Assembly: GCA_963796955.1 (NCBI GenBank)
Contig: CAWCNJ010000003.1
Coordinates: 76,037-140,036 of the forward strand
Direction of reading: 5' to 3'
DNA: 64,000 bases
From: Endomicrobiales bacterium
GTDB taxonomy: Bacteria > Elusimicrobiota > Endomicrobiia > Endomicrobiales > JALOBY01
Each line of letters begins with the position of its first letter. Positions within the stretch are counted from its first letter, which is position 1. The notes beneath the pieces are model-generated. The model saw only the letters and a list, made by a program, of their open reading frames with translations. It was not told the DNA's origin and did not search any database. A program made the translations under genes and the position numbers. This document shows positions 1 through 64,000 of the stretch, piece after piece.

Positions 1-66
1 AATAACCTATCGGTTGAGGTCTGCGCAAATCTGTCTGTTTTATATGAATTCTACATCTAAAACAAT

Positions 67-807
67 GTGAAATATGCTATAATTCGGTGGAATTTGGACG
101 TTGACAGGAAGGTAAAATTGAAAATTTCAATCATTATTCCGGTGTATAACGAGCAGGGAGCGATCGTTGATGTGATCAATTCCGTGAAATCGGCTATTGC
201 CGGAGCTGACCATGAGATCATTGTCGTCAATGACGCCTCCACTGATAAGACTAGAGAATTTCTTGATACCATTAACGATGTAAACGTAAAAATAGTGCAT
301 CGATCGGTCAATCAGGGTAAAGGCGCCGCAATCAGAGAAGGGATCAAGCACATAAACGGCGATATAACCATTATACAGGACGCCGACCGGGAATATACGC
401 CTGAAGATTACCCTGCTTTGTTACGGCCTATTATCGACGGCAAAGCCGATGTTGTGTTTGGCTCGCGGTTTCTGGGCGGCGGCACGCACCGGGTCATGTT
501 CTTCTGGCATTCAATAGGCAACCGGTTCCTAACACTCCTGTCCAATATATTCACCGACCTGAACCTGACGGATATGGAAGTAGGCTACAAGGTTTTTCGA
601 ACGGACACTTTAAAACGAATAGAACTGAAGCAAAACCGTTTCGGCTTCGAACCCGAGATCACCGCAAAGATCGCCAAAACAGGCAGCCGCGTCTACGAAG
701 TACCCATCTCCTATTACGGCCGCACCTACGCAGAAGGAAAAAAAATAACCTGGAAAGACGGGATACATGCCATCTGGTGTATTGTTCGATACGGAATAGG
801 AAGGTGA
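67..807 (+). CDS. Family-2 glycosyltransferase (polyprenyl-phosphate sugar transferase-like)
   Basis: GT-A/GT2 hallmarks are present: ISIIIPVYNE near the N-terminus, VVNDASTD, and the acidic motif QDADREY. The more likely start is TTG at 118, preceded by AGGAAGG (106-112). Confidence 0.85.
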   Translation: MKYAIIRWNLDVDRKVKLKISIIIPVYNEQGAIVDVINSVKSAIAGADHEIIVVNDASTDKTREFLDTINDVNVKIVHRSVNQGKGAAIREGIKHINGDITIIQDADREYTPEDYPALLRPIIDGKADVVFGSRFLGGGTHRVMFFWHSIGNRFLTLLSNIFTDLNLTDMEVGYKVFRTDTLKRIELKQNRFGFEPEITAKIAKTGSRVYEVPISYYGRTYAEGKKITWKDGIHAIWCIVRYGIGR

Positions 808-1397
808 CTTTTGGTATCGTTTATAATATCATAAACATACAAATCACACTCCTTTGGGGAAGCGACAATTAAAACCAAAATGAAATCTAAACAGTGGCAA
901 ATACTTCTTCTGTCAATGTCTCTTTGCGGTATTGCGCACGCGAAGACTTTTGTGAGAGAATCCACTTGGCAATGCTTGTCAATGTAGTATTTATAACGAT
1001 GGGGTATTTGTGACGAATTCAGATTCATCAGGAAGGTACACAATAAACTATGTTGTCGTAGGTACACACACCATCAGCGTTCCAAATTTATTTTCTGCAC
1101 TTGTTACTGTGCATTCAGACAACCTTGAAACGCAGGATATTACATTGAATTGGATGCCTATGGGTTCGGACTTGTCTGTTACTGGATGGGACAGATTAAC
1201 CGAAGCAAATAGTCCTTATGTGATAAGTAAAGATATGACATTATACAATTTGTTGATTGATCCCGGTGTTATAATTAAATTTTCCGGATCGTATGCATTT
1301 GAAGTTTGGAATGGTGGCGATATCTTTGTTAATGGAACCAACTCAAAACCAATCATATTTACATCTGGAAGGCTATCTCCATTAGCGGCCCTATTTC

Positions 1398-1419
1398 TCA
1401 GCGATAGTGACCTCATCAG
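1398..1419. repeat. Left terminal inverted repeat of the IS
   Basis: TCAGCGATAGTGACCTCATCAG matches the reverse complement of 2933-2956 (TCAGCGAGTTTGACCTCAAATCAG). The shared blocks are TCAGCGA, TGACCTCA and CAG. Confidence 0.6.
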
Positions 1420-1551
1420 TGGCAGTTAATTCACTATTGAGCCTTTGTCTTTGACGTTGCCGTTGGCCGGTCAAAGACATTGGTTCAAGATGTGAAGAAG
1501 ACGTGCCTCAAAGCCGTTGCCGTTTGTTCCGCGCGGCTAAAACTGAGTATA

Positions 1552-1899
1552 ATGACCCAAAGGAGCCTATCATTGGAAAATATCATAACTGCAAAAAAAG
1601 AACGCTTAAAGCTGACACCCGAACTGTTGTTCAACATCTACCTGGAATGCACCGCTCCCGGAGCGCCAGTAAAGTCAATTCTGGCTCGCCACGGCCTAAA
1701 ACCCTGGGATCTGGTAGCAATCCGCAAGAAAGTCCGCGCTGGCGCCATAGAAGCCCTAGCAAACGCCAAGCCGGGCAGAAGAAAGCACGTTGTGGCCGTC
1801 GAACAGTTCCAGCAGGTATCAAAGGAACTGGGCGAAACCAAGGATGCCCTGGCGGCAGTGGGGCACGAGCTATCATTGCTAAAAAAAAGAGTGAATTAG
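1552..1899 (+). CDS. IS3-family transposase OrfA (HTH + coiled coil)
   Basis: MTQRSLSLENIITAKKERLKLTPELLFNIYLE...LSLLKKRVN. The size, the heptad-like C-terminus and the position upstream of the DDE ORF are typical of IS3 OrfA. The ATG at 1552 is preferred over the GTG at 1480. Confidence 0.75.
   Translation: MTQRSLSLENIITAKKERLKLTPELLFNIYLECTAPGAPVKSILARHGLKPWDLVAIRKKVRAGAIEALANAKPGRRKHVVAVEQFQQVSKELGETKDALAAVGHELSLLKKRVN
1881..1887 (+). promoter_or_regulatory. Programmed -1 ribosomal frameshift slippery site (A AAA AAA within an A8 run, followed by G)
   Basis: An A8 run at 1881-1888 lies 9-16 nt before the orfA stop (TAG 1897-1899). Slipping -1 here joins OrfA to the DDE frame. This matches the A6-7G motif used by IS3 elements. 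Confidence 0.7.
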
Positions 1900-2936
1900 C
1901 TCTTGAAGGCCCGCTGCTGGGTCATTTTACAAAAGAGGTCAAAGAACAAGTGGTAAATATTATCAAAGAAGCGGTCAATTCCGGCTTAACCCAGAATCAA
2001 GCCTGCATTACTTTCGGCCTTGCGGCCAGAAAGTTCCGCAGGTGGGCTAAGCCTAAGCCCGTTAAACAGCGTTCCGCCTGGAACAAAACGCTTAAACATG
2101 AATGTGAAGCAATTGAAGCCGCTGTCTATGAGCCGGAACTTATCGGCAAGCCGTTAAGCCATGTCTTCGTACACGGCCACAGAACAGGCAAATTCTTCGT
2201 TTCGCTGGCCACCGTTTTCCGCGTACTTAAAAGCAAAGACCTTGTTAAACCGCTGAGCTTTTACAGATCACGTAAAACAAATTACGTTCCTGCTCAGGCG
2301 CTGATGGCCGACGGTTATTCGCTTCTTTGCTATGACGGCACGCAGTTCGTTACAGTGTTTGGCACTATCGTTTGGGCCATACCGGTCTTGATTCTTCCGG
2401 CACGCTATCTGCTTCATGTCGGCTATTGTATCGGCGGTGTTACATCAGCCAATCTTACAAACGCCGTTAAAGAAGCTCTTGCGTTGCTGCCGGAACATCT
2501 TATGACTAACCTCATTGCCCATTCGGACAGAGGCTCTGCCATGAAGGCCGTCAAAACCCAGAAGATTATCAAAGAGCTGCTTGGCGCTGATGTTCACTAC
2601 GGACGCCCAAACACCCCTGACGATGAGGCCTGGATTGAGTCGCTTATCAATTCCCTGAAACATCACAGGGATGCGCCGGTTTCCTTCGAGCAGGTTGATG
2701 ACGTCGTTCAGTGGATCAGCAGCTTTCCACAAATCCACAACAACGATCCACACAGCGCCCACAAGTACGTTACACCGCTTGAAGTCCTGTCCGGACAAAA
2801 GGAGGTTATCTTAAATCAGAGAAAGAACAATTTGACCGTAGCGCGCCTTTTGCGCTATACTGCGTGGAAAGCTGCTTCCGGAAAAGTCGCCAAAACATTG
2901 GCTCTTCCGGCCTCAGCAGTAGAAGTTGGTTGCTGA
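1881..2936 (+). CDS. IS3-family transposase OrfB segment (rve/DDE integrase core), expressed as an OrfAB fusion by a -1 frameshift
   Basis: The -1 frame reads AKKKSELALEGPLLG... and contains the DDE-type motifs LLCYDGTQF, IAHSDRGSAMKA and GRPNTPDDEAWIESLINSLKHH. Confidence 0.8.
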   Translation, partial: KKKSELALEGPLLGHFTKEVKEQVVNIIKEAVNSGLTQNQACITFGLAARKFRRWAKPKPVKQRSAWNKTLKHECEAIEAAVYEPELIGKPLSHVFVHGHRTGKFFVSLATVFRVLKSKDLVKPLSFYRSRKTNYVPAQALMADGYSLLCYDGTQFVTVFGTIVWAIPVLILPARYLLHVGYCIGGVTSANLTNAVKEALALLPEHLMTNLIAHSDRGSAMKAVKTQKIIKELLGADVHYGRPNTPDDEAWIESLINSLKHHRDAPVSFEQVDDVVQWISSFPQIHNNDPHSAHKYVTPLEVLSGQKEVILNQRKNNLTVARLLRYTAWKAASGKVAKTLALPASAVEVGC

Positions 2937-2956
2937 TTTGAGGTCAAACTCGCTGA
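2933..2956. repeat. Right terminal inverted repeat of the IS
   Basis: The reverse complement of CTGATTTGAGGTCAAACTCGCTGA aligns with 1398-1419. Confidence 0.6.
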
Positions 2957-3474
2957 ATTGCGCCGGCGGGAAATTATAATGGCGTATATCTTACACCAGG
3001 TAACGGGTACTCATGCCAACTCAATCATGTTAAGTTTGAGTATGGTTCATCTATACAAATTACTGGAAGTAGTGTTACAATTTCGAATTGCACTTTCAAA
3101 AACAATTCACAAACACCATACGTAAACGGCAATGTTTCACATTGTATATTCGGTAATAATGGATATTACTCGGTAAGTATTTCGGGGTCTCCCAAATTCT
3201 CATATTGCACATTTACAAATGGAATCAGCGCAGCTAGCACAGTTGGCCAGTTCACGGTAAATAATTGCAATATGAGCACTGGGACCGTAGCTATAAGCAA
3301 TAGCGCAAACTGGACACTTGATTTGTCGAACAACTGGTGGGGAACAACCGATAACACTACCATTCAAGGCCGCATATCATCTTCCGCTGGAACAATAACC
3401 TACTTGCCTATAGCTGTAGATACTATCACAACAGCTTGCCCTCAATAATTTCCTGAATCGAGGAGAATCATTAA

Positions 3475-4665
3475 ATGAATATAAGAACAGCAGAAAAGAC
3501 ATCATGCATTTTTGTTTTGATTATGATTTTTACGAGTAGTGTCATCTGGGCCAGATCCATTAATGCAGATAATGCCTTTGGCGCAATGGACGCTGAAGAA
3601 CAGCGGATTAACAAAAGTTCAGCCCCGACGGAAAGCTCGGAGAATAAAGATAACATTGCCACAATTCCCGCAACAAGTGCTCCTGCTCAGGCTGTTTTCC
3701 CAGTAGAGCCAAAAACAAATAGACATGAACAAATCACAAAACAGAATGATAACGCAACGAACCAAAGAATATATATAGTTCATGATTATGTTGTAACCGT
3801 ACTTGATTCGAAGACTTATACAGCTGTTAATGAGTTTCCGGGGGAATTTGCAATTGCTGTTTCAAGCAGCCATGTCATTTCTCCAGAGACAGCTTATATC
3901 GCAATTTACAACAGAAAAGATCTAAAATTGCTTGCGGATTTTGAATACGATGGAGTACCATCGCCAATGATCGAGAGGGCAGTTATAACTCCTAATGGTG
4001 CGAAGATGTATGTCGGATCATTTGGTAATGGCAAAGAAGCTCCTTCTGGCGTATATGTTATTGACCTTAACAACCATAAACAAGAAAAGGTATTGTATCA
4101 AGATAATATAAAAACTGGCCTCATAGGTATTTCAAATGACGGGAAATATTTATTTGTTTCTACTGGAAATGGCCTCGCACTAATCAACACTTTAGATGAC
4201 ACTACTTACAAAGAAATACCGATTGGCGATAATACTGACGTCGAAGATATTGTTGTCGGAACGAATAACTTGGTATACATGGTTACCTGCTTTTATGATG
4301 TTGAATCTGGGTCTCACAAAAACTATAAACTCACGGTTGCCGGTATTGAAAAAGGGGTAATAAAGGAAATAGCTTTAGGCGCTGACTCAAATAAACACTT
4401 TCGTATATTGAGTGTTCTTCAAAAACCGCACTTGTTTATTGTCGGCAATGATAAACTTTTTGATTTTGACACAAATACAAATTCTATTACACTTGAAAAG
4501 TCATTTAGATACTCCGTAACCCCTTCCGCGATTTCTTCGGATGGAAAGCTATTGTATGTAAAGTCTGAAAATACAAACCATGTGGTTGTGTATGATGTGG
4601 AAAAGGGCTTAGAGGTGAAGGAAATTCCTTTTAAGGACTATTTGTATGATGTCATCGTCAAGTAG
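3475..4665 (+). CDS. Secreted YVTN-type beta-propeller repeat protein
   Basis: An N-terminal signal-like segment (CIFVLIMIFTSSVIWA) is followed by repeated units such as ITPNGAKMYVGS..GVYVIDL, ISNDGKYLFVSTGNGLALIN and ISSDGKLLYVKSENTNHVVVYDVEKG. The gene is clearly AT-rich. Confidence 0.7.
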   Translation: MNIRTAEKTSCIFVLIMIFTSSVIWARSINADNAFGAMDAEEQRINKSSAPTESSENKDNIATIPATSAPAQAVFPVEPKTNRHEQITKQNDNATNQRIYIVHDYVVTVLDSKTYTAVNEFPGEFAIAVSSSHVISPETAYIAIYNRKDLKLLADFEYDGVPSPMIERAVITPNGAKMYVGSFGNGKEAPSGVYVIDLNNHKQEKVLYQDNIKTGLIGISNDGKYLFVSTGNGLALINTLDDTTYKEIPIGDNTDVEDIVVGTNNLVYMVTCFYDVESGSHKNYKLTVAGIEKGVIKEIALGADSNKHFRILSVLQKPHLFIVGNDKLFDFDTNTNSITLEKSFRYSVTPSAISSDGKLLYVKSENTNHVVVYDVEKGLEVKEIPFKDYLYDVIVK

Positions 4666-6028
4666 GCTTCGCTTAATATTCATTGCCGGATGTTTATTTT
4701 TTAGTGTATCATTCGGTTTTGCATTTTGTATAAAGATTCAACATCCGGTGAACAATGACACCGTTTCGGGTGTTGTAAACATTAATGCGGTTTCCTATCC
4801 CAATAATTGCCTAAAAAACAAATCATATAGTGAAATTGACGAGATTTTAAGTAATGCCCCCACCAGTTTAGATAAAGAAGTGTTAAAAGCTTTTGCCTGG
4901 TATGAAAGCGGGTGGTTGCAGTTCGCGGAAAATGGGAATACTTTTGAAGGACTAAACTTTTCAAAAGCTACGAAAAAGTTACTGTCAATAGACTATGGTT
5001 TGATGCAGGTAAATGATAAAACTTTGAGCGATAAGGATGTTCAAACTGACACGGATCATAATATCGCTGCCGGAATATCCATCCTTAACGAAAAGATTCA
5101 GTGGGTAAATACAACAAAGAATAATGTCGACCAAAAAAAGTGGAAGATTTGGACGGCTAAATATGATTTACAAGGTCATTCGATGCAGGATATATATTTG
5201 AAAGCATATAACACTTTTCAAAAATCCTGGGAATATGCTGACGCGGTCAATAAGAATCTCAAAGAAAAACCATGGCTAAGCAAAGTTCAGGTTGTATTAA
5301 ACATTGACGATAAGGCAAGGGATAGTAAACAGGTTCCATTAAATGCGCAATATCAATATCAGTGGAACACTTCACCGGAAAACGAAGGTAGGCATCCTTT
5401 AAAGGTTCAGGCTATTAAAGGTAAAGCTAAGTCGCAGGATAGTATCATCGTCAACAAAGGTAAAGAAAATGTGAAATCGTTTGATATATCTGGTATCGGT
5501 GTTGTAAATGGTTGCACATTAGCTGATGAAACCCTTAGTACGGGCCAGAAACCTTTTTCGCTAGCATCGTACACAATAGAGTTTTCCGAAATTACTGACA
5601 CAGATGGCTTTAAACTTGATAGTAACGGAAAGATTGTGTGGGGAAATAGGACAGGTTTTTCGATCAAGGGCCTTGCACTGGCTGTGTTCGTATATCCACC
5701 TTTAGTCAAGTCAAGCGTAAAATGTAAATTCAATCTAACAATCAATAAAAATCAATCTCTCACAAACAGTTCAATTGGTGAAAAATCGGATCCAAATGCC
5801 GATGCAGTTGGTAGTCTTTCCCTTGAGAATATAGGAAATGATTGCTTAACATATTCAGATGGAAAGGGCGGTGTAATCAATTATTATTTCGGTCGGACTA
5901 GCGACAATCTTATGATGACAGGAGAAACAAGTAATATCTATACAGAAGGCAACCTGATAAAGCTGAGTAAACTCAAGGACAAGTTTAACCAGTATTATAA
6001 CGGTTCGTTGTTAATAAAACCAAAGTAG
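4646..6028 (+). CDS. Secreted/membrane-anchored protein with a lytic transglycosylase (SLT, goose-lysozyme-like) domain and beta-rich C-terminal domains
   Basis: SLT motifs are present: AWYESGW (catalytic Glu-Ser), DYGLMQVN and NIAAGISIL. There is an N-terminal hydrophobic anchor, and the gene overlaps the upstream gene by 20 nt. Confidence 0.65.
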   Translation: MMSSSSRLRLIFIAGCLFFSVSFGFAFCIKIQHPVNNDTVSGVVNINAVSYPNNCLKNKSYSEIDEILSNAPTSLDKEVLKAFAWYESGWLQFAENGNTFEGLNFSKATKKLLSIDYGLMQVNDKTLSDKDVQTDTDHNIAAGISILNEKIQWVNTTKNNVDQKKWKIWTAKYDLQGHSMQDIYLKAYNTFQKSWEYADAVNKNLKEKPWLSKVQVVLNIDDKARDSKQVPLNAQYQYQWNTSPENEGRHPLKVQAIKGKAKSQDSIIVNKGKENVKSFDISGIGVVNGCTLADETLSTGQKPFSLASYTIEFSEITDTDGFKLDSNGKIVWGNRTGFSIKGLALAVFVYPPLVKSSVKCKFNLTINKNQSLTNSSIGEKSDPNADAVGSLSLENIGNDCLTYSDGKGGVINYYFGRTSDNLMMTGETSNIYTEGNLIKLSKLKDKFNQYYNGSLLIKPK

Positions 6029-6080
6029 AGTCGGTTAATTTCCAGGATCAATTTGTAGGATAGTCAACAAATCATTAAAA

Positions 6081-6089
6081 TGGTATAAT
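6081..6089 (+). promoter_or_regulatory. Candidate extended -10 promoter element (TGGTATAAT)
   Basis: TGnTATAAT lies 42 nt upstream of ATG 6131, in the 96-nt gap before the glycosyltransferase operon. I found no good -35 element. Confidence 0.35.
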
Positions 6090-6130
6090 CTCCTCGTTAG
6101 AGTGGTTATGCCATTTTTCTTAAGGTGCGA

Positions 6131-8527
6131 ATGAAAATAGCGTTTGTGGTGCGGAATTATCATAAAAGCGGGGGGATATCAGGATACGTCGCTGAATTGG
6201 CGGAACTGTACGCCAGGGACCACGAAGTTCATGTTTATGCGGCATCGTTCAAGGATGTCGATAATTTTGGCATTAAGTGTCACAAAATACCTATCCTCAC
6301 CTCCTCTCTGCTGGTCCGTTGGAAAAAACACGCTTTAAATAATCTTCTTGAAGTCTGGAGTTTTGCTTTAACGTCGTTTTTTTACGTTAATAGCAAAGAT
6401 TTCGATATAGTGCATTCACAAGGGGACTATTGGGGGCAATTTGACGTTTATACCGTCCATAGTTGCCACAAGGCATGGCTGGAGATAGCCAGCGAAAATG
6501 CATCACTGTGGCAACGATTGTTAAAATCAAAATTTAATCCTCTCCATGCCAATATACTTCTTTCTGAACGGCATTGCCTGAAAAACGCCAGACGCGTGAT
6601 AGCTATTTCCGAGGTAACGAAACGGGAAGTTATGAAATATTATAACGTGCCTGAGTCGAAGATCACCATTGTTCCTCACGGTGTTGATATAGAAAGGTTC
6701 AATATTAAATTGCGCGACGTTTACCGCGCCAAGATCAGAGAAAAACATGGCTTGTCCGAGCAGGATATGGTCATAGTCTTTCCTGCGCATGAGTTTAAGC
6801 GAAAAGGTCTGCCTCAGATAATAGAGGCACTGCATACCCTTAACATGCCTACCCTTTACGTGCTTGTGGTAGGAAAAGATAATCCTTCCGATTCTACAAG
6901 GATAGCCGAAAAATACGGCTTAGCACAGAAAATAATCTTTGCCGGCGCCACATCCGGTATAGAACGTTATTACTGCGCCGCCGATATGATGGTTTTTCCT
7001 ACGTCGTACGAGCCATTTGGAATGATCATTACAGAGGCAATGGCCTGCGGCTTGCCGGTTGTTGTCTCTAAACTTGCCGGCGCAGCCGAACTGATAACCG
7101 ACGGTGTCGACGGGGTATTATTACATGACCACACTGATGTAGGAAGCATCTCCGGTGCGATAAAATTACTCGCTTTGGACAAGCCGATGCGCATGCGTAT
7201 GGGTGAAAAAGCGCTTGCGTTAAGCGAGAAATATACTTGGTCATTGATAAGTGACATAACAATGAGCCTGTATAGAAGAATAACTAATCCTGTTTTAATG
7301 AATATCTGCGTAGTGACCCGCACGACCCTGTTCCACAGTATGGGCGGTATGGAACAACATTTGCGCATGTTAGTGGAAGGCCTCGTAAAGATCGGACACA
7401 GAGTTACGGTCATAACTACAGCCCATCCGGGACATGAACAATTTATTGAGAAAAATGGAGTCTCCTACCATTTTCTCAAAGGAGCCAAACCAGGACGCTA
7501 CTCCCGAAGACTTGCTGCGCGAACTTTGCGGAAATTCAAACAGCTTCATTCCCTTGATCCTTTTGATGTAATACACAGCGAAAGCATGGGACCAGGCGGT
7601 CTTCTAGCCGCTAGTGTTAACAAAAAGTTCCTTGTGCCGATAGTTGTTATCTTTCATGGGATTTTTATAAATGAAATTGAAACTTGTCTTGGTATCCTTT
7701 TCGGACGTACAGGAACAATAGTAAGGCGCTTATATGCGGTTCTGGCCATCTGCCGCCAAATTTTCAGTTATATTAGACGTCAATTCACTCTAGTAAGGCG
7801 GGCGAATGCTGTTATTGCAACCAGTATGAAACAGAAGATGCTCATTAAACGTTATTTCCAATTGCCAGATTCACGAGTACTTAATGTTTTTAATGGTGTT
7901 GACATTGTACCTGCCGATGAAAAGGATATCAATGCGCTAAAAGTAAAAATTGGTATCGGAACGGAACCTGTTGTTCTTTGTATTGCAAGACTGAAATTAG
8001 AAAAGGGAATACATGTAGCGATAAAGGCATTTGCTGAAATAGTAAAAAACAGGCCTGCAAGATTGGTTATCGTTGGAGACGGTGAGTATAGAACGGAACT
8101 TGAAGGATTGGTGTCCACTCTGGGTATCGCAGATAAGGTTTTTTTTGCAGGCATAGTTGATTATTCGGAACTCGGCGTATGTTATGCCGTTGCCGATGTT
8201 TTTGTCAATGCTACGATACGCGAGAATGGATATGATTTGACGATAGCACAAGCTATGGGCTACAAGAGATCTCTTATAGTAACCCAGCTTAAGGCTCTGG
8301 AAGGTGTTATTGAAGATAACGTGAACGGACTTTTGGTACGTAAGGGCGATCCTCTTGATCTGGCATCAAAAATCAACTATATATTAGATCATCCTGAAAA
8401 AGCGTCGGCCATGGCGCTTAAAGCTTATGCTACCTACGATAAGAACTTTACAGCAGAACAGATGGTAAGGAATACTACAGAAGTTTATCAGAAAGCGATC
8501 GCCTCAAGGAAAAGGGGACATTTATGA
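6131..8527 (+). CDS. Tandem-fused double GT4 (GT-B fold) glycosyltransferase
   Basis: There are two complete GT4-like halves. Half 1 runs from MKIAFVV... to ...FPTSYEPFGMIITEAMACGLPVVVS...GVLL (E-x7-E region). Half 2 runs from MNICVVTRTTLFHSMGGME... to ...FVNATIRENGYDLTIAQAMGYKRSLIVT...GLLV. The ATG at 6131 (AAGGTG upstream) is preferred over the GTG at 6125. Confidence 0.8.
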   Translation: MKIAFVVRNYHKSGGISGYVAELAELYARDHEVHVYAASFKDVDNFGIKCHKIPILTSSLLVRWKKHALNNLLEVWSFALTSFFYVNSKDFDIVHSQGDYWGQFDVYTVHSCHKAWLEIASENASLWQRLLKSKFNPLHANILLSERHCLKNARRVIAISEVTKREVMKYYNVPESKITIVPHGVDIERFNIKLRDVYRAKIREKHGLSEQDMVIVFPAHEFKRKGLPQIIEALHTLNMPTLYVLVVGKDNPSDSTRIAEKYGLAQKIIFAGATSGIERYYCAADMMVFPTSYEPFGMIITEAMACGLPVVVSKLAGAAELITDGVDGVLLHDHTDVGSISGAIKLLALDKPMRMRMGEKALALSEKYTWSLISDITMSLYRRITNPVLMNICVVTRTTLFHSMGGMEQHLRMLVEGLVKIGHRVTVITTAHPGHEQFIEKNGVSYHFLKGAKPGRYSRRLAARTLRKFKQLHSLDPFDVIHSESMGPGGLLAASVNKKFLVPIVVIFHGIFINEIETCLGILFGRTGTIVRRLYAVLAICRQIFSYIRRQFTLVRRANAVIATSMKQKMLIKRYFQLPDSRVLNVFNGVDIVPADEKDINALKVKIGIGTEPVVLCIARLKLEKGIHVAIKAFAEIVKNRPARLVIVGDGEYRTELEGLVSTLGIADKVFFAGIVDYSELGVCYAVADVFVNATIRENGYDLTIAQAMGYKRSLIVTQLKALEGVIEDNVNGLLVRKGDPLDLASKINYILDHPEKASAMALKAYATYDKNFTAEQMVRNTTEVYQKAIASRKRGHL

Positions 8528-9537
8528 CAAATGAGTTGAAAACCGCTTACGAGGGAAAGAATATTCTTATTACGGGCGGCCTTGGCTTTATCGGAAGCAC
8601 ACTTGCGCATGCGCTGGTGTCTTACGGCGCCCATGTAACCCTGGTAGACTCTCTGGTGCCGCAGTACGGCGGGAATATGTTCAACATAGAAGACATCAAA
8701 GACAAGGTCACCGTTAATATTTCCGACGTAAGGGACCGCAGCAGCATGAATTATCTGGTGCAGGGTAAAGACTATATTTTCAATCTTGCGGGAACGCTGA
8801 GCCATATAGACAGCATGAGGGATCCTTTTACCGACCTTGATATAAATTGCGTAGCTCAGTTGTCGATTTTGGAAGCCTGCAGGCATAATAACCCCGGCGT
8901 AAAGATACTTTTTGCGGGAACCCGCGGCCAGTACGGTAAAGCAAAAACGCTTCCCGTAACTGAAGAACACCTGCAGGAACCTATTGACGTGAACGGCATC
9001 AACAACATGGCTGGGGAGTGGTACCACATACTTTATTACAGGGCTTACGGCATACGGGCTTGCTCCCTGCGCCTGACAAATACTTACGGTCCGCGTCACC
9101 AGATGAGACACCCTCGTCAGGGCATAATCAATTGGTTCGTGCGGCAGGTAATAGATGGTGAGAAGATCCGGATATTCGGCGACGGTGAACAGGTGCGCGA
9201 CTGTACTTTTGTTGGTGATGTTGTGCATGCCTTTCTGCTTGCCGGCGCATCCCCAAAGGCTGACGGGGAAATATTCAACCTGGGTGGGCGACACATAAGC
9301 CTTAAGGGTTTCGTTGAAAAAATAATTAATGTTGCAGGAAAAGGTTCTTTCGAATTGATAGCTTACCCGGCGGAGAATAAGAAGATAGAGATCGGCGAAT
9401 ATATTGCTGATTACAGCAAGATCAAAAGAGTGCTTGGCTGGGAGCCTGCTATCGGCCTTGAGGAAGGGCTTCGTCAATCGCTCGATTATTATACAAAGAA
9501 TAAAAACAGCTACTGGAAAACCGGAGAGATACTGTGA
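8524..9537 (+). CDS. NAD-dependent nucleotide-sugar epimerase/dehydratase (extended SDR)
   Basis: The Rossmann motif ILITGGLGFIGS and the catalytic YGKAK (YxxxK) are present. The start has an ATGA overlap with the upstream gene. Confidence 0.85.
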   Translation: MTNELKTAYEGKNILITGGLGFIGSTLAHALVSYGAHVTLVDSLVPQYGGNMFNIEDIKDKVTVNISDVRDRSSMNYLVQGKDYIFNLAGTLSHIDSMRDPFTDLDINCVAQLSILEACRHNNPGVKILFAGTRGQYGKAKTLPVTEEHLQEPIDVNGINNMAGEWYHILYYRAYGIRACSLRLTNTYGPRHQMRHPRQGIINWFVRQVIDGEKIRIFGDGEQVRDCTFVGDVVHAFLLAGASPKADGEIFNLGGRHISLKGFVEKIINVAGKGSFELIAYPAENKKIEIGEYIADYSKIKRVLGWEPAIGLEEGLRQSLDYYTKNKNSYWKTGEIL

Positions 9538-10691
9538 TACCAAATAATGATCTTGCACGCCAATACAAAAGAGTAAAAACACAGGTTGATAAAGCTGTTC
9601 TGTCCACTCTTGCCAGCGGCTGGTATGTGCTTGGCAAACAGGTGGAAAAATTTGAATCAGAGTTCGCCGGCTACTGCGGCGCAAAATACGCTGTCGGCGT
9701 TAATTCCGGTACCGATGCCCTTATGCTGGCGCTGATCGCTGCAGGAGTTAAACCCGGCGAAGAAGTAATAACCGTTCCCAATACCGCCGTGCCCACTGCG
9801 GCCGCGATCTCGGCGGCGGGCTGTGTTCCATATCTGGTAGACGTTGATGAAAAATATCTCACGCTGTCTCCGTCCTCACTAAGGCACTTTCTAAGCAATG
9901 GTGTTAAGAAAAAAGGGTCAAAATTTGTCAACAAGCGAACCGGACGCGTGGTAAGCGCGATAATCCCTGTGCACCTGTATGGCCTTTGCGCCGATATGCC
10001 TGCAATATTGAGGATTGCGCGAAAATACGGTCTGGTAGTTATAGAAGATTGCGCGCAGTCCCACGGCGCGATGATAGGTGGAAAAAAGTGCGGTACTTTT
10101 GGCCATGCCGCAGCATTCAGTTTCTATCCGACCAAAAACCTCGGTTGCTTTGGCGACGGTGGGATGGTGGTAACAAATGACAAGGAAATAGACAAACGAG
10201 TAAGGATGCTTCGCAATTACGGCCAGGCTGACCGGTATGTGCACGAAATGAAGGGCATTAACAGCCGCCTTGATGAAGTACAGGCAGCGGTATTATCTGT
10301 GAAACTAAAGTATTTAGAGAGAGACAATAACACGCGCCGGGCGCTCGCAAAAAAATACAGCAAATTGCTGGGCGGGCTTCCTTTATCTTTGCCCGAAGAA
10401 AGGAACGGTTGCCGGCATGTGTACCATCTGTTCGTGGTTCGCGCTGAGAACCGCGATCGGCTCAAAGAATATCTTCTCACGAAAAATATCGTAGCGCAGA
10501 TTCACTATCCAATTCCCATTCATCTGCAAAAGTCTTACTCGGACCTTAATGTGCTCGCCGGATCATTGCGATCTTCCGAGAAGGCAGCAAAAGAAGTTCT
10601 TTCCATTCCATTTTTTCCGGGAATAACTGATACGGAGATCCGGCAGGTGGCCGCAGCGATTAAAGAGTACTTTAAGATAACCGGAGCATAA
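9534..10691 (+). CDS. DegT/DnrJ/EryC1/StrS-family PLP-dependent nucleotide-sugar aminotransferase
   Basis: Family motifs are present: DLARQY...VLGKQVEKFESEFAGYCGAKYAVGVNSGTDAL and FSFYPTKNLG (PLP lysine). The start has a GTGA overlap with the upstream gene. Confidence 0.85.
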   Translation: MIPNNDLARQYKRVKTQVDKAVLSTLASGWYVLGKQVEKFESEFAGYCGAKYAVGVNSGTDALMLALIAAGVKPGEEVITVPNTAVPTAAAISAAGCVPYLVDVDEKYLTLSPSSLRHFLSNGVKKKGSKFVNKRTGRVVSAIIPVHLYGLCADMPAILRIARKYGLVVIEDCAQSHGAMIGGKKCGTFGHAAAFSFYPTKNLGCFGDGGMVVTNDKEIDKRVRMLRNYGQADRYVHEMKGINSRLDEVQAAVLSVKLKYLERDNNTRRALAKKYSKLLGGLPLSLPEERNGCRHVYHLFVVRAENRDRLKEYLLTKNIVAQIHYPIPIHLQKSYSDLNVLAGSLRSSEKAAKEVLSIPFFPGITDTEIRQVAAAIKEYFKITGA

Positions 10692-12238
10692 TGTCCCATA
10701 AAAAGACCGTACTTAAGGCTACTGCGATAATTACTGCCTTCGCTATGGCCGGTAAGCTGCTGGGGTTTGCCCGTGAGATGATTATCGCGGCGAAATTTGG
10801 CACCACGTTCAGGGCTGACGCCTACTTTATCGGCCTTGCCGGGCCGGATTTCATCAGGGAAATAATCTCCGGTGGGGTTCTTACAGCCGTCTTCATTCCG
10901 ATGTATTCGTCGTTCCTGCATAACAATGATGAAGTTCAGTCTAAAAAACTGCTGGATAATACGGCCAGCGTTTTGCTGGTCCTTTTGCTCTCGGCGATAA
11001 TTATTGGCTTGCCGCTGGCGCCCTGGCTGGTAAGGGCTGTTGCGCCGGAAATGGCGGGGGAATCATTTGCGCTTGCGGTGCAGGTCTCGCGCATAATATT
11101 CCCGGCAATGCTTTTTATGGGCTTCGCGAATCTGTACGGCTCGCTGCTTAACGTACATAAACATTTCGCCATGCCTTCCATGGGCCAGCTCATACAGAAC
11201 GTTTGCATAATATTCGGGGCTGTGCTATTCAGCAAAAGTCTTGGTGTTAACAGCATCGCGGTTGGTTTTGTAGCCGGCGCGGTTTTGCAGCTTTTGGTTT
11301 TGTTCCCGGTCATGCGCAAAAATTCTGTTGGCTTTACTTTCGATCTTTCGCTGAGCCCTTCATTCATTAAAATGCTTCGTCTATGGGGGCCTTTGTTTAT
11401 GGTGTCTGTAGTCTCTACCGCGAACGATCTTGTTAACAGGTCTCTTGCGGCGGGCCTGGATGTCGGCAGCGTTTCGGCGATAAACTTCTCTAACCGCATT
11501 AGAGAAACTACTCTCATGTTGAGCGCTGTGCCGCTTGCCACGGCAGTATTTCCTGTTATGAGCCAGCTTGTAGTAAAAAATAGCCGGGAGGAACTGGCTA
11601 CTATTACGCGTTTCGCCCTGCGCCTGACAACCTTTATCGCCTTGCCAATGTGCCTTATCATGCTTGTTTACAGCCACGATATTGTACGCCTGCTTTTTCA
11701 AAGAGGGGTATTTGATTCGGCCTCCACCGCAATAACCTCTACGGCCCTGGTCTTTTACAGCACCGGCGCGCTTTTCATAGCGCTCAGCTATGTTATTTTG
11801 CGCCTCTACTACAGTTTCCAGGATTCTAAAACTCCATTGATAGTGTATTCAACCGCCTGCGTGATCAACCTGGTTTTGGGAATGGTACTTCGCAAATACT
11901 TGCTGGTAGGCGGTATCGCCCTTGCACGTTCAGTTGCGGATCTTGCGGTATTTGTGCTGTTGGCCATGCTGCTAAAGCGCATAATGAACGATTTCAGCCA
12001 GAAAGATTTCTGGAGATTTTTCCTTAAGATATCGCTTATCGGTTTGCCCAGTATATTGTTCTCAAGGTATATTTACAGCTTATTCCCTGCATCAACGGGG
12101 ATCATCGCACAATGCGTCTGGCTCGGAGCTGGAATGGTTATCGCGGTAGGAGTTTATATCGCGGTTTGTAAGGTTTTAAAGGTAGAAGAAGCCGAAAAGA
12201 TGATACAAATAGTCAGAGCAAAGTTGGCAGGAAGTTAA
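10691..12238 (+). CDS. murJ: MurJ/MviN-family (MOP superfamily) lipid-linked oligosaccharide flippase
   Basis: 515 aa, polytopic. The N-terminal MurJ-like signature is AAKFGTTFRADAYFIGLAGPDFIREIISGGVLTAVFIPMYS. Confidence 0.75.
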   Translation: MSHKKTVLKATAIITAFAMAGKLLGFAREMIIAAKFGTTFRADAYFIGLAGPDFIREIISGGVLTAVFIPMYSSFLHNNDEVQSKKLLDNTASVLLVLLLSAIIIGLPLAPWLVRAVAPEMAGESFALAVQVSRIIFPAMLFMGFANLYGSLLNVHKHFAMPSMGQLIQNVCIIFGAVLFSKSLGVNSIAVGFVAGAVLQLLVLFPVMRKNSVGFTFDLSLSPSFIKMLRLWGPLFMVSVVSTANDLVNRSLAAGLDVGSVSAINFSNRIRETTLMLSAVPLATAVFPVMSQLVVKNSREELATITRFALRLTTFIALPMCLIMLVYSHDIVRLLFQRGVFDSASTAITSTALVFYSTGALFIALSYVILRLYYSFQDSKTPLIVYSTACVINLVLGMVLRKYLLVGGIALARSVADLAVFVLLAMLLKRIMNDFSQKDFWRFFLKISLIGLPSILFSRYIYSLFPASTGIIAQCVWLGAGMVIAVGVYIAVCKVLKVEEAEKMIQIVRAKLAGS

Positions 12239-12263
12239 ACCCGAACCGAATGCAAAATCCGGG

Positions 12264-13619
12264 TTACGCGAAGGTATAGAGTTCCAATTTTTCTTTTTTA
12301 CCGCGCAGCGCGCCTTTCGTTAGAAATCGTAACCGCACCGTCCCGCCTAGTTCGTTGACCACATTCTCGGTAAGTATTATGTTCTCTTTCAGGTCTTTGC
12401 AGTAGTCCTGCAGGCGCGATACGGTGTTCACCGGGTCGCCGATAACGGTGTACTCGAAACGTTCCTCGCTTCCTATATTGCCCGAGATAACCTCTCCAGT
12501 ATGGATGGTAATGCCAAGCCGCAGTTCAAATAATCCCTGGGCTTTTCTCTCCGCGTTGTGCGCATCAACCCGTTTCAGAACTTCTTTCGCCATCGCGACG
12601 GCGCGGCGGGCGTCATCCGGGTCGGCGTCAGGCACGCCAAAAACGCACAGGGCGCCGTCGCCAAGGAATTTATCAATTACACCGTCTCGCGATATGGTTG
12701 AACGTACTACTATGGAAAATATCTGGTTAATGGCGGCAACAACCGTCTCAGCCGGGCACTCTTCCGATAGAGCCGTAAAATCGCGGATGTCCGTGCAAAC
12801 CAGCGTGACTTTCTTTTTGGCGCCGCCAAGCGCACTGCGCTCGCGCAAAATATTTTCCACTATCTTCGGGCTTATGTATTTTCCCAGCAGGTTCTTTGCC
12901 AGTTCTTTTTCTTTAAGGCCCTGCACCATCTCCCGCACGCCCATGGTTAAATTCCCAACTTCATCATGATGATCCAGCGGGGGGATAATTACATCAAAAT
13001 TACCTTTGCCTATTTCGCTTACCGCACCGGATAATATTTCTATCGGTTTCACCATAATGCCTACGATGTATAGCGTCAGGAAAAGGCTGGATAACAGCAG
13101 CAGCAGCGCGATCACGACTATCTTCGAGAAAACATTTCTCATCGCGTTATCGATCGTCTCGTTGGAAAAACCAACGCGCACATAACCGACCCTGCTTGAA
13201 GGCCCTTCCAGGGGGATGCCGATGTCGGTTATTGAAACTTTGTTCGCAATGATAGATTGCGCCAGGACTTTTTTAGATGTCGTTAGATTCATGAACAGGG
13301 GAGAACGGTCGGCTTCGCTGATCAGCCGCTGGTCCGTGTGAGAGATGATGATGCCGTTCGCATCCTGCACAATAGCGTAAAGGATGGTTTTTTCCGACCT
13401 GAGTTCCTGAATGCGGTAATGTATACGGAAGGTGTCCAGCCGGGGGATAAGCGATTCGATCGTATCTTTGGCCAGGTAGCCGGCCTTGATGGTCATTTCG
13501 TTGATCTGGGCCTGTTTGACCAGGTTGAAGACCAGCACGCTCATCGCCGAGAGCACAATAACGATAAGGGCTGCGGCCACCAGCCAGAATTTGATCGCAA
13601 GGGATTTTATCTTGAACAT
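12264..13619 (-). CDS. Membrane sensor class III adenylate/guanylate cyclase with a HAMP domain
   Basis: The architecture is N-terminal TM, a periplasmic domain, a second TM, HAMP (VKPIEILSGAVSEIGKGNFDV...DEVGNLTMGVREM) and a cyclase homology domain (VTLVCTDIRDFTALSE, KFLGDGALCVFG, TVIGDPVNTVSRLQ). It is the only minus-strand gene in the window. Confidence 0.85.
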   Translation of the reverse strand: MFKIKSLAIKFWLVAAALIVIVLSAMSVLVFNLVKQAQINEMTIKAGYLAKDTIESLIPRLDTFRIHYRIQELRSEKTILYAIVQDANGIIISHTDQRLISEADRSPLFMNLTTSKKVLAQSIIANKVSITDIGIPLEGPSSRVGYVRVGFSNETIDNAMRNVFSKIVVIALLLLLSSLFLTLYIVGIMVKPIEILSGAVSEIGKGNFDVIIPPLDHHDEVGNLTMGVREMVQGLKEKELAKNLLGKYISPKIVENILRERSALGGAKKKVTLVCTDIRDFTALSEECPAETVVAAINQIFSIVVRSTISRDGVIDKFLGDGALCVFGVPDADPDDARRAVAMAKEVLKRVDAHNAERKAQGLFELRLGITIHTGEVISGNIGSEERFEYTVIGDPVNTVSRLQDYCKDLKENIILTENVVNELGGTVRLRFLTKGALRGKKEKLELYTFA

Positions 13620-13677
13620 TGGTTTAATTAGTGTAACCGCTCACGACAACTATGTCAATGTTTTTATCAAAAACACC

Positions 13678-13706
13678 TTGCGAAAGACCCAATTATCCTA
13701 TATAAT
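13678..13706 (+). promoter_or_regulatory. Sigma70-type promoter (TTGCGA-N17-TATAAT)
   Basis: The -35 TTGCGA (13678-13683), an exact 17-nt spacer and a consensus -10 TATAAT (13701-13706) lie ~60 nt upstream of ATG 13766. Confidence 0.55.
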
Positions 13707-13765
13707 TAACACATAATAATTGGAATTTACAGTGCGCAAATTTGCAACGGTATCCTTTGCATTTG

Positions 13766-15628
13766 ATGAAAAAAATAATCCTCTGCGCCACCTTTATGAC
13801 ATTGCTTCGCTGCCTTGCCCACGGCTATGCCGGTACGTCTGATGACGTGCTGAGCAAGGGACCCGGCGCGCTGGATGTTTCGTTGGGGGGTAATCTTGCC
13901 GGCCTTGGCAACGAAGCTTATTCTGTTTTCTCCAACCCCGCCGCGGTCTCAACCCTTAAAAAAACCGAACTGATAACCAGCAACATATCATACTTTGAAC
14001 AAACCAGCCAGACAACGCTCGGTCTGCTGCTTCCTGTTGACGGTAACGTCTTCAGCGCCATGGTCACCTCTCTCAATTCCGGCGGCTTTGTTCAGCGCGT
14101 GAACCCCTGGGATGAGGGCAGCACGTTCGGCGTATCTTCCAATCTTTTACAGCTCGCCTATTGCCGTGAGATGCTGCGTGGTTTTTCGCTGGGCTTCACG
14201 CTTAAAGAATATTACCAGCTTATCAACGCGAAGAATCTTGCACTTACCGCCAGTGATATCGGCGCGTATTATCAGCCGTTCCCCCGGCTGGGCATAGGTT
14301 TAAATGTACGGAATGTCGTCTCAAGCGAATCTTCCTATTATGTCGACGGGCAAAAGACCATGCTGCCGCTGGGCGGCGATCTGGGTGTCAGCTGGGGCTG
14401 GCAGTTAAAGAAAGCAGCTTTCAAGATCATCGGCGGATTACAGATCGAAAATTCGCAGAATAACGCTTCGGCGGGGCTTGAATGCGCGTACGGGCCGGCG
14501 GCGGTCCGGGTGGGCGCTAATACAGACGGCATGGCCGCGGGTGTCGGCACGCACTTTGGCGATTTTACCATTGATTATGCTATGGCCATGAATGTGTTGG
14601 GGCCCGTCAACACCGTTTCCGTGGGCGTGAAGTTCGGTAAAACGAAAGAGGAATATGAGGAAGACATAAAGCGCATTTACGCCGGCCAGATACTTACCCC
14701 GAAAGAAGCGCATTCGCTGTCAAAACATCACTATCAGGAAGGCTTAAAGCAGATGAATGCCAACCAGACCGCTCTTGCGATAGTAGAGTTCGATACCGCC
14801 CAGCTGCTGGATCCGCAGAATATGGCGGTACGCCGCGAGCTGCTTGCCGCGAAAGCGAAGCTGGATGTTTCAGTCGACGCCGCGCTCATCGCCCGCTACC
14901 GCGACAGCGCCATGAAATCGTACCTTGACCTGAACATGCAAAACGCCCTGGTTGAATGGCAGCGTTTGCTGCTTGTGGACCCCAATAACGAACTGGCGAA
15001 AGAATATATCGCAAAAATTACCGTACGGCTCTCGGATTCCGATGTAAAAAGCGCCGTCTCTAAGATGGATGTAGTTAAGAACACTGAGATCAGCAGGTTG
15101 ATGGATGAAGCCGCCCATTTATACAGTGACAAATCCTATCAGAAAACGATCGCGGTCCTGCGCAAGGTGTTGAAGATAGAGCCGTCATATCAACCCGCGA
15201 AAGAAAAACTTGCCTACACGCTGACCGAATTGAACGGCCAGGTTTCATTGTCCATTGAGAAAGCCAGCAAGCTTATTGATGAGAAGAAATACATTGAAGC
15301 TGCCGCTCCACTACAATTCGCCCGCGACATAAGCCCCGATGATCCGCAACTGCTGGAACTGCTCGCAAAAGTAAACAGCGAAATAGTGCGCAAAGAAAAA
15401 CGCGACCAGCGCAAAAAGAACGACAAGCGTTATTATGAAGCCGTTTCCCTATACATGCAGGCAAACCCGTCCGTGCACCCCAACCCCCAATACAAAAAAG
15501 CCTACGACATTTGCAAAGAAATATTGAGCACCGACCCCTTCTTCGACGCCGCCAAAGACCTGATAGGCCGCATAGACGCAAGAGAAGGCCGCCGAGAAAT
15601 AAGAATGCGCCGCCCGGATGATGAATAG
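13766..15628 (+). CDS. Putative outer-membrane beta-barrel (PorV/FadL-like) fused to a C-terminal TPR-like helical region
   Basis: The signal peptide is MKKIILCATFMTLLRCLAHG. The N-terminal half has GNEAYSVFSNPAAVSTL and alternating-hydrophobic strands ending in ..VSVGVKF. The C-terminal ~300 aa are helical repeats (e.g. ALAIVEFDTAQLLDPQN, ALVEWQRLLLVDPNNELAKEY). The track start at 13742 is TTG; ATG 13766 is preferred. Confidence 0.55.
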   Translation: MKKIILCATFMTLLRCLAHGYAGTSDDVLSKGPGALDVSLGGNLAGLGNEAYSVFSNPAAVSTLKKTELITSNISYFEQTSQTTLGLLLPVDGNVFSAMVTSLNSGGFVQRVNPWDEGSTFGVSSNLLQLAYCREMLRGFSLGFTLKEYYQLINAKNLALTASDIGAYYQPFPRLGIGLNVRNVVSSESSYYVDGQKTMLPLGGDLGVSWGWQLKKAAFKIIGGLQIENSQNNASAGLECAYGPAAVRVGANTDGMAAGVGTHFGDFTIDYAMAMNVLGPVNTVSVGVKFGKTKEEYEEDIKRIYAGQILTPKEAHSLSKHHYQEGLKQMNANQTALAIVEFDTAQLLDPQNMAVRRELLAAKAKLDVSVDAALIARYRDSAMKSYLDLNMQNALVEWQRLLLVDPNNELAKEYIAKITVRLSDSDVKSAVSKMDVVKNTEISRLMDEAAHLYSDKSYQKTIAVLRKVLKIEPSYQPAKEKLAYTLTELNGQVSLSIEKASKLIDEKKYIEAAAPLQFARDISPDDPQLLELLAKVNSEIVRKEKRDQRKKNDKRYYEAVSLYMQANPSVHPNPQYKKAYDICKEILSTDPFFDAAKDLIGRIDAREGRREIRMRRPDDE

Positions 15629-15634
15629 TAACTT

Positions 15635-17194
15635 ATGAAAATGTTCATGCTGTTTTTCATCAACTTCTATACTATGTTCCAACTGTGGATAATTTCATGG
15701 CGAAAAACCATAAGCCCGCGTGTATTTATGGCCTTTTTTGCCATGGGGCTTTTTACCGCTACTTCCGTTGCTTTCGTTTCTCAATGGGTATGCACAAGAT
15801 TTATGGTGCCGAATACGGTTTCATACACATTCAACCCGTTCATAGAGGAGATCGCCAAAATAGTACCGTTGGTTGTATTTATTTTGTTGAATAAAGAAGC
15901 TTTTAAACAATTAAAAGCTACCGATTTTATGTTGCTTGCTCTCGCGACAGGTACTGGTTTTGGTATGATGGAAACCTATTTGTACCTGGTTTCGGGCATG
16001 GATATGACCAACAGATTAACTTTCTCACTGGTGCTTCCTCAGATTTCCTCATACACAACTACATTTGCCGACATCCTCGGCAATTACCAGCAGATTGCTT
16101 ATTCTTTTGCCGGACACGGTATCCTTTCAGCGGCAGTGGGATTGTCTTTGGGCGTTGCTCTTACAGTAGCTATTGATGCTAAGAGCAAAAAATATATTTT
16201 TGCACTACCGACGGTTGTATTGCTATGGGTAATAGCCAATCATTCGATCTCGAATTACCTGGATATTGCAAGTAAGATGTTCTACCCTTTGCAGTTCGTT
16301 TTGTGGTTTGACAGGTCGGGCAGGGTGATAGTCTGGTTCTTTGGCGCATTGTTATTGGGTACGATAATTCGGGAAGAAATACTTCATAGAAATAATCCTG
16401 ATAAAAAAGTTGATGTCGTTCAAAATGAGGCAGCAATGCGTTTTCCTAAGATCAATGTTATGGAAAGAATACTTGATTTTCTGTTAACCGCTTTCATTAT
16501 TCTGCTAGTCGTGCTGTTAAAGTATCAGAGATATACAAACTATGAGATGCTTTTTCGGAATGCGACAAACGTCCTGGCGGTCATTGCAGTGATCAGGGTT
16601 GTTTGGTTGTTTTGGAAAAATAAAGGTGTTTCTTGTGAAACGGTACAGGGATTTAGCGTGAAAGTGTTGTCATACACTGCTCTGGGGCTTACCGTCCTGT
16701 CGGTCTTTGCCTACATCGTACCATTCTCAAGGGTATTATTCCCTTCCGGTATTTATTCTCCATACGAGTTCCTATATAACGCCTTTGGGAGATATTTCAA
16801 CGATTTTGGAGGACTATTACCCGGCTTTATAGCGATAAGCGCGGCTATTGCCGGCATATTTGGCGCATATATAGACCTTTCGGTTGTCTTCGATAATGCA
16901 AGCATTGTCGCTGATAATTGGGGCATGGCTGGGTTGGGGAAAGGCCTTGGGGTTATAAGCCTTGTGATCAATCCGGATGCTACCATTTTTTCAATTATTG
17001 GAGGCGCCATTCTTGGGGGTGGGATAGCACTAGCGGGTATGAGCCTGGGATTACCGGCTATTGCAAGTTGGATATTTGGAAGCACTGTTGGTGGAATAAC
17101 AATCGGGATGATTGAATCGGAGCGAGCCATGCGTAAGCGCCGCACTGAAATACCCGGTAATTCTCCAAACGCAGCTAGATACGAGGACCGATGA
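15635..17194 (+). CDS. PrsW-family intramembrane protease domain protein with a C-terminal glycine-zipper membrane extension
   Basis: PrsW-type motifs are present: NPFIEEIAKIVPLV (EExxK), GTGFGMMETYLY and FAGHGILSAAVGLSLG. The protein is polytopic throughout. The C-terminus is GMAGLGKGLGV...GGAILGGGIALAGMSLG. It is separated by 6 nt from the upstream gene and has an ATGA overlap with the downstream gene. Confidence 0.6.
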   Translation: MKMFMLFFINFYTMFQLWIISWRKTISPRVFMAFFAMGLFTATSVAFVSQWVCTRFMVPNTVSYTFNPFIEEIAKIVPLVVFILLNKEAFKQLKATDFMLLALATGTGFGMMETYLYLVSGMDMTNRLTFSLVLPQISSYTTTFADILGNYQQIAYSFAGHGILSAAVGLSLGVALTVAIDAKSKKYIFALPTVVLLWVIANHSISNYLDIASKMFYPLQFVLWFDRSGRVIVWFFGALLLGTIIREEILHRNNPDKKVDVVQNEAAMRFPKINVMERILDFLLTAFIILLVVLLKYQRYTNYEMLFRNATNVLAVIAVIRVVWLFWKNKGVSCETVQGFSVKVLSYTALGLTVLSVFAYIVPFSRVLFPSGIYSPYEFLYNAFGRYFNDFGGLLPGFIAISAAIAGIFGAYIDLSVVFDNASIVADNWGMAGLGKGLGVISLVINPDATIFSIIGGAILGGGIALAGMSLGLPAIASWIFGSTVGGITIGMIESERAMRKRRTEIPGNSPNAARYEDR

Positions 17195-20100
17195 AACAAG
17201 GCAATAAATATCTCCATATAGCCATAACAGTCGCCCTCTTCCACCTTGCATGCGGAGTCGGGTTTGGTGCTACTATCAGCGGGCATGACTACCAGGGTGG
17301 GGCGCTCGTTCCCAATAATGGTGATGTTCTCAACGGTGTTTTTTATAATATTGGTGAATTTCGCGTTGATTCAGGCGTAACTGTATATATTGCTGTTAAT
17401 ACAAAACTGGAGCTCTACGCTTCAACTGTAACAATTAATGGTGTCATTAACGGGGTTGGGAGCGGTAGTCCTGGAGGATTTGGAGGAAGCCCGAATAATG
17501 CAGGCAGTCCCGGGCAGGGAACTGGGTTTGGTGATGGTGGTATTGCATCGAATGGGTCAAACGGCTACGGTGGATGTGGAGCTGGTTACGGCGGTCTTGG
17601 TGGTCATGGAGGATACATGACATCAAGCGGAACTGCATACGGTTATTCCACACTTGCGACATATCCACCATCGAGTGATGATGTCGAACTTGGTTCAGGA
17701 GGCGGCGGTGGTTGCGGGAGTTATAACGGCACTTCATTTGGTGGTGATGGTGGTGCAGGTGGTGCAGGTATATTGATTGAAGGCAGCAGTGTAACCGTGA
17801 ATGGAACCATTTATGCTAGCGGAAAAAATGGATATGCTGCTAACGGTTCTGCTGAAGATTTTTTAAGTGGTGGTGGGGCAGGTTCGGGTGGTACCGTCCT
17901 CATCCGTGCATTAAATAGTTTCAATGGTTCAGGTACTATAGAAGTTAAAGGTGGAACAGGAGGTACTAGTAATCCGGGAGGTGGTGCAACGGGCGGTTGC
18001 GGCGGTGGCGGTTCTGGTGGACGAATCAAAATATTTTATAATTCGTACTTCTTCAGCGGCAGCAGTACGGTTGCAAATGGCACAAGCAGTGGCACGGGAT
18101 TGCGCAAAGGCGGCGATGGAGCTATCGGGACCGTATTTTCAACGCAAATATCATCGCCTGTGATTTCTGCCAGCAATTCTGCAATATATCAAACCTCGAT
18201 CACCTGGTCTTGGTCCATGGCAATGGGAAGCTGGGGTGGCGCAACAGATAATACCCACTACAAGTTTCGTATATATTCTTCTTCGATTACCCCTTCAACT
18301 TATAATCAATACCAATATATCGCTGAAGTTTCTTCGTCAACCTTCCAATATACTGAAGCTGGATTGCTGCCTAATACCACTTATTCTCGTTACATTGTAA
18401 GTTATACGGATTGGGGTAATTCACTCGCATTGCGCACCACCGACACCTGTACGGGAATAGAGATTCCATCTAATATCTCATTTAATACATATGCTAGTTC
18501 GATCACAGCCAGTATCGTTGCGCCTAACAATATCGCAGCAGGTCTATCAGGCGTTCGTATCAGCTCATCTTCGCCGATCACATCAAGCTATGTGCAATAT
18601 GTTTCAACGACCATTGCAGGATTAACTCCCAACACCACGTACCCATTCTACGTTCAAACTCGTAATGCTGTGGGGATAGAAAATGCCATGGTCGGGCCAT
18701 TTAATAAATGTACCCTCGCTTTGCCTGCGGACACTACGTCGTATTCGGAAGTTCATGTAAGTTCTTTAACTGTTTCGTTTGGTCATAGTACCAATCAGGA
18801 CGGAACTCATTATCAGGTCGATCTTGATACGAACTCGGTGTTCGATGTATCGGATACCATTATTTCCAGCAATACGGTCGGCGGTTCGGCATTATTTACC
18901 GGGCTTGCCGGAAATACCACTTATTATGCCAGAGTCTGCTCGCTCAGTTTTGACGGGGATCAGAGCGTTTTTGTACCGCTTGGGCCTACGGTGACCGGTG
19001 CTAACCTACCTACGTTCAGTGCCTTTACGGCTGTTTCTACCGGGGTAATTACTCTGACGACAGATATTCACGCTAATGCTCCTGATACCTTATATACCTT
19101 GGTTAGTTCAACGAACGCGACATATTCTCCCGCTACCTCAACAATTACGGCAAATCAATCGCAATTTAGCTTTTCTTCCCTGATACCCAACACTTCATAC
19201 TACTTCAGGGCGATGCTTACGGATCGGCGAGGGAACAATTCATCGTGGATCAGCTCCTTTGCCTCTACGGTAACTCTTGCCGCAGCTCCTGTCCGGCAAT
19301 ATTGCTATACAGTATCAACCGGCTCAATTGACTATCGTTTTGCAACGAACGGAAATCCGGGTGACACTGAATATCGCGTTACAGTCAATACCCAAACCGT
19401 GACAGCCGTGGGAGCGCTTGCTGATATTGAAACCTGGATTGCTTTGCCGGGGGGCGCGCTCTCTCTTCACGACTTAATTCCAAACACCCGCTACACTATA
19501 CAAACCCTGGCGCGTAACCGTGCTGGAGTGCAAACGGACGTAACGGTAAGCACCTCGGCGTGCACGTATGCTATCGCTCCTTCAACTGCCTCACTTGATG
19601 TTACCAATAACGGTATCTACTTAAGCTGGCAGGCTCCGGGAAATCCTGTAGGAACGCTCTATGATGTTCGCTATTCAAGCGTCAGCGCCGTCGATACATC
19701 GCCTAAAGACAGTGGGTTGGTTACCAGCACTATCTATCCCCTGCAGGGGCCTTTTACCCCTAACGTTACTTATTATTTCAGCGTAATGGCCAAGAACCAG
19801 GACGGCATTCTTACATCATCTATAACCATTTTTACCTCGACGCTGCCGGGTGTGCCGGCGGCGCCGGATTCTTTTAATACGGTGTTCGTAACATCAATGA
19901 CCATCACGAACGGTGGCGATTTCAATACTCCCGACACTCTGTACTTCTTCGAACAGCAGGCAGGTATTGGCTGGAACGCGGTGAGCGATTGGGTGCCGAA
20001 GAACACCGTGGTAAGTGTTACCGGACTGACGCCCAACACATTGAATATTTTCAGGGTTAAAACAAAGAATGCTGCGGGAATAGAGTCGATCTATAGTTCT

Positions 20101-21348
20101 CCGGCTGGCGGCTGGACTGCTCCGGCGGTCCCTACGCTCGGTTTTGCAGGCGTGTATTCGACGGTGGTTAGCCTGGCGATCGGCGCGAACAGTAATGATC
20201 CTTCAACCAGCTATGCCGTTGCTATCGCAACGAATGCCCAGTTCAATACAGCCATTTCATCTGCAGGCTTATCTGCGGGCGCGGTAACGCTCGATAACCT
20301 TTCCATGTTCACGACTTACTTTTTCCGCGTTCGCGCGTTAAGCGGGCATGCTCGTCCCGATTCGGATTGGTCAACCGCTATTTCATCTGTGACGACCGGT
20401 GTAGAGGGCGTAACCATTACCGGGCCGCAATACGCAAATGCGAATGGCATAACCTGGAACTGGACGCAGGCAAGCGCTGCCGACCTTATAAATTACAATG
20501 TACAGGTGTGGGAGAAAGATGGCACTGCTCCTTTAGTCGTCGCGAACGCGGGAACAAATGCCAGCTATGTGTTTACTGCTGTCGCTGATAAAAAGCAATA
20601 TTATTGCCGTGTGCAGGTTAACAAAACCGGCGGCAGCGTCTGGTCGATCTCCGGCTACACCCTGGTTGATGCTGGCGCGCCTGATCCGGTGAGCCAGGTA
20701 ACGACCGGCAGTGCGCAGACGTTCAGCGATCATACAGTGTTCAACTGGCCGGCGGCAACGGATAGCGAATCGCCCGTCGTTTCTTACTGGCTGCAGGTGG
20801 TTACGCCCAGAAGCGGCTCCGCTCTCGCGTCTCCTTCCAGAAGCCAGGTCGTTTCCACCGATCTGGTGACCGTCTTCGATGCGGAAGTCGGCGGTGTGCT
20901 CACAAAAGAGATCACCGGACTGGAAAGCGGAAAAGTATATTACGCACGCGTAAAGCCCAAAGACAGCGCGGGCAATTGGGGGAATTTCTCCAATTGGTCC
21001 GGCGGTGTCACCGTGTGGAGCTCCGCTGTTGCGAGCGCCAAACTGATAGAACACGCGATAGTTGCCCCCAATCCCGTTAACCCTGATGACGCTATAACAG
21101 AGCGCCGCTCAGCTTCTGTTTTGTTCTACATGCCGACAACCGCTACGGTAAAGATAAAAATATACACCCTGACCGGCCGCTTGGTGTTGGAAAAGTCTGA
21201 AGACATAGTGCCCGTAGCCAATTGCGGTACCTGGCTGTGGGACTGCAAGAACGGCGACGGCGACCGCGTTGCACCCGGCGGCTACATCCTTGTCCTAGAC
21301 GGCCACCGCGAAAAATCCGAACGCGTAAAGATCGCGGTTTGGTACTAA
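17191..21348 (+). CDS. Giant secreted surface protein: Gly-rich predicted beta-solenoid N-domain, ~10 fibronectin-III-like repeats, and a C-terminal FlgD-Ig-like/T9SS-CTD-like beta-sandwich
   Basis: There is a signal-like N-terminus. Residues ~85-310 are GGxGxG-rich (GGFGGSPNNAGSPGQGTGFGDGG.., GGGAGSGGTVLIRA.., GGGGSGGRIKIFY). An FN3 F-strand signature recurs every ~90-100 aa (LTPNTTYPFYVQTRNAVG, LAGNTTYYARV, LIPNTSYYFRA, LIPNTRYTIQTLARNRAG, FTPNVTYYFSVMAKNQDG, LTPNTLNIFRVKTKNAAG, LESGKVYYARVKPKDSAG). The C-terminus is VAPNPVNP..VKIKIYTLTGRLV..WLWDCKNGDGDRVAPGGYILVL. Confidence 0.8.
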   Translation: MKQGNKYLHIAITVALFHLACGVGFGATISGHDYQGGALVPNNGDVLNGVFYNIGEFRVDSGVTVYIAVNTKLELYASTVTINGVINGVGSGSPGGFGGSPNNAGSPGQGTGFGDGGIASNGSNGYGGCGAGYGGLGGHGGYMTSSGTAYGYSTLATYPPSSDDVELGSGGGGGCGSYNGTSFGGDGGAGGAGILIEGSSVTVNGTIYASGKNGYAANGSAEDFLSGGGAGSGGTVLIRALNSFNGSGTIEVKGGTGGTSNPGGGATGGCGGGGSGGRIKIFYNSYFFSGSSTVANGTSSGTGLRKGGDGAIGTVFSTQISSPVISASNSAIYQTSITWSWSMAMGSWGGATDNTHYKFRIYSSSITPSTYNQYQYIAEVSSSTFQYTEAGLLPNTTYSRYIVSYTDWGNSLALRTTDTCTGIEIPSNISFNTYASSITASIVAPNNIAAGLSGVRISSSSPITSSYVQYVSTTIAGLTPNTTYPFYVQTRNAVGIENAMVGPFNKCTLALPADTTSYSEVHVSSLTVSFGHSTNQDGTHYQVDLDTNSVFDVSDTIISSNTVGGSALFTGLAGNTTYYARVCSLSFDGDQSVFVPLGPTVTGANLPTFSAFTAVSTGVITLTTDIHANAPDTLYTLVSSTNATYSPATSTITANQSQFSFSSLIPNTSYYFRAMLTDRRGNNSSWISSFASTVTLAAAPVRQYCYTVSTGSIDYRFATNGNPGDTEYRVTVNTQTVTAVGALADIETWIALPGGALSLHDLIPNTRYTIQTLARNRAGVQTDVTVSTSACTYAIAPSTASLDVTNNGIYLSWQAPGNPVGTLYDVRYSSVSAVDTSPKDSGLVTSTIYPLQGPFTPNVTYYFSVMAKNQDGILTSSITIFTSTLPGVPAAPDSFNTVFVTSMTITNGGDFNTPDTLYFFEQQAGIGWNAVSDWVPKNTVVSVTGLTPNTLNIFRVKTKNAAGIESIYSSPAGGWTAPAVPTLGFAGVYSTVVSLAIGANSNDPSTSYAVAIATNAQFNTAISSAGLSAGAVTLDNLSMFTTYFFRVRALSGHARPDSDWSTAISSVTTGVEGVTITGPQYANANGITWNWTQASAADLINYNVQVWEKDGTAPLVVANAGTNASYVFTAVADKKQYYCRVQVNKTGGSVWSISGYTLVDAGAPDPVSQVTTGSAQTFSDHTVFNWPAATDSESPVVSYWLQVVTPRSGSALASPSRSQVVSTDLVTVFDAEVGGVLTKEITGLESGKVYYARVKPKDSAGNWGNFSNWSGGVTVWSSAVASAKLIEHAIVAPNPVNPDDAITERRSASVLFYMPTTATVKIKIYTLTGRLVLEKSEDIVPVANCGTWLWDCKNGDGDRVAPGGYILVLDGHREKSERVKIAVWY

Positions 21349-21363
21349 TACAGCAAGGCATTC

Positions 21364-22476
21364 ATGAAAGATAATATAGCGGTTCTCATAAACACCTATC
21401 TCAGGCCGTCTGAAGTTTTTATATACGAGCAGATAAGAGCCGTAACGAAATACAATGTTCATGTGCTCTCGCGATCAAATACCAATAACCCTGCCTTTGT
21501 CCATGAACATGTCCACTCGATATCTTCCCAAAACCGGCTTGAAGCATTGCAGTATATGCTCACCCGCAACTCAAATTATTTTAACAAGGTGGTCAAAGAA
21601 CAGGACGTAAGGCTTATCCACGCGCATTTTGGCACTGAAGGTGTCTACGGCATCCCGCTCGCACGTTGCAATTCCATCCCATTGATCACAACATTTCACG
21701 GCCACGATATAACCCGCCTTCCAAAGGCGACCGTCTGGCCAATTTCCTGGGCGCAGTATTGGCTGCATTTTAACGAACTTAAAGAACGCGGAACACTATT
21801 CCTTGCTGTCTCTGATTTTATAAGGAAGCGCCTTATCGAACATGGTTTTCATCAGGACAAAGTCATCACCCATCATTTAGGGATACCCATACCTGCATTG
21901 CCGGAAGTTGTAAAGGATCCGCTATCAATAGTAACCGCAGGCAGGCTTGTAGAGAAGAAAGGCACAGAATATTTGATCAGGGCAATGCGAATCGTCGCCG
22001 ACGCCATACCCGAAGCACGGTTGACGATTTGCGGCGACGGCCCCCTGCGCGCAAGTCTTGAACAGTTGACTGATTCACTGAACCTGACAAAAAACATACA
22101 ATTTGCCGGCTGGAAAACAAAACCTGAAGTTCTGGACATCCTTGCAAGGGCATCGGTCTTTGTACTGCCAAGCGTTACATCCCGCGATGGTGATAGTGAG
22201 GGCCTTGGCATGGTCTTCCTTGAAGCCATGGCGCTGCAAACCTCCGTTATCGGCACTAACCACGGCGGCATCTCTGATGCTATTCAAAATGAAGGTAATG
22301 GCTATCTGGTGAAAGAACGCGACCCGCAAGAAATAGCCGAGAAGATCATTTTCCTTTTAAACAATCCCTCCATAGCATCCCAAATGGGCCTTCAAGGCAG
22401 GAATAGCGTTGAATCCAATTTTGATATAACAAAGCAGATCAAAAAACTGGAAGAACTTTACGAACGTCTTAAATAA
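21364..22476 (+). CDS. GT4-family glycosyltransferase (WcaL-like)
   Basis: GT-B C-terminal motifs are present: VLPSVTSRDGDSEGLGMVFLEAMALQTSVIGTNHGGISDAIQNEGNGYLV. Confidence 0.85.
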   Translation: MKDNIAVLINTYLRPSEVFIYEQIRAVTKYNVHVLSRSNTNNPAFVHEHVHSISSQNRLEALQYMLTRNSNYFNKVVKEQDVRLIHAHFGTEGVYGIPLARCNSIPLITTFHGHDITRLPKATVWPISWAQYWLHFNELKERGTLFLAVSDFIRKRLIEHGFHQDKVITHHLGIPIPALPEVVKDPLSIVTAGRLVEKKGTEYLIRAMRIVADAIPEARLTICGDGPLRASLEQLTDSLNLTKNIQFAGWKTKPEVLDILARASVFVLPSVTSRDGDSEGLGMVFLEAMALQTSVIGTNHGGISDAIQNEGNGYLVKERDPQEIAEKIIFLLNNPSIASQMGLQGRNSVESNFDITKQIKKLEELYERLK

Positions 22477-22580
22477 ATTATCGCGGTACTGCGATGAATG
22501 AATTTCGACAAAATCAACAATAAATTTGCTATAATATTGTAGTGGTACGTCAGTGAAAATGAAATATTTGGATATGACAA

Positions 22581-23087
22581 ATGCCTAAAGAATTTCTCGT
22601 GAATCCCAACTTTCAAGAATTTCTGGAAGTGCTAAATAAACACAATGTTGAGTACTGTATATCTGGTGCATATGCGGTATCGTTTCATGCTGAGCCCAGA
22701 TACACTCATGACATTGATGTCTATGTTGCAAAAAATGTTGAAAATTCAAAAAAGGTTTCACAAGCTGTCAAGGAATTCTTTGGCACAAGCATTGATGAGA
22801 AGTATTTTGAAGGTGATAAGGTTATGGCTCGCATGGGAATCGAGCCAAATCAGATAGAATTGTCGAACCACCTTTCAGGCTTAACTGATGATGAAATAAT
22901 AAAACACAGAGTTAAAAGTAAGTATGGCGAAACGGTTACATACTATATCGGGATCAATGAGCTTATAAAGAACAAAGGACTTGTTAAAGACATGCCGCAT
23001 AGAAAACGCAAAGGGCTTCAAGATGGAAGGGACTACTTAACTTTACTTGCTGTAAAAGACCACTTAAGAAAGAAGGCTGATAGATGA
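22581..23087 (+). CDS. Small nucleotidyltransferase-fold protein (minimal NTase/AbiEii-like class)
   Basis: EFLEVLNKHNVEYCISGAYAVSFHAEPRYTHDIDVYV matches the G[GS]-x9-13-[DE]h[DE]h NTase pattern. The gene is AT-rich. Confidence 0.5.
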   Translation: MPKEFLVNPNFQEFLEVLNKHNVEYCISGAYAVSFHAEPRYTHDIDVYVAKNVENSKKVSQAVKEFFGTSIDEKYFEGDKVMARMGIEPNQIELSNHLSGLTDDEIIKHRVKSKYGETVTYYIGINELIKNKGLVKDMPHRKRKGLQDGRDYLTLLAVKDHLRKKADR

Positions 23088-23281
23088 GGAAAAATGTCAA
23101 GATTAAATTCTTTGATTCTTACGAGTCTGCGCAGGAAGATCTGGACAGGGAAACGTTTGATATGGTTCCAACTGACAGAGTGTCGACAACTGAGCATCTA
23201 CGCAGGCAGATGTTTCTGATCAAAGGGCGTACTGTCGATCTGTCAATGAAGAAAGTTATAACGTTTCATAAGATAGTGTAG
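23084..23281 (+). CDS. 65-aa hypothetical protein, translationally coupled to the NTase gene
   Basis: There is an ATGA overlap at 23084-23087. The protein is charged and non-membrane (FFDSYESAQEDLDRETFDMVPTDRVSTTEHLRRQMF). An intrinsic terminator follows. Confidence 0.45.
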   Translation: MRKNVKIKFFDSYESAQEDLDRETFDMVPTDRVSTTEHLRRQMFLIKGRTVDLSMKKVITFHKIV

Positions 23282-23293
23282 AACTGGAAAAAT

Positions 23294-23322
23294 TTGCAAT
23301 TTGCTTAAATATATAGTATAGT
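23294..23322 (+). promoter_or_regulatory. Candidate sigma70 promoter (TTGCAA-N17-TATAGT) upstream of rimP
   Basis: The -35 is at 23294-23299, the spacer is 17 nt, and the -10 is at 23317-23322. The region is AT-rich, so a chance match is possible. Confidence 0.4.
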
Positions 23323-23328
23323 CTATTT

Positions 23329-23359
23329 AAGAGTGGCCGTATGCCGCTCTTATTTTTTT
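23329..23359 (+). terminator. Rho-independent terminator / leader attenuator
   Basis: A 9-bp stem (AAGAGTGGC / GCCGCTCTT, with one G-U pair) has a 5-nt loop and is followed by ATTTTTTT (23352-23359). Confidence 0.7.
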
Positions 23360-23365
23360 ACCTGA

Positions 23366-23836
23366 ATGGGTGATAGTATGGGAATGATAGATAAATTGCA
23401 GGAACTTATAACGCCGGTATTGGCTGAGGCTAAGATGGAACTTGTAGACCTTCTGCTTACGGCTGAGCATGGGCAAAAACACGTGCGTATTTTCATTGAC
23501 AAGGAAGAGGGCGGTATAAAGCTGGATGACTGCGCGGCAATGAGCCATGCCCTTGGCGCCGCGCTGGATGAAAAAATGCCGGAACTGGGGGATTACGTAA
23601 TAGAAGTTTCTTCACCGGGTATCGACCGTGTGCTGAAGACGGAAAAAGATTTTTTGAAGTTCATAGATAAACGGATACAGGTCACGGTGTTCGCGCCCAT
23701 TAACGGCCAGAGAAATTTTACCGGCACGTTATTGAAATTCGAGAACGGCGCCATAGAGATAGATGATGTGACGGGGAAAAAAGTTACGATAGAGCTGTCA
23801 AAAATGGCCAGAGCACGGCTTGATCCTGAAATTTGA
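23366..23836 (+). CDS. rimP: Ribosome maturation factor RimP
   Basis: LITPVLAEAKMELVDLLL...VRIFIDKEEG.IKLDDCAAMSHAL...YVIEVSSPGIDRVLK. The gene sits immediately upstream of nusA. Confidence 0.9.
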   Translation: MGDSMGMIDKLQELITPVLAEAKMELVDLLLTAEHGQKHVRIFIDKEEGGIKLDDCAAMSHALGAALDEKMPELGDYVIEVSSPGIDRVLKTEKDFLKFIDKRIQVTVFAPINGQRNFTGTLLKFENGAIEIDDVTGKKVTIELSKMARARLDPEI

Positions 23837-23882
23837 GTTGTTAAAATCCCGCGATATTTTGTTATTGCCCAGGAGGATATAG

Positions 23883-25199
23883 ATGTCAGACAGAAGCGAA
23901 TTACTATTAGCATTAGAACAGATCGAGCGTGATAAGGGTATCAAAAAAGAGGATATCCTTACCGTTATAGAGAACGCACTTGTTTCAGCGTACAAGAAAC
24001 ATGTCGGCAAGAATGTTAATGTCGAGGCCAAGGTTGATCCTGAGACCGGCGAGATGTCGGCGTGCGTGGTCAAGACCGCGATGGCCGATGTTAAGAACTC
24101 CGTTCTTGAGATCTCAATGGCTGAAGCCAGGAAGATCGTTGCCGATGTCAAGGAAAATGACATCGTCCGTATTCCTCTGGATACGCAGGACTTTTCCCGC
24201 ATAGCCGCCCAGACCGCAAAACAGGTCATTATCCAAAAGATACGTGAGTCGGAAAGGGAAACCTTGTTCGACGAATACCGCACCAAGATCGGACAGATCG
24301 TTAACGGTGTCGTGTGGCGCGTCGTGAACCGTAACCTGATCGTTGACCTCGGCAAGACCGAAGCGATCGTGCCTGCCTCCGAGCAGGTGAACCGCGAACG
24401 CTATGCCCTGGGCCAGCACATGCGCGCGATAATCGTGAAGGTTGAAAAAGGCGTGAGAGGCCCCTCGGTGGTTCTTTCCCGCACGCATCCGGACCTGGTC
24501 CGCAGACTTTTTGAAGTTGAAGTACCCGAAATGTACGAAAAGATAGTCGAGATAGTGAACGTGGTGCGCGAGCCGGGACTGCGTACGAAAGTTGCCGTGC
24601 AGTCGTTCAACCCCAAGGTTGACCCTGTGGGCGCCTGCGTGGGCGTAAAGGGCGCGCGCGTGAAGCCGATCATAGACGAGCTGCGCGGCGAACGCATAGA
24701 CCTGATAGCGTTCTCTAATGACCCGGTGAAATATATTTCGAGCGCCCTGTCTCCCGCCAAGGTAATGAACGTGCGGATACTGAGCGAGGAAGAGAAAAAA
24801 GCAGAAATACTCGTCGGCGATGATATGCTTTCCCTTGCCATCGGCAAGAACGGGCATAACGTGCGCCTTGCGGCCAAACTTACCGGCTGGCATATAGACA
24901 TCAGGTCGGAATCACAGAAGAAGCAGGAAAGCGAAAAGAAGATAGCCGTCGCCGAAGACACACTGACGCACCTGAAGGGCATCGGGCCTAAAACCGCCGA
25001 CATGCTTATCAAGGCCGGTATGGGCAGCATACAAAAGCTTGCCGCGATCTCTACTGACGATCTGACCACTGTGCAGGGTATAGGCCTGAAGACCGCCGAG
25101 AAAATAATCGAAGCGGCGCAAGCATATCTTGCGGAGAACGCAAAAAATGCCTCAGTAGAGGCAGAGGGAACCAATAATGACGCAAAAGAAAACAACTAA
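23883..25199 (+). CDS. nusA: Transcription termination/antitermination factor NusA
   Basis: It has an N-terminal domain, S1, two KH domains (LAIGKNGHNVRLAAKLTGWHIDI) and a C-terminal HhH. The rimP-nusA-infB synteny is canonical. Confidence 0.95.
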   Translation: MSDRSELLLALEQIERDKGIKKEDILTVIENALVSAYKKHVGKNVNVEAKVDPETGEMSACVVKTAMADVKNSVLEISMAEARKIVADVKENDIVRIPLDTQDFSRIAAQTAKQVIIQKIRESERETLFDEYRTKIGQIVNGVVWRVVNRNLIVDLGKTEAIVPASEQVNRERYALGQHMRAIIVKVEKGVRGPSVVLSRTHPDLVRRLFEVEVPEMYEKIVEIVNVVREPGLRTKVAVQSFNPKVDPVGACVGVKGARVKPIIDELRGERIDLIAFSNDPVKYISSALSPAKVMNVRILSEEEKKAEILVGDDMLSLAIGKNGHNVRLAAKLTGWHIDIRSESQKKQESEKKIAVAEDTLTHLKGIGPKTADMLIKAGMGSIQKLAAISTDDLTTVQGIGLKTAEKIIEAAQAYLAENAKNASVEAEGTNNDAKENN

Positions 25200-27549
25200 A
25201 GAAGCGGTCGTAACTAAAAAGCCCGTTAAGGCTGCGACTGCCGCAAAAACAAAAAAACTTGAAGCAAAGGATACCGTAAAGGCGGTCGTAACGCCTGAGG
25301 GGGAAAAGCCTGTCAAAAAGAAGGCCGCCGCTCCCAAAGCCCCGAAGAAAAAAGTTGAAGACACGGAAGCTGTCGTTGAAAAACCGGTTAAAAAGACCGC
25401 GGTCACACATAAGAAAAAAGAAGTGAAGCCGGCTGAAAAAGAAGTTAAGGCCGTTGAGCCTGCCGCAGCGGTAAAAGAAACGGTCGCACCGGTAGAGCAC
25501 AAACCGGCTAAAATCGAACACAAGCAACCTCCTGTTCCGGCTCAACCTCAACCAGCGCCGCAGCAACCCGTGAAGCCGGCGGTCCCCGCGCCGCAGAAAC
25601 CGGCCCCTGCAGCAGCGCATCTCGCTGCACCGGTTGTGACCCCTCTTAAAGCGGTTATCGCCGCCGCGACGCCTGTTGTCGCGCCGCCTCCTGCTGCTCC
25701 GGTAACCGCTCCCACACCCGTTCCTGCTCCTGCCGCTCCTGTAACTCCGCCGGCAGCGCCCGTTCAGGCCGCTCCGGTCGTCGCTGAAAAGCCGGCGATC
25801 AAGGGTGTTGTTACCATAAATGAAAATACGACGGTGCGTGAACTGGCCGAGAAAATGAATGAAAAGCCCGGCGATCTGCTGAGAAAGTTGCTGACCATGG
25901 GCGGCCTTGCCACCATAAATCAAAAGTTAGATACGGACACCGCGACACTGCTGGCCCACGAGTTCTTATATGAAGTGAAGTTCGCCTCAATGTATGCCGA
26001 AGAGACGCAGGTAGTTGAGAAGGAAGATCCCGCACTGCTGAAAACCCGTCCGCCGGTCGTCACGATCATGGGGCATGTTGACCACGGCAAAACTTCACTG
26101 CTTGATGCGATCCGCACGACGAACGTCGCCGGCGGCGAAGCCGGCGGTATAACCCAGCACATCGGCGCCTATAGAGTTAAGACCGCGCACGGCGACGTTG
26201 CCTTCCTGGACACGCCGGGCCACGAAGCTTTTACAGCCATGCGCTCACGCGGCGCCAAAGCCACGGACCTGGTGGTGCTGGTTGTTTCCGCGGCTGACGG
26301 CGTTATGCCTCAGACCGTAGAAGCGATAGACCACGCAAAGGCTGCCAATGTACCTATTATAGTAGCGATGAATAAGATGGACCTGCCCACCGCGAACCCC
26401 CAGCAGGTAAAACAGGCGCTCAGCGGTTACGGCCTGCTCGCCGAAGATTGGGGCGGCGATGTGATAATGGTGGAAGTCTCCGCGAGAGCGAAGACCGGCA
26501 TAGATTCCCTGCTGGAAATGATATTGCTGAAAGCTGAAATGCTGGACCTTAAGGCGAATCCCGACGCGCTGGCCCGCGGTGTGGTCGTTGAAGCGAAGCT
26601 GGACCCCCGCAGGGGCCCGGTGGCCACGGTGCTGGTACAGAACGGGACGCTGCATATCGGCGATAATTTCATTGTCGGTAATACTATGGGCAAAGTGCGC
26701 GCCATGGTTGATGAGTTCGGTGTCCGCCACCAGGTAGCGCCACCCAGTACCCCGGTTGAAGTTATGGGCCTTGAAGAGACCCCGCAGGCCGGCGATACAT
26801 TCCAGGTAGTAGCCGATGAGCGCATAGCCAGACAGACGGCTGAATCGCGCAAAATACGCGCCAGGGATAATGCTCTCAGGTCCCGTCATCATCTGTCACT
26901 GGAAGATATTAGCTCACGCAGTTCCAAAGAATTGCGCCTTATTATAAAAACAGATGTCCGCGGATCTCTTGAGGCTCTCAGAGATTCTCTTGAACGTTTT
27001 ACCAGCGCTGAGATAGTTCTCAAGATCATCCATGGTGGCGTCGGTTCAATAAATGAATCAGATGTAACTCTCGCTGCCGCTTCTGATGCGCTTATAGTCG
27101 GTTTTAACATCCGCCCTGATTCCGCTATTGAGCGCCTGGCTGAACGGGAAGGCGTAAATATTCGTTCTTACCGTATCATTTACGATCTTATCAACGATGT
27201 CAAAGCTGCCCTTGAAGGTATGCTCGCGCCGCAGATAAAGGAAGTTATGGTCGGCAAAGCGGCCGTCAAACAGGTCTTTAAAGTCACTAAAGCCGGCACG
27301 GTAGCCGGCTGCATGGTGTTGGAAGGCAAGGTCGTGCGCGGTGGTAAAGCCCGCCTGATACGCGATAATGTGGTGGTCTTCGAAGGCGCCATCTCAGGCT
27401 TGAAACGCTTTAAAGATGATGTCCGTGAAGTGGAAAAAGGCTTTGAATGCGGTATAACCCTGGAAAACTATAACGATGTAAAAGCGAACGATATCATAGA
27501 AGTTATAACCCAGGAAAATATCGCCACCAAGCTTAATGACACGATATAA
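25177..27549 (+). CDS. infB: Translation initiation factor IF-2
   Basis: A K/E/P/A-rich N-terminal region is followed by the GTPase motifs [17 protein letters not shown] and NKMD. Confidence 0.95.
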
Positions 27550-27570
27550 TAATTCTACAGGTAAAATAAT

Positions 27571-27936
27571 ATGCATACGTATAAAAGGGCCGTTCGCGTT
27601 GGTGAACGGCTGCAGCAGGAATTGTCCAAGATAATACAGGAATTGGCCCCGGAAAATGGCCTTGGTTTCGTTACGGTCACCGCGCTTAAACTGACGGACG
27701 ATCTGTTGGACGCCCGCGTTTTCTTCTCCGTGCTGGGCGACGAGGAAGAAATGGTCCGTACCGGCGAAGTACTTGCGAAACTAACCCCGCAGATACGGCA
27801 CCGCATCGCGTTGTCCGTAGACCTACGCCGCGTCCCGCGCCTTGTTTTCGAGTATGATGAAACCCCCGCCCGCGCCCAGAGAGTATTCTCCATCCTTGAA
27901 AAATTGAACAAAGAAAGCGAAGAAAAGAACTCCTGA
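27571..27936 (+). CDS. rbfA: Ribosome-binding factor A
   Basis: RVGERLQQELSKII...VTVTALKLTDDLLDARVFFSVLG. The gene lies downstream of infB. Confidence 0.9.
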   Translation: MHTYKRAVRVGERLQQELSKIIQELAPENGLGFVTVTALKLTDDLLDARVFFSVLGDEEEMVRTGEVLAKLTPQIRHRIALSVDLRRVPRLVFEYDETPARAQRVFSILEKLNKESEEKNS

Positions 27937-27938
27937 CC

Positions 27939-28925
27939 ATGCCGATAACATTAACCCCCTCAGAGATAGAATCCTTCAACGCGATAGAACAGGCTATTAA
28001 CGCCGCGGAAACGTTTTTTATCGCCGGCCATCTTAAGCCCGACGGCGATACCATCGGTTCCGGCCTGACGCTGCGCTCCGCCCTGATGCGCATGGGAAAG
28101 AACGTGGAGATGTATTCCCGTGATCCGCTGCCCGCGACATTAAAGAGCCTGGCGGGCTCCGAAAATATCCTGTTCGGTGAAAAATCGGCTAAGAATTATG
28201 ACTGCGCTATTATCCTTGAGTGCTCTGGGCTGGAGAGGATGGGGGATATCATTTCAGCCGCTCAGGCAAAGATCATCATCAACATAGACCACCACGCCCA
28301 CTTCAATAATTTCGGCCATATTAATTACATCAATCCCCAGGCGTCCTCTACCGCCGAGATCATCTACAAGCTGCTGGTGCACTTTAAACATACGTTCACT
28401 ATCAATGAAGCCGATTACCTCTGGGCCGGTCTGATCACTGATTCCGGCATGTTCCAGCAGACGAACACGACTTTTGAATGCCTGCAGGTGGCGTCGGAAC
28501 TGGTCAAGATCGGTGTAAAACCCAATGAAATGTATCAGAAAATATATTCCAGCAAGACGCTTTCTTCCCTGAACCTGCTCGGGCTCTCGCTGCAGACCAT
28601 GCAGCTTGCCTGCGACGGGAAAGTCGCCTACCTGCGTCTTGAGCAGGCGATGATACACGCCGCAAATTCTCATGTTACCGAGTCGGAAGATTTTATCAAT
28701 CACACGATGCTGATACCGAGCGTGAAAGTCGGCGTGCTTTTCCGGGAAGAAAATGCGACCTCGGTAAAAGTAAGCTTCCGCTCCAGACAAGCCTACGACG
28801 TAAATGCCATCGCCCGGCAATTTGGCGGAGGCGGCCATAAGAACGCCGCCGGCTGTACGATACCCGGCACCATGAACGCGGTTATCTCCCAGGTGCTTGC
28901 CCATCTCTCGCTGGCCCTTTCCTAA
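27939..28925 (+). CDS. nrnA: DHH/DHHA1 phosphoesterase (NrnA-type oligoribonuclease/pAp phosphatase)
   Basis: Motifs present: GHLKPDGDTIGS, NIDHHAH and GGGHKNAAG. Confidence 0.85.
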   Translation: MPITLTPSEIESFNAIEQAINAAETFFIAGHLKPDGDTIGSGLTLRSALMRMGKNVEMYSRDPLPATLKSLAGSENILFGEKSAKNYDCAIILECSGLERMGDIISAAQAKIIINIDHHAHFNNFGHINYINPQASSTAEIIYKLLVHFKHTFTINEADYLWAGLITDSGMFQQTNTTFECLQVASELVKIGVKPNEMYQKIYSSKTLSSLNLLGLSLQTMQLACDGKVAYLRLEQAMIHAANSHVTESEDFINHTMLIPSVKVGVLFREENATSVKVSFRSRQAYDVNAIARQFGGGGHKNAAGCTIPGTMNAVISQVLAHLSLALS

Positions 28926-29642
28926 GTGGACACCCTGTGCGCCTCCGGCTTGCTGAATATCTCTAAACCCGGCGGCATCACTTCTTTCCGCGTCGTTAAA
29001 CTGGTAAAACATATCCTTAAAGTCAAAAAAGTGGGGCATTGCGGAACGCTTGATCCGCTCGCGGAAGGCGTGCTGCTCGTGCTGTTCGGCGCCGCCACGA
29101 AACAGCAGGACAAATTGATGCATCAGGATAAAGTGTACACCGCCACCGTTTTGCTGGGCCGCCTGACCGATACCGGCGATGTGACCGGTAAAACATTGTC
29201 GGAATCCCCGGTGCCGCCGGAAACACAAGAACGCCTGCCGGAGATCCTTACCAAATTTACCGGTACGGTCCTGCAGGTGCCGCCGATGTTCTCCGCGTTA
29301 AAATATGGCGGTAAAAAACTGTATGAGCTGGCTCGCCAGGGCATTACCGTTGAACGCGCACCCAGGGCGATACAGATATACGGGATAGAACTTTTAAGCT
29401 ACGAAGCGCCGCGGCTTGCTATCAGGGTTCATTGCTCAAGCGGCACCTATATACGGACCTTGGCCGAAGATATCGGGGCCGCCCTCGGCTGCGGCGGCAC
29501 TATCGAAAAACTGCGGCGCGATTCAGTCGGCAGCTATATGATCGGATCATCCCTGAATTACGAAGAGATCCGCCAGCTGTCCGCCGAAGCGCTGCTTGCA
29601 AAAGCAATACCACAGGAAGCATTTATTTATGAAACGACATGA
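28926..29642 (+). CDS. truB: tRNA pseudouridine(55) synthase TruB
   Basis: GLLNISKPGGITSF...KVGHCGTLDPLAEGVLLV, with the catalytic Asp in GTLDP. The start codon is GTG. Confidence 0.9.
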   Translation: MDTLCASGLLNISKPGGITSFRVVKLVKHILKVKKVGHCGTLDPLAEGVLLVLFGAATKQQDKLMHQDKVYTATVLLGRLTDTGDVTGKTLSESPVPPETQERLPEILTKFTGTVLQVPPMFSALKYGGKKLYELARQGITVERAPRAIQIYGIELLSYEAPRLAIRVHCSSGTYIRTLAEDIGAALGCGGTIEKLRRDSVGSYMIGSSLNYEEIRQLSAEALLAKAIPQEAFIYETT

Positions 29643-30516
29643 GAAAACCGCTGTCGCCATAGGCACTTTCGACGGCGTCCATCTGGGGCACCAGTACCTG
29701 ATAAAAGAACTTCTTTCCGTTGCGAAGGCGGAGAAACTGAGGACCGCTGTCGTCGCATTAAGCCGTCCCGTAAAACAGGTTAACGGCGTGCTCAGCACCG
29801 TGGAAGAGAAACTGCATCTTTTAACAGAATATCCCATAGATGAAATTGTTGTTTTGCCGGTAGGCCCGGAAATGACAAATCAGGAACCGGAGGAGTTTTA
29901 CCGCGATTTCCTGATAAACAAGTTGAATGTCCGCTGTCTCGTTGTGGGCGATAATTTCGCCTTCGGCCATAAAAGAAGAGGCACCATCAACTGGCTGAAG
30001 CCGGTGGCAGAGAGCACGGGTGTATTGCTGAAGGTCGTCAGCCCGAAGATGTATCACAGGAAACCGATCTCTTCGTCGCGCATACGACAGCTCCTTTCCG
30101 CCGGCCGGATGACGTACGCGAACCGTCTGCTCGGCCGCCACTACCGGATAGAGGGAATACCGGTCCCGGGTAAGCAAATAGGCCGCACGCTGGGCTTTCC
30201 TACCGTAAATCTTTCCGTCCCGGATGAAAAACTGCTACCCCAGGGAGTTTTCGCTGCATTGGTAGAGAACGCCGGTTCAGTCTACACCGCGGTAGCAAAC
30301 ATAGGCTTTAACCCGACCATCGAGACCAAAACAGGTTCCCGCCTGCTGGTAGAAGCCCACCTGCTGAACTTTACGGGAACCTGGCCGCGTACCCCGACCA
30401 CCTTTTACCTGGTAAAACACCTGCGTAACGAACGCAAATTCGCCAGCCGTGAGCTGCTTTCAAAGCAAATCGCCCATGACGTTGCGTCGGCCAAGAAGTT
30501 GTTGTCTGACTTTTGA
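29629..30516 (+). CDS. ribF: Bifunctional riboflavin kinase / FMN adenylyltransferase
   Basis: AIGTFDGVHLGHQYLI and the C-terminal kinase region GKQIGRTLGFPTVN are present. ATG 29629 overlaps the end of truB. The track start at 29596 is less likely. Confidence 0.9.
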   Translation: MKRHEKTAVAIGTFDGVHLGHQYLIKELLSVAKAEKLRTAVVALSRPVKQVNGVLSTVEEKLHLLTEYPIDEIVVLPVGPEMTNQEPEEFYRDFLINKLNVRCLVVGDNFAFGHKRRGTINWLKPVAESTGVLLKVVSPKMYHRKPISSSRIRQLLSAGRMTYANRLLGRHYRIEGIPVPGKQIGRTLGFPTVNLSVPDEKLLPQGVFAALVENAGSVYTAVANIGFNPTIETKTGSRLLVEAHLLNFTGTWPRTPTTFYLVKHLRNERKFASRELLSKQIAHDVASAKKLLSDF

Positions 30517-30559
30517 TTATTGCCTACTGCCAATTGCCTGCAGTTAAACGTAGTTTTCG

Positions 30560-30588
30560 TTTACATTTAGCCCTAAATAGTGTATAAT
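30560..30588 (+). promoter_or_regulatory. Sigma70 promoter (TTTACA-N17-TATAAT) for rpsO-pnp
   Basis: The -35 is at 30560-30565, the spacer is exactly 17 nt, and a consensus -10 is at 30583-30588. It lies ~125 nt upstream of the rpsO ATG. Confidence 0.6.
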
Positions 30589-30712
30589 TCCAATAATATA
30601 TGTGCATTCCGCTGTTGAGGTGGCCTGAAAGGTCGCTTTTCGGCAGGAATAATTAAGAAAGCCCTCCTACGCTGGAATAGCTTCGGAGCGGCAATATAAA
30701 AGGAGTAACACA

Positions 30713-30973
30713 ATGGCGTTCGCAAAGAAAGAAGTAGTGGAAAAGTTCAAGACGCACCCGACGGACACCGGTTCACCCGAAGTACAGATTGCCATACTTA
30801 CAGGGCGCATCAACTACCTTTCAGAGCATTTCAAGGTATATCCCAAAGATCATGCTTCACGTCACGGATTCCTTAAATTGATCGGCAAACGCCGCCGTAT
30901 GCTTGAATATCTAAAAACCACGAACAAAGAGTCTTATAAGACGATACTTGGACAGCTTGATCTAAGAAAGTAG
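30713..30973 (+). CDS. rpsO: 30S ribosomal protein S15
   Basis: GSPEVQIAILTGRINYLSEHFKVYPKDHASRHGFLKLIGKRRRMLEYL, with an AGGAG RBS at 30701-30705. Confidence 0.95.
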   Translation: MAFAKKEVVEKFKTHPTDTGSPEVQIAILTGRINYLSEHFKVYPKDHASRHGFLKLIGKRRRMLEYLKTTNKESYKTILGQLDLRK

Positions 30974-30985
30974 TGAAAATATTCG

Positions 30986-31058
30986 TCCCCGCCGAAGAAC
31001 TCCCCCGACTTGGTCGGGGGACTACGTTCTCGCAAGACGCGGGGATGTCGCATTTTTA
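30986..31058 (+). terminator. Extended GC-rich hairpin + T-tract (rpsO terminator / pnp leader processing hairpin)
   Basis: Nested stems are TCCCCGC (30986-92)/GCGGGGA (31039-45), GAAC/GTTC, and TCCCCCGA (31001-08)/TCGGGGGA (31014-21) with loop CTTGG. The hairpin is followed by CATTTTTA (31051-58). Confidence 0.6.
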
Positions 31059-31221
31059 TGATGAGAGTCGCAGATGAGCTCCAAATAGTTTTTGTCGTTA
31101 AATAAACAGCGCCGGGCCGGGATCCAAAGGATACAACGAGTTTCTTGATCGAGTACGGCTGATCAGGGGAATTCGCTGGATCTTTTGAGGTTCCTGTTAA
31201 CAGGCGCAAAAAAGAGGGAAA

Positions 31222-33315
31222 ATGTCAGAAAAAACAGTTCGCAGTATTGAGTTCGCAGGAAAGACGCTTACCGTTGAAACCGGGTACCTTGCCAAACAGG
31301 CGGGCGGTTCAGCATTGGTTCGCCTTGGCGATACCGTTGTTCTGGTGACCGTTGTCGCCGGAAAAGATCCGAAAAATTTCATAGACGGCAATGTGTTCCT
31401 TCCTTTGACCGTTGATTTTCGCGAGCGTACCTATGCCGCCGGTAAAATACCGGGCGGTTTCTTTAAGCGCGAGACCAGGCCCCGTGAAGGCGAGATCCTT
31501 CTCAGCCGTCTGATAGACCGCACCATCCGCCCGCTGTTCGCCGAAGGCTGGGACCGTGAAACGCAGGTCGGCATCATGCTTGTTTCGTCTGACGGCGTAA
31601 ACGATGTCGAAATGCCGTCCCTGGTCGGCGTTTCCATAGCCCTTCAGGTTTCTGATATTCCTTTCGAGGCCAATGTTGCCGCCGTTCGCATCGGCATGAT
31701 AGACGGTAAGTTCATAGTAAATCCTACCAAGCAGGAGCAGGCTTCTTCCTCTCTTGACCTGATGGTAGCGGGGACCTGTGACGCGATAACCATGGTTGAG
31801 TGCGGCGCAAAAGAGCTTTCTGAAGACCAGCTGCTGGAAGCCCTTAACCTTGCCGCTGAAAACCTTAAGACCCTGTGCGCCTTCCAGGAAGGTTTCAACA
31901 AAAAAGCCAAGCAGCTGGTAACACCGGCTGTCGTTGACGAGGCTATGAAGAACGAGATCACCTCGATGTCCGCCGCCAGGATCGAAGAGATCCTTCAGCC
32001 GAGATCAAAAGACTCGCGCGACGATATGTGGCGCGCCTACAAAAAAGAAGTGGTCGCCGCTCTTGAAGGGAAATACCCGGAAAAAGCAAGCGCCATCAAG
32101 AACATACTTGAAGACCTCTTTTACTACGCCGCCCGCAAACTGGTGCTGGATAAACGCACCCGCGCGGATGGAAGAAATCTAGACGAGGTCCGCCCGATCG
32201 AATCGATCGTAGGTATCTTGCCCCGCGCGCACGGCTCTGCCGTGTTCACCCGCGGTCAGACGCAGGCCCTTGCCGTAGCGACCCTTGGCACGCCGGGTGA
32301 TGCGCAGGTTATGGACGTGCTGGACGGCGAATACAAAGAACGCTTCATGCTCCACTACAACTTCCCGGGTTTCTCTACGGGTGAGCCGAAACCGGAACGT
32401 TCCCCCGGGCGCAGAGAAATAGGCCACGGCAACCTTGCCCGCCGCGCGCTTTTGCCCCTGCTGCCTTCTGAAGCTGAATTCCCGTACACGATCCGCATAG
32501 TTTCGGATATTCTTGAATCGAACGGTTCATCGTCAATGGCTTCTGTTTGCGGCGGCTCTCTTGCGTTGTTCGATGCGGGCGTGCCCTGCACCAGCAATTG
32601 CGCCGGTGTTGCCATGGGCCTGGTGAAGGAAGGCGATAAATATGCCATCCTTACCGACATCATGGGGATGGAAGACCACCTGGGTGATATGGACTTTAAG
32701 GTCACCGGTACCCGCAAAGGCGTTACCGCCCTGCAGATGGATATAAAGATAAAAGGCCTTACGCCGAAGATCATGGCGGAAGCGCTTGAGCAGGCCCGCA
32801 AAGGCCGCCTGCACATACTCGGCAAGATGGAAGAGACCATGACGGCGCCGCGCGCCCAGATGTCCACGTTCGCCCCGCGTATGTTCATAGTACAGATCAA
32901 TCCGTCGAAGATCGGCGAGCTTATCGGGCCGGGCGGCAAGAACATCCGCCGCATTCAGGAAGGCACCGGCGCCAAGATAGACATTGAAGACGACGGCAGA
33001 GTGTTCATCTCCAGCACCGTTGAAGGCGCTGCAGAAGCCGCGAAAGCAGAAGTTGAAGGAATGTCCGCCGAGATAGAGGTAGGCAAAGTTTACACGGGCA
33101 AAGTAACGCGTCTGATGAATTTCGGCGCCTTCGTTGAAGTATTGCCCGGCAAAGAAGGCCTGGTGCATATTTCACAGCTCGCGATAGATCATGTTAAGCG
33201 CGTGGAAGATGTGGTAAAAGAAGGCGATGTTATCACGGTTAAATGCACGGAGATAGATGAAAAGAACCGCGTTAACCTGAGCCGTAAGGCCGTTTTGCTG
33301 GATCAAAAGAAATAA
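31222..33315 (+). CDS. pnp: Polyribonucleotide nucleotidyltransferase (PNPase)
   Basis: Two RNase PH domains, KH (GPGGKNIRRIQEGTGAKIDI) and S1 (VGKVYTGKVTRLMNFGAFVEV) are present. Confidence 0.95.
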   Translation: MSEKTVRSIEFAGKTLTVETGYLAKQAGGSALVRLGDTVVLVTVVAGKDPKNFIDGNVFLPLTVDFRERTYAAGKIPGGFFKRETRPREGEILLSRLIDRTIRPLFAEGWDRETQVGIMLVSSDGVNDVEMPSLVGVSIALQVSDIPFEANVAAVRIGMIDGKFIVNPTKQEQASSSLDLMVAGTCDAITMVECGAKELSEDQLLEALNLAAENLKTLCAFQEGFNKKAKQLVTPAVVDEAMKNEITSMSAARIEEILQPRSKDSRDDMWRAYKKEVVAALEGKYPEKASAIKNILEDLFYYAARKLVLDKRTRADGRNLDEVRPIESIVGILPRAHGSAVFTRGQTQALAVATLGTPGDAQVMDVLDGEYKERFMLHYNFPGFSTGEPKPERSPGRREIGHGNLARRALLPLLPSEAEFPYTIRIVSDILESNGSSSMASVCGGSLALFDAGVPCTSNCAGVAMGLVKEGDKYAILTDIMGMEDHLGDMDFKVTGTRKGVTALQMDIKIKGLTPKIMAEALEQARKGRLHILGKMEETMTAPRAQMSTFAPRMFIVQINPSKIGELIGPGGKNIRRIQEGTGAKIDIEDDGRVFISSTVEGAAEAAKAEVEGMSAEIEVGKVYTGKVTRLMNFGAFVEVLPGKEGLVHISQLAIDHVKRVEDVVKEGDVITVKCTEIDEKNRVNLSRKAVLLDQKK

Positions 33316-33330
33316 ACGAGGTGCATTTTT

Positions 33331-33804
33331 ATGAAAGAAACAAACACCCCGAAGCCGGCTGCATGTAATTCGGATGTCACGGCATTGTATGATATGATGC
33401 TGGATGATAACCTTGAAGAACTTGAAATAAACGACGGTGATACAAAAGTCTATATCCGGCGCAAAGGCGCTGCCACTGTAACGGTGGCAGCACCCCAGCA
33501 GGTCACGTATGCGCCGGCGCCAGCAATGTCAACTGCACCGGCCGCAGTGGAGCAACCTTCGCTGGGAGAAACGGTTAAATCGCCGATCATCGGTGTGTTC
33601 TACCGTTCCTCTTCACCCGGTGCCGCGCCGTTCTCCAGCGAGGGCGATGTCGTGGCCCCCGGCAAAACACTGTGTATCGTTGAAGCGATGAAGGTGATGA
33701 ATGAAATTAAGGCCGACAGCAGGATGAAGATCATAAAGATCCTGGTTGAGAACGGTAAGCCCATTATCGCCGGCCAGGACCTGTTCGTGGTAGAAAAGCA
33801 ATGA
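33331..33804 (+). CDS. accB: Biotin carboxyl carrier protein (AccB-like)
   Basis: The biotinylation motif CIVEAMKVMNEI, a Pro/Ala linker and an AccB-like N-terminal segment are present. No accC/accA/accD is adjacent. Confidence 0.75.
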   Translation: MKETNTPKPAACNSDVTALYDMMLDDNLEELEINDGDTKVYIRRKGAATVTVAAPQQVTYAPAPAMSTAPAAVEQPSLGETVKSPIIGVFYRSSSPGAAPFSSEGDVVAPGKTLCIVEAMKVMNEIKADSRMKIIKILVENGKPIIAGQDLFVVEKQ

Positions 33805-34004
33805 CAAAAGAACAAATAGGCATTAACGCGGGGCGGGTCTGGACGTACCTTACGGACAACGGCCCCACGACCATAATAAAACTTAAATCCGCCCTGGAAG
33901 TTTCCAGCGGACAGTTGCATCTGGCTTTAGGGTGGTTATCTCGTGAAGATAAGATAGAACTTACTGAACACGGCCACACATACAAAGTTAGCCAGAAGGG
34001 CTGA
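33801..34004 (+). CDS. Small winged-helix protein (DUF2582-like)
   Basis: 67 aa: GRVWTYLTDNGPTTIIKLKSALEVSSGQLHLALGWLSREDKI. The start has an ATGA overlap with the upstream gene. Confidence 0.6.
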   Translation: MTKEQIGINAGRVWTYLTDNGPTTIIKLKSALEVSSGQLHLALGWLSREDKIELTEHGHTYKVSQKG

Positions 34005-34007
34005 CAG

Positions 34008-36257
34008 ATGTTCCTAACTGCACGAGCTAAAACCAAACAAAAAGCCTCCAACGGTCCCAGCCGGGAGATAATCGGCATCATCTTGATCGTTGTCTCGCTG
34101 ATGCTGGGATACTGCGTGATCGTTCCGCAGCAGTCCGGTGCGTTCGGTACCGCGCTGGCCAGGATATTCGGGTTGTTATTCGGCGGTACTGCCTTTTTGT
34201 TCCCGGTTCTTTTAGCATGGCTCGGCTATGTGCATCTGAAGGCAGAGCTAAAACTGCATCTGCGGATGGATACGATCTGGTCCCTGCTGATGCTGGTGTG
34301 CGCAGCAAGCTTCATGTCGCTTGTCGGTATCAATTTTTTTCAATCCAACTACGGCGGGTGGTTCGGTCTTCACCTGAGCCCCGTCTTCCGGCGCCTGTTC
34401 GGCCTTAACCTCTCTCTCGTTATTACCGCCGGTATTTTTATTTACACCGCAAGCCTTTTTTTCCGTATTTCTCTGCGGGAGCTGTTCTCCGGTTTATGGC
34501 AGAACCTGGTTTCGGATTACGAACACTGGCAGGCTGCACGCCGCGACCTGAAGCCAGAGGCGCCGCAACCGCCGAAGATCCGCGAAAGGAAGCCGGAACA
34601 GAAGACCCTGGACCTGCCTGAAACCCGGCAGGCTAAGCCTGAGATCAGGCCCGAGATAAAGAACGAGCCGCCCAGAATAGTATCGCCCAAATCACTTAAT
34701 CAGCCGATCTCGGTAAAGCCCAAACCCGCCGACAGCAAAGCGCAGGTCTCTGCTCCTGCAGGCACGGGTGTGCCCGCAGGCTACCAGTTGCCGCCGCTCG
34801 ATCTGCTTAATTTCACGAAGCAGGGAAAATCCGACGGACACGCCGATCACCTGGCAAAAGCCGAACTGCTCACAAAAACGCTGGCGGATTTCGATATAAC
34901 CGCCCGCGTCATTGAGATAATCCCCGGGCCCGTTGTTACCCGCTACGATCTGGAACTGGCGCCCGGCATAAAGGTGCAAGCGGTCACCAACATCAGCGAA
35001 AATCTTTCGCTGGTCATGAGAACGCCCTCGATACGGGTCGTCGCGGTCCCCGAGAAATCTGCCGTCGGCATAGAAGTGCCGAACACCAATAGCTCTATCG
35101 TCGGGCTCAGGGATATCCTCTCAGGGCCGGAATTCCAAAATAAGCATTCCAGACTTGCGTTAGGGCTTGGGAAAACGACCGACGGCATGCCGAGCGTCGC
35201 GGACCTTATGCCGATGCCGCATCTGCTGATAGCAGGTGCCACCGGATCGGGGAAATCCGTCGGTATACACAGCATCATACTCTCGATCTTATACAAAGCC
35301 CGGCCCGATGAAGTTAAATTCATGCTGATAGACCCAAAACGCCTTGAAATGCCGACGTACCGCGGACTGCCGCACCTGTATAACCCGCGCGTAAGCTACG
35401 ATAAAGTAGATATCATCACCCAGCCGAAAGATGCGGCGGATTCGCTGAAGAAGCTGACCAGGGTCATGGAAAAGCGGTACGAAAAGTTCGCGAAAGAAGC
35501 GGTAAGGAACATAGAAGGGTATAACGAAAAAATGGCCGAACGCGGCCTGCCGAAAGAATTCTATATTGTGGTGATCATAGACGAGCTTGCCGACCTGATG
35601 TCGGTGGCGAGCAAGGATATTGAAGATTCCATTCAACGTCTGGCGCAAATGGCGCGGGCGGTCGGTATCCACCTGATCCTGGCGACACAGCGTCCGTCGG
35701 TGGATGTGATAACCGGCGTTATCAAAGCCAATTTTCCGGCCCGGATCGCCTTCCAGACGACTTCCAAGGTTGACTCCAGGGTCGTGCTGGATATCGTCGG
35801 CGCGGAAGCGTTGCTCGGCCGGGGGGACATGCTGTTCCTGCCGCCCGGAGAATCGCGGCCCAGCCGTTTGCAGGGTGCTTTTGTATCGGTAAAAGAAGCC
35901 GAAAAAGTGGTCAAGTTCATCCTGGGTCAGGGTGTTACGCCGTATTACGAAGACCTTTTCGCGCGGCCGGCGGGAGAGTCGAAGGAATTCAATATTGACG
36001 ACCCGGACGCGAAACAGGAGATGGCCGACCTGGTGCGTGCCCTGACCCTGGTGCAGGAACGCAAACGCGTCTCCCAGGACTTGTTGAAAGCGCTGTTCGG
36101 TTCCTCGGCGAAGGCGACCAATGTTTTGAGCCTGCTGGAAACGAAAGGCTTTATCCATAAGCCTGAGGGGACGAACCGCTGGACGATATATTTTGATAAA
36201 ATAGACGAGTACGTAAAGACCTACGGACCGGTAGTGGGGGTAGATGATGAAATGTAG
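34008..36257 (+). CDS. ftsK: DNA translocase FtsK/SpoIIIE
   Basis: It has N-terminal TM helices, a Pro-rich linker, Walker A (LIAGATGSGKSV), Walker B (VVIIDELADLM) and a C-terminal gamma wHTH. Confidence 0.95.
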   Translation: MFLTARAKTKQKASNGPSREIIGIILIVVSLMLGYCVIVPQQSGAFGTALARIFGLLFGGTAFLFPVLLAWLGYVHLKAELKLHLRMDTIWSLLMLVCAASFMSLVGINFFQSNYGGWFGLHLSPVFRRLFGLNLSLVITAGIFIYTASLFFRISLRELFSGLWQNLVSDYEHWQAARRDLKPEAPQPPKIRERKPEQKTLDLPETRQAKPEIRPEIKNEPPRIVSPKSLNQPISVKPKPADSKAQVSAPAGTGVPAGYQLPPLDLLNFTKQGKSDGHADHLAKAELLTKTLADFDITARVIEIIPGPVVTRYDLELAPGIKVQAVTNISENLSLVMRTPSIRVVAVPEKSAVGIEVPNTNSSIVGLRDILSGPEFQNKHSRLALGLGKTTDGMPSVADLMPMPHLLIAGATGSGKSVGIHSIILSILYKARPDEVKFMLIDPKRLEMPTYRGLPHLYNPRVSYDKVDIITQPKDAADSLKKLTRVMEKRYEKFAKEAVRNIEGYNEKMAERGLPKEFYIVVIIDELADLMSVASKDIEDSIQRLAQMARAVGIHLILATQRPSVDVITGVIKANFPARIAFQTTSKVDSRVVLDIVGAEALLGRGDMLFLPPGESRPSRLQGAFVSVKEAEKVVKFILGQGVTPYYEDLFARPAGESKEFNIDDPDAKQEMADLVRALTLVQERKRVSQDLLKALFGSSAKATNVLSLLETKGFIHKPEGTNRWTIYFDKIDEYVKTYGPVVGVDDEM

Positions 36258-36900
36258 ATATATATCCTTTTTTCTTTGTATAATGCTAACTGCTGGCAGC
36301 GCGATCGCTACGACGCTGGAAGATGTCATGAAATTAGTGCAGGCGGCGGACAAGAACATCACGACCCTGCAATTCGGCTACCGGCAGGAGATATCGTACA
36401 CCCTGACGAACGAAAAACAGGTAAACACCGGCACCGTCTCTTTTCTTAAACCGGATTCTCTGTACCTTACCCAGACAAAGCCTTTGGAACAGACCATCGT
36501 TGCCGACGGCAAGAAGGTATGGATCTATACGCCGTCGTACAAGCAGGTTATAGAAGACGACTGGAAGAAATGGGCCAACAACAGCATGGTGCCGGCCTCG
36601 CTCGTGAATTTCGGAAAGGGTTGGGACGATCTTAAAAAACAATATACTTTTTCCTATATGGGCAGCGAAGGTACCGATTATATCCTGTCGCTGACGCCCG
36701 CCGCCGGGAAAAAGAATAATCTATTCGAGATAATGCTCTGGATAAATTCTGCCAGCGGGATGCCGGTGCGTATCGTTTTAAAAGGGGAGAATGTTTCCGT
36801 CACAACGCAGATCATGGATCAGAAGATCAATCCAACGCTTGATAAAAAAATCTTCAAATTTACCGCGCCCCCGGGCGTGGAATCGCTTAAAATCAATTAA
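36244..36900 (+). CDS. lolA: LolA-like outer-membrane lipoprotein carrier/sorting protein
   Basis: A signal peptide is followed by LQFGYRQE...GTVSFLKPDSLYLTQTKPLEQTIVADGKKVWIYTP. The ftsK-lolA synteny matches that in proteobacteria. Confidence 0.7.
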   Translation: MMKCRYISFFLCIMLTAGSAIATTLEDVMKLVQAADKNITTLQFGYRQEISYTLTNEKQVNTGTVSFLKPDSLYLTQTKPLEQTIVADGKKVWIYTPSYKQVIEDDWKKWANNSMVPASLVNFGKGWDDLKKQYTFSYMGSEGTDYILSLTPAAGKKNNLFEIMLWINSASGMPVRIVLKGENVSVTTQIMDQKINPTLDKKIFKFTAPPGVESLKIN

Positions 36901-36914
36901 CACGGGAAGAAATT

Positions 36915-37622
36915 ATGAATGAGATAGGACAGATATTTAAAACCAAACGCCAGGAACTCGGTCTTACGATAGAAGATGTGAACCGCCAGATCTATGTGCC
37001 GGTTTCCTATATCAAGGCTGTGGAAGAAGGTGATATGTCTAAATTCCCGGCTGAAGTCTACTACACGGGAACGATACGTCGCTACGGTCTTCTGCTGGGC
37101 CTGAACACGGACGAGATAATCTCCCAATACAAGAACTCCAAGATCCAGGCGCAGGCGGTAGCGCGGAAGATAGAGAATGATAAGAAGGAATTCCCCTACA
37201 TCTATGTCGTGGCTGCACTGGCGCTGCTGGGGGGCATAGGTATTTTGTTCTTCGGCGGCACAAAGAAACAGGGGACCGAGGAAACCAGGCCCGCTGCGGT
37301 CGTAACGGCCGCGCCTGCGACCACGCAGCAGGTCGTACTGCAGCAGCAGGCGGTCGAGGAAGTTAAAAAATCACCGTTGGTGCTTGCGATATTAGGGACC
37401 AGCGGCAGCTGGGTACGGGTTTATGCCGACGAAGAAAAAGTCTTTGAGGGTGTTGTCGTGGGCGGGACCCTTAAAAAGTTCGGCGCAAAAAATAAATTCT
37501 CGCTTAAGATCGGCTACGTGCCGGGTATCACGGTCACATTGAATGAAAAATCGGTGAACCTCGCGGTCGGGGCACGGCAGGATATTAACGAGATCACTCT
37601 AACCAAAGAAAACCTGAAATAA
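36915..37622 (+). CDS. rodZ: RodZ-like cytoskeleton protein (XRE HTH + TM + DUF4115)
   Basis: The N-terminal HTH is IFKTKRQELGLTIEDVNRQIYVPVSYIKAVEEGD. There is a single TM helix, and the C-terminus is WVRVYADEEKVFEGVVVGG..FSLKIGYVPGITVTLN. Confidence 0.75.
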   Translation: MNEIGQIFKTKRQELGLTIEDVNRQIYVPVSYIKAVEEGDMSKFPAEVYYTGTIRRYGLLLGLNTDEIISQYKNSKIQAQAVARKIENDKKEFPYIYVVAALALLGGIGILFFGGTKKQGTEETRPAAVVTAAPATTQQVVLQQQAVEEVKKSPLVLAILGTSGSWVRVYADEEKVFEGVVVGGTLKKFGAKNKFSLKIGYVPGITVTLNEKSVNLAVGARQDINEITLTKENLK

Positions 37623-38926
37623 TGAACGTCTGCCTTTTTGTCCTCGGCTGCCCCAAGAACATCGTTGAAGGCGAGGGCATGGCAGCGTTGGTCACTAAGG
37701 CCGGACATGTGTTGACGACCGATATTTCCTCGGCGGACGCGGCGATAGTGCATACGTGCTCTTTTGTGCGCGACGCCAAACATGAATCCTGGTCCTATAT
37801 CCACAAATTGGCCGGGCTTAAGGCCGCGGGCCGGCTGAAAAAATTGATCGTGACGGGCTGCATGGCTCAGGAAGAGGGAAAAAAACTTCTCGAGATGACC
37901 CCGGAAATAGACGTGGTCCTCGGCACCGGCCAGCTGAGCCAGCTTGCAAAAACCCTCCTGCTGGACGAACCTTTTGTATCCTGTAAATCTCCGGGCGGTC
38001 TTCTTGAAGCTCAGCGAGGCCGTATTTTATCATCTTCCCTGCCAAGCACGTATATTCGTATCGCCGAGGGTTGTAACCACACCTGCTCTTTTTGCGTGAT
38101 ACCCTCATTGCGGGGCGCCTATCAAAGCCGCAGCAGCGCCTCTATCATGCGCGAGGCACAGGCGCTGGCGGCCGCCGGAGTTCAAGAACTTATTCTGGTC
38201 GCTCAGGATACTACTGTTTTCGGCCGCGATACTAACGGCGAACTTCTTCTTGCCGGACTTTTGAAGAGATTGAACTCTATTAAAGCGTTGCGCTGGATAC
38301 GGGTGATGTACGCCTACCCGAACACCGTTAACGTAAAACTACTGGACGCGCTCCGAGATCTGCCGAAAGTTTGTACGTACCTGGACATTCCTTTACAGCA
38401 TGCCAGTGACGCCGTTCTCAGGCGTATGGGCCGTCCGGTAAACGTTCGCGGAGTCGTTGAGCGTATCTCGCGTTCTGTACCGGGTATCAGCATCCGCACC
38501 GCCTTTATTGTGGGCTTTCCCGGTGAGACGGAAAAAGATTTCTCGCAGCTGCGCTCTCTAGTTAAAGAAGGCTGGTTCGAGCACGCCGGTGTTTTTGAAT
38601 ATTCTGACAACGAGAAGGCTCGTTCTCACGGTCTGGGGCCTGCCGTACCGGCCCGGATCGCGCGGCGCCGCCGTCGTGAACTGATACGTCTGCAAAACGC
38701 CGTTGTCAAAAAACGGAACAAAGCCCGTGTCGGGCAGGAACTTGAGGTTTTGATTGAAAGCGGCCGGAAGGGCGGTTTCTGGCAGGGCCGCGCCGCATTT
38801 CAAGCACCGGAAGTTGACTCGGTTGTTATTTGCAAAGGTGCACCTGGCCGGGCATACGCGGGACAATTCGTCAAGGTGCTGGTAAACGCCGCCAGAGATC
38901 TTGACCTGTATGGGGATATCGTATGA
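37622..38926 (+). CDS. rimO: Ribosomal protein S12 methylthiotransferase RimO (radical SAM MTTase)
   Basis: The N-terminal LGCPKN, the radical-SAM motif CNHTCSFCVIP and a C-terminal TRAM domain are present. Confidence 0.85.
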   Translation: MNVCLFVLGCPKNIVEGEGMAALVTKAGHVLTTDISSADAAIVHTCSFVRDAKHESWSYIHKLAGLKAAGRLKKLIVTGCMAQEEGKKLLEMTPEIDVVLGTGQLSQLAKTLLLDEPFVSCKSPGGLLEAQRGRILSSSLPSTYIRIAEGCNHTCSFCVIPSLRGAYQSRSSASIMREAQALAAAGVQELILVAQDTTVFGRDTNGELLLAGLLKRLNSIKALRWIRVMYAYPNTVNVKLLDALRDLPKVCTYLDIPLQHASDAVLRRMGRPVNVRGVVERISRSVPGISIRTAFIVGFPGETEKDFSQLRSLVKEGWFEHAGVFEYSDNEKARSHGLGPAVPARIARRRRRELIRLQNAVVKKRNKARVGQELEVLIESGRKGGFWQGRAAFQAPEVDSVVICKGAPGRAYAGQFVKVLVNAARDLDLYGDIV

Positions 38927-39555
38927 AGTTCAGCACGCTCACGCTTGCCAATCAACTGACGCTGATAAGGATATTCCTTGTCCCGTTCATGATATTATTC
39001 ATGTACATTGATAATATCTGGATGAGGATAGCGGCGCTGCTAATATTCATTATCGCGACGATCACCGATGTCTACAACGGCAGGATCGCGCGCAGGACGA
39101 ACACGGTCACTACGCTGGGAACCTTTCTTGACCCGCTGGCGGACAAGCTGATAATCTCCGCCGCACTCATCGCCTTTGTCGGCTTGAAAGAGATCACCGT
39201 GCCTGCCTGGATGGTAACCCTTATCATTTCCCGCGAATTCGTTATTACCGGCCTGCGCTCCATCGCTGATTCAAAGAACATCGTTATCCCGGCGTCAAAT
39301 CTGGGCAAATTCAAGACGGCTTCACAAAGCACCGCGATAATCGCTATCTTCATTATCCTGATCATCCGCTCCGCCTTGTGGCATTATACGCACGTGCATG
39401 CAGACTGGCTTTTGACCTTCGGCGGCTGGTACCGGGTCTGGGGCTGGTGTTTGTCAAAATTGCCGTATTGGCTTGTGCTGCTGGCGACGGTGGCCTCGGT
39501 CTATTCCGGTATCGCCTATATAAAAGAGCATAGCGCCACGCTGCGGGAAAACTAG
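38923..39555 (+). CDS. pgsA: CDP-diacylglycerol--glycerol-3-phosphate 3-phosphatidyltransferase
   Basis: The CDP-alcohol phosphatidyltransferase motif region is TDVYNGRIARRTNTVTTLGTFLDPLADKL. The second Asp of DxxDG is Asn here. The gene is followed by pgpA. Confidence 0.8.
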   Translation: MKFSTLTLANQLTLIRIFLVPFMILFMYIDNIWMRIAALLIFIIATITDVYNGRIARRTNTVTTLGTFLDPLADKLIISAALIAFVGLKEITVPAWMVTLIISREFVITGLRSIADSKNIVIPASNLGKFKTASQSTAIIAIFIILIIRSALWHYTHVHADWLLTFGGWYRVWGWCLSKLPYWLVLLATVASVYSGIAYIKEHSATLREN

Positions 39556-39559
39556 CTCA

Positions 39560-40012
39560 ATGAAAAGACTCATTCTTGTTCTTTCTAGCGGTTTCGGTAC
39601 AGGGTATCTGCCCGCCGCGCCGGGAACCTGGGGCACGCTTGCCGCGGCCGCGGTATACTGGTTTTTAGTGCCGAATAATCCCCTATTCGTTGCAGCGCTT
39701 GCGGTTATCGTATCGCTCCTGTCTGTGATCGTTTCCGGGGCGGCTGAAAGGATCTACGGTAAAACAGATGACAAGCGTATCGTTATCGATGAATGGGCCG
39801 GTTATTTTGTCTCTGTCCTTTTTCTTCCTCATACCCTGTGGTACTGCCTCGGCGCATTCATACTGTTCCGCGCGTTCGATATCTGGAAACCTGCCGGTAT
39901 AGCCTCGTTACAAAAACTGCCGGGCGGCTGGGGGGTTACGATAGACGATCTCGCGGCGGGCGCGGCTGCTAATATCGTTCTACAGGTAATTAAATGCGGA
40001 GTGCCACAATGA
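39560..40012 (+). CDS. pgpA: Phosphatidylglycerophosphatase A
   Basis: SGFGTGYLPAAPGTWGT... and FRAFDIWKP are present. Confidence 0.9.
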   Translation: MKRLILVLSSGFGTGYLPAAPGTWGTLAAAAVYWFLVPNNPLFVAALAVIVSLLSVIVSGAAERIYGKTDDKRIVIDEWAGYFVSVLFLPHTLWYCLGAFILFRAFDIWKPAGIASLQKLPGGWGVTIDDLAAGAAANIVLQVIKCGVPQ

Positions 40013-40644
40013 ACCTGCCCTATATCCTTGAAACCATCGTCGTTGGTGCGCTCGAAGTGAACTGCTACCTGCTTGCCGACGCAAAAACCCTTGAGTGCGC
40101 AGTCATAGATCCGGGGGACGACGGTGAAAAGATAATTGCGCGCATAAACGAACTGAAATTAAAGCCGGTCGCCATCATCAACACGCATTCGCATGCGGAC
40201 CACATAGGCGCGGATGCCGCGATCAAAAAAAGATTCGACATACCTATTATGATACACCGTGAGGATGCCCCCAATCTTTCTGTCCCGGAGCGAAACCTTT
40301 CTTCCTACGCCGGTGGAGCTTTCTCGGCACCCAATGCCGACCGCCTGCTTGAAGACGGTGACAGTATAACGGTGGGAAGTCTGCAATTGCGAGTTACGCA
40401 TGTACCGGGGCATTCAAAAGGGTGCATCGTACTCTCGGTAGAGGATCTGCTTTTTACCGGCGACACATTGTTCTGCGGCACCGTCGGCCGCACCGACCTT
40501 CCCGGCGGTTCCGACGATGAACTTAACCGGTCACTGAAGAAATTCAACGCCTTTCCCCGTACCATGCGCCTGCTGCCCGGCCACGAAAAACAATGCACCC
40601 TGGAAAAAGAATATGGCCATAATATCTTCCTTGGACGTCCCTGA
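40009..40644 (+). CDS. MBL-fold metallo-hydrolase (glyoxalase II-like)
   Basis: INTHSHADHIG (HxHxDH) and the later PGHS/GH motifs are present. ATG 40009 forms an ATGA overlap with the pgpA stop. Confidence 0.85.
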   Translation: MNLPYILETIVVGALEVNCYLLADAKTLECAVIDPGDDGEKIIARINELKLKPVAIINTHSHADHIGADAAIKKRFDIPIMIHREDAPNLSVPERNLSSYAGGAFSAPNADRLLEDGDSITVGSLQLRVTHVPGHSKGCIVLSVEDLLFTGDTLFCGTVGRTDLPGGSDDELNRSLKKFNAFPRTMRLLPGHEKQCTLEKEYGHNIFLGRP

Positions 40645-40658
40645 ACGGCGGAGCGTAC

Positions 40659-41552
40659 ATGCTTGACCCGAATCTGTATCTTAAAGAATTCGTAGTGTAC
40701 ATCACCGCGGAAAAGGGACTGGCGAAAAATTCCATTCTCTCTTATCGCAGCGACCTTAAAAACTACGTCGCGTACCTGAACAAAACCAAAAAAAACGTTG
40801 AAGCGGTCTCGCATCTGGAGCTGGGGGATTACCTCTGGGAAAGAAAGAATGCCGGCCTGCAGCCCAGATCCCTGTACCGGTTGATTGAAAGCCTGAGGCA
40901 GTTCTATAAATTCCTTATCGCGGAAGGTTACATTAAAAGCGATCCCACCGCGAACCTGCTGCCGCCGAAGATCCCTTTAAAGCTGCCAAATAAACTGAGC
41001 ATAGCCGAGGTAGAACGGCTGCTGAATGCTATCAGCGGCGACAATAGCAGGGAGATCCGTAACCGGGCGATGGTAGAGGTTATGTACGGCGCGGGGCTGC
41101 GGGTCTCTGAACTGGTCGGCTTAAGTGTCGACAGCGTTGATATGGCCCTCGGTTTTGTCCGGGTGTTCGGGAAAGGAAGTAAGGAACGGCTGGTGCCGCT
41201 GGGAAAGACCGCGCGCATATATATCAGGAAGTATCTCGAAGTGCGCAATGCCAACAAACGGGCTAAAGAAGGCGAGCCGGCGCTTTTCCTGAGCAAGCTG
41301 GGCCGTCCGCTCTCACGGATCGAGTTCTGGCGGCAGCTGAAGAATTACGCGAAAAAAGCCAATATAAGCAAACGCATGTATCCGCACACGCTGCGCCATT
41401 CATTCGCCTCGCACCTGCTTGCCAACGGCGCCGATATCCGGTTCGTTCAGGAAATGCTCGGCCACAGTTCTATTGCCACGACACAGATCTATACCCATAT
41501 AGACCGCGAACATTTAAAAGAGCTGCACAAACAATATCACCCCAGAGGATAA
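40659..41552 (+). CDS. xerD: Site-specific tyrosine recombinase XerD
   Basis: AMVEVMYGAGLRVSELVGL, GKGSKERLVPLG, LRHSFASHLLANGADIRFVQEMLGHSSIATTQIYTHI and the C-terminal LHKQYHPRG closely parallel E. coli XerD. Confidence 0.85.
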   Translation: MLDPNLYLKEFVVYITAEKGLAKNSILSYRSDLKNYVAYLNKTKKNVEAVSHLELGDYLWERKNAGLQPRSLYRLIESLRQFYKFLIAEGYIKSDPTANLLPPKIPLKLPNKLSIAEVERLLNAISGDNSREIRNRAMVEVMYGAGLRVSELVGLSVDSVDMALGFVRVFGKGSKERLVPLGKTARIYIRKYLEVRNANKRAKEGEPALFLSKLGRPLSRIEFWRQLKNYAKKANISKRMYPHTLRHSFASHLLANGADIRFVQEMLGHSSIATTQIYTHIDREHLKELHKQYHPRG

Positions 41553-41557
41553 CCGGT

Positions 41558-41833
41558 ATGTATTACGGCGGCGGAGAGATGGAAGACGTCATAGACCTGC
41601 ACGGCATGCGGGCCGAGGCAGCCGAACAGGCCCTGTATAGATTTATGAACGAAATGATCCGAAAACAAGCCCGCAAAGCCCTTATAATCCACGGCAAAGG
41701 TTCCGGTGTCCTGAAAGAAGTAACCGACGATTGCCTGCGGCAAAACGGATACGTAGAAAGATACTACACCGCCCCGCTTTCACACGGCGGCAGCGGTGCT
41801 ACCGTAGTCGAATTTAGTTATAACGCAAAATGA
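41558..41833 (+). CDS. Smr (MutS2 C-terminal-like) domain protein
   Basis: IDLHGMRAEAAEQALYRFMNEM...LIIHGKGSGVLKE. Confidence 0.8.
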   Translation: MYYGGGEMEDVIDLHGMRAEAAEQALYRFMNEMIRKQARKALIIHGKGSGVLKEVTDDCLRQNGYVERYYTAPLSHGGSGATVVEFSYNAK

Positions 41834-41855
41834 AACAGGGTTATACGGAGGTCCA

Positions 41856-42850
<995 letters not shown>

Positions 42851-42854
<4 letters not shown>

Positions 42855-43730
42855 AACTGCTCGATCCCGTCGCGCTTTCCAAAATAGCATCATTGCAGTT
42901 GCGGGCCCGCCACGTTGTGGACGGTCTTCTTTCAGGATCGCACCTGAGCCGCCTGCGCGGCCACTCGCTTGAATTCGCCCAGCACCGTGAATATGTTCGG
43001 GGCGACGAGCTCAAACATATTGACTGGAAGATGAACGGCCGCAGTGACCGCCTTTTCATCAAGCAATACCAGGATGAAACCAATCTCCGTTGTTGTATTT
43101 TGCTGGATGCATCCGGCTCCATGGGCTACGCATCGAAAGGGAATATTTCAAAGCTGGAATACGGCGCCATGGCCGCCGCCTCTTTATGCTACCTGTTATT
43201 CCAGCAGGGCGATGCGGCGGGTTTGGGCATATTCGACGATAATCTGCATACGTTCCTTCCTCCTATGCACCAGCAGTCATACCTTCCGCTCTTAAATGCC
43301 GCCCTGGAGAACGTAAAGCCCGGTGGTGATACGGGTATACATACCGCTCTCGCTGATGTTGCCCGCCGGCTGAAAAAACGCAGTATGGTGATCCTTGTTT
43401 CAGATCTTTTAGGCGACACAGGACAGATAATGCCGGCCTTGCGCCATCTGAGCGCGCGCCGCTACGATGTCATGGTCTTGCAGGTGCTTGACCCGCGGGA
43501 GATCGATTTTGATTTCTCGGGAGAGGCGCCTTTTTGTACCGCTTGAATCCGGAGCCAATGTACGGGCGGACGCAGACGAAATACGCGACGAATATCTGCA
43601 TGTGTTCGGGGAAGCCCAACAACAAAATGCCTCCGCCTTACGTTCGGCGAGGATCACACATTGTCTCGCTCAAACGAACGAGCCGGTCGAGACCGCGCTC
43701 GCACGATTGCTTTCCGGCGGGATGGTCTGA
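42851..43730 (+). pseudogene. DUF58 (VWA-like, MoxR partner) protein gene with a +1 frameshift in a T5 run
   Basis: The N-terminal part is GSHLSRLRGHSLEFAQHREYVRGDELKHIDWK..ILLDASGSMGY and stops at TGA 43544-46. The DUF58 C-terminus (..VPLESGANVRADADEIRDEY..) continues in the next frame to 43730. Removing one T from TTTTT (43531-35) gives SGEAPFVPLESGA. Confidence 0.75.
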
Positions 43731-45727
43731 TGAATATTTCATTCCTCGATCCGGTCTATCTGTGGGGGCTGCCCCTTGCGGCGATCCCTTTACTCCTGCA
43801 TCTGCTCTCAAAACGCACTCCCCAAAAACTTCCATTCAGCGATCACCGTTATATCCTGCAGGCGATTGAGCGGGTCAGGACAAGCCTGCGCTTCTATCAT
43901 TATTTGATCCTGCTGCTGCGCACGCTGATCATCGCGCTGATCGTCGGTTATTTTGCCAAGCCTGTATACCAACCCGCGGCGGCGGGCCTGAAAGCCGGCA
44001 GTGAACCGGCGCCCGTGATATTCATCCTGGATACTTCTTATTCGATGGGTGCAAAAGTTAACGGCATAACAAGATTTGATATGTGCAAGAAACTGGCTCA
44101 GGATTCGCTTGCCATCGTGCCTAAGGGCACCAGGGCAGGTGTGATAGCGGTATCGAACCGGCTGGAGGTTGTCAGCGGTGTTCTGACGAACGATACCGAT
44201 ACGCTGGCGCGGCTGATAACGGATATTCAGCTTTCGAACAGACCCACCGACCTTGCGCCGGCATGGACGGCGCTGCGGAAGATGCTGGAGAACTATCACG
44301 GCGCCAGACCGGTAGCCGTCGTGCTTACCGACGGCGCACAGCATGTTTTCAGCGGTCAGCCTCCAGAGGGGTCACTATCGGTCAGGGTGGTTTTGCCGCG
44401 CTTCCCATCACTGCCTAACCGCTGGCTTACGGAACCATCCGTCACGTTCAATGAAGGTCCCGAACAGTGGGAGTGCTCTGCCGCTGCGCAAAGCTCTCAT
44501 TATCCCGTCGATACAACATTTATCGAGCTGCACGCTGACGGCCGGAAGGTCGCCTCCGATATCGGCAAACCAGGTACCGACGGCGTTTTAAAGGCACACA
44601 TGGTCTGGACGGCGAAAACACCGGTATCGCGCGGCACGCTGACCATCCCGCCTGATCCGCTGATCTGCGATAACGAATATTATCTGACAGCCAGAAGGGC
44701 CGTTCCTTTTAAAACGTGGCTTATTGACGGCGATCCGCGTCTCGGTGGTACGGGCAGCAAGACGCTATACCTCAGTAAACTATTCCCGCGCGCTGAAGTG
44801 CTGCGAGAAAGCGATTCCTCTCTGGTGGAATACGGACTGCCTGGTACGGTGATACTGGCTAACGTACGCGAATTCTCCCCGGCGCTCGCCGATCATATCC
44901 GTAGCGGCGGCGGGTGCATCGTGTTCCTTGGTGACCGTTTTGAACCGGGCGCAGAACCGGAATGGTTCCCGGCCGAGGTCGGCAATGAATTGGATTCCCC
45001 GCAAAGCATCACCTGGAAGGATGCCGGCCACCCTATAGCTGCTGAGATCGCCGTTAAAGAATATGTGTGGAAGAATATACACGTCGACAAAGGTTTTGTT
45101 CTTTCCGCGAAACCCGGCGCCCGGGTGCTTGCGGAACTGGGCAACGGACGGCCGTACCTTATCGAGGGAAAATACGGTGCCGGGAAAGTTCTGTTGTGCT
45201 GCTCAGGGCCGGACAGGGATTGGGGAAATATTGTAGCGCATCCCGTATTTGTAACACTACTGCGCGCCGCGGCCAGATATACCGCGGTGGCAGCCGGCCA
45301 GGATGCGGCTGCGGATACTGTTGTCGGCGGCACGTTCCACTGGAAAATGGTGGATGATCCTCGTATCGCGCGGCCCGACGGAAAACTCGTTACGGCGCCG
45401 GTCGCCGAAGGCGCGATAACCTATACGGATATGGACGTGCCCGGTATGTATGCGTTGCTTTCCGGCCGCCGCACGGTCACTACCTGGGCGGTAAATTTGG
45501 ACAACGCTCACGCTGAAAGCGACCTGACCGCCGCCACGCTCAAAACCGTGAGGGCATATTTTAAAGAAATGCCGCTGGCAATGATAGAACCCGGGCAGTG
45601 GCAGAAAAAACTACGGGTAATTATAGCGGGCTCAGATGTATCCCGTCAGTGGTTGTTTGCCGTTCTTCTATTACTGCTGATGGAATTGTTGCTGGTCACA
45701 AAAGGAAAGACCAATGTCCGCCGTTAA
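43730..45727 (+). CDS. BatA-N (double-TM N-terminal domain) + VWA-like large membrane protein
   Basis: The N-terminus is MNISFLDPVYLWGLPLAAIPLLLHLL, the MIDAS-like motif is VIFILDTSYSMGA, and there is a C-terminal TM helix. The start has a TGATG overlap with DUF58. Confidence 0.7.
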   Translation: MNISFLDPVYLWGLPLAAIPLLLHLLSKRTPQKLPFSDHRYILQAIERVRTSLRFYHYLILLLRTLIIALIVGYFAKPVYQPAAAGLKAGSEPAPVIFILDTSYSMGAKVNGITRFDMCKKLAQDSLAIVPKGTRAGVIAVSNRLEVVSGVLTNDTDTLARLITDIQLSNRPTDLAPAWTALRKMLENYHGARPVAVVLTDGAQHVFSGQPPEGSLSVRVVLPRFPSLPNRWLTEPSVTFNEGPEQWECSAAAQSSHYPVDTTFIELHADGRKVASDIGKPGTDGVLKAHMVWTAKTPVSRGTLTIPPDPLICDNEYYLTARRAVPFKTWLIDGDPRLGGTGSKTLYLSKLFPRAEVLRESDSSLVEYGLPGTVILANVREFSPALADHIRSGGGCIVFLGDRFEPGAEPEWFPAEVGNELDSPQSITWKDAGHPIAAEIAVKEYVWKNIHVDKGFVLSAKPGARVLAELGNGRPYLIEGKYGAGKVLLCCSGPDRDWGNIVAHPVFVTLLRAAARYTAVAAGQDAAADTVVGGTFHWKMVDDPRIARPDGKLVTAPVAEGAITYTDMDVPGMYALLSGRRTVTTWAVNLDNAHAESDLTAATLKTVRAYFKEMPLAMIEPGQWQKKLRVIIAGSDVSRQWLFAVLLLLLMELLLVTKGKTNVRR

Positions 45728-46460
45728 ACAATTCTCCTTGATCGTATTGTTGTCTCTGATAGTCTCTGCGCCCCTGTGCGCGAGCCAGATAAACAATTAT
45801 GTTTTCACACAATTAAGGTATAACGGCAACTGGGACCCGTATCCTGAGACCTGGCAGGAGATCATACATTTTCTTACCGCCTCTACCAGCATTATTCCCG
45901 AAAGCGGACGGCGGGTGGTAACACTGGACGACGAAGCTCTTTTCTCGTCGCCTTTCCTGATCGTGCTCGGGACCGGTCAATTCCCCGAGCTGACAGCCTC
46001 TCAGACAATAACGCTGCGCCGCTATCTTTCCAACGGCGGACTGCTGTTCGTGGAAAACTCACTGGGCGTGAAAGGCGGTGCTTTCGACACCGGGTTCAGG
46101 CGGCAGATCGCGAAAGTATTGCCTGAAAAACGCTTAAAGACATTACCGCAGACGCACCCGCTTTTTCGTTCGTATTATTTACTGCGCAAGATCGCCGGCA
46201 GGCGCCTGGCCGATGATCACCTCGAAGGTATCGATATTTCCGGCCGGGCGGCGGTGATCTATTCTCAAAACGACATGATCGGCGCCTGGGCCCGCGATCG
46301 TTCCGGGAACTATGTATGGCCATGCCAGCCCGGCGGGGAAAACCAGCGCTTTGAGGCCCAGAAACTTACGCTGAATGTCATTATGTACAGTGTTACCGGG
46401 ACATACAAAGCCGATGCCATCCATCAGAAATATCTCAGACAAAAGATGGGCATACGATGA
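45714..46460 (+). CDS. DUF4159-family secreted protein
   Basis: LRYNGNWDPYPE...VVTLDDEALFSSPFLIVLGTGQF..TLRRYLSNGGLLFVEN..HPLFRSYY match my memory of the DUF4159 pattern. Confidence 0.6.
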   Translation: MSAVKQFSLIVLLSLIVSAPLCASQINNYVFTQLRYNGNWDPYPETWQEIIHFLTASTSIIPESGRRVVTLDDEALFSSPFLIVLGTGQFPELTASQTITLRRYLSNGGLLFVENSLGVKGGAFDTGFRRQIAKVLPEKRLKTLPQTHPLFRSYYLLRKIAGRRLADDHLEGIDISGRAAVIYSQNDMIGAWARDRSGNYVWPCQPGGENQRFEAQKLTLNVIMYSVTGTYKADAIHQKYLRQKMGIR

Positions 46461-48352
46461 ACTGGCACCTGAGCGCTTCTTTAAACAACCCCTGGTTCAT
46501 ACTTTCTGTCCCGGTCGCGCTTGCGATCATATATATCCTTTTGACCCGAAAGAAAAAATTACCGGTTACCGCCCTGCGGATCACTGCAGTGTTCCTGTTG
46601 CTTGCGGCCATGGCGAAACCGGAATTGACCGGCGCCCTTGAGCGGTCGCGCCCCGCGCTTGCGATATTGGTCGATACGTCAGGCAGTATGCAGCTCACCA
46701 AAAAACTCGACGGCGCCGTGAGCTGTTTGCGAAAACTGATGCCGGACATTCGTTCTTCTTACACTCCCTTTCTGTATACGTTCGCCGGTAACACACAGAA
46801 GGTAAAAAGTCCGGCCGATATGACCCCGTCGGAAGACAAAAATTCCACCGATATCGCCGGCGCCCTGGCGGAAGCTTCCCGGGATAATCCCGGCGCGCTT
46901 TCGGGTGTGCTCCTTCTGTCCGACGGTAATAACACCGCGGGTCCTCTTACGTCGACGGCTCTTCGGCTGCCAAAAGCTCCGCTGATCTGTATTTCACCAT
47001 CAAACGACAAAAGTCTGCTTGACTTGAGCATTATCTCTGTGAACGCTCCGGACATCGCTTTTAAAGGCGCCCCGCTTGAACTGCGCGCGCACTATGGGGC
47101 CTCCGGGGCACGGGGTCGTTCCGTGACAATATCAATTTCTCAAGGGAATGTGCCGCTCGCCAGGCATACGGTCTCTTTTAACGCCGATGCGTGCACAGGT
47201 GAAACGGTTTTCATGATCACACCATCCGTCAGCGGCCGGCAGAAATATACCGTCAGGATAGAGACGGTAAAAAACGAAATTACCACGCTCAATAACTACC
47301 GGGATATTGATATCGATGTGTTGCGCGATAAGATACGGGTTCTCTATATTTGCGGCCGTCCATCGTATGAATATTCCTTTCTCCGGCATGTGCTTAAAAA
47401 TGATCCGCTGGTAGAGCTGGTTTCCTTCGTGATCCTGAGGAACCCGGATAATGTGGCGCTGGTGGCGGAAAACGACCTGGCATTGATACCCTTCCCCATC
47501 CATCAGCTTTTTACCCGGGACCTGCCGTCTTTCGACGTGGTGATCTTTGAGAACTTCACCTATCAGCGTTACGGTTTTATGCCGCAGTACCTGCAAAATC
47601 TCGCGGATTTCGTACGAATAAAGGGCGGCGGTTTTATTATGACGGGCGGTGAGAATTCATTTACCGCCGGCGGCTGGAAAGGCACAGCTATCGACGGTAT
47701 TTTGCCGGCGATGGACAGTCCTGAGCACGGCGGCTGGCAGCCCGGGGCTTTCCGCGCGCGCCCGACCGCGGGTGGGCATTTCATTATGCAGCTTTCAAAG
47801 GAGCCGCAGACGGCCGCGGCGCTGTGGCGCCAGATGCCGGAGCTTGACGGCTGCACCAGGCTTGAAGCGCGCAAAGGTGCGCACGTGCTGTTCACCGACG
47901 CGAGAGGCACAACACCGGAGCTTGCCGTGTGGGACTGCGGAAAAGGGCGCGTGGCGGCGCTTGGCGTGAACACGACCTGGCGCTGGGCCCTGCAAATGCC
48001 GACGGCCGACGCCTATACGAATTTTTGGCGGAACATGCTGCGCTGGCTCGCAAAGGCTGAAGCCGAAAATGACCCCGGCACGCGTACGGCTAAACCTGCC
48101 GTTCAGCCTTCACCCGCCGCAACGGAAGAAATTGAACTGGCGGTCAATGAGACAGCGCTCAGACGCATGGCGCAGGAAACGAACGGTGGCTATTTCAACA
48201 GCGAAAATGTTACTATATTAGACATACAGCGGCTGACAAAACCCGTTGCCGCAACAGCGAACGAAGAGCACAGAAGCTTGTGGGATACGCCATGGCTTTT
48301 GCTGGCGGCCTGCGGATCGCTTTTAGCCGAATGGTATTTAAGGAAAAGATAA
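46457..48352 (+). CDS. Membrane protein with a VWA-like domain and a class-I glutamine-amidotransferase-like (DUF1355-type) domain
   Basis: It has N-terminal TM helices, LAILVDTSGSMQL, IRVLYICGRPSYEYSFLRHVL..FDVVIFENF..GGGFIMTGGENSF and a C-terminal TM helix. Confidence 0.6.
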   Translation: MNWHLSASLNNPWFILSVPVALAIIYILLTRKKKLPVTALRITAVFLLLAAMAKPELTGALERSRPALAILVDTSGSMQLTKKLDGAVSCLRKLMPDIRSSYTPFLYTFAGNTQKVKSPADMTPSEDKNSTDIAGALAEASRDNPGALSGVLLLSDGNNTAGPLTSTALRLPKAPLICISPSNDKSLLDLSIISVNAPDIAFKGAPLELRAHYGASGARGRSVTISISQGNVPLARHTVSFNADACTGETVFMITPSVSGRQKYTVRIETVKNEITTLNNYRDIDIDVLRDKIRVLYICGRPSYEYSFLRHVLKNDPLVELVSFVILRNPDNVALVAENDLALIPFPIHQLFTRDLPSFDVVIFENFTYQRYGFMPQYLQNLADFVRIKGGGFIMTGGENSFTAGGWKGTAIDGILPAMDSPEHGGWQPGAFRARPTAGGHFIMQLSKEPQTAAALWRQMPELDGCTRLEARKGAHVLFTDARGTTPELAVWDCGKGRVAALGVNTTWRWALQMPTADAYTNFWRNMLRWLAKAEAENDPGTRTAKPAVQPSPAATEEIELAVNETALRRMAQETNGGYFNSENVTILDIQRLTKPVAATANEEHRSLWDTPWLLLAACGSLLAEWYLRKR

Positions 48353-48385
48353 GAACTAAGCAGCTCAAGGAATGGAGGAGCCTCT

Positions 48386-48943
48386 ATGGTGTACAGAACC
48401 GACGGAGAACTCGAACAGGGATTGTTCAGCACGCAGGATGAGGATCTTGTCAAAGAGTATAAAAAAGCGCAAAGACGCAAGGACCACCGGATCATGCTCT
48501 CTGAAATTTCCGGTATTACGAACGATATGCTGCTGGATCGATTCCTCCAAATGGAGATACGGCCAGAAACACTGACCTCCATTTCCCTGGTCCCCCTGAT
48601 AGAGGTCGGCTGGGCTGACGGAAAACTGGATGATCTTGAGCGGGAAGCTATCCTGAAAGCCGTCGAGAAGTTCGGGTGGAGAAAAACCAGCATAGATTAT
48701 CTATTGTTGGCACGCTGGCTATGCAAAAGGCCCGGCGCGACGCTCTTCGAACTGTGGAAAGCCTACACGGCCAGCCTCTGTAAGAGCCTGTCAACGTCAG
48801 AGGTTGAATCCCTTCGCTATGAGATACTCGGACACGCCATCGCGATCGCGAACGCGAGCGGCGGTATCATGGGTATCGGCAAAATTTGCGCCGCGGAAAA
48901 AGCCGTGTTAAAAGAGATCGAAAAGGCTTTTACAATAAAATAA
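48386..48943 (+). CDS. TerB-like (tellurite-resistance-fold) domain protein
   Basis: LIEVGWADGKLDDLEREAILKAV and ...IANASGGIMGIGKICAAEKAVLKEIEKAF resemble TerB/DjlA-N-type helical repeats. The assignment is tentative. Confidence 0.4.
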   Translation: MVYRTDGELEQGLFSTQDEDLVKEYKKAQRRKDHRIMLSEISGITNDMLLDRFLQMEIRPETLTSISLVPLIEVGWADGKLDDLEREAILKAVEKFGWRKTSIDYLLLARWLCKRPGATLFELWKAYTASLCKSLSTSEVESLRYEILGHAIAIANASGGIMGIGKICAAEKAVLKEIEKAFTIK

Positions 48944-48951
48944 ATGATCCC

Positions 48952-50968
48952 ATGATAAGCGTCTGGGTTTTCCTGATCGCCTGCGCAGGATATGTTTTTT
49001 CGATGGCTCCCGGTATTGTCGTGGGCGACTCGGGTGAGTTTTGCGCCGCTGCCGCCACGCTTTCCCTGCCGCACAGCCCGGGTTATCCTCTGTATGTTCT
49101 GCTGGGTAAGGTCCTGTCCATACTGATGCCGTTTGCGACCGTAGCCTACCGCGTGAACCTGTTAAGCGCGCTGTCAGCCGCTGTCGCGGTGACGGCGCTG
49201 TACTACGTATTTCTCAAATTGCTTGATGAGTGCGACGGAAAAGAAATGATAGCGGCCTCCGCGGCCTTGATAGCCGGCGCGAGCGCCGCTTTCGTCTCAA
49301 GCGCCGCGCAGGCTGAGGTCTTTACCCTTAACAGTTTATTCCTTGTATTGATCCTCTATGCCTTGCTGTATGGTAAAACAGTGCTTGCAGGATTCCTGTT
49401 CGGGCTTGGCCTTGGTAACCACCAGACCCTCCTGTTCGTGCTGCCGTTCGCTACGGGAGAGCTGTACCGAACAAAGAAGTTCACCGTGCGGGAGATAACC
49501 GCATTTTCAGGCGCCGCGGCAATGGGTATTTCCATCTACCTCGTCTTACTGCTGCGCGCGCAGGCGCACCCTCCGTTGAACTGGGGAGATCCGGAAAATC
49601 TGCATAATCTGTGGCGGGTCATTTCACGGGCGGATTACGGCAGTCTCTCATTAACGGTGGGTGAAAAGATCCCGTTCACGTTTCCGTTCATGCTCAGACA
49701 ACTGCACCGCTATCTTGATTTCTTTCTGCAGCAATTCACTGTTTTTGGCGCCATTCTTGGCGCCGCGGGCTGGTGGTGGGCCCTCAGAAAAGGATTGCCG
49801 AGCGCGAAAGAGTTGTTCATGACCTGGTTGCTGATAGGGCCGGGTTTTCTGTTGTTCGCGAACCTGCCCTTTAACGGCGAATCGAACGGGATACTGGAGC
49901 GTTTTTATATTTTGCCGAACCTGTTCTTCGTCTTCGGGGTACTATACGGTATCGCATTGTTGCGCAGGATCCCGGTGCAAAAGACAGGGTTGGCCGCAAT
50001 GGTCCTGTGCGCCTCTCTTTTCCTTTTCTCGTCGAGAACATTCGCGGCGCCCTTCAGGTGGAACCTGGTCTGTCATGATTATGGCCGCAATATCCTTCGT
50101 TCCCTGCCGTACGGCAGTATCCTTTTCATCGATGGCGGCGACGATACTTTTTACAGCCTCGCGTATTTCACGTTCGCCCGCCGTCTGAGACCCGATATAG
50201 AGGTCCACGACCGGGGGGCTGGTTTTCAGGAACATCTACGGCGCCGATTTCCGGCAACTCACAAAAAGTGAAAAAGAGGATCGCCGCCAGCAGGTCGAAA
50301 GGAATTTTCTGGGTGTCAGACCGGTCTATTTCTCCACTTTTAATCCGGTCATACTGCCGGGGGTCGCCATGGCATTGCGCGGGGTGTTGTATGCCCCGTC
50401 GCTGCAGCCGTCAACCGACCCTTGGCCCTGCTACAACCTGCGCGGGGTGTATGGCATGGATCACCCGGATTATAGAACGCGGGCTTTGATACCCGTTTAC
50501 ACGTTCTTTGAAGCCAGGCGCAGGCCGTCCCTCGCCGGTGCAGCCGTATCCGTTATGATGGATAAATGGCCTGAAGTCCTGTGGGTCGCATTGAACGCGC
50601 GCGTATTCATAAATGAAACAGCCTATAACGAGATCAACGCCGGCAGCACAGCTTCCGGCAGGGAACTGCTGTGCACGGCCGTCGCATTGTTCCCGGATAA
50701 CGCATACGCGTTGTCAACGCTCGGTGTTTTGTCGGAAAAACAGAATGATCTGGCAAGCGCCGAGCAGTACAACCGGCGTGCCATTTTAGCTGACGCCAGC
50801 TTTGCCGATGCCTACTATAATCTGATGGTGCTGGCCTGGAAAAAGCAGGATTGGGGCGCGGCGGCAAAAGCCCTTGAGCAGCTGCAGGCTCACGCGCCGA
50901 ACGACCCGCGTCCTCAACGCTATCTGCCTCAGATCATGGCAAAATGGCGCGCGGGCCGGAAAACCTGA
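48952..50968 (+). pseudogene. DUF2723 (GT-C-like, TMEM260/PMT-like) membrane glycosyltransferase + C-terminal TPR, with a +1 frameshift in a G6 run
   Basis: MAPGIVVGDSGEFCAAAATLSLPHSPGYPLY is followed by ~10 TM helices. The frame ends at 50271, but ..HDRG|LVFRNIYGADFRQLTKSEKEDRRQQVERNFLGVRPVYFS.. continues in the next frame into the TPR region (ends 50968). Removing one G from GGGGGG (50213-18) restores the frame. Confidence 0.7.
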
Positions 50969-53106
50969 TGATCGTATTTATCGCTCAATTTCTTCTCTAT
51001 CTGACGACGCTTTTTCCTTTCACGGCCCAATACCGCGACAGCGGCGAAATGGTCACCGCCGCGGCTTCTCTCGGCATTGCTCATCCTCCGGGATATCCCC
51101 TATACACATTGTTGACAAATATCTTCGTAGTGCTTGTGCCGTTCGCGACCATACCCTACCGGCTGAATGTGCTGTCGGCTCTCGGCTCTGCCTGTGCCGT
51201 CTGGCTGTTGTACCGGTTGTTCATCCTTTTTGCGCATAAGAACGAGCTTCCTGTTTCCGGCAGCCTCAAACTCGCCGCCGGCCTTTCCGCGATGGTGTAC
51301 GGCACTTCATACCTGCAATGGTATCTGGCGCTCGTCTCAGAAATGTACACGCTTAACACATTGCTGACACTCGTTGTGCTGGGCGGTTTGTTCTTCACGT
51401 TCAAAAAAACTTCCATTGAAATACGTGCCCTGGTTTTACTGGCTTTTATAACAGGCATGGGTCTTGGCGTCAGGATGGACCTGCTGCTGATAACACCCGC
51501 CGCGTTATGGCTGCTCTGGGCAAGAAGGGGAGAACTTAACGCGCGGGTTGTAGCAGTCGCCATCGCTTCATTTTTTTTCGGTTTTTCCGTCTTTGCCTAT
51601 TTGTATATACGATCAAATACGTTGCCGATGCTGGACTGGAACCATCCGGCGACGTTCGAGAGGCTGTGGGGCTCTATCGCGCGTAAAACGCACGGCGGCA
51701 CGCTTGACCTGATATCGGAAAGTTATGCGGCCGGCGATAACTTCCTGGTTGGCATGAAGTTTTATTTCACGCATCTGCTGACGGCCTTCAGCGTTCTCGG
51801 CTCACCGCTTGCATTATTCGGGTTGTATCGTTTGTGGAAAACAGAACGGAGCTATGCCCAGGCGACAATACTGGCCTGGCTGGTGACCTGTCCGTTGTCC
51901 ATTTATATAAGCAATATTCCGCCGAATACCCACGCCTTCGCGATCCTTGAAGCCCATTTTCTTTTACCGAACACGGTGGTCGCGATCTGGTTTATGTATG
52001 GGATAGTCATTGTTTACCGCCGATGTGGGAAGGTTGCGGCCGGAGTGACCGGTGTCTGTCTGGTGGCGCTTAACCTGGTTTGCAACCTGCCGGATAATAA
52101 CTACCGTTACAATTTCTTCGATCACGATTTCGTCCATAATATTTTACGCTCGACACCGGATAACGGTACGGTGGTCATGAAAAAGGATGTGCAGGTCTTT
52201 TCATTATGGGCCGCACAGGCCGCCATCAGGCTGCGCCGGTCACCGGCCATAGTAGCGCAGGGCCTGTCCGCTTCCCCCTGGTATCAGGGGCCCCTTAATA
52301 AACTCTATCCCGATGTTTTTTCCGGCCCGCTCAGGTCCCCGGAAGACTGGCAGATATTTTACAAGGCAAATAGATCTCGCGGACCGGTGTATTTTTCCGG
52401 CGACGCTGAGTATCAGCCGTCACCGGTGCTTCAGATAGAACCGGACGGACTGTTGTACCGTCTCAATGATGGAAAACCCGATCCGGCGAGAGGCCTGCTG
52501 TTGTTATCGGAAATATACTCGCTGCGCGGTGCCTATGATTACAACGGTCACCACGATTTTTTCACATCGGACTTAGTCGGTGATTACGCACACGGTTTTT
52601 TCGAGCTGGGTAACCTGCTGGTGGAGCACGGCGCATTCGACCAGGCGCGCTCATTTCTATCCCGCGGATTTGCCATGCAGCCGTTACAACCGCAGGCCGC
52701 CACCATGTACGCCTATTCCTATTTCGTTCAGGGCAATTACCAGTCAGCGTACGATTTTTATGTGAAAGCCGCAGACCAATACCGCGATTATCTGGCCTTA
52801 GCCATACGGTATAGATCATTACCGCCGGTCGTCAATGGGATTCGAAAAGACTACGGCGAGGCCTATCTCTCCGCCGGGGTAAGTCTTGAAAAATTGAATC
52901 GTCTTGACGAAAGCCTCACGCTGTACTCGCAAGCCCTTGTTGCCGACCCCGCCCACGCGAAAGCTTATTTTAACCGGGGTGTCGCTTGATGGCGTAAAGG
53001 GGAATGGGCTTCCGTCGTGCGTGAATTACAAGAGGCCCTGCGTCTGGATCCGGAGTATCGCGAGGCGGCTTACTATCTGCAGATCGCACGACAAAAACTT
53101 AAATGA
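50968..53106 (+). pseudogene. Second DUF2723 + TPR paralog with an in-frame TGA 39 codons before the apparent natural stop
   Basis: QYRDSGEMVTAAASLGIAHPPGYPLY is followed by a polytopic region and then TPRs. The frame reads ..AKAYFNRGVA-TGA(52987-89)-WRKGEWASVVRELQEALRLDPEYREAAYYLQIARQKLK-TGA(53104-06). The distal stop forms an ATGA overlap with the next gene. Confidence 0.65.
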
Positions 53107-55773
53107 AAGAAATAGTTTTTTTTATCAACGCAGTGCACCGGCGGCTGATGATCAGGGAGTTGTTGAACGCTGTGTTGATGGCCGGTGCGTTGATCTCGTC
53201 AGCGCTGTTCTTTTACACATCGGCCTGTCTCATTTTCAACGTTCCGTTGGTTGCGCTTCGCTCTTTTTACGTCGTTTCAGTAATGAGTATCGCCTATGTA
53301 AGTACCTGTCTTACGCGCGGGCTGTTGTGTGTGCGGATCCGCGGCGTTCCATAAAGATCGCGCAGGAGAATATTCCGGAATTTTCCGATAGCCTGTTGAG
53401 CGCCGGGAATTGGGCCGGCAAACTTCAACGAATGTTTCTCCGGACCTGGTTGCCTGTCATGTTGCGGAAGTATCGCATATCGTTGCTGACCGGGCGCTGC
53501 CTTCAAAAGCGGTTCCTTTCAGGGTGCTCAAGAGAGCCGCACTGTTTTGTCTGGCAGCGATCGGCTCGTTGTCCGTGTTTGCATTATTTTCATCGCCCCG
53601 CCGCGCCCTGGTGCGGGTAATCATTTCACCCTGGGCAGAGACCGCGAGCCCCGCGACGTCCGTTGTTACGCCTCAACCGCCGGTCGCGGGTAATTTCAGC
53701 GTCACCTACCGCTTTCCTGCCTATACGGGCCTGGAGCCGGCGACGACCAACGACAATCCCAATGTCACGGGTCTTGCCGGCACCGTGGTCGTCGTACAAG
53801 CCCGTTTCAGTAAAGCGGTAAAAACAGTTTCACTTTCAACCTCTTACGGCCTGCGGGAAACCGCCCGCCTTTCAGACGGTATGAACAGTGCCTGCCAATT
53901 CACTATACGACACAATGGTACCTACCAATTGTTGACCGTAGCGACCGACGGTGCGGTTCATGCGGATCCCCCTGAATATACAATAACGGCCACACCCGAT
54001 CAGCCGCCTGCCGCAGATATTCTTTCACCTGAAACCGATGTGGTCGCCGCTGATGACGCCGTTGTGCCGGTCGTGGCGCAGCTCTCGGACGATTACGGTC
54101 TGTCCCGCGCCGAGCTTGTCTGCCGTTTGGACGATGAACGGGTCGTGCGGTTCCCCATGCCGCTCCCAAAGAAGACCGTCACCGCCATGGCCGAATACAA
54201 GCTGAAGATCGCCGACCTCGGCCTTGCGGGCGGCAGGACCGCACGGATATCCGTGCAGGTCTGGGACAACGACACGGTGAACGGGCCGAAGTTCTCGCTG
54301 TCCCCCGTGCGCACACTGGAGATAACGGATTCCTCCGTCGAACATGGCAAGATCGAAGAAGGTCTGAAGGAGTTGCGCGGCTCGCTGGTCGACATTCTGG
54401 CCGATCAGTTGACGGCCCAAACCTCTCTTGACGCGCTCATAGAGCAGTCCAGCGCCTCAGTGAAAGACGTTTTAAAAGAACAAAAAGACATCCGGCAAAA
54501 GCTTGATGGGCCGATCAAGACATTGGACTCATTGACAGTGAGAATGAATAACGATCCCATGACGGATATGGCGACCTGTCACGAATACACGGGACTTGAG
54601 GAACAGCTTAAGGACATCCGCGACCGCCTGGCTGATGACGCGGTTAGACAGTTGGAACACAATGAACGCCGCAATGCCAGCCGGGATCAGCGGGAAATGG
54701 TTGCCGGTCTTGAAAAGATAAGCTCTCTCTCTGAAAATATCTGGCAATACCAGCGCATGCGGGATTTGACGACCAACGGCGGGAAACTAACCGATGCTGT
54801 TTCTGCGTTAGCAGACAAGATACATTCAAATGTTCAACCCGCCGAATTGGAAAAAGCGCTGAAGGATATCGCCGAAATGTTCAATGCGGTGGCCGCACAG
54901 CTGCAAAAGCTGCCTCAGGAACTGCCCGAAGATTTTGTTAATCAGCCTGGTATCAAACAGATAAATCTTGCGGAAACCGGCGATCTGCTTTCCCGCTTGA
55001 ACGAAGCGGTGTCGCGGGGGGAGTGGGCAACCGCGCAAAGCCTGGCGCAACAATTGCAGGATCAGCTGCGGAACATGATGGAGGCCATGCAGGAGGCCGG
55101 CAAGGATGTGGGTTTCTCACCTGAAGGCGCCGGCAAAATGAGTGCGGAACTGCAAAAAACAGGGCTGGAGCTGGATAGCCTGGTAGCCGATCAAGAAAAG
55201 GCGACCACGGATATCCTCGGCATTGTTCAGCCGCAGGGGGGCGCCTATTATGATGATGTGGCGATCGCGGCCCGAGCCAAAGCCTATGGTCCGGTTGAAA
55301 ATAATATTTCCGGCAGAGTCGTAAAGGTCAGAAGAACCCTAGAAGAATTTACGCGAAAAAGCACGGCTGTGCCGCCTGTCGTGTTCGGTTCGCTCGAAAG
55401 TGCCTCGGCTGAGACAGCCGGATCCGCGCGGTCTCTTGAGAAAGGTGATGCCTCTGCAGGCCTGCGACAGGCTGCCACCGCCCTGGACCAGCTGAGAAAA
55501 GCACGCGAGGGTTTGAGCCAGGCTGAAAAAGAAATGCGGCAGCAATCAGGCGGATCGGGCAGTGGAGCGGGCAACGCCGTGCGAATGAAGGGGATCGCCG
55601 CTTCCCGCGGGGGGATATCCGGTGTGAAAAACGGTACGGTCCGCCTGCCTGGCGCCGACGAGTACCGTGCGCCGCGCCAGTTCAGGCAGGAACTGCTGGA
55701 AGGCCTTAAAGAGAGCTATCCCAAAAAATTCGAAAAGGATATTCGTACCTATTTTCGCAGTTTGGCTGAATAA
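53103..55773 (+). pseudogene. DUF4175-like large membrane/coiled-coil protein, split over three frames by two -1 shifts
   Basis: Frame A (53103-53351) gives two TM helices. Frame B (~53342-53407) gives ..SIKIAQENIPEFSDSLLSAG. Frame C (53407 onward) gives ELGRQTSTNVSPDLVACHVAEV.., a TM helix, a beta-rich region and long coiled coils ending in YFRSLAE. The order matches my memory of the DUF4175 N-terminal architecture. Confidence 0.6.
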
Positions 55774-55836
55774 CATGAGCAATTAAGAGTTTAAATACTT
55801 GCAAATATGTGCCAGTTTCGCTATATATAAAGGTAT

Positions 55837-57405
55837 ATGCGTATGAAGAGCGGATCAATTATAGCCGCAGCGATATTGGGGCTGCTATTTTCTTTGACAC
55901 CTCTTGTCCATGCAATGGACGAGCAAAAGATGTACGCCTTGCTTGAGGCCGGTGAAGTAGGGCTGGTAACGGACGAGATTTCTAAAATGCCCGCCGGAGC
56001 CGAAGAACTTTTCTGGGAAAGTAAAATAAAGTTCTATCAGGGTGATTACCGGGGCGCGATACGCGACATGAACACCGCCCTTTCAAAGCCTAACGCACAG
56101 CCGTACTGGAAAAATCTGCGCAACTATTATGTGAACCTTCTGGGCGCGACGACGGATTTTACCGAGGTTCAAAGCCAGCATTTTATCCTCTATGCGCGCG
56201 GTTTCGACCTGGTGCTTACCAGCGGCGCGATAAGCACGCTGGAAAGCGCGTATGCGGTTATGGGCAGGGAACTCGGCGTTTCCCCGACAGATAAAGTGCG
56301 CGTGGAGATCTGGACCACCAAGCCCCAGTTCGCTCTGGCGACGACCATAGAAGATGATGTCCTGGAAAAGAGCGGCACGGTCGGGTTGCGCAAGTTCAAT
56401 CGCATTATGATGCTTTCTCCCGAAGCGACACCTCTTGGTTTTCGCTGGCAGGACACGCTGGCCCACGAATATGTGCATTATTGCATCAACCGCCTGTCCA
56501 TGGGCAACTGCCCTTTGTGGCTGCATGAAGGCACCGCCCGCTTCCTGGAGACCGCCTGGCGCCTGCAGTCGCCGAATTATTTAACGCCCTATTCCATCAA
56601 CGTGCTCGCGAAAGCCACCGTCTCAAAGAACCTGATCCCGTTCTCGCGTATGTCTCCTTCGTTGATATACCTGAAAGATCAGGATGAGATAGCGCTGGCC
56701 TTCGCCGAGGTATCGGAAGCGGTCGCATTTTTGCGGGAGACTTTCGGCGGTCCTGCGCTGAAAGAGTTGATAGGTGAACTGGCTGTTTCCGGTGAAAATG
56801 ATTCTTTCAAGACGGTGCTGGGCATGACAGCCAAGAAGTTCTCGCAATTATATGTCGATCATCTGGAAAAAGCGGATTTTCCGGAGACCGCGGGCGCATT
56901 CAACGAATTGTCGACCATTAAAACAGGCAGCTCGGAAAATGATTTCATCGGCGCCGATCTGAAAGAACAGATCAAGATCGCCGACGAGATGCGCCTGACC
57001 CGCCGCTACGCGCCGGCGGTGGAAGAATATGTGAAAGCGTTGAAAAAACAGCCTAACAACCCGGTGCTGTGCGTAAAACTGGCCAAGGCCTTTGTCGGAC
57101 TTAAAAGGGAAAAAGACGCGATAGCCACGCTGCGCGACGCGATAGAAGCCAACCCGAATTATGTCACGCCCTACCAGGTACTGGGGGAGCTCTACTTTAA
57201 CCGTGGCAAATTCCCCGAGGCCGTAGACACGCTGCAGGAAGCGATAGCCATTAACCCGTTCCACCGTCAGAGCGCGTACCTGCTGGCCCGCTCGTATCTG
57301 GAAACGAAGCACTATGATAAAGCGCTGATACAGGCCCGTAACTGCCTGGTGCTTAATCCTTTCGATCTGGAATCGCGCATGATCTTCGAACGTCTGAGCA
57401 AATAG
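55837..57405 (+). CDS. Secreted HExxH (peptidase MA-like) domain protein with C-terminal TPR repeats
   Basis: The signal peptide is IIAAAILGLLFSLTPLVHA. The zinc-protease motif is LAHEYVHYCINRL, with LHEGTARFLE downstream. There are at least 3 TPRs (AIEANPNYVTPYQVLGELYF...). Confidence 0.65.
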   Translation: MRMKSGSIIAAAILGLLFSLTPLVHAMDEQKMYALLEAGEVGLVTDEISKMPAGAEELFWESKIKFYQGDYRGAIRDMNTALSKPNAQPYWKNLRNYYVNLLGATTDFTEVQSQHFILYARGFDLVLTSGAISTLESAYAVMGRELGVSPTDKVRVEIWTTKPQFALATTIEDDVLEKSGTVGLRKFNRIMMLSPEATPLGFRWQDTLAHEYVHYCINRLSMGNCPLWLHEGTARFLETAWRLQSPNYLTPYSINVLAKATVSKNLIPFSRMSPSLIYLKDQDEIALAFAEVSEAVAFLRETFGGPALKELIGELAVSGENDSFKTVLGMTAKKFSQLYVDHLEKADFPETAGAFNELSTIKTGSSENDFIGADLKEQIKIADEMRLTRRYAPAVEEYVKALKKQPNNPVLCVKLAKAFVGLKREKDAIATLRDAIEANPNYVTPYQVLGELYFNRGKFPEAVDTLQEAIAINPFHRQSAYLLARSYLETKHYDKALIQARNCLVLNPFDLESRMIFERLSK

Positions 57406-57414
57406 GAAGCTATA

Positions 57415-58074
57415 ATGTCAATGCGAAAACTTGAGAAAATAATCTGTCCCTGCGGCCGCGAGTTCGAGGCTGAATTATGGAACGCGATAAATGTTACTGA
57501 AGACCCCGACCTTAAAGAATTGGCCATCGCGGGCGAGGTCAACGTGGTCTGCTGTCCCGAATGCGGTACGATCTTTTACGCCGAGCATTTCCTGCTCTAT
57601 CAGGATAACGGTAATGAGATACTGGCCTTTGTGTATCCGAAAGAATTTGAGAAACAGGCCGGCCACTGGCATAAGAAAATGGAAACGGATTTCAAACAGG
57701 CCATGGGCGCCCTTGAGACGGACAAACGGCTTATGTACAAGCCTCTGTTGATCTTCGGGCTGGATGCGCTCGTTGAACTTATCCGCAACGATGAGGATGA
57801 AAATGACGAAGTGTCTATTCTCAATTATGTTCATAAAGAGATCGGCGTGCGCCTGATCCAGCTGCACCCGTCCATGACCCGTGAGCTGCAACTGGTAAAA
57901 TTACTGCCCTACATACCGTCCGCCGGCGCGCCGCTGCGCGAGCAGGTGCTGGCAGGCCTGGAGAAACTTATCCAGTACAACTCCAACCTGGTCCGTTACC
58001 GGGAAAATCTTGAGTTGGTCAGGTCGCAAAAGCATTGGTCCCTCGACGGGTCGCTGATAAAGAAGATGAAATGA
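57415..58074 (+). CDS. CpXC-domain protein
   Basis: The two CxxC pairs are CPCGREFEAELWNAINV...VVCCPECGTIFYAE. Confidence 0.7.
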   Translation: MSMRKLEKIICPCGREFEAELWNAINVTEDPDLKELAIAGEVNVVCCPECGTIFYAEHFLLYQDNGNEILAFVYPKEFEKQAGHWHKKMETDFKQAMGALETDKRLMYKPLLIFGLDALVELIRNDEDENDEVSILNYVHKEIGVRLIQLHPSMTRELQLVKLLPYIPSAGAPLREQVLAGLEKLIQYNSNLVRYRENLELVRSQKHWSLDGSLIKKMK

Positions 58075-58421
58075 TGCACGAACACTATTCGTCACGTTTT
58101 ATCGTCGGTATGATATTGCTCATCATAAATTCGCCCCTCGGCCTTGGGGGCCTGGCTTGCGGCGCGTTCCTGGCAAAGAAAACCTGTAACAAATTCTACC
58201 TTAAGATCGGCAGCGGTATCTACATCGTTTCCTGGCTGATGCTGCCGGCCGGTATCTGGCTTGCCGGTAAACAGGGCATTGATATCATGAAGGGCATAAA
58301 CCTGCATTACCCCTGGCTGAAATTCATGACACCGGCCGTTATTTGCGGAATAATAATCTATGCCATCATTAATAGACGCAAAAAAATTCTTCCTAAAGAC
58401 AGCCTCTCACAGCCGTCTTAA
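58071..58421 (+). CDS. Small integral membrane protein (3-4 TM helices)
   Basis: The start has an ATGA overlap with the CpXC gene. Hydrophobic segments include FIVGMILLIINSPLGLGGLACGAFLA, IYIVSWLMLPAGIWLA and AVICGIIIYAII. Confidence 0.5.
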   Translation: MMHEHYSSRFIVGMILLIINSPLGLGGLACGAFLAKKTCNKFYLKIGSGIYIVSWLMLPAGIWLAGKQGIDIMKGINLHYPWLKFMTPAVICGIIIYAIINRRKKILPKDSLSQPS

Positions 58422-59241
58422 ACAGGTATCTTCGGCAGCGGAAAAACTCGGGGTGCGCGCCCTGCTGGTCGGTGGCGCAGTGCGCGATATTTACCTTTGC
58501 AAAGATTCTTTTGATATCGACGTGGTAGTCGAATTCGGTACTGAAAAACTCGCCGCCGAACTGCAACGAACGCTCGCCTGCGATCTTTTGCTCCATAAAA
58601 CCTTCGGCACCGCGGTGCTCACGTTGCCCGGCGGCGAACATATCGATCTTGCGACCGCCCGCCTGGAAACGTATCCCAAGCCCGGCAGTCTGCCACAGGT
58701 CACATTTAGCTCCATAGAGAACGACCTTTCCCGCAGGGACTTTACCGTCAACGCGATGGCCGCGCCGCTGTGCGGGACCGGCGCGATCCTGGATCCGTTC
58801 GGCGGCATGGCGGATCTTGCATCAGGTCTTTTACGGGTATTGCACCCCGCCTCGTTCCAGGATGATCCGACTCGCATTTTCCGGCTGGCGCGGTTCGCCT
58901 GCCGCGGTATGAGCGTTGAGAGCATGACGACCGAGCTGGTTCTCAGAGATGCGGCCTATGCCAGCGTCATCTCCATTGAACGTGTCAGGGAAGAATTACT
59001 TGCCATACTGTCCGAAGGGAGACCCTCCGGCGCGCTTGAACTGCTCATTAAATGGGGGATATGGAAAGATCTATTCAGCGATATCCCGCCGCCCGACAGC
59101 GCCCAGCTGGATGAAGCGCCTTCCGTAGTTGCCCGCCTTGCCTGTTTAGTCGCTCCCTGCGGCCTGTCCGCAAAAAAAGTCCTTACCCGCCTGAAGCTTA
59201 CCCGAGCGCTGAAACGCGAGATTTTGACAAGCCTCTCGTAA
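58360..59241 (+). CDS. Poly(A) polymerase/CCA-adding-enzyme family nucleotidyltransferase (head domain, short form)
   Basis: ALLVGGAVRDIYL..DIDVVV and RRDFTVNAMA are present. At 293 aa it is shorter than a typical CCA enzyme. It overlaps the upstream ORF by 62 nt, so the start is uncertain. Confidence 0.7.
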   Translation: MPSLIDAKKFFLKTASHSRLKQVSSAAEKLGVRALLVGGAVRDIYLCKDSFDIDVVVEFGTEKLAAELQRTLACDLLLHKTFGTAVLTLPGGEHIDLATARLETYPKPGSLPQVTFSSIENDLSRRDFTVNAMAAPLCGTGAILDPFGGMADLASGLLRVLHPASFQDDPTRIFRLARFACRGMSVESMTTELVLRDAAYASVISIERVREELLAILSEGRPSGALELLIKWGIWKDLFSDIPPPDSAQLDEAPSVVARLACLVAPCGLSAKKVLTRLKLTRALKREILTSLS

Positions 59242-59293
59242 AATTATAAAATCTATTGAAAAACACAGCTAAACAGCTAAAGAGGGCGTTTAA

Positions 59294-59932
59294 ATGTTAT
59301 CGCTTATAATACAATTGCCGGTACTGATATTCTCGGTCATACTGCACGAAGTTTCGCATGGCTGGATGGCGGAAAAATTCGGGGACGATACCGCCCGGCT
59401 GATGGGACGTATCACCTTCAATCCTATACCGCACATCGATCTGTTCGGAACGATCATTTTGCCGGTGCTTGCCCTGTTGACCGGCGCGCCGGTGTTCGGT
59501 TGGGCAAAACCCGTTCCCGTTAACGGCTATCGCCTGCGTAACCCCGACCGGGATATGATCTGGGTTGCCCTGGCCGGCCCCGGTTCCAACCTGTTACTGG
59601 CCGTTTTGTGCGGCGGCGCCATGTGGGTGCTCAGGACATACGCGTTCCTGCCTGAATCCGTCGCGATATCGGCGACCGAATTGCTGCGGCTGATCATGGT
59701 CGTGAACGTGATCCTGCCGGTGTTCAACCTTTTTCCGATCCCGCCGCTGGACGGCAGCCGTGTGCTTGCCGGTTTGCTTCCTTCGAAACTCGCCTATGAA
59801 TATTCAAAGCTCGAACAATACGGTTTCTTTATCGTTATTATTTTGCTTACCACCGGCATTTTACCGCGCCTGATGAGCCCCATCATGAATTTTTTGATCG
59901 TACTACTGTCCGGCGGAATGCCGATCTATTGA
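59294..59932 (+). CDS. Site-2 protease family (peptidase M50) membrane metalloprotease
   Basis: ILHEVSHGWMA (HExxH) and NLFPIPPLDGSRV are present. Confidence 0.85.
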   Translation: MLSLIIQLPVLIFSVILHEVSHGWMAEKFGDDTARLMGRITFNPIPHIDLFGTIILPVLALLTGAPVFGWAKPVPVNGYRLRNPDRDMIWVALAGPGSNLLLAVLCGGAMWVLRTYAFLPESVAISATELLRLIMVVNVILPVFNLFPIPPLDGSRVLAGLLPSKLAYEYSKLEQYGFFIVIILLTTGILPRLMSPIMNFLIVLLSGGMPIY

Positions 59933-59947
59933 ACCTGAGAGAGGATA

Positions 59948-60931
59948 ATGCCTAAAAAACGGATACTGTCGGGAATGCGGCCCACGGGGAAACTGCATAT
60001 AGGTCATTATTTTGGGGCATTAAGCAATTGGGTTTCCCTGCAGGAAACGTATGATAGTTTTTATATGGTGGCAGACTGGCACGCGCTGACCACCGATTAC
60101 GCCAATACGGGCGGGATCATCGGTAATTCCCGCGAGATGGTGCTGGACTGGCTTGCCAGCGGCATAGACCCGGAGAAAAGCGTGATATTCCGCCAATCCG
60201 ATGTGCCCGCCCACGCGGAGCTGAGCATGCTGCTGGGCATGATAACGCCGCTCGGCTGGTTGTTCCGCTGCCCGACTTATAAGGAACAGCTGACCGAGAT
60301 AAAAGATAAGGATCTGCATAACCTCGGCTTTCTCGGCTACCCGGTTTTGCAGGCCGCCGATATTACGCTCTACATGGCCAGCGCCGTGCCGGTGGGCCAG
60401 GACCAGCTGCCGCACCTGGAGCTTACCCGCGAGATCGTGCGCCGTTTCAATAATCTGTACGGGAACGTGCTTGTTGAACCGCAGGCAATACTGACGAAAT
60501 CGGCGAAAGTTCCCGGCCTTGATATGAGAAAAATGTCGAAGTCCTACGGCAACGCCATTACCATCGACGACGAGCCGGAGATGATACACACCAAGTTGAT
60601 GAAACAGGCTTTTACCGATCCTACGCGGGCCCGCGCGACGGACCCTGGGCATCCGGACGGCTGCGCGGTCTTCGCCTATCATCAGCTTTTCAATGGGCAG
60701 GCAGCGGTCCGCGAGGCGGAATGCAAGGCTGGTTCTATCGGCTGTGTGGCTTGCAAAAAGCAATGCGCCCAGCTGATGGCGGAAGGGCTTGCCCCGGTGC
60801 GTGAAAAACGCCGGCAGCTTGCCGCAGATAAAAATTTGGTGGAAGCCATTCTTGAAAAAGGCGCCAAACGCGCCAACGAAGCGGCTGAAGATACGATGCG
60901 GCAGGTGCGCGCAGCTCTGAAATTACGGTAA
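59948..60931 (+). CDS. trpS: Tryptophan--tRNA ligase
   Basis: The class I motifs are GMRPTGKLHIGHYFG (HIGH) and KMSKS. Confidence 0.95.
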   Translation: MPKKRILSGMRPTGKLHIGHYFGALSNWVSLQETYDSFYMVADWHALTTDYANTGGIIGNSREMVLDWLASGIDPEKSVIFRQSDVPAHAELSMLLGMITPLGWLFRCPTYKEQLTEIKDKDLHNLGFLGYPVLQAADITLYMASAVPVGQDQLPHLELTREIVRRFNNLYGNVLVEPQAILTKSAKVPGLDMRKMSKSYGNAITIDDEPEMIHTKLMKQAFTDPTRARATDPGHPDGCAVFAYHQLFNGQAAVREAECKAGSIGCVACKKQCAQLMAEGLAPVREKRRQLAADKNLVEAILEKGAKRANEAAEDTMRQVRAALKLR

Positions 60932-60943
60932 TCTAAGGATATT

Positions 60944-61756
60944 ATGCCACAGCAATACGGCGTCCATCTTGAGTCTTTCGAAGGTCCACTGGACCTGCTG
61001 CTGCACCTGATAAAGAAAAGCGATCTTGATATCAAGGATATTTCCGTCGGCGCCATTACGCAGGAATTCCTGGATTATATCGAGTTGATGAAAGAGATGA
61101 ACCTGGACGTCGCCGGCGAGTTCCTGGTCATGGCTTCAACGCTGATGCAGATAAAGGCAAAAATGCTGCTGCCGGCCGGTGAGGAAGACGAGAGCGAAGG
61201 ACCGGACCCGCTGGAAGACCTTAAAGCCCGGCTGCTGGAATATCAGCGCTACAAGGAAGTCGGCTCATCCCTGGCCGTTAAGGAAATGGCGAACGCCGAT
61301 CTCTATTACCGCGATAATCCGATCGTCAACAAGGAAGATTTCGTCCTGGACGCTTCGCTGTTCGACCTGATGGAATGCTTTCGCAAGGTGCTGGTGGAAC
61401 TGCCGAGCGATATCAAAGAGATCGTTTATAAAGAGATCCCGATAGAGGAAAGGATCCGGGACATCCTGGACCTGCTGGAAGATAAGGATTTTATAAGCTT
61501 CGAAGACGTGCTGCGCCGGGAAACCACGCGCCGCGGTGTCATCATAAGCTTTCTCGCCGTATTAGAACTTATACGCCTTAAACAGGTACTCGCGCGCCAG
61601 AGCGATCAGTTCGGCGAAGTACGTGTCTACCGCGTAAAAGAAGACGACGGCCGCCAATTGCCGCTGATGGACAACCTGCGCGGCGACGGTTCGCAGGAAC
61701 CTGAAAAATTTGAGATCATGATCATACCGGCCCACGATAGAGGCGTAGAGGAGTGA
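60944..61756 (+). CDS. scpA: Segregation and condensation protein A
   Basis: FEGPLDLLLHLIKKSDLDIKDISVGAITQEFLDYI. Confidence 0.9.
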   Translation: MPQQYGVHLESFEGPLDLLLHLIKKSDLDIKDISVGAITQEFLDYIELMKEMNLDVAGEFLVMASTLMQIKAKMLLPAGEEDESEGPDPLEDLKARLLEYQRYKEVGSSLAVKEMANADLYYRDNPIVNKEDFVLDASLFDLMECFRKVLVELPSDIKEIVYKEIPIEERIRDILDLLEDKDFISFEDVLRRETTRRGVIISFLAVLELIRLKQVLARQSDQFGEVRVYRVKEDDGRQLPLMDNLRGDGSQEPEKFEIMIIPAHDRGVEE

Positions 61757-62391
61757 ACATGGAAGCCCCCGAAGTTAAACGGATAATCGAAGCGTTGCTG
61801 TTCATCACCGACCGGCCGCTGCCCCTGGTGGTTATAAAAGATACGCTGGGCGATTCTCTCGGCGAGCATGACTGCGAACAGTTGGTAAAGGAAATAGCCG
61901 ACGAATACGCGCAGCGCAATTCCCCGATGGAATTGCATTTTATCGCGGGCGGCTGGCAGTTCGCGACCCGAAAGGAATTCAGCCCCTGGATACGCAGGCT
62001 GTACCGGGAAAAAGCAACGCTGAAGCTTTCTCCTTCGGCTCTGGAAACACTTGCGATAATCGCCTACAAACAGCCCATCACCCGCGCCGAGATCGAAGAG
62101 ATACGCGGTGTAGAAACTTCCGGCGTGATAGAAACGATCTTGGAGAGAAAACTCGTCAAGATCGTCGGCAGGAAAGAAACGATCGGCCGGCCGCTGCTGT
62201 ACGGGACCACACAGGAATTTTTGCGCCATTTCGGATTGAGCCACTTAAGCGAGATGCCATCCGTCGAAGAGCTGGCGCCGCCTGATGAAGCGGCCATCGC
62301 TGAAAAGATCCAGGAAGCGGAAGAGAACCAGCAGGAGCTGACCCTGGCGCCTGAGCCGGTCGCTGCCGAGATCCCGCAGGAAAATACATGA
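61753..62391 (+). CDS. scpB: Segregation and condensation protein B
   Basis: IIEALLFITDRPL, LETLAIIAYKQPITRAEIEEIRGV and GRPLLYGTTQEFLRHFGL are present. Confidence 0.9.
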   Translation: MNMEAPEVKRIIEALLFITDRPLPLVVIKDTLGDSLGEHDCEQLVKEIADEYAQRNSPMELHFIAGGWQFATRKEFSPWIRRLYREKATLKLSPSALETLAIIAYKQPITRAEIEEIRGVETSGVIETILERKLVKIVGRKETIGRPLLYGTTQEFLRHFGLSHLSEMPSVEELAPPDEAAIAEKIQEAEENQQELTLAPEPVAAEIPQENT

Positions 62392-63302
62392 TATCGCTCT
62401 CTACCGCGTTCCATATCGATTCGCACACCACCTGGAAGAGTTTGCTTGATGACACCCTGCGCATGGGGTACCGTTCCGTTGAATTGAGCGTTAAAGTGCC
62501 GGAAGGCTGGCTGAACGATATTGAAGCTTCCGTCGCGCAAAACGAGGTTACAATATCCAGCGTTCATAATTACTGCCCGAGGCTCGATAATCTTCCGCCG
62601 AACAGGACCGTCTATTCTGGTTACATCCTTACTGCCGACGACGAAGAGGAACGCAGGCTCGCTCTGGATCTGACCCTTAAGTCCATAGAAACGGCCGCCA
62701 GAGTGCGCGCGAAAGTTCTGGTGGTGCATGCCGGGCAGATCTCCACCGAGCCAAGCGGCCCCCAGGTACACGGTTATATCCACCAGTTCGGCCCTACCGG
62801 CTCGCTCAAAGAGCAGATCTTCGCCTCTTTCAGGGAAGATCGCGCCCGGAAAGCGCCGAAAGTGATGTCATTACTTATGAAGGCTCTTGATGTGATATTG
62901 CCGGCTGCCGAGAAAGCGGGGATCATGGTCGGCCTGGAAAACCGTTATTATGTGCACGAAGTGCCGGATACCACAGAGACGATCGCGCTGCTGGACAAGT
63001 TCAAAGGCGCGCCGCTGGGATACTGGCACGATACTGGGCACGCGGAAACGTTTGTGCGTATTGGTTGGGTTAAGAACCATGTAGATATGATCGAGCCTTT
63101 AAAAGATCATCTCGTCGGTTTCCATCTGCATGATATGAAGCGGCTGCAGGACCATTACGCGCCCGGCAGCGGCGATCTTGATTTTGACGTTTTGAAACCG
63201 TATATTAAAGCGTCTCAATGCAAGGTAGTGGAAGCCCATAACAAATCCACTTCCCAGGAAGTATCGCGCGCTATTCCATTCCTGCAGGAAAAAGGTTTTT
63301 GA
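62388..63302 (+). CDS. Sugar phosphate isomerase/epimerase (xylose isomerase-like TIM barrel)
   Basis: VLVVHAG, GLENRYY, WHDTGHAE and HLHD are metal-ligand-type motifs of the AP endonuclease 2/XylA-like TIM barrel fold. Confidence 0.7.
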   Translation: MISLSTAFHIDSHTTWKSLLDDTLRMGYRSVELSVKVPEGWLNDIEASVAQNEVTISSVHNYCPRLDNLPPNRTVYSGYILTADDEEERRLALDLTLKSIETAARVRAKVLVVHAGQISTEPSGPQVHGYIHQFGPTGSLKEQIFASFREDRARKAPKVMSLLMKALDVILPAAEKAGIMVGLENRYYVHEVPDTTETIALLDKFKGAPLGYWHDTGHAETFVRIGWVKNHVDMIEPLKDHLVGFHLHDMKRLQDHYAPGSGDLDFDVLKPYIKASQCKVVEAHNKSTSQEVSRAIPFLQEKGF

Positions 63303-63324
63303 CGGCTGTTTTATCGGAGGAATT

Positions 63325-64000
63325 ATGTCAGAACTAAGAAAAGATCCTATCACTGCCAGGTGGGTTATCATTTCCTCCGAAAGGGGAAAGCGACCCTCTG
63401 AATTCTGCGAAACGGATGAGATAACCAGCCCCAAGGCCTGCCCCTTTTGCCCCGGCCATGAAGCCATGACCCCGCCCGAGATAGCCGCGATCGGTCCGGC
63501 AGGCCGGTCTCGGAATACGGCCGGTTGGGATATTCGTATCGTGCCGAATAAGTTCCCCGCGCTCAGCGTTGACATTCAAACCTCGCGCCAGGGCGAAGGT
63601 ATGTACGACAGGATGAGCGGCGTCGGCGCCCACGAGGTTATCATAGAGACGAACGATCATTTGCAGCGCTTCCATGAATTCAGCGACAAACATATTGAAG
63701 ATATTTTGTGGCTGTACCGAGAGCGTATCATAGACCTGAAACACGACACGCGCCTTGAATATATGCTGCTGTTCAAGAATTCCGGTTCAGCCGCCGGCGC
63801 CACTCTTTCACACCAGCACAGCCAGCTGATAGCGACCCCGGTAGTGCCTAAAAGGGTGCGCGAGGAGATCGCGGGCGCCAAAAGCTATTATGAATACAAA
63901 GAGCGCTGTGTGTACTGCGATATCATCCATCAGGAATTATCCAATCCCCTGCGCATCGTCGGCGAGAACGAGCATTTTATCGCCCTGTGTCCTTTCGCTT
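63325..64000 (+). CDS. galT: Galactose-1-phosphate uridylyltransferase (HIT superfamily), truncated at its 3' end by the window edge
   Basis: My own translation from ATG 63325 (GGAGG RBS at 63316-20) gives MSELRKDPITARWVIISSERGKRP..CPFCPGHEAMTPPE..VPNKFPAL..GAHEVIIET..SHQHSQLIATP..CVYCDI. It is absent from the ORF track because no stop codon falls inside the window. Confidence 0.85.
   Translation, partial: MSELRKDPITARWVIISSERGKRPSEFCETDEITSPKACPFCPGHEAMTPPEIAAIGPAGRSRNTAGWDIRIVPNKFPALSVDIQTSRQGEGMYDRMSGVGAHEVIIETNDHLQRFHEFSDKHIEDILWLYRERIIDLKHDTRLEYMLLFKNSGSAAGATLSHQHSQLIATPVVPKRVREEIAGAKSYYEYKERCVYCDIIHQELSNPLRIVGENEHFIALCPFA

What the first reader, a model, noticed from the sequence alone, without database searches (positions are those of the whole stretch)
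13678..22476. Compact barrel-TPR / PrsW-like protease / giant Gly-rich-FN3 adhesin / GT4 module: a candidate undescribed cargo export-processing unit
One strong promoter precedes four co-directional genes with a 6-nt gap, an ATGA overlap and a 15-nt gap. Gene 1 is a signal-peptide protein: its N-terminal half looks like a PorV/FadL-type outer-membrane barrel, and it is fused to ~300 aa of TPR-like helices. Gene 2 is a polytopic protein with PrsW-type intramembrane-protease motifs (EExxK, GFGMMETYLY, HGILSA) plus a glycine-zipper C-terminal membrane domain. Gene 3 is a 1385-aa secreted protein ending in a FlgD-Ig/T9SS-CTD-like beta-sandwich. Gene 4 is a GT4. In type IX secretion, PorV-like barrels bind cargo through a C-terminal beta-sandwich and a dedicated protease (PorU) removes it. 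Here there is no PorU, sortase or other T9SS gene, and a PrsW-like enzyme occupies the adjacent, translationally coupled position. I infer a self-contained system for surface display of the giant protein that does not match a described pathway.
Basis: inference. Interest (0 to 1): 0.7.

Follow-up and report, generated by a model that had tools for sequence, protein, structure and literature searches.

The report
PorQ-like barrel and giant adhesin operon
A tightly packed four-gene operon in an uncultured Gram-negative bacterium encodes an outer-membrane barrel of the type-IX-secretion PorV/PorQ kind fused to a helical tail, a membrane protease fusion protein, a giant repeat-rich surface protein with a matching docking tail, and a sugar transferase. 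It looks like an unusual variant of a known way of pinning large proteins to the cell surface, not a demonstrated new export pathway.

Summary
Four co-directional genes (13766-22476, +) lie behind the best sigma-70-like site of the region, with a 6-nt gap, an ATGA overlap and a 15-nt gap.

- **g1:** the N-terminal half is homologous to the PorV/PorQ family (E 1.7e-16, below the naming cut-off). The C-terminal half is only weakly TPR-like.
- **g2:** a PrsW-family protein that passes the Pfam threshold and keeps all catalytic residues.
- **g3:** signal peptide, Gly-rich domain, about 10 FN3 domains, and a C-terminal domain that weakly matches only T9SS CTDs, best those of PorZ and PorU.
- **g4:** a GT4 glycosyltransferase.

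- g2's detectable relatives are "PrsW + variable C-terminal domain" fusions (PT-TG, nucleases, NlpC/P60, M15). This is the published PrsW-type polymorphic-toxin architecture, in which PrsW is proposed to act on its own tail.
- Distant g2 homologues have no barrel or FN3 neighbour. Only a 72%-identical relative keeps the g1-g2 junction.
- The CTDs of PorZ and PorU are not cleaved and dock on PorQ and PorV, so no PorU substitute is needed.

Best reading: a barrel/CTD surface-anchoring pair that probably depends on a T9SS encoded elsewhere in the genome. Whether that T9SS exists cannot be tested from 64 kb. Both structure predictions failed.

The parts
13678..13706 (+). Sigma-70-like promoter candidate, TTGCGA-17-TATAAT, in the 146-bp divergent intergenic region
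   Evidence: 10 of 12 matches, joint best in 12-24 kb. The site count in the region is not above the shuffles.
13766..15628 (+). g1: secreted outer-membrane protein, 620 aa from the ATG (628 aa from TTG 13742, as in the public annotation)
   Evidence: Signal-peptide-like N-terminus MKKIILCATFMTLLRCLAHGYA.
13832..14653 (+). g1 residues 23-296: PorV/PorQ-family (FadL-like) beta-barrel domain
   Evidence: PorV_fam E 1.7e-16 (60.7 bits, cut-off 90, model positions 6-221 of 326); PorQ E 8e-10. Composition is G/S/T/N-rich at 35%. It ends in a beta-signal-like VSVGVKF (sequence reading). The AF2 test failed.
14654..15625 (+). g1 residues 297-620: helical, charged, weakly TPR-like domain, inferred to be periplasmic
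   Evidence: TPR_19 7e-5 and other sub-threshold TPR hits; weak match to the TPR protein DNAJC3; 51% A/L/E/K/R/Q and 32% charged residues.
15635..16399 (+). g2 residues 1-255: PrsW-family intramembrane metalloprotease domain with intact catalytic residues
   Evidence: PF13367, 45.5 bits (cut-off 23.5). E71, E72, E113, H161 and H203 invariant, N207 nearly invariant.
16400..16864 (+). g2 residues 256-410: four-TM module shared with the nearest relatives P0005-P0007
   Evidence: E 3e-10 to 5e-7; TM segments.
16865..17194 (+). g2 residues 411-519 plus stop: glycine-zipper hydrophobic tail with a basic end. It sits where relatives carry variable toxin or enzyme domains.
   Evidence: no relative shares it; no family match; variable domains in relatives.
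17191..21348 (+). g3: 1385-aa secreted giant protein. Its start overlaps the g2 stop (ATGA), and a GAGG Shine-Dalgarno motif lies upstream.
17272..18180 (+). g3 residues 28-330: Gly-rich, probably beta-solenoid-like N-terminal domain
   Evidence: Sequence. Only a weak AgmC_N hit, E 2e-4. No Pfam or PDB match.
18184..20988 (+). g3 residues 332-1266: array of 8 clear and 2 divergent FN3 domains, period about 93 aa
21025..21345 (+). g3 residues 1279-1385: C-terminal T9SS-type CTD-like domain, closest to the CTDs of PorZ and PorU
   Evidence: PorZ model 1e-7, aligned to model positions 670-753 of 757; PorU model 1.3e-4. FlgD_ig 0.004; the only PDB hit is 5M11_A (the PorZ entry, deposited as 'Immunoreactive 84kD antigen PG93') residues 672-756, E 0.2. 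All are below the curated cut-offs.
21364..22476 (+). g4: GT4 glycosyltransferase
   Evidence: Glycos_transf_1, 5e-40.

Best explanation
This is an envelope operon for a giant surface protein. It sits inside a low-GC surface-glycan island of an uncultured diderm.

Proposed steps:
- **g1** is inserted in the outer membrane as a PorV/PorQ-family barrel. Its helical, TPR-like C-terminal half lies in the periplasm. (Homology is shown; topology is inferred.)
- **g3** is exported by Sec. It carries a Gly-rich head and about 10 FN3 domains. Its uncleaved, PorZ/PorU-like C-terminal domain docks non-covalently on the g1 barrel and holds it on the cell surface. This mirrors PorZ on PorQ, PorU on PorV, and SprB or PG1035 on the PorP-like barrels SprF and PorP (docking is inferred by analogy). 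In F. johnsoniae the gene for such a barrel is often next to its cargo gene (own knowledge, not checked here).
- **Crossing the outer membrane** most likely uses a T9SS translocon encoded outside the window (inferred, untested).
- **g4**, with the upstream sugar genes, probably glycosylates the protein or its lipid or glycan surroundings (inferred).
- **g2** is not a PorU surrogate. It belongs to the 'PrsW + extra TM module + variable C-terminal domain' fusion family. It most likely cleaves in cis, or cleaves substrates at the periplasmic face of the inner membrane, and so releases or regulates its own glycine-zipper tail.

Why g2 is translationally coupled to g1 and g3 remains unexplained.
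For: - Tight operon geometry.
- g1 matches PorV_fam at E 1.7e-16 and PorQ at 8e-10.
- The g3 tail hits T9SS CTD and FlgD-Ig models. The best hits are the C-terminal ends of the PorZ and PorU models, plus the CTD of the PorZ crystal structure 5M11 as the sole PDB hit.
- g3 has no C-terminal TM segment.
- LolA in the window shows a diderm envelope.
- Literature:
  - The PorU and PorZ CTDs are not cleaved, and PorQ anchors PorZ (PMC10947112).
  - PorP-like barrels anchor type B CTD cargo, and the TPR protein PorE joins that complex (PMC9143113, PMC7192894).
- g2's relatives carry PT-TG, EndoU, Endonuclease_NS_2, Cytotoxic, CdiA_C, M15, M91 and NlpC/P60 tails. This matches the PrsW-type architecture of PMC3482391 section 9.
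- The g2 tail is unique among 150 relatives, while the middle module is shared.
- The g1-g2 junction (6-nt spacer) is conserved in a relative at 72% amino-acid identity, under purifying selection.
Against: - Every T9SS-related match is below the curated family cut-off.
- No fold evidence exists. The single-sequence AF2 models had pLDDT 30.8 and 44.2, and the Foldseek output was meaningless.
- No T9SS core gene is among the roughly 45 window ORFs scanned. The organism is unidentified, because the genome is absent from the GTDB representative set.
- Shine-Dalgarno motifs precede 19 of 32 genes and the promoter is sigma-70-like. Together these argue weakly against Bacteroidota proper.
- A barrel-TPR fusion is not a described PorV or PorQ architecture.
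- This model does not explain the role of g2.
Confidence: 0.45

Rival explanations
1. One reading: a self-contained, T9SS-independent display system. The g1 barrel (with TPR) exports or holds g3 through its CTD. The PrsW-like g2 removes or processes the CTD in place of PorU.
For: - Translational coupling of g1, g2 and g3, with the g1-g2 junction conserved in a relative.
- No T9SS gene in 64 kb.
- g1 and the CTD are both far from canonical T9SS models, below the cut-offs.
- There is precedent for a single 14-strand barrel with TPR acting as a translocon for adjacent cargo: Slam/T11SS (PMC8406197).
Against: - PrsW is an inner-membrane enzyme, whereas CTD removal by PorU happens on the cell surface.
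- The CTD resembles the uncleaved PorZ and PorU type (PMC10947112).
- g2's relatives are cis-acting fusion proteins with variable tails.
- More distant g2 homologues have no barrel or FN3 neighbour.
- Absence of a T9SS from the genome is untested.
Confidence: 0.12
2. g2 is a PrsW-type polymorphic toxin or effector. Its glycine-zipper tail is released by autoproteolysis and acts on membranes. The operon is then a contact or competition module, with g3 as the adhesin and g1 as the outer-membrane exit or lateral gate for the hydrophobic peptide.
For: - Seven of 42 relatives carry PT-TG pre-toxin domains. Others carry nuclease, CdiA_C, Cytotoxic or peptidase toxin domains.
- The tail occupies the variable cassette position and is unique.
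- A PrsW-dependent toxin release pathway has been proposed in PMC3482391.
- FadL-type barrels have lateral openings (own knowledge).
Against: - The tail matches no recognised toxin family.
- No small immunity-like gene follows g2. The next gene is g3, with an ATGA overlap.
- PADLOC finds nothing.
- The nearest relatives carry cell-wall hydrolase-type tails (NlpC/P60 in P0006; Peptidase_M15 in two relatives), which need not be toxins.
- PrsW toxins were described mainly in monoderms.
Confidence: 0.12
3. g1 is a glycan or exopolysaccharide-related outer-membrane porin with a periplasmic TPR scaffold, functionally like PgaA, BcsC, PelB or AlgE-AlgK. It would serve the surrounding sugar locus. On this reading g2 and g3 are only loosely linked neighbours.
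For: - The operon lies in a glycan island: GT2, a double GT4, a dehydratase/epimerase, a DegT aminotransferase, a MurJ/Wzx-like flippase and g4 GT4.
- Barrel plus TPR is the hallmark of synthase-dependent EPS porins (PMC8406197 discussion).
Against: - The barrel is homologous to PorV/PorQ, not to PgaA or BcsC barrels.
- The domain order is reversed (barrel first, then TPR).
- The locus looks flippase-dependent (Wzx-type), not synthase-dependent.
- Tight coupling to g2 and g3, together with the CTD match, is left unexplained.
Confidence: 0.1

Closest known systems
T9SS attachment-complex pairs PorQ-PorZ and PorV-PorU (Porphyromonas gingivalis)
   Same: A PorV/PorQ-family outer-membrane barrel is paired with a large surface protein. 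The C-terminal beta-sandwich of that protein is retained and docks on the barrel. The g3 tail scores best against the PorZ and PorU CTDs, and g1 scores against PorV_fam and PorQ.
   Different: - g1 has a 320-aa helical C-terminal extension that is not described for PorV or PorQ.
- All scores are below the family cut-offs.
- g3 is an FN3 adhesin-like protein, not a PorZ or PorU orthologue.
- No other T9SS gene is nearby, and the host is probably not Bacteroidota.
Type B CTD cargo with a dedicated barrel: PorP-PorE-PG1035 (P. gingivalis) and SprF-SprB (Flavobacterium johnsoniae) (PMC9143113, PMC7192894)
   Same: - A cargo-specific barrel anchors a surface protein, giant in the case of SprB. In F. 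johnsoniae the barrel gene typically lies next to its cargo gene (own knowledge, not checked here).
- A periplasmic TPR-containing partner (PorE) joins the barrel. g1 combines barrel and TPR in one chain.
   Different: - The barrel family is PorV/PorQ-like, not PorP/SprF.
- The CTD is not type B.
- The TPR is fused rather than a separate lipoprotein.
- A PrsW fusion gene is intercalated.
PrsW-type polymorphic toxin architecture (Zhang et al. 2012, PMC3482391)
   Same: An N-terminal multi-TM PrsW peptidase with intact catalytic motifs is followed by a C-terminal region that varies among homologues. Relatives carry PT-TG, nuclease, CdiA_C and peptidase domains.
   Different: - The g2 tail is a hydrophobic glycine-zipper segment with no known toxin family.
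- There is no obvious immunity gene.
- The host is a diderm.
- The gene is embedded between an outer-membrane barrel gene and an adhesin gene.
Bacillus subtilis PrsW, the site-1 protease of anti-sigma-W RsiW
   Same: Same Pfam family and the same catalytic motifs.
   Different: - No ECF sigma or anti-sigma gene is adjacent.
- g2 has about 260 extra residues: a four-TM module plus the tail.
Slam / type XI secretion (DUF560 barrel with periplasmic TPR) and the EPS porins PgaA, BcsC and PelB
   Same: An outer-membrane barrel fused to periplasmic TPR repeats, encoded next to its cargo or glycan genes (PMC8406197).
   Different: - No DUF560, PgaA or BcsC homology. The only related hit is TPR_Slam at E 0.05.
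- The domain order is reversed.
- The cargo lacks the 8-strand barrel of Slam substrates.

Membership tests
PorV/PorQ family (NCBIfam NF033709; PorQ NF033711) | Score at or above the curated family cut-off | tested here: not met
   60.7 bits against a cut-off of 90 (E 1.7e-16; model positions 6-221 of 326). PorQ: 38.3 bits against 220. Homology is significant, but membership at naming level is not reached. No Pfam outer-membrane barrel family was reported for the barrel region, even at E up to 10.
PorV/PorQ family | 14-strand FadL-like outer-membrane beta-barrel fold | tested here: inconclusive
   The single-sequence AF2 model had pLDDT 30.8. No MSA was obtainable. My reading of the sequence gives about 14 amphipathic strands and a VSVGVKF beta-signal; this is inference only. 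The crude moment scan was not discriminating.
PorV/PorQ family | Works with a T9SS (SprA/Sov and the other core components) and binds CTDs | not testable with these tools
   Only 64 kb of the genome is available. The genome is not in the GTDB representative set.
T9SS cargo C-terminal domain (TIGR04183 / PF18962 / FlgD_ig-type) | Model score above the cut-off | tested here: not met
   TIGR04183 14 bits (cut-off 23); PF18962 13.2 bits (27); FlgD_ig 17.5 bits (27).
T9SS cargo C-terminal domain | A domain of 80-100 aa at the extreme C-terminus of a Sec-exported protein, similar to solved CTDs | tested here: inconclusive
   The position and signal peptide fit. The match to the PorZ model is confined to its CTD, E 1e-7. 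The sole PDB hit is 5M11 (PorZ) residues 672-756, E 0.2. The AF2 model was too poor to test the fold.
Type IX secretion system (as a system) | Core genes present (sprA/sov, porK/L/M/N, porT, porU, porP) | tested here: not met
   None were found among the roughly 45 ORFs of this window. This says nothing about the rest of the genome.
PrsW family (PF13367) | Score above the gathering threshold, polytopic topology, and conserved EExxK / FxxxE / H / HxxxN motifs | tested here: met
   45.5 bits against 23.5. E71, E72, E113, H161 and H203 invariant, N207 nearly invariant; at least 11 hydrophobic segments.
PrsW-type polymorphic toxin (PMC3482391) | An N-terminal PrsW domain with a C-terminal domain that varies among homologues | tested here: met
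   at least 12 different C-terminal families among 42 relatives, including PT-TG in 7; the g2 tail is unique and the middle module is shared.
PrsW-type polymorphic toxin | A recognisable toxin domain and an adjacent immunity gene | tested here: not met
   No family matches residues 252-519. The downstream gene is the 1385-aa g3.
PrsW-RsiW type signalling protease | Genomic or functional link to an ECF sigma / anti-sigma pair | tested here: not met
   No sigma or anti-sigma gene flanks the operon. The neighbour is a Cache-HAMP cyclase.
Slam/T11SS and EPS porin-TPR proteins | A DUF560, PgaA or BcsC-type barrel with an N-terminal TPR | tested here: not met
   no barrel hit to these families and TPR_Slam at E 0.052 only. 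The domain order is reversed.
GT4 glycosyltransferase | Glycos_transf_1 and Glyco_transf_4 domains above threshold | tested here: met
   137 and 55 bits.
Fibronectin type III repeat protein | Tandem fn3 domains above threshold | tested here: met
   119 bits, 6 stretches; 8 clear plus 2 divergent copies.

The most novel reading that the evidence does not exclude
In a lineage that lacks a canonical T9SS, a PorV/PorQ-derived barrel fused to a periplasmic TPR arm works on its own as the outer-membrane exit and anchor for an adjacent giant CTD-bearing adhesin, in the manner of Slam. A translationally coupled PrsW fusion protein in the inner membrane hands over or processes the cargo, or its own glycine-zipper tail. 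This would be a minimal, previously undescribed relative or precursor of type IX secretion.
Probability: 0.12. Interest if true: 0.8.

Novelty: new variant of a known kind. Interest (0 to 1): 0.4.

Why it matters
- **If the anchoring reading is right:** the PorQ-PorZ and PorP-cargo principle, a dedicated barrel holding an uncleaved CTD, extends to a deep-branching uncultured diderm. It also shows a new fusion of barrel with periplasmic TPR, which merges the roles that PorP and PorE play separately.
- **If a T9SS is truly absent:** the locus would be a minimal CTD-barrel display system and would bear on how T9SS evolved.
- **Independently of both:** g2 places the little-studied PrsW-plus-variable-tail (polymorphic-toxin-like) architecture in a diderm envelope operon. 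The Tad-pilus-embedded PrsW-NlpC/P60 relative suggests that these fusions serve envelope machines more widely.

Tried and rejected
Searches and tests that gave nothing:
- **Homologues of g1.** Word-indexed searches with full-length g1 and with the barrel alone returned only the query itself and one 72%-identical fragment. No MSA was possible.
- **Structure prediction.** Single-sequence AF2 of the barrel (pLDDT 30.8) and of the CTD (pLDDT 44.2) both failed. Foldseek on the CTD model gave no hit at E <= 0.001, so I disregard it.
- **PDB sequence searches.** Full-length g1 gave only a weak TPR hit. The g3 Gly-rich head gave nothing. The g2-family profile gave only spurious TM hits.
- **Genome scan with the g2 alignment.** The first alignment was too diverse.
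- **Metagenome scan.** It returned 6 mostly short loci.
- **Exact-protein look-ups.** They reached only Logan contigs that lie within the window or extend past it by only a few hundred bases.
- **Cluster look-up.** It gave no names or taxa.
- **Plasmid tblastn** for g1 and g2: no match.
- **PADLOC:** nothing for g1-g4.
- **Literature search for the run accession:** nothing.

Ideas considered and rejected:
- g3 as a lipoprotein: its LFHLAC segment fails the lipobox pattern.
- g2 as an RsiW-type signalling protease: there is no sigma or anti-sigma neighbour.
- A defence-system reading: there are no PADLOC hits.
- Other CTD or barrel paralogues in the window: none found.

Full report

Yes.
- g1: 13742 (TTG) or 13766 (ATG) to 15628.
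- g2: 15635-17194.
- g3: 17191-21348.
- g4: 21364-22476.
- The gaps are 6 nt, a 4-nt ATGA overlap and 15 nt.

The 146-bp divergent intergenic region holds TTGCGA-17-TATAAT at 13678-13706. At 10 of 12 positions it is the joint best match in 12-24 kb. The number of promoter-like sites in that stretch (20) is what shuffles give (18.2 +/- 3.7), so the promoter is plausible rather than demonstrated. The first convincing + strand terminator is at 23328-23352.

Between g4 and that terminator lies an AT-rich pair of small ORFs that looks like an unrelated insertion.

**2. What the four genes are**

*g1*
- It starts with a signal-peptide-like segment.
- Residues 28-228 match the NCBIfam PorV/PorQ family model at E 1.7e-16. 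The score is 60.7 bits, below the naming cut-off of 90. The PorQ equivalog model matches at 8e-10.
- No Pfam outer-membrane barrel family was reported for the barrel region, even at E up to 10.
- The N-terminal part is rich in G/S/T/N (35%). The C-terminal 324 residues are rich in A/L/E/K/R/Q (51%) and charged (32%).
- The C-terminal part gives only sub-threshold TPR matches: TPR_19 at 7e-5, and a weak hit to the TPR protein DNAJC3.
- From reading the sequence I count about 14 amphipathic strands, an N-terminal FadL/PorV-like 'GG...NPA' segment and a closing VSVGVKF beta-signal. That is inference.
- An even number of strands would put the helical domain in the periplasm.

*g2*
- It passes the Pfam PrsW threshold (45.5 bits against 23.5).
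- E71, E72, D97, G106, G108, E113, H161 and H203 are invariant, and N207 nearly so, across 42 relatives.
- It has at least 11 hydrophobic segments.

*g3*
- Signal peptide, then a Gly-rich segment of about 300 aa with no family. The only hit is a weak AgmC_N match at 2e-4.
- Eight clear and two divergent FN3 domains with a period of about 93 aa.
- No C-terminal TM segment.
- A last domain of about 100 aa whose matches are all T9SS CTD or FlgD-Ig models:
  - PorZ model, 1e-7, aligned only to model positions 670-753 of 757.
  - PorU model, 1.3e-4, aligned only to its C-terminal end.
  - FlgD_ig, 0.004.
  - Por_Secre_tail, 0.04-0.12.
- The single PDB hit at E <= 10 is the CTD of the PorZ crystal structure 5M11, residues 672-756, E 0.2.
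- Each match is sub-threshold, but all point to the same kind of domain at the right position.

*g4* is a clear GT4.

**3. Surroundings**

The operon lies in the first roughly 24 kb of the window. GC there is 0.37-0.52, against 0.51-0.55 for the rest. This region also holds:
- a GT2;
- an IS3-family transposase;
- an SLT-domain protein;
- a double GT4;
- a 4,6-dehydratase/epimerase;
- a DegT aminotransferase;
- a MurJ/Wzx-like flippase;
- a divergent Cache-HAMP class III cyclase.

Downstream come rimP-nusA-infB and housekeeping genes, LolA (so the cell is a diderm) and a MoxR-DUF58-BatA-type cluster.

None of the roughly 45 ORFs scanned hits any T9SS component other than g1 and the g3 tail. 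The window holds no second CTD and no second barrel paralogue.

The organism could not be named:
- All proteins looked up (the four operon products, the flanking cyclase and NusA) are singletons at 90% identity, except the flippase, whose cluster has one other member, a 56-aa fragment.
- The genome is not in the GTDB representative set.
- Shine-Dalgarno-like motifs precede 19 of 32 genes. Together with the sigma-70-type promoter, this argues weakly against Bacteroidota proper.

**4. Relatives and co-occurrence**

g1 has one detectable relative in 5.8 billion clusters. It is a 394-aa fragment on a 1.3-kb metagenome contig.
- It is 72% identical, with pN 0.17 against pS 0.79, so the gene is real and constrained.
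- Its stop codon is followed, after the same 6-nt spacer, by the start of a g2 homologue with 25 of 28 residues identical.
- The g1-g2 junction is therefore conserved, but only in a close relative.

An exhaustive HMMER search with g2 found only 175 proteins at E <= 1e-3 among 1.84 billion.
- They share the PrsW domain.
- The nearest three (P0005-P0007) also share the next four-TM module, residues 256-410, at E 3e-10 to 5e-7.
- None shares the glycine-zipper tail, residues 411-519.

A Pfam scan of 42 long relatives shows that the tails vary:
- PT-TG pre-toxin domain in 7 relatives;
- Endonuclease_NS_2 in 2 and EndoU in 2;
- one each of Cytotoxic, CdiA_C, Peptidase_M91, NlpC/P60 and a nucleotidyltransferase, plus two different M15 domains.

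This is the 'PrsW-type' polymorphic-toxin architecture of Zhang et al. (PMC3482391, section 9). In it, the N-terminal PrsW domain is proposed to extrude and autoproteolytically release the C-terminal domain.

Contexts of the nearest g2 homologues that could be read:
- **L002** (33% identity): a PrsW-NlpC/P60 fusion inside a Tad/Flp pilus locus with RcpC, a secretin, a CpaE/F-type ATPase and TadB/C. The gene upstream of it is unrelated to g1.
- **L005** (38%): preceded by unrelated small ORFs.
- **L006** (38%): preceded by a 180-aa ORF that reads like a thioredoxin-type protein (my reading of the sequence, not tested).
- **L001**: a contig with very long ORFs in several frames (high-GC, possibly actinobacterial; inference) and no barrel gene.

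The barrel / PrsW / FN3-CTD triad was therefore not seen outside this lineage. The sample is small.

**5. How it most likely works**

*The g1-g3 pair.* The pairing of a PorV/PorQ-family barrel with a giant protein whose tail resembles the PorZ and PorU CTDs fits a known principle.
- The PorU and PorZ CTDs are not cleaved, and PorZ is held on the surface by the barrel PorQ (PMC10947112).
- Type B CTD cargo such as PG1035 and the giant adhesin SprB are held by the PorP-like barrels PorP and SprF. The TPR-containing periplasmic protein PorE joins the PorP-PG1035 complex (PMC9143113, PMC7192894).
- I therefore propose that g3 is Sec-exported, reaches the surface, and stays there because its uncleaved CTD docks on g1. 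The periplasmic helical arm of g1 would play a PorE-like scaffolding role.
- Shown: homology of both partners, at sub-threshold level, and their operon linkage.
- Inferred: docking, topology, and the use of a T9SS translocon encoded elsewhere.

*g4.* Together with the upstream sugar genes, it plausibly glycosylates the protein or its anchor (inferred).

*g2.* It is unlikely to substitute for PorU:
- it sits in the inner membrane, whereas PorU works on the surface;
- its relatives are cis-acting fusions;
- the CTD type needs no removal.

Its own role is open. It may release or regulate the glycine-zipper tail, or cleave an inner-membrane-proximal substrate. Its conserved coupling to g1 is the main unexplained point.

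**6. Rivals**

Favoured by the coupling, by the absence of T9SS genes in 64 kb, and by the Slam/T11SS precedent of a TPR-bearing 14-strand barrel serving adjacent cargo (PMC8406197). Disfavoured by the points in section 5 and by the untested genome. Confidence 0.12.
- **(b) g2 as a bona fide polymorphic toxin with a membrane-active tail.** Disfavoured because there is no toxin family, no immunity gene and no PADLOC hit. Confidence 0.12.
- **(c) g1 as an EPS-type porin-TPR for the sugar locus.** Disfavoured by the wrong barrel family and the reversed domain order. Confidence 0.10.
- **Best explanation:** confidence 0.45.
- **Remainder:** unknown.

**7. Comparison, novelty and verdict**

The locus works most like the PorQ-PorZ and PorP/SprF-cargo anchoring pairs. 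It is not a demonstrable member of those families, because every curated cut-off was missed and no fold test succeeded.

New relative to what is described:
- the barrel-TPR fusion;
- the intercalated PrsW-plus-glycine-zipper fusion;
- the occurrence in a deep, probably non-Bacteroidota lineage.

I rate it a new variant of a known kind, with interest 0.4. The most novel reading not excluded is a minimal T9SS-independent CTD-barrel display system. I give it probability about 0.12 and interest 0.8 if true. One computation would decide it: a T9SS HMM scan of the complete genome.

Noticed in passing
window 1-24000 versus 24000-64000: The first roughly 24 kb has GC 0.37-0.52, against 0.51-0.55 for the rest. 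It holds the surface-glycan genes, the operon studied here and an IS3-family transposase (1503-2936). This looks like a variable or laterally acquired envelope island directly upstream of rimP-nusA-infB. An independent Logan assembly of run ERR11718638 ends about 540 bp upstream of the 3475 gene, just downstream of the IS3 transposase ORF.
   Followed up: partly
window 22581-23281: An AT-rich pair of small ORFs, 168 aa at 22581-23087 and about 65 aa starting at 23084 with an ATGA overlap, sits between g4 and the strong terminator at 23328-23352. No family hit was found in NCBIfam or PADLOC. The layout resembles a toxin-antitoxin pair or a small mobile insertion.
   Followed up: partly
L002 2262-11592 (MAG contig CAZVUO010000008.1): The closest genome-resident g2 relative is a PrsW-NlpC/P60 fusion (686 aa). 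It is embedded in a Tad/Flp pilus locus, between a CpaE/CpaF-type fused ATPase and a TadB/C-like gene, with RcpC and a secretin upstream. I do not know of a described association of a PrsW fusion with a pilus machine.
   Followed up: partly
window 12264-13619 (- strand): A Cache-HAMP class III nucleotide cyclase is transcribed divergently from the operon. It has its own promoter-like site (13658-13630). Its PADLOC PycC hits are probably generic cyclase-fold matches. It could be a regulator of the operon.
   Followed up: no
window 41856-57405: A MoxR - DUF58 - BatA/VWA - DUF4159 - GATase1-like - DUF4175 - TPR cluster (Bat-like) is interleaved with two TMEM260-like (DUF2723-type) putative protein O-mannosyltransferase genes, at 48886-50271 and 50944-52989. 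The second carries TPR repeats.
   Followed up: no
window 6125-8527: A single 800-aa ORF encodes two complete GT4 glycosyltransferase modules in tandem.
   Followed up: no
window 17272-18180 (g3 residues 28-330): The Gly-rich N-terminal domain of g3 has regularly spaced 'V.V.G.I.a.G' segments, which suggests a beta-solenoid. No Pfam or PDB match was found. The only hit is a weak one (E 2e-4) to the N-terminal domain of the Myxococcus gliding protein AgmC, and it may be compositional.
   Followed up: partly
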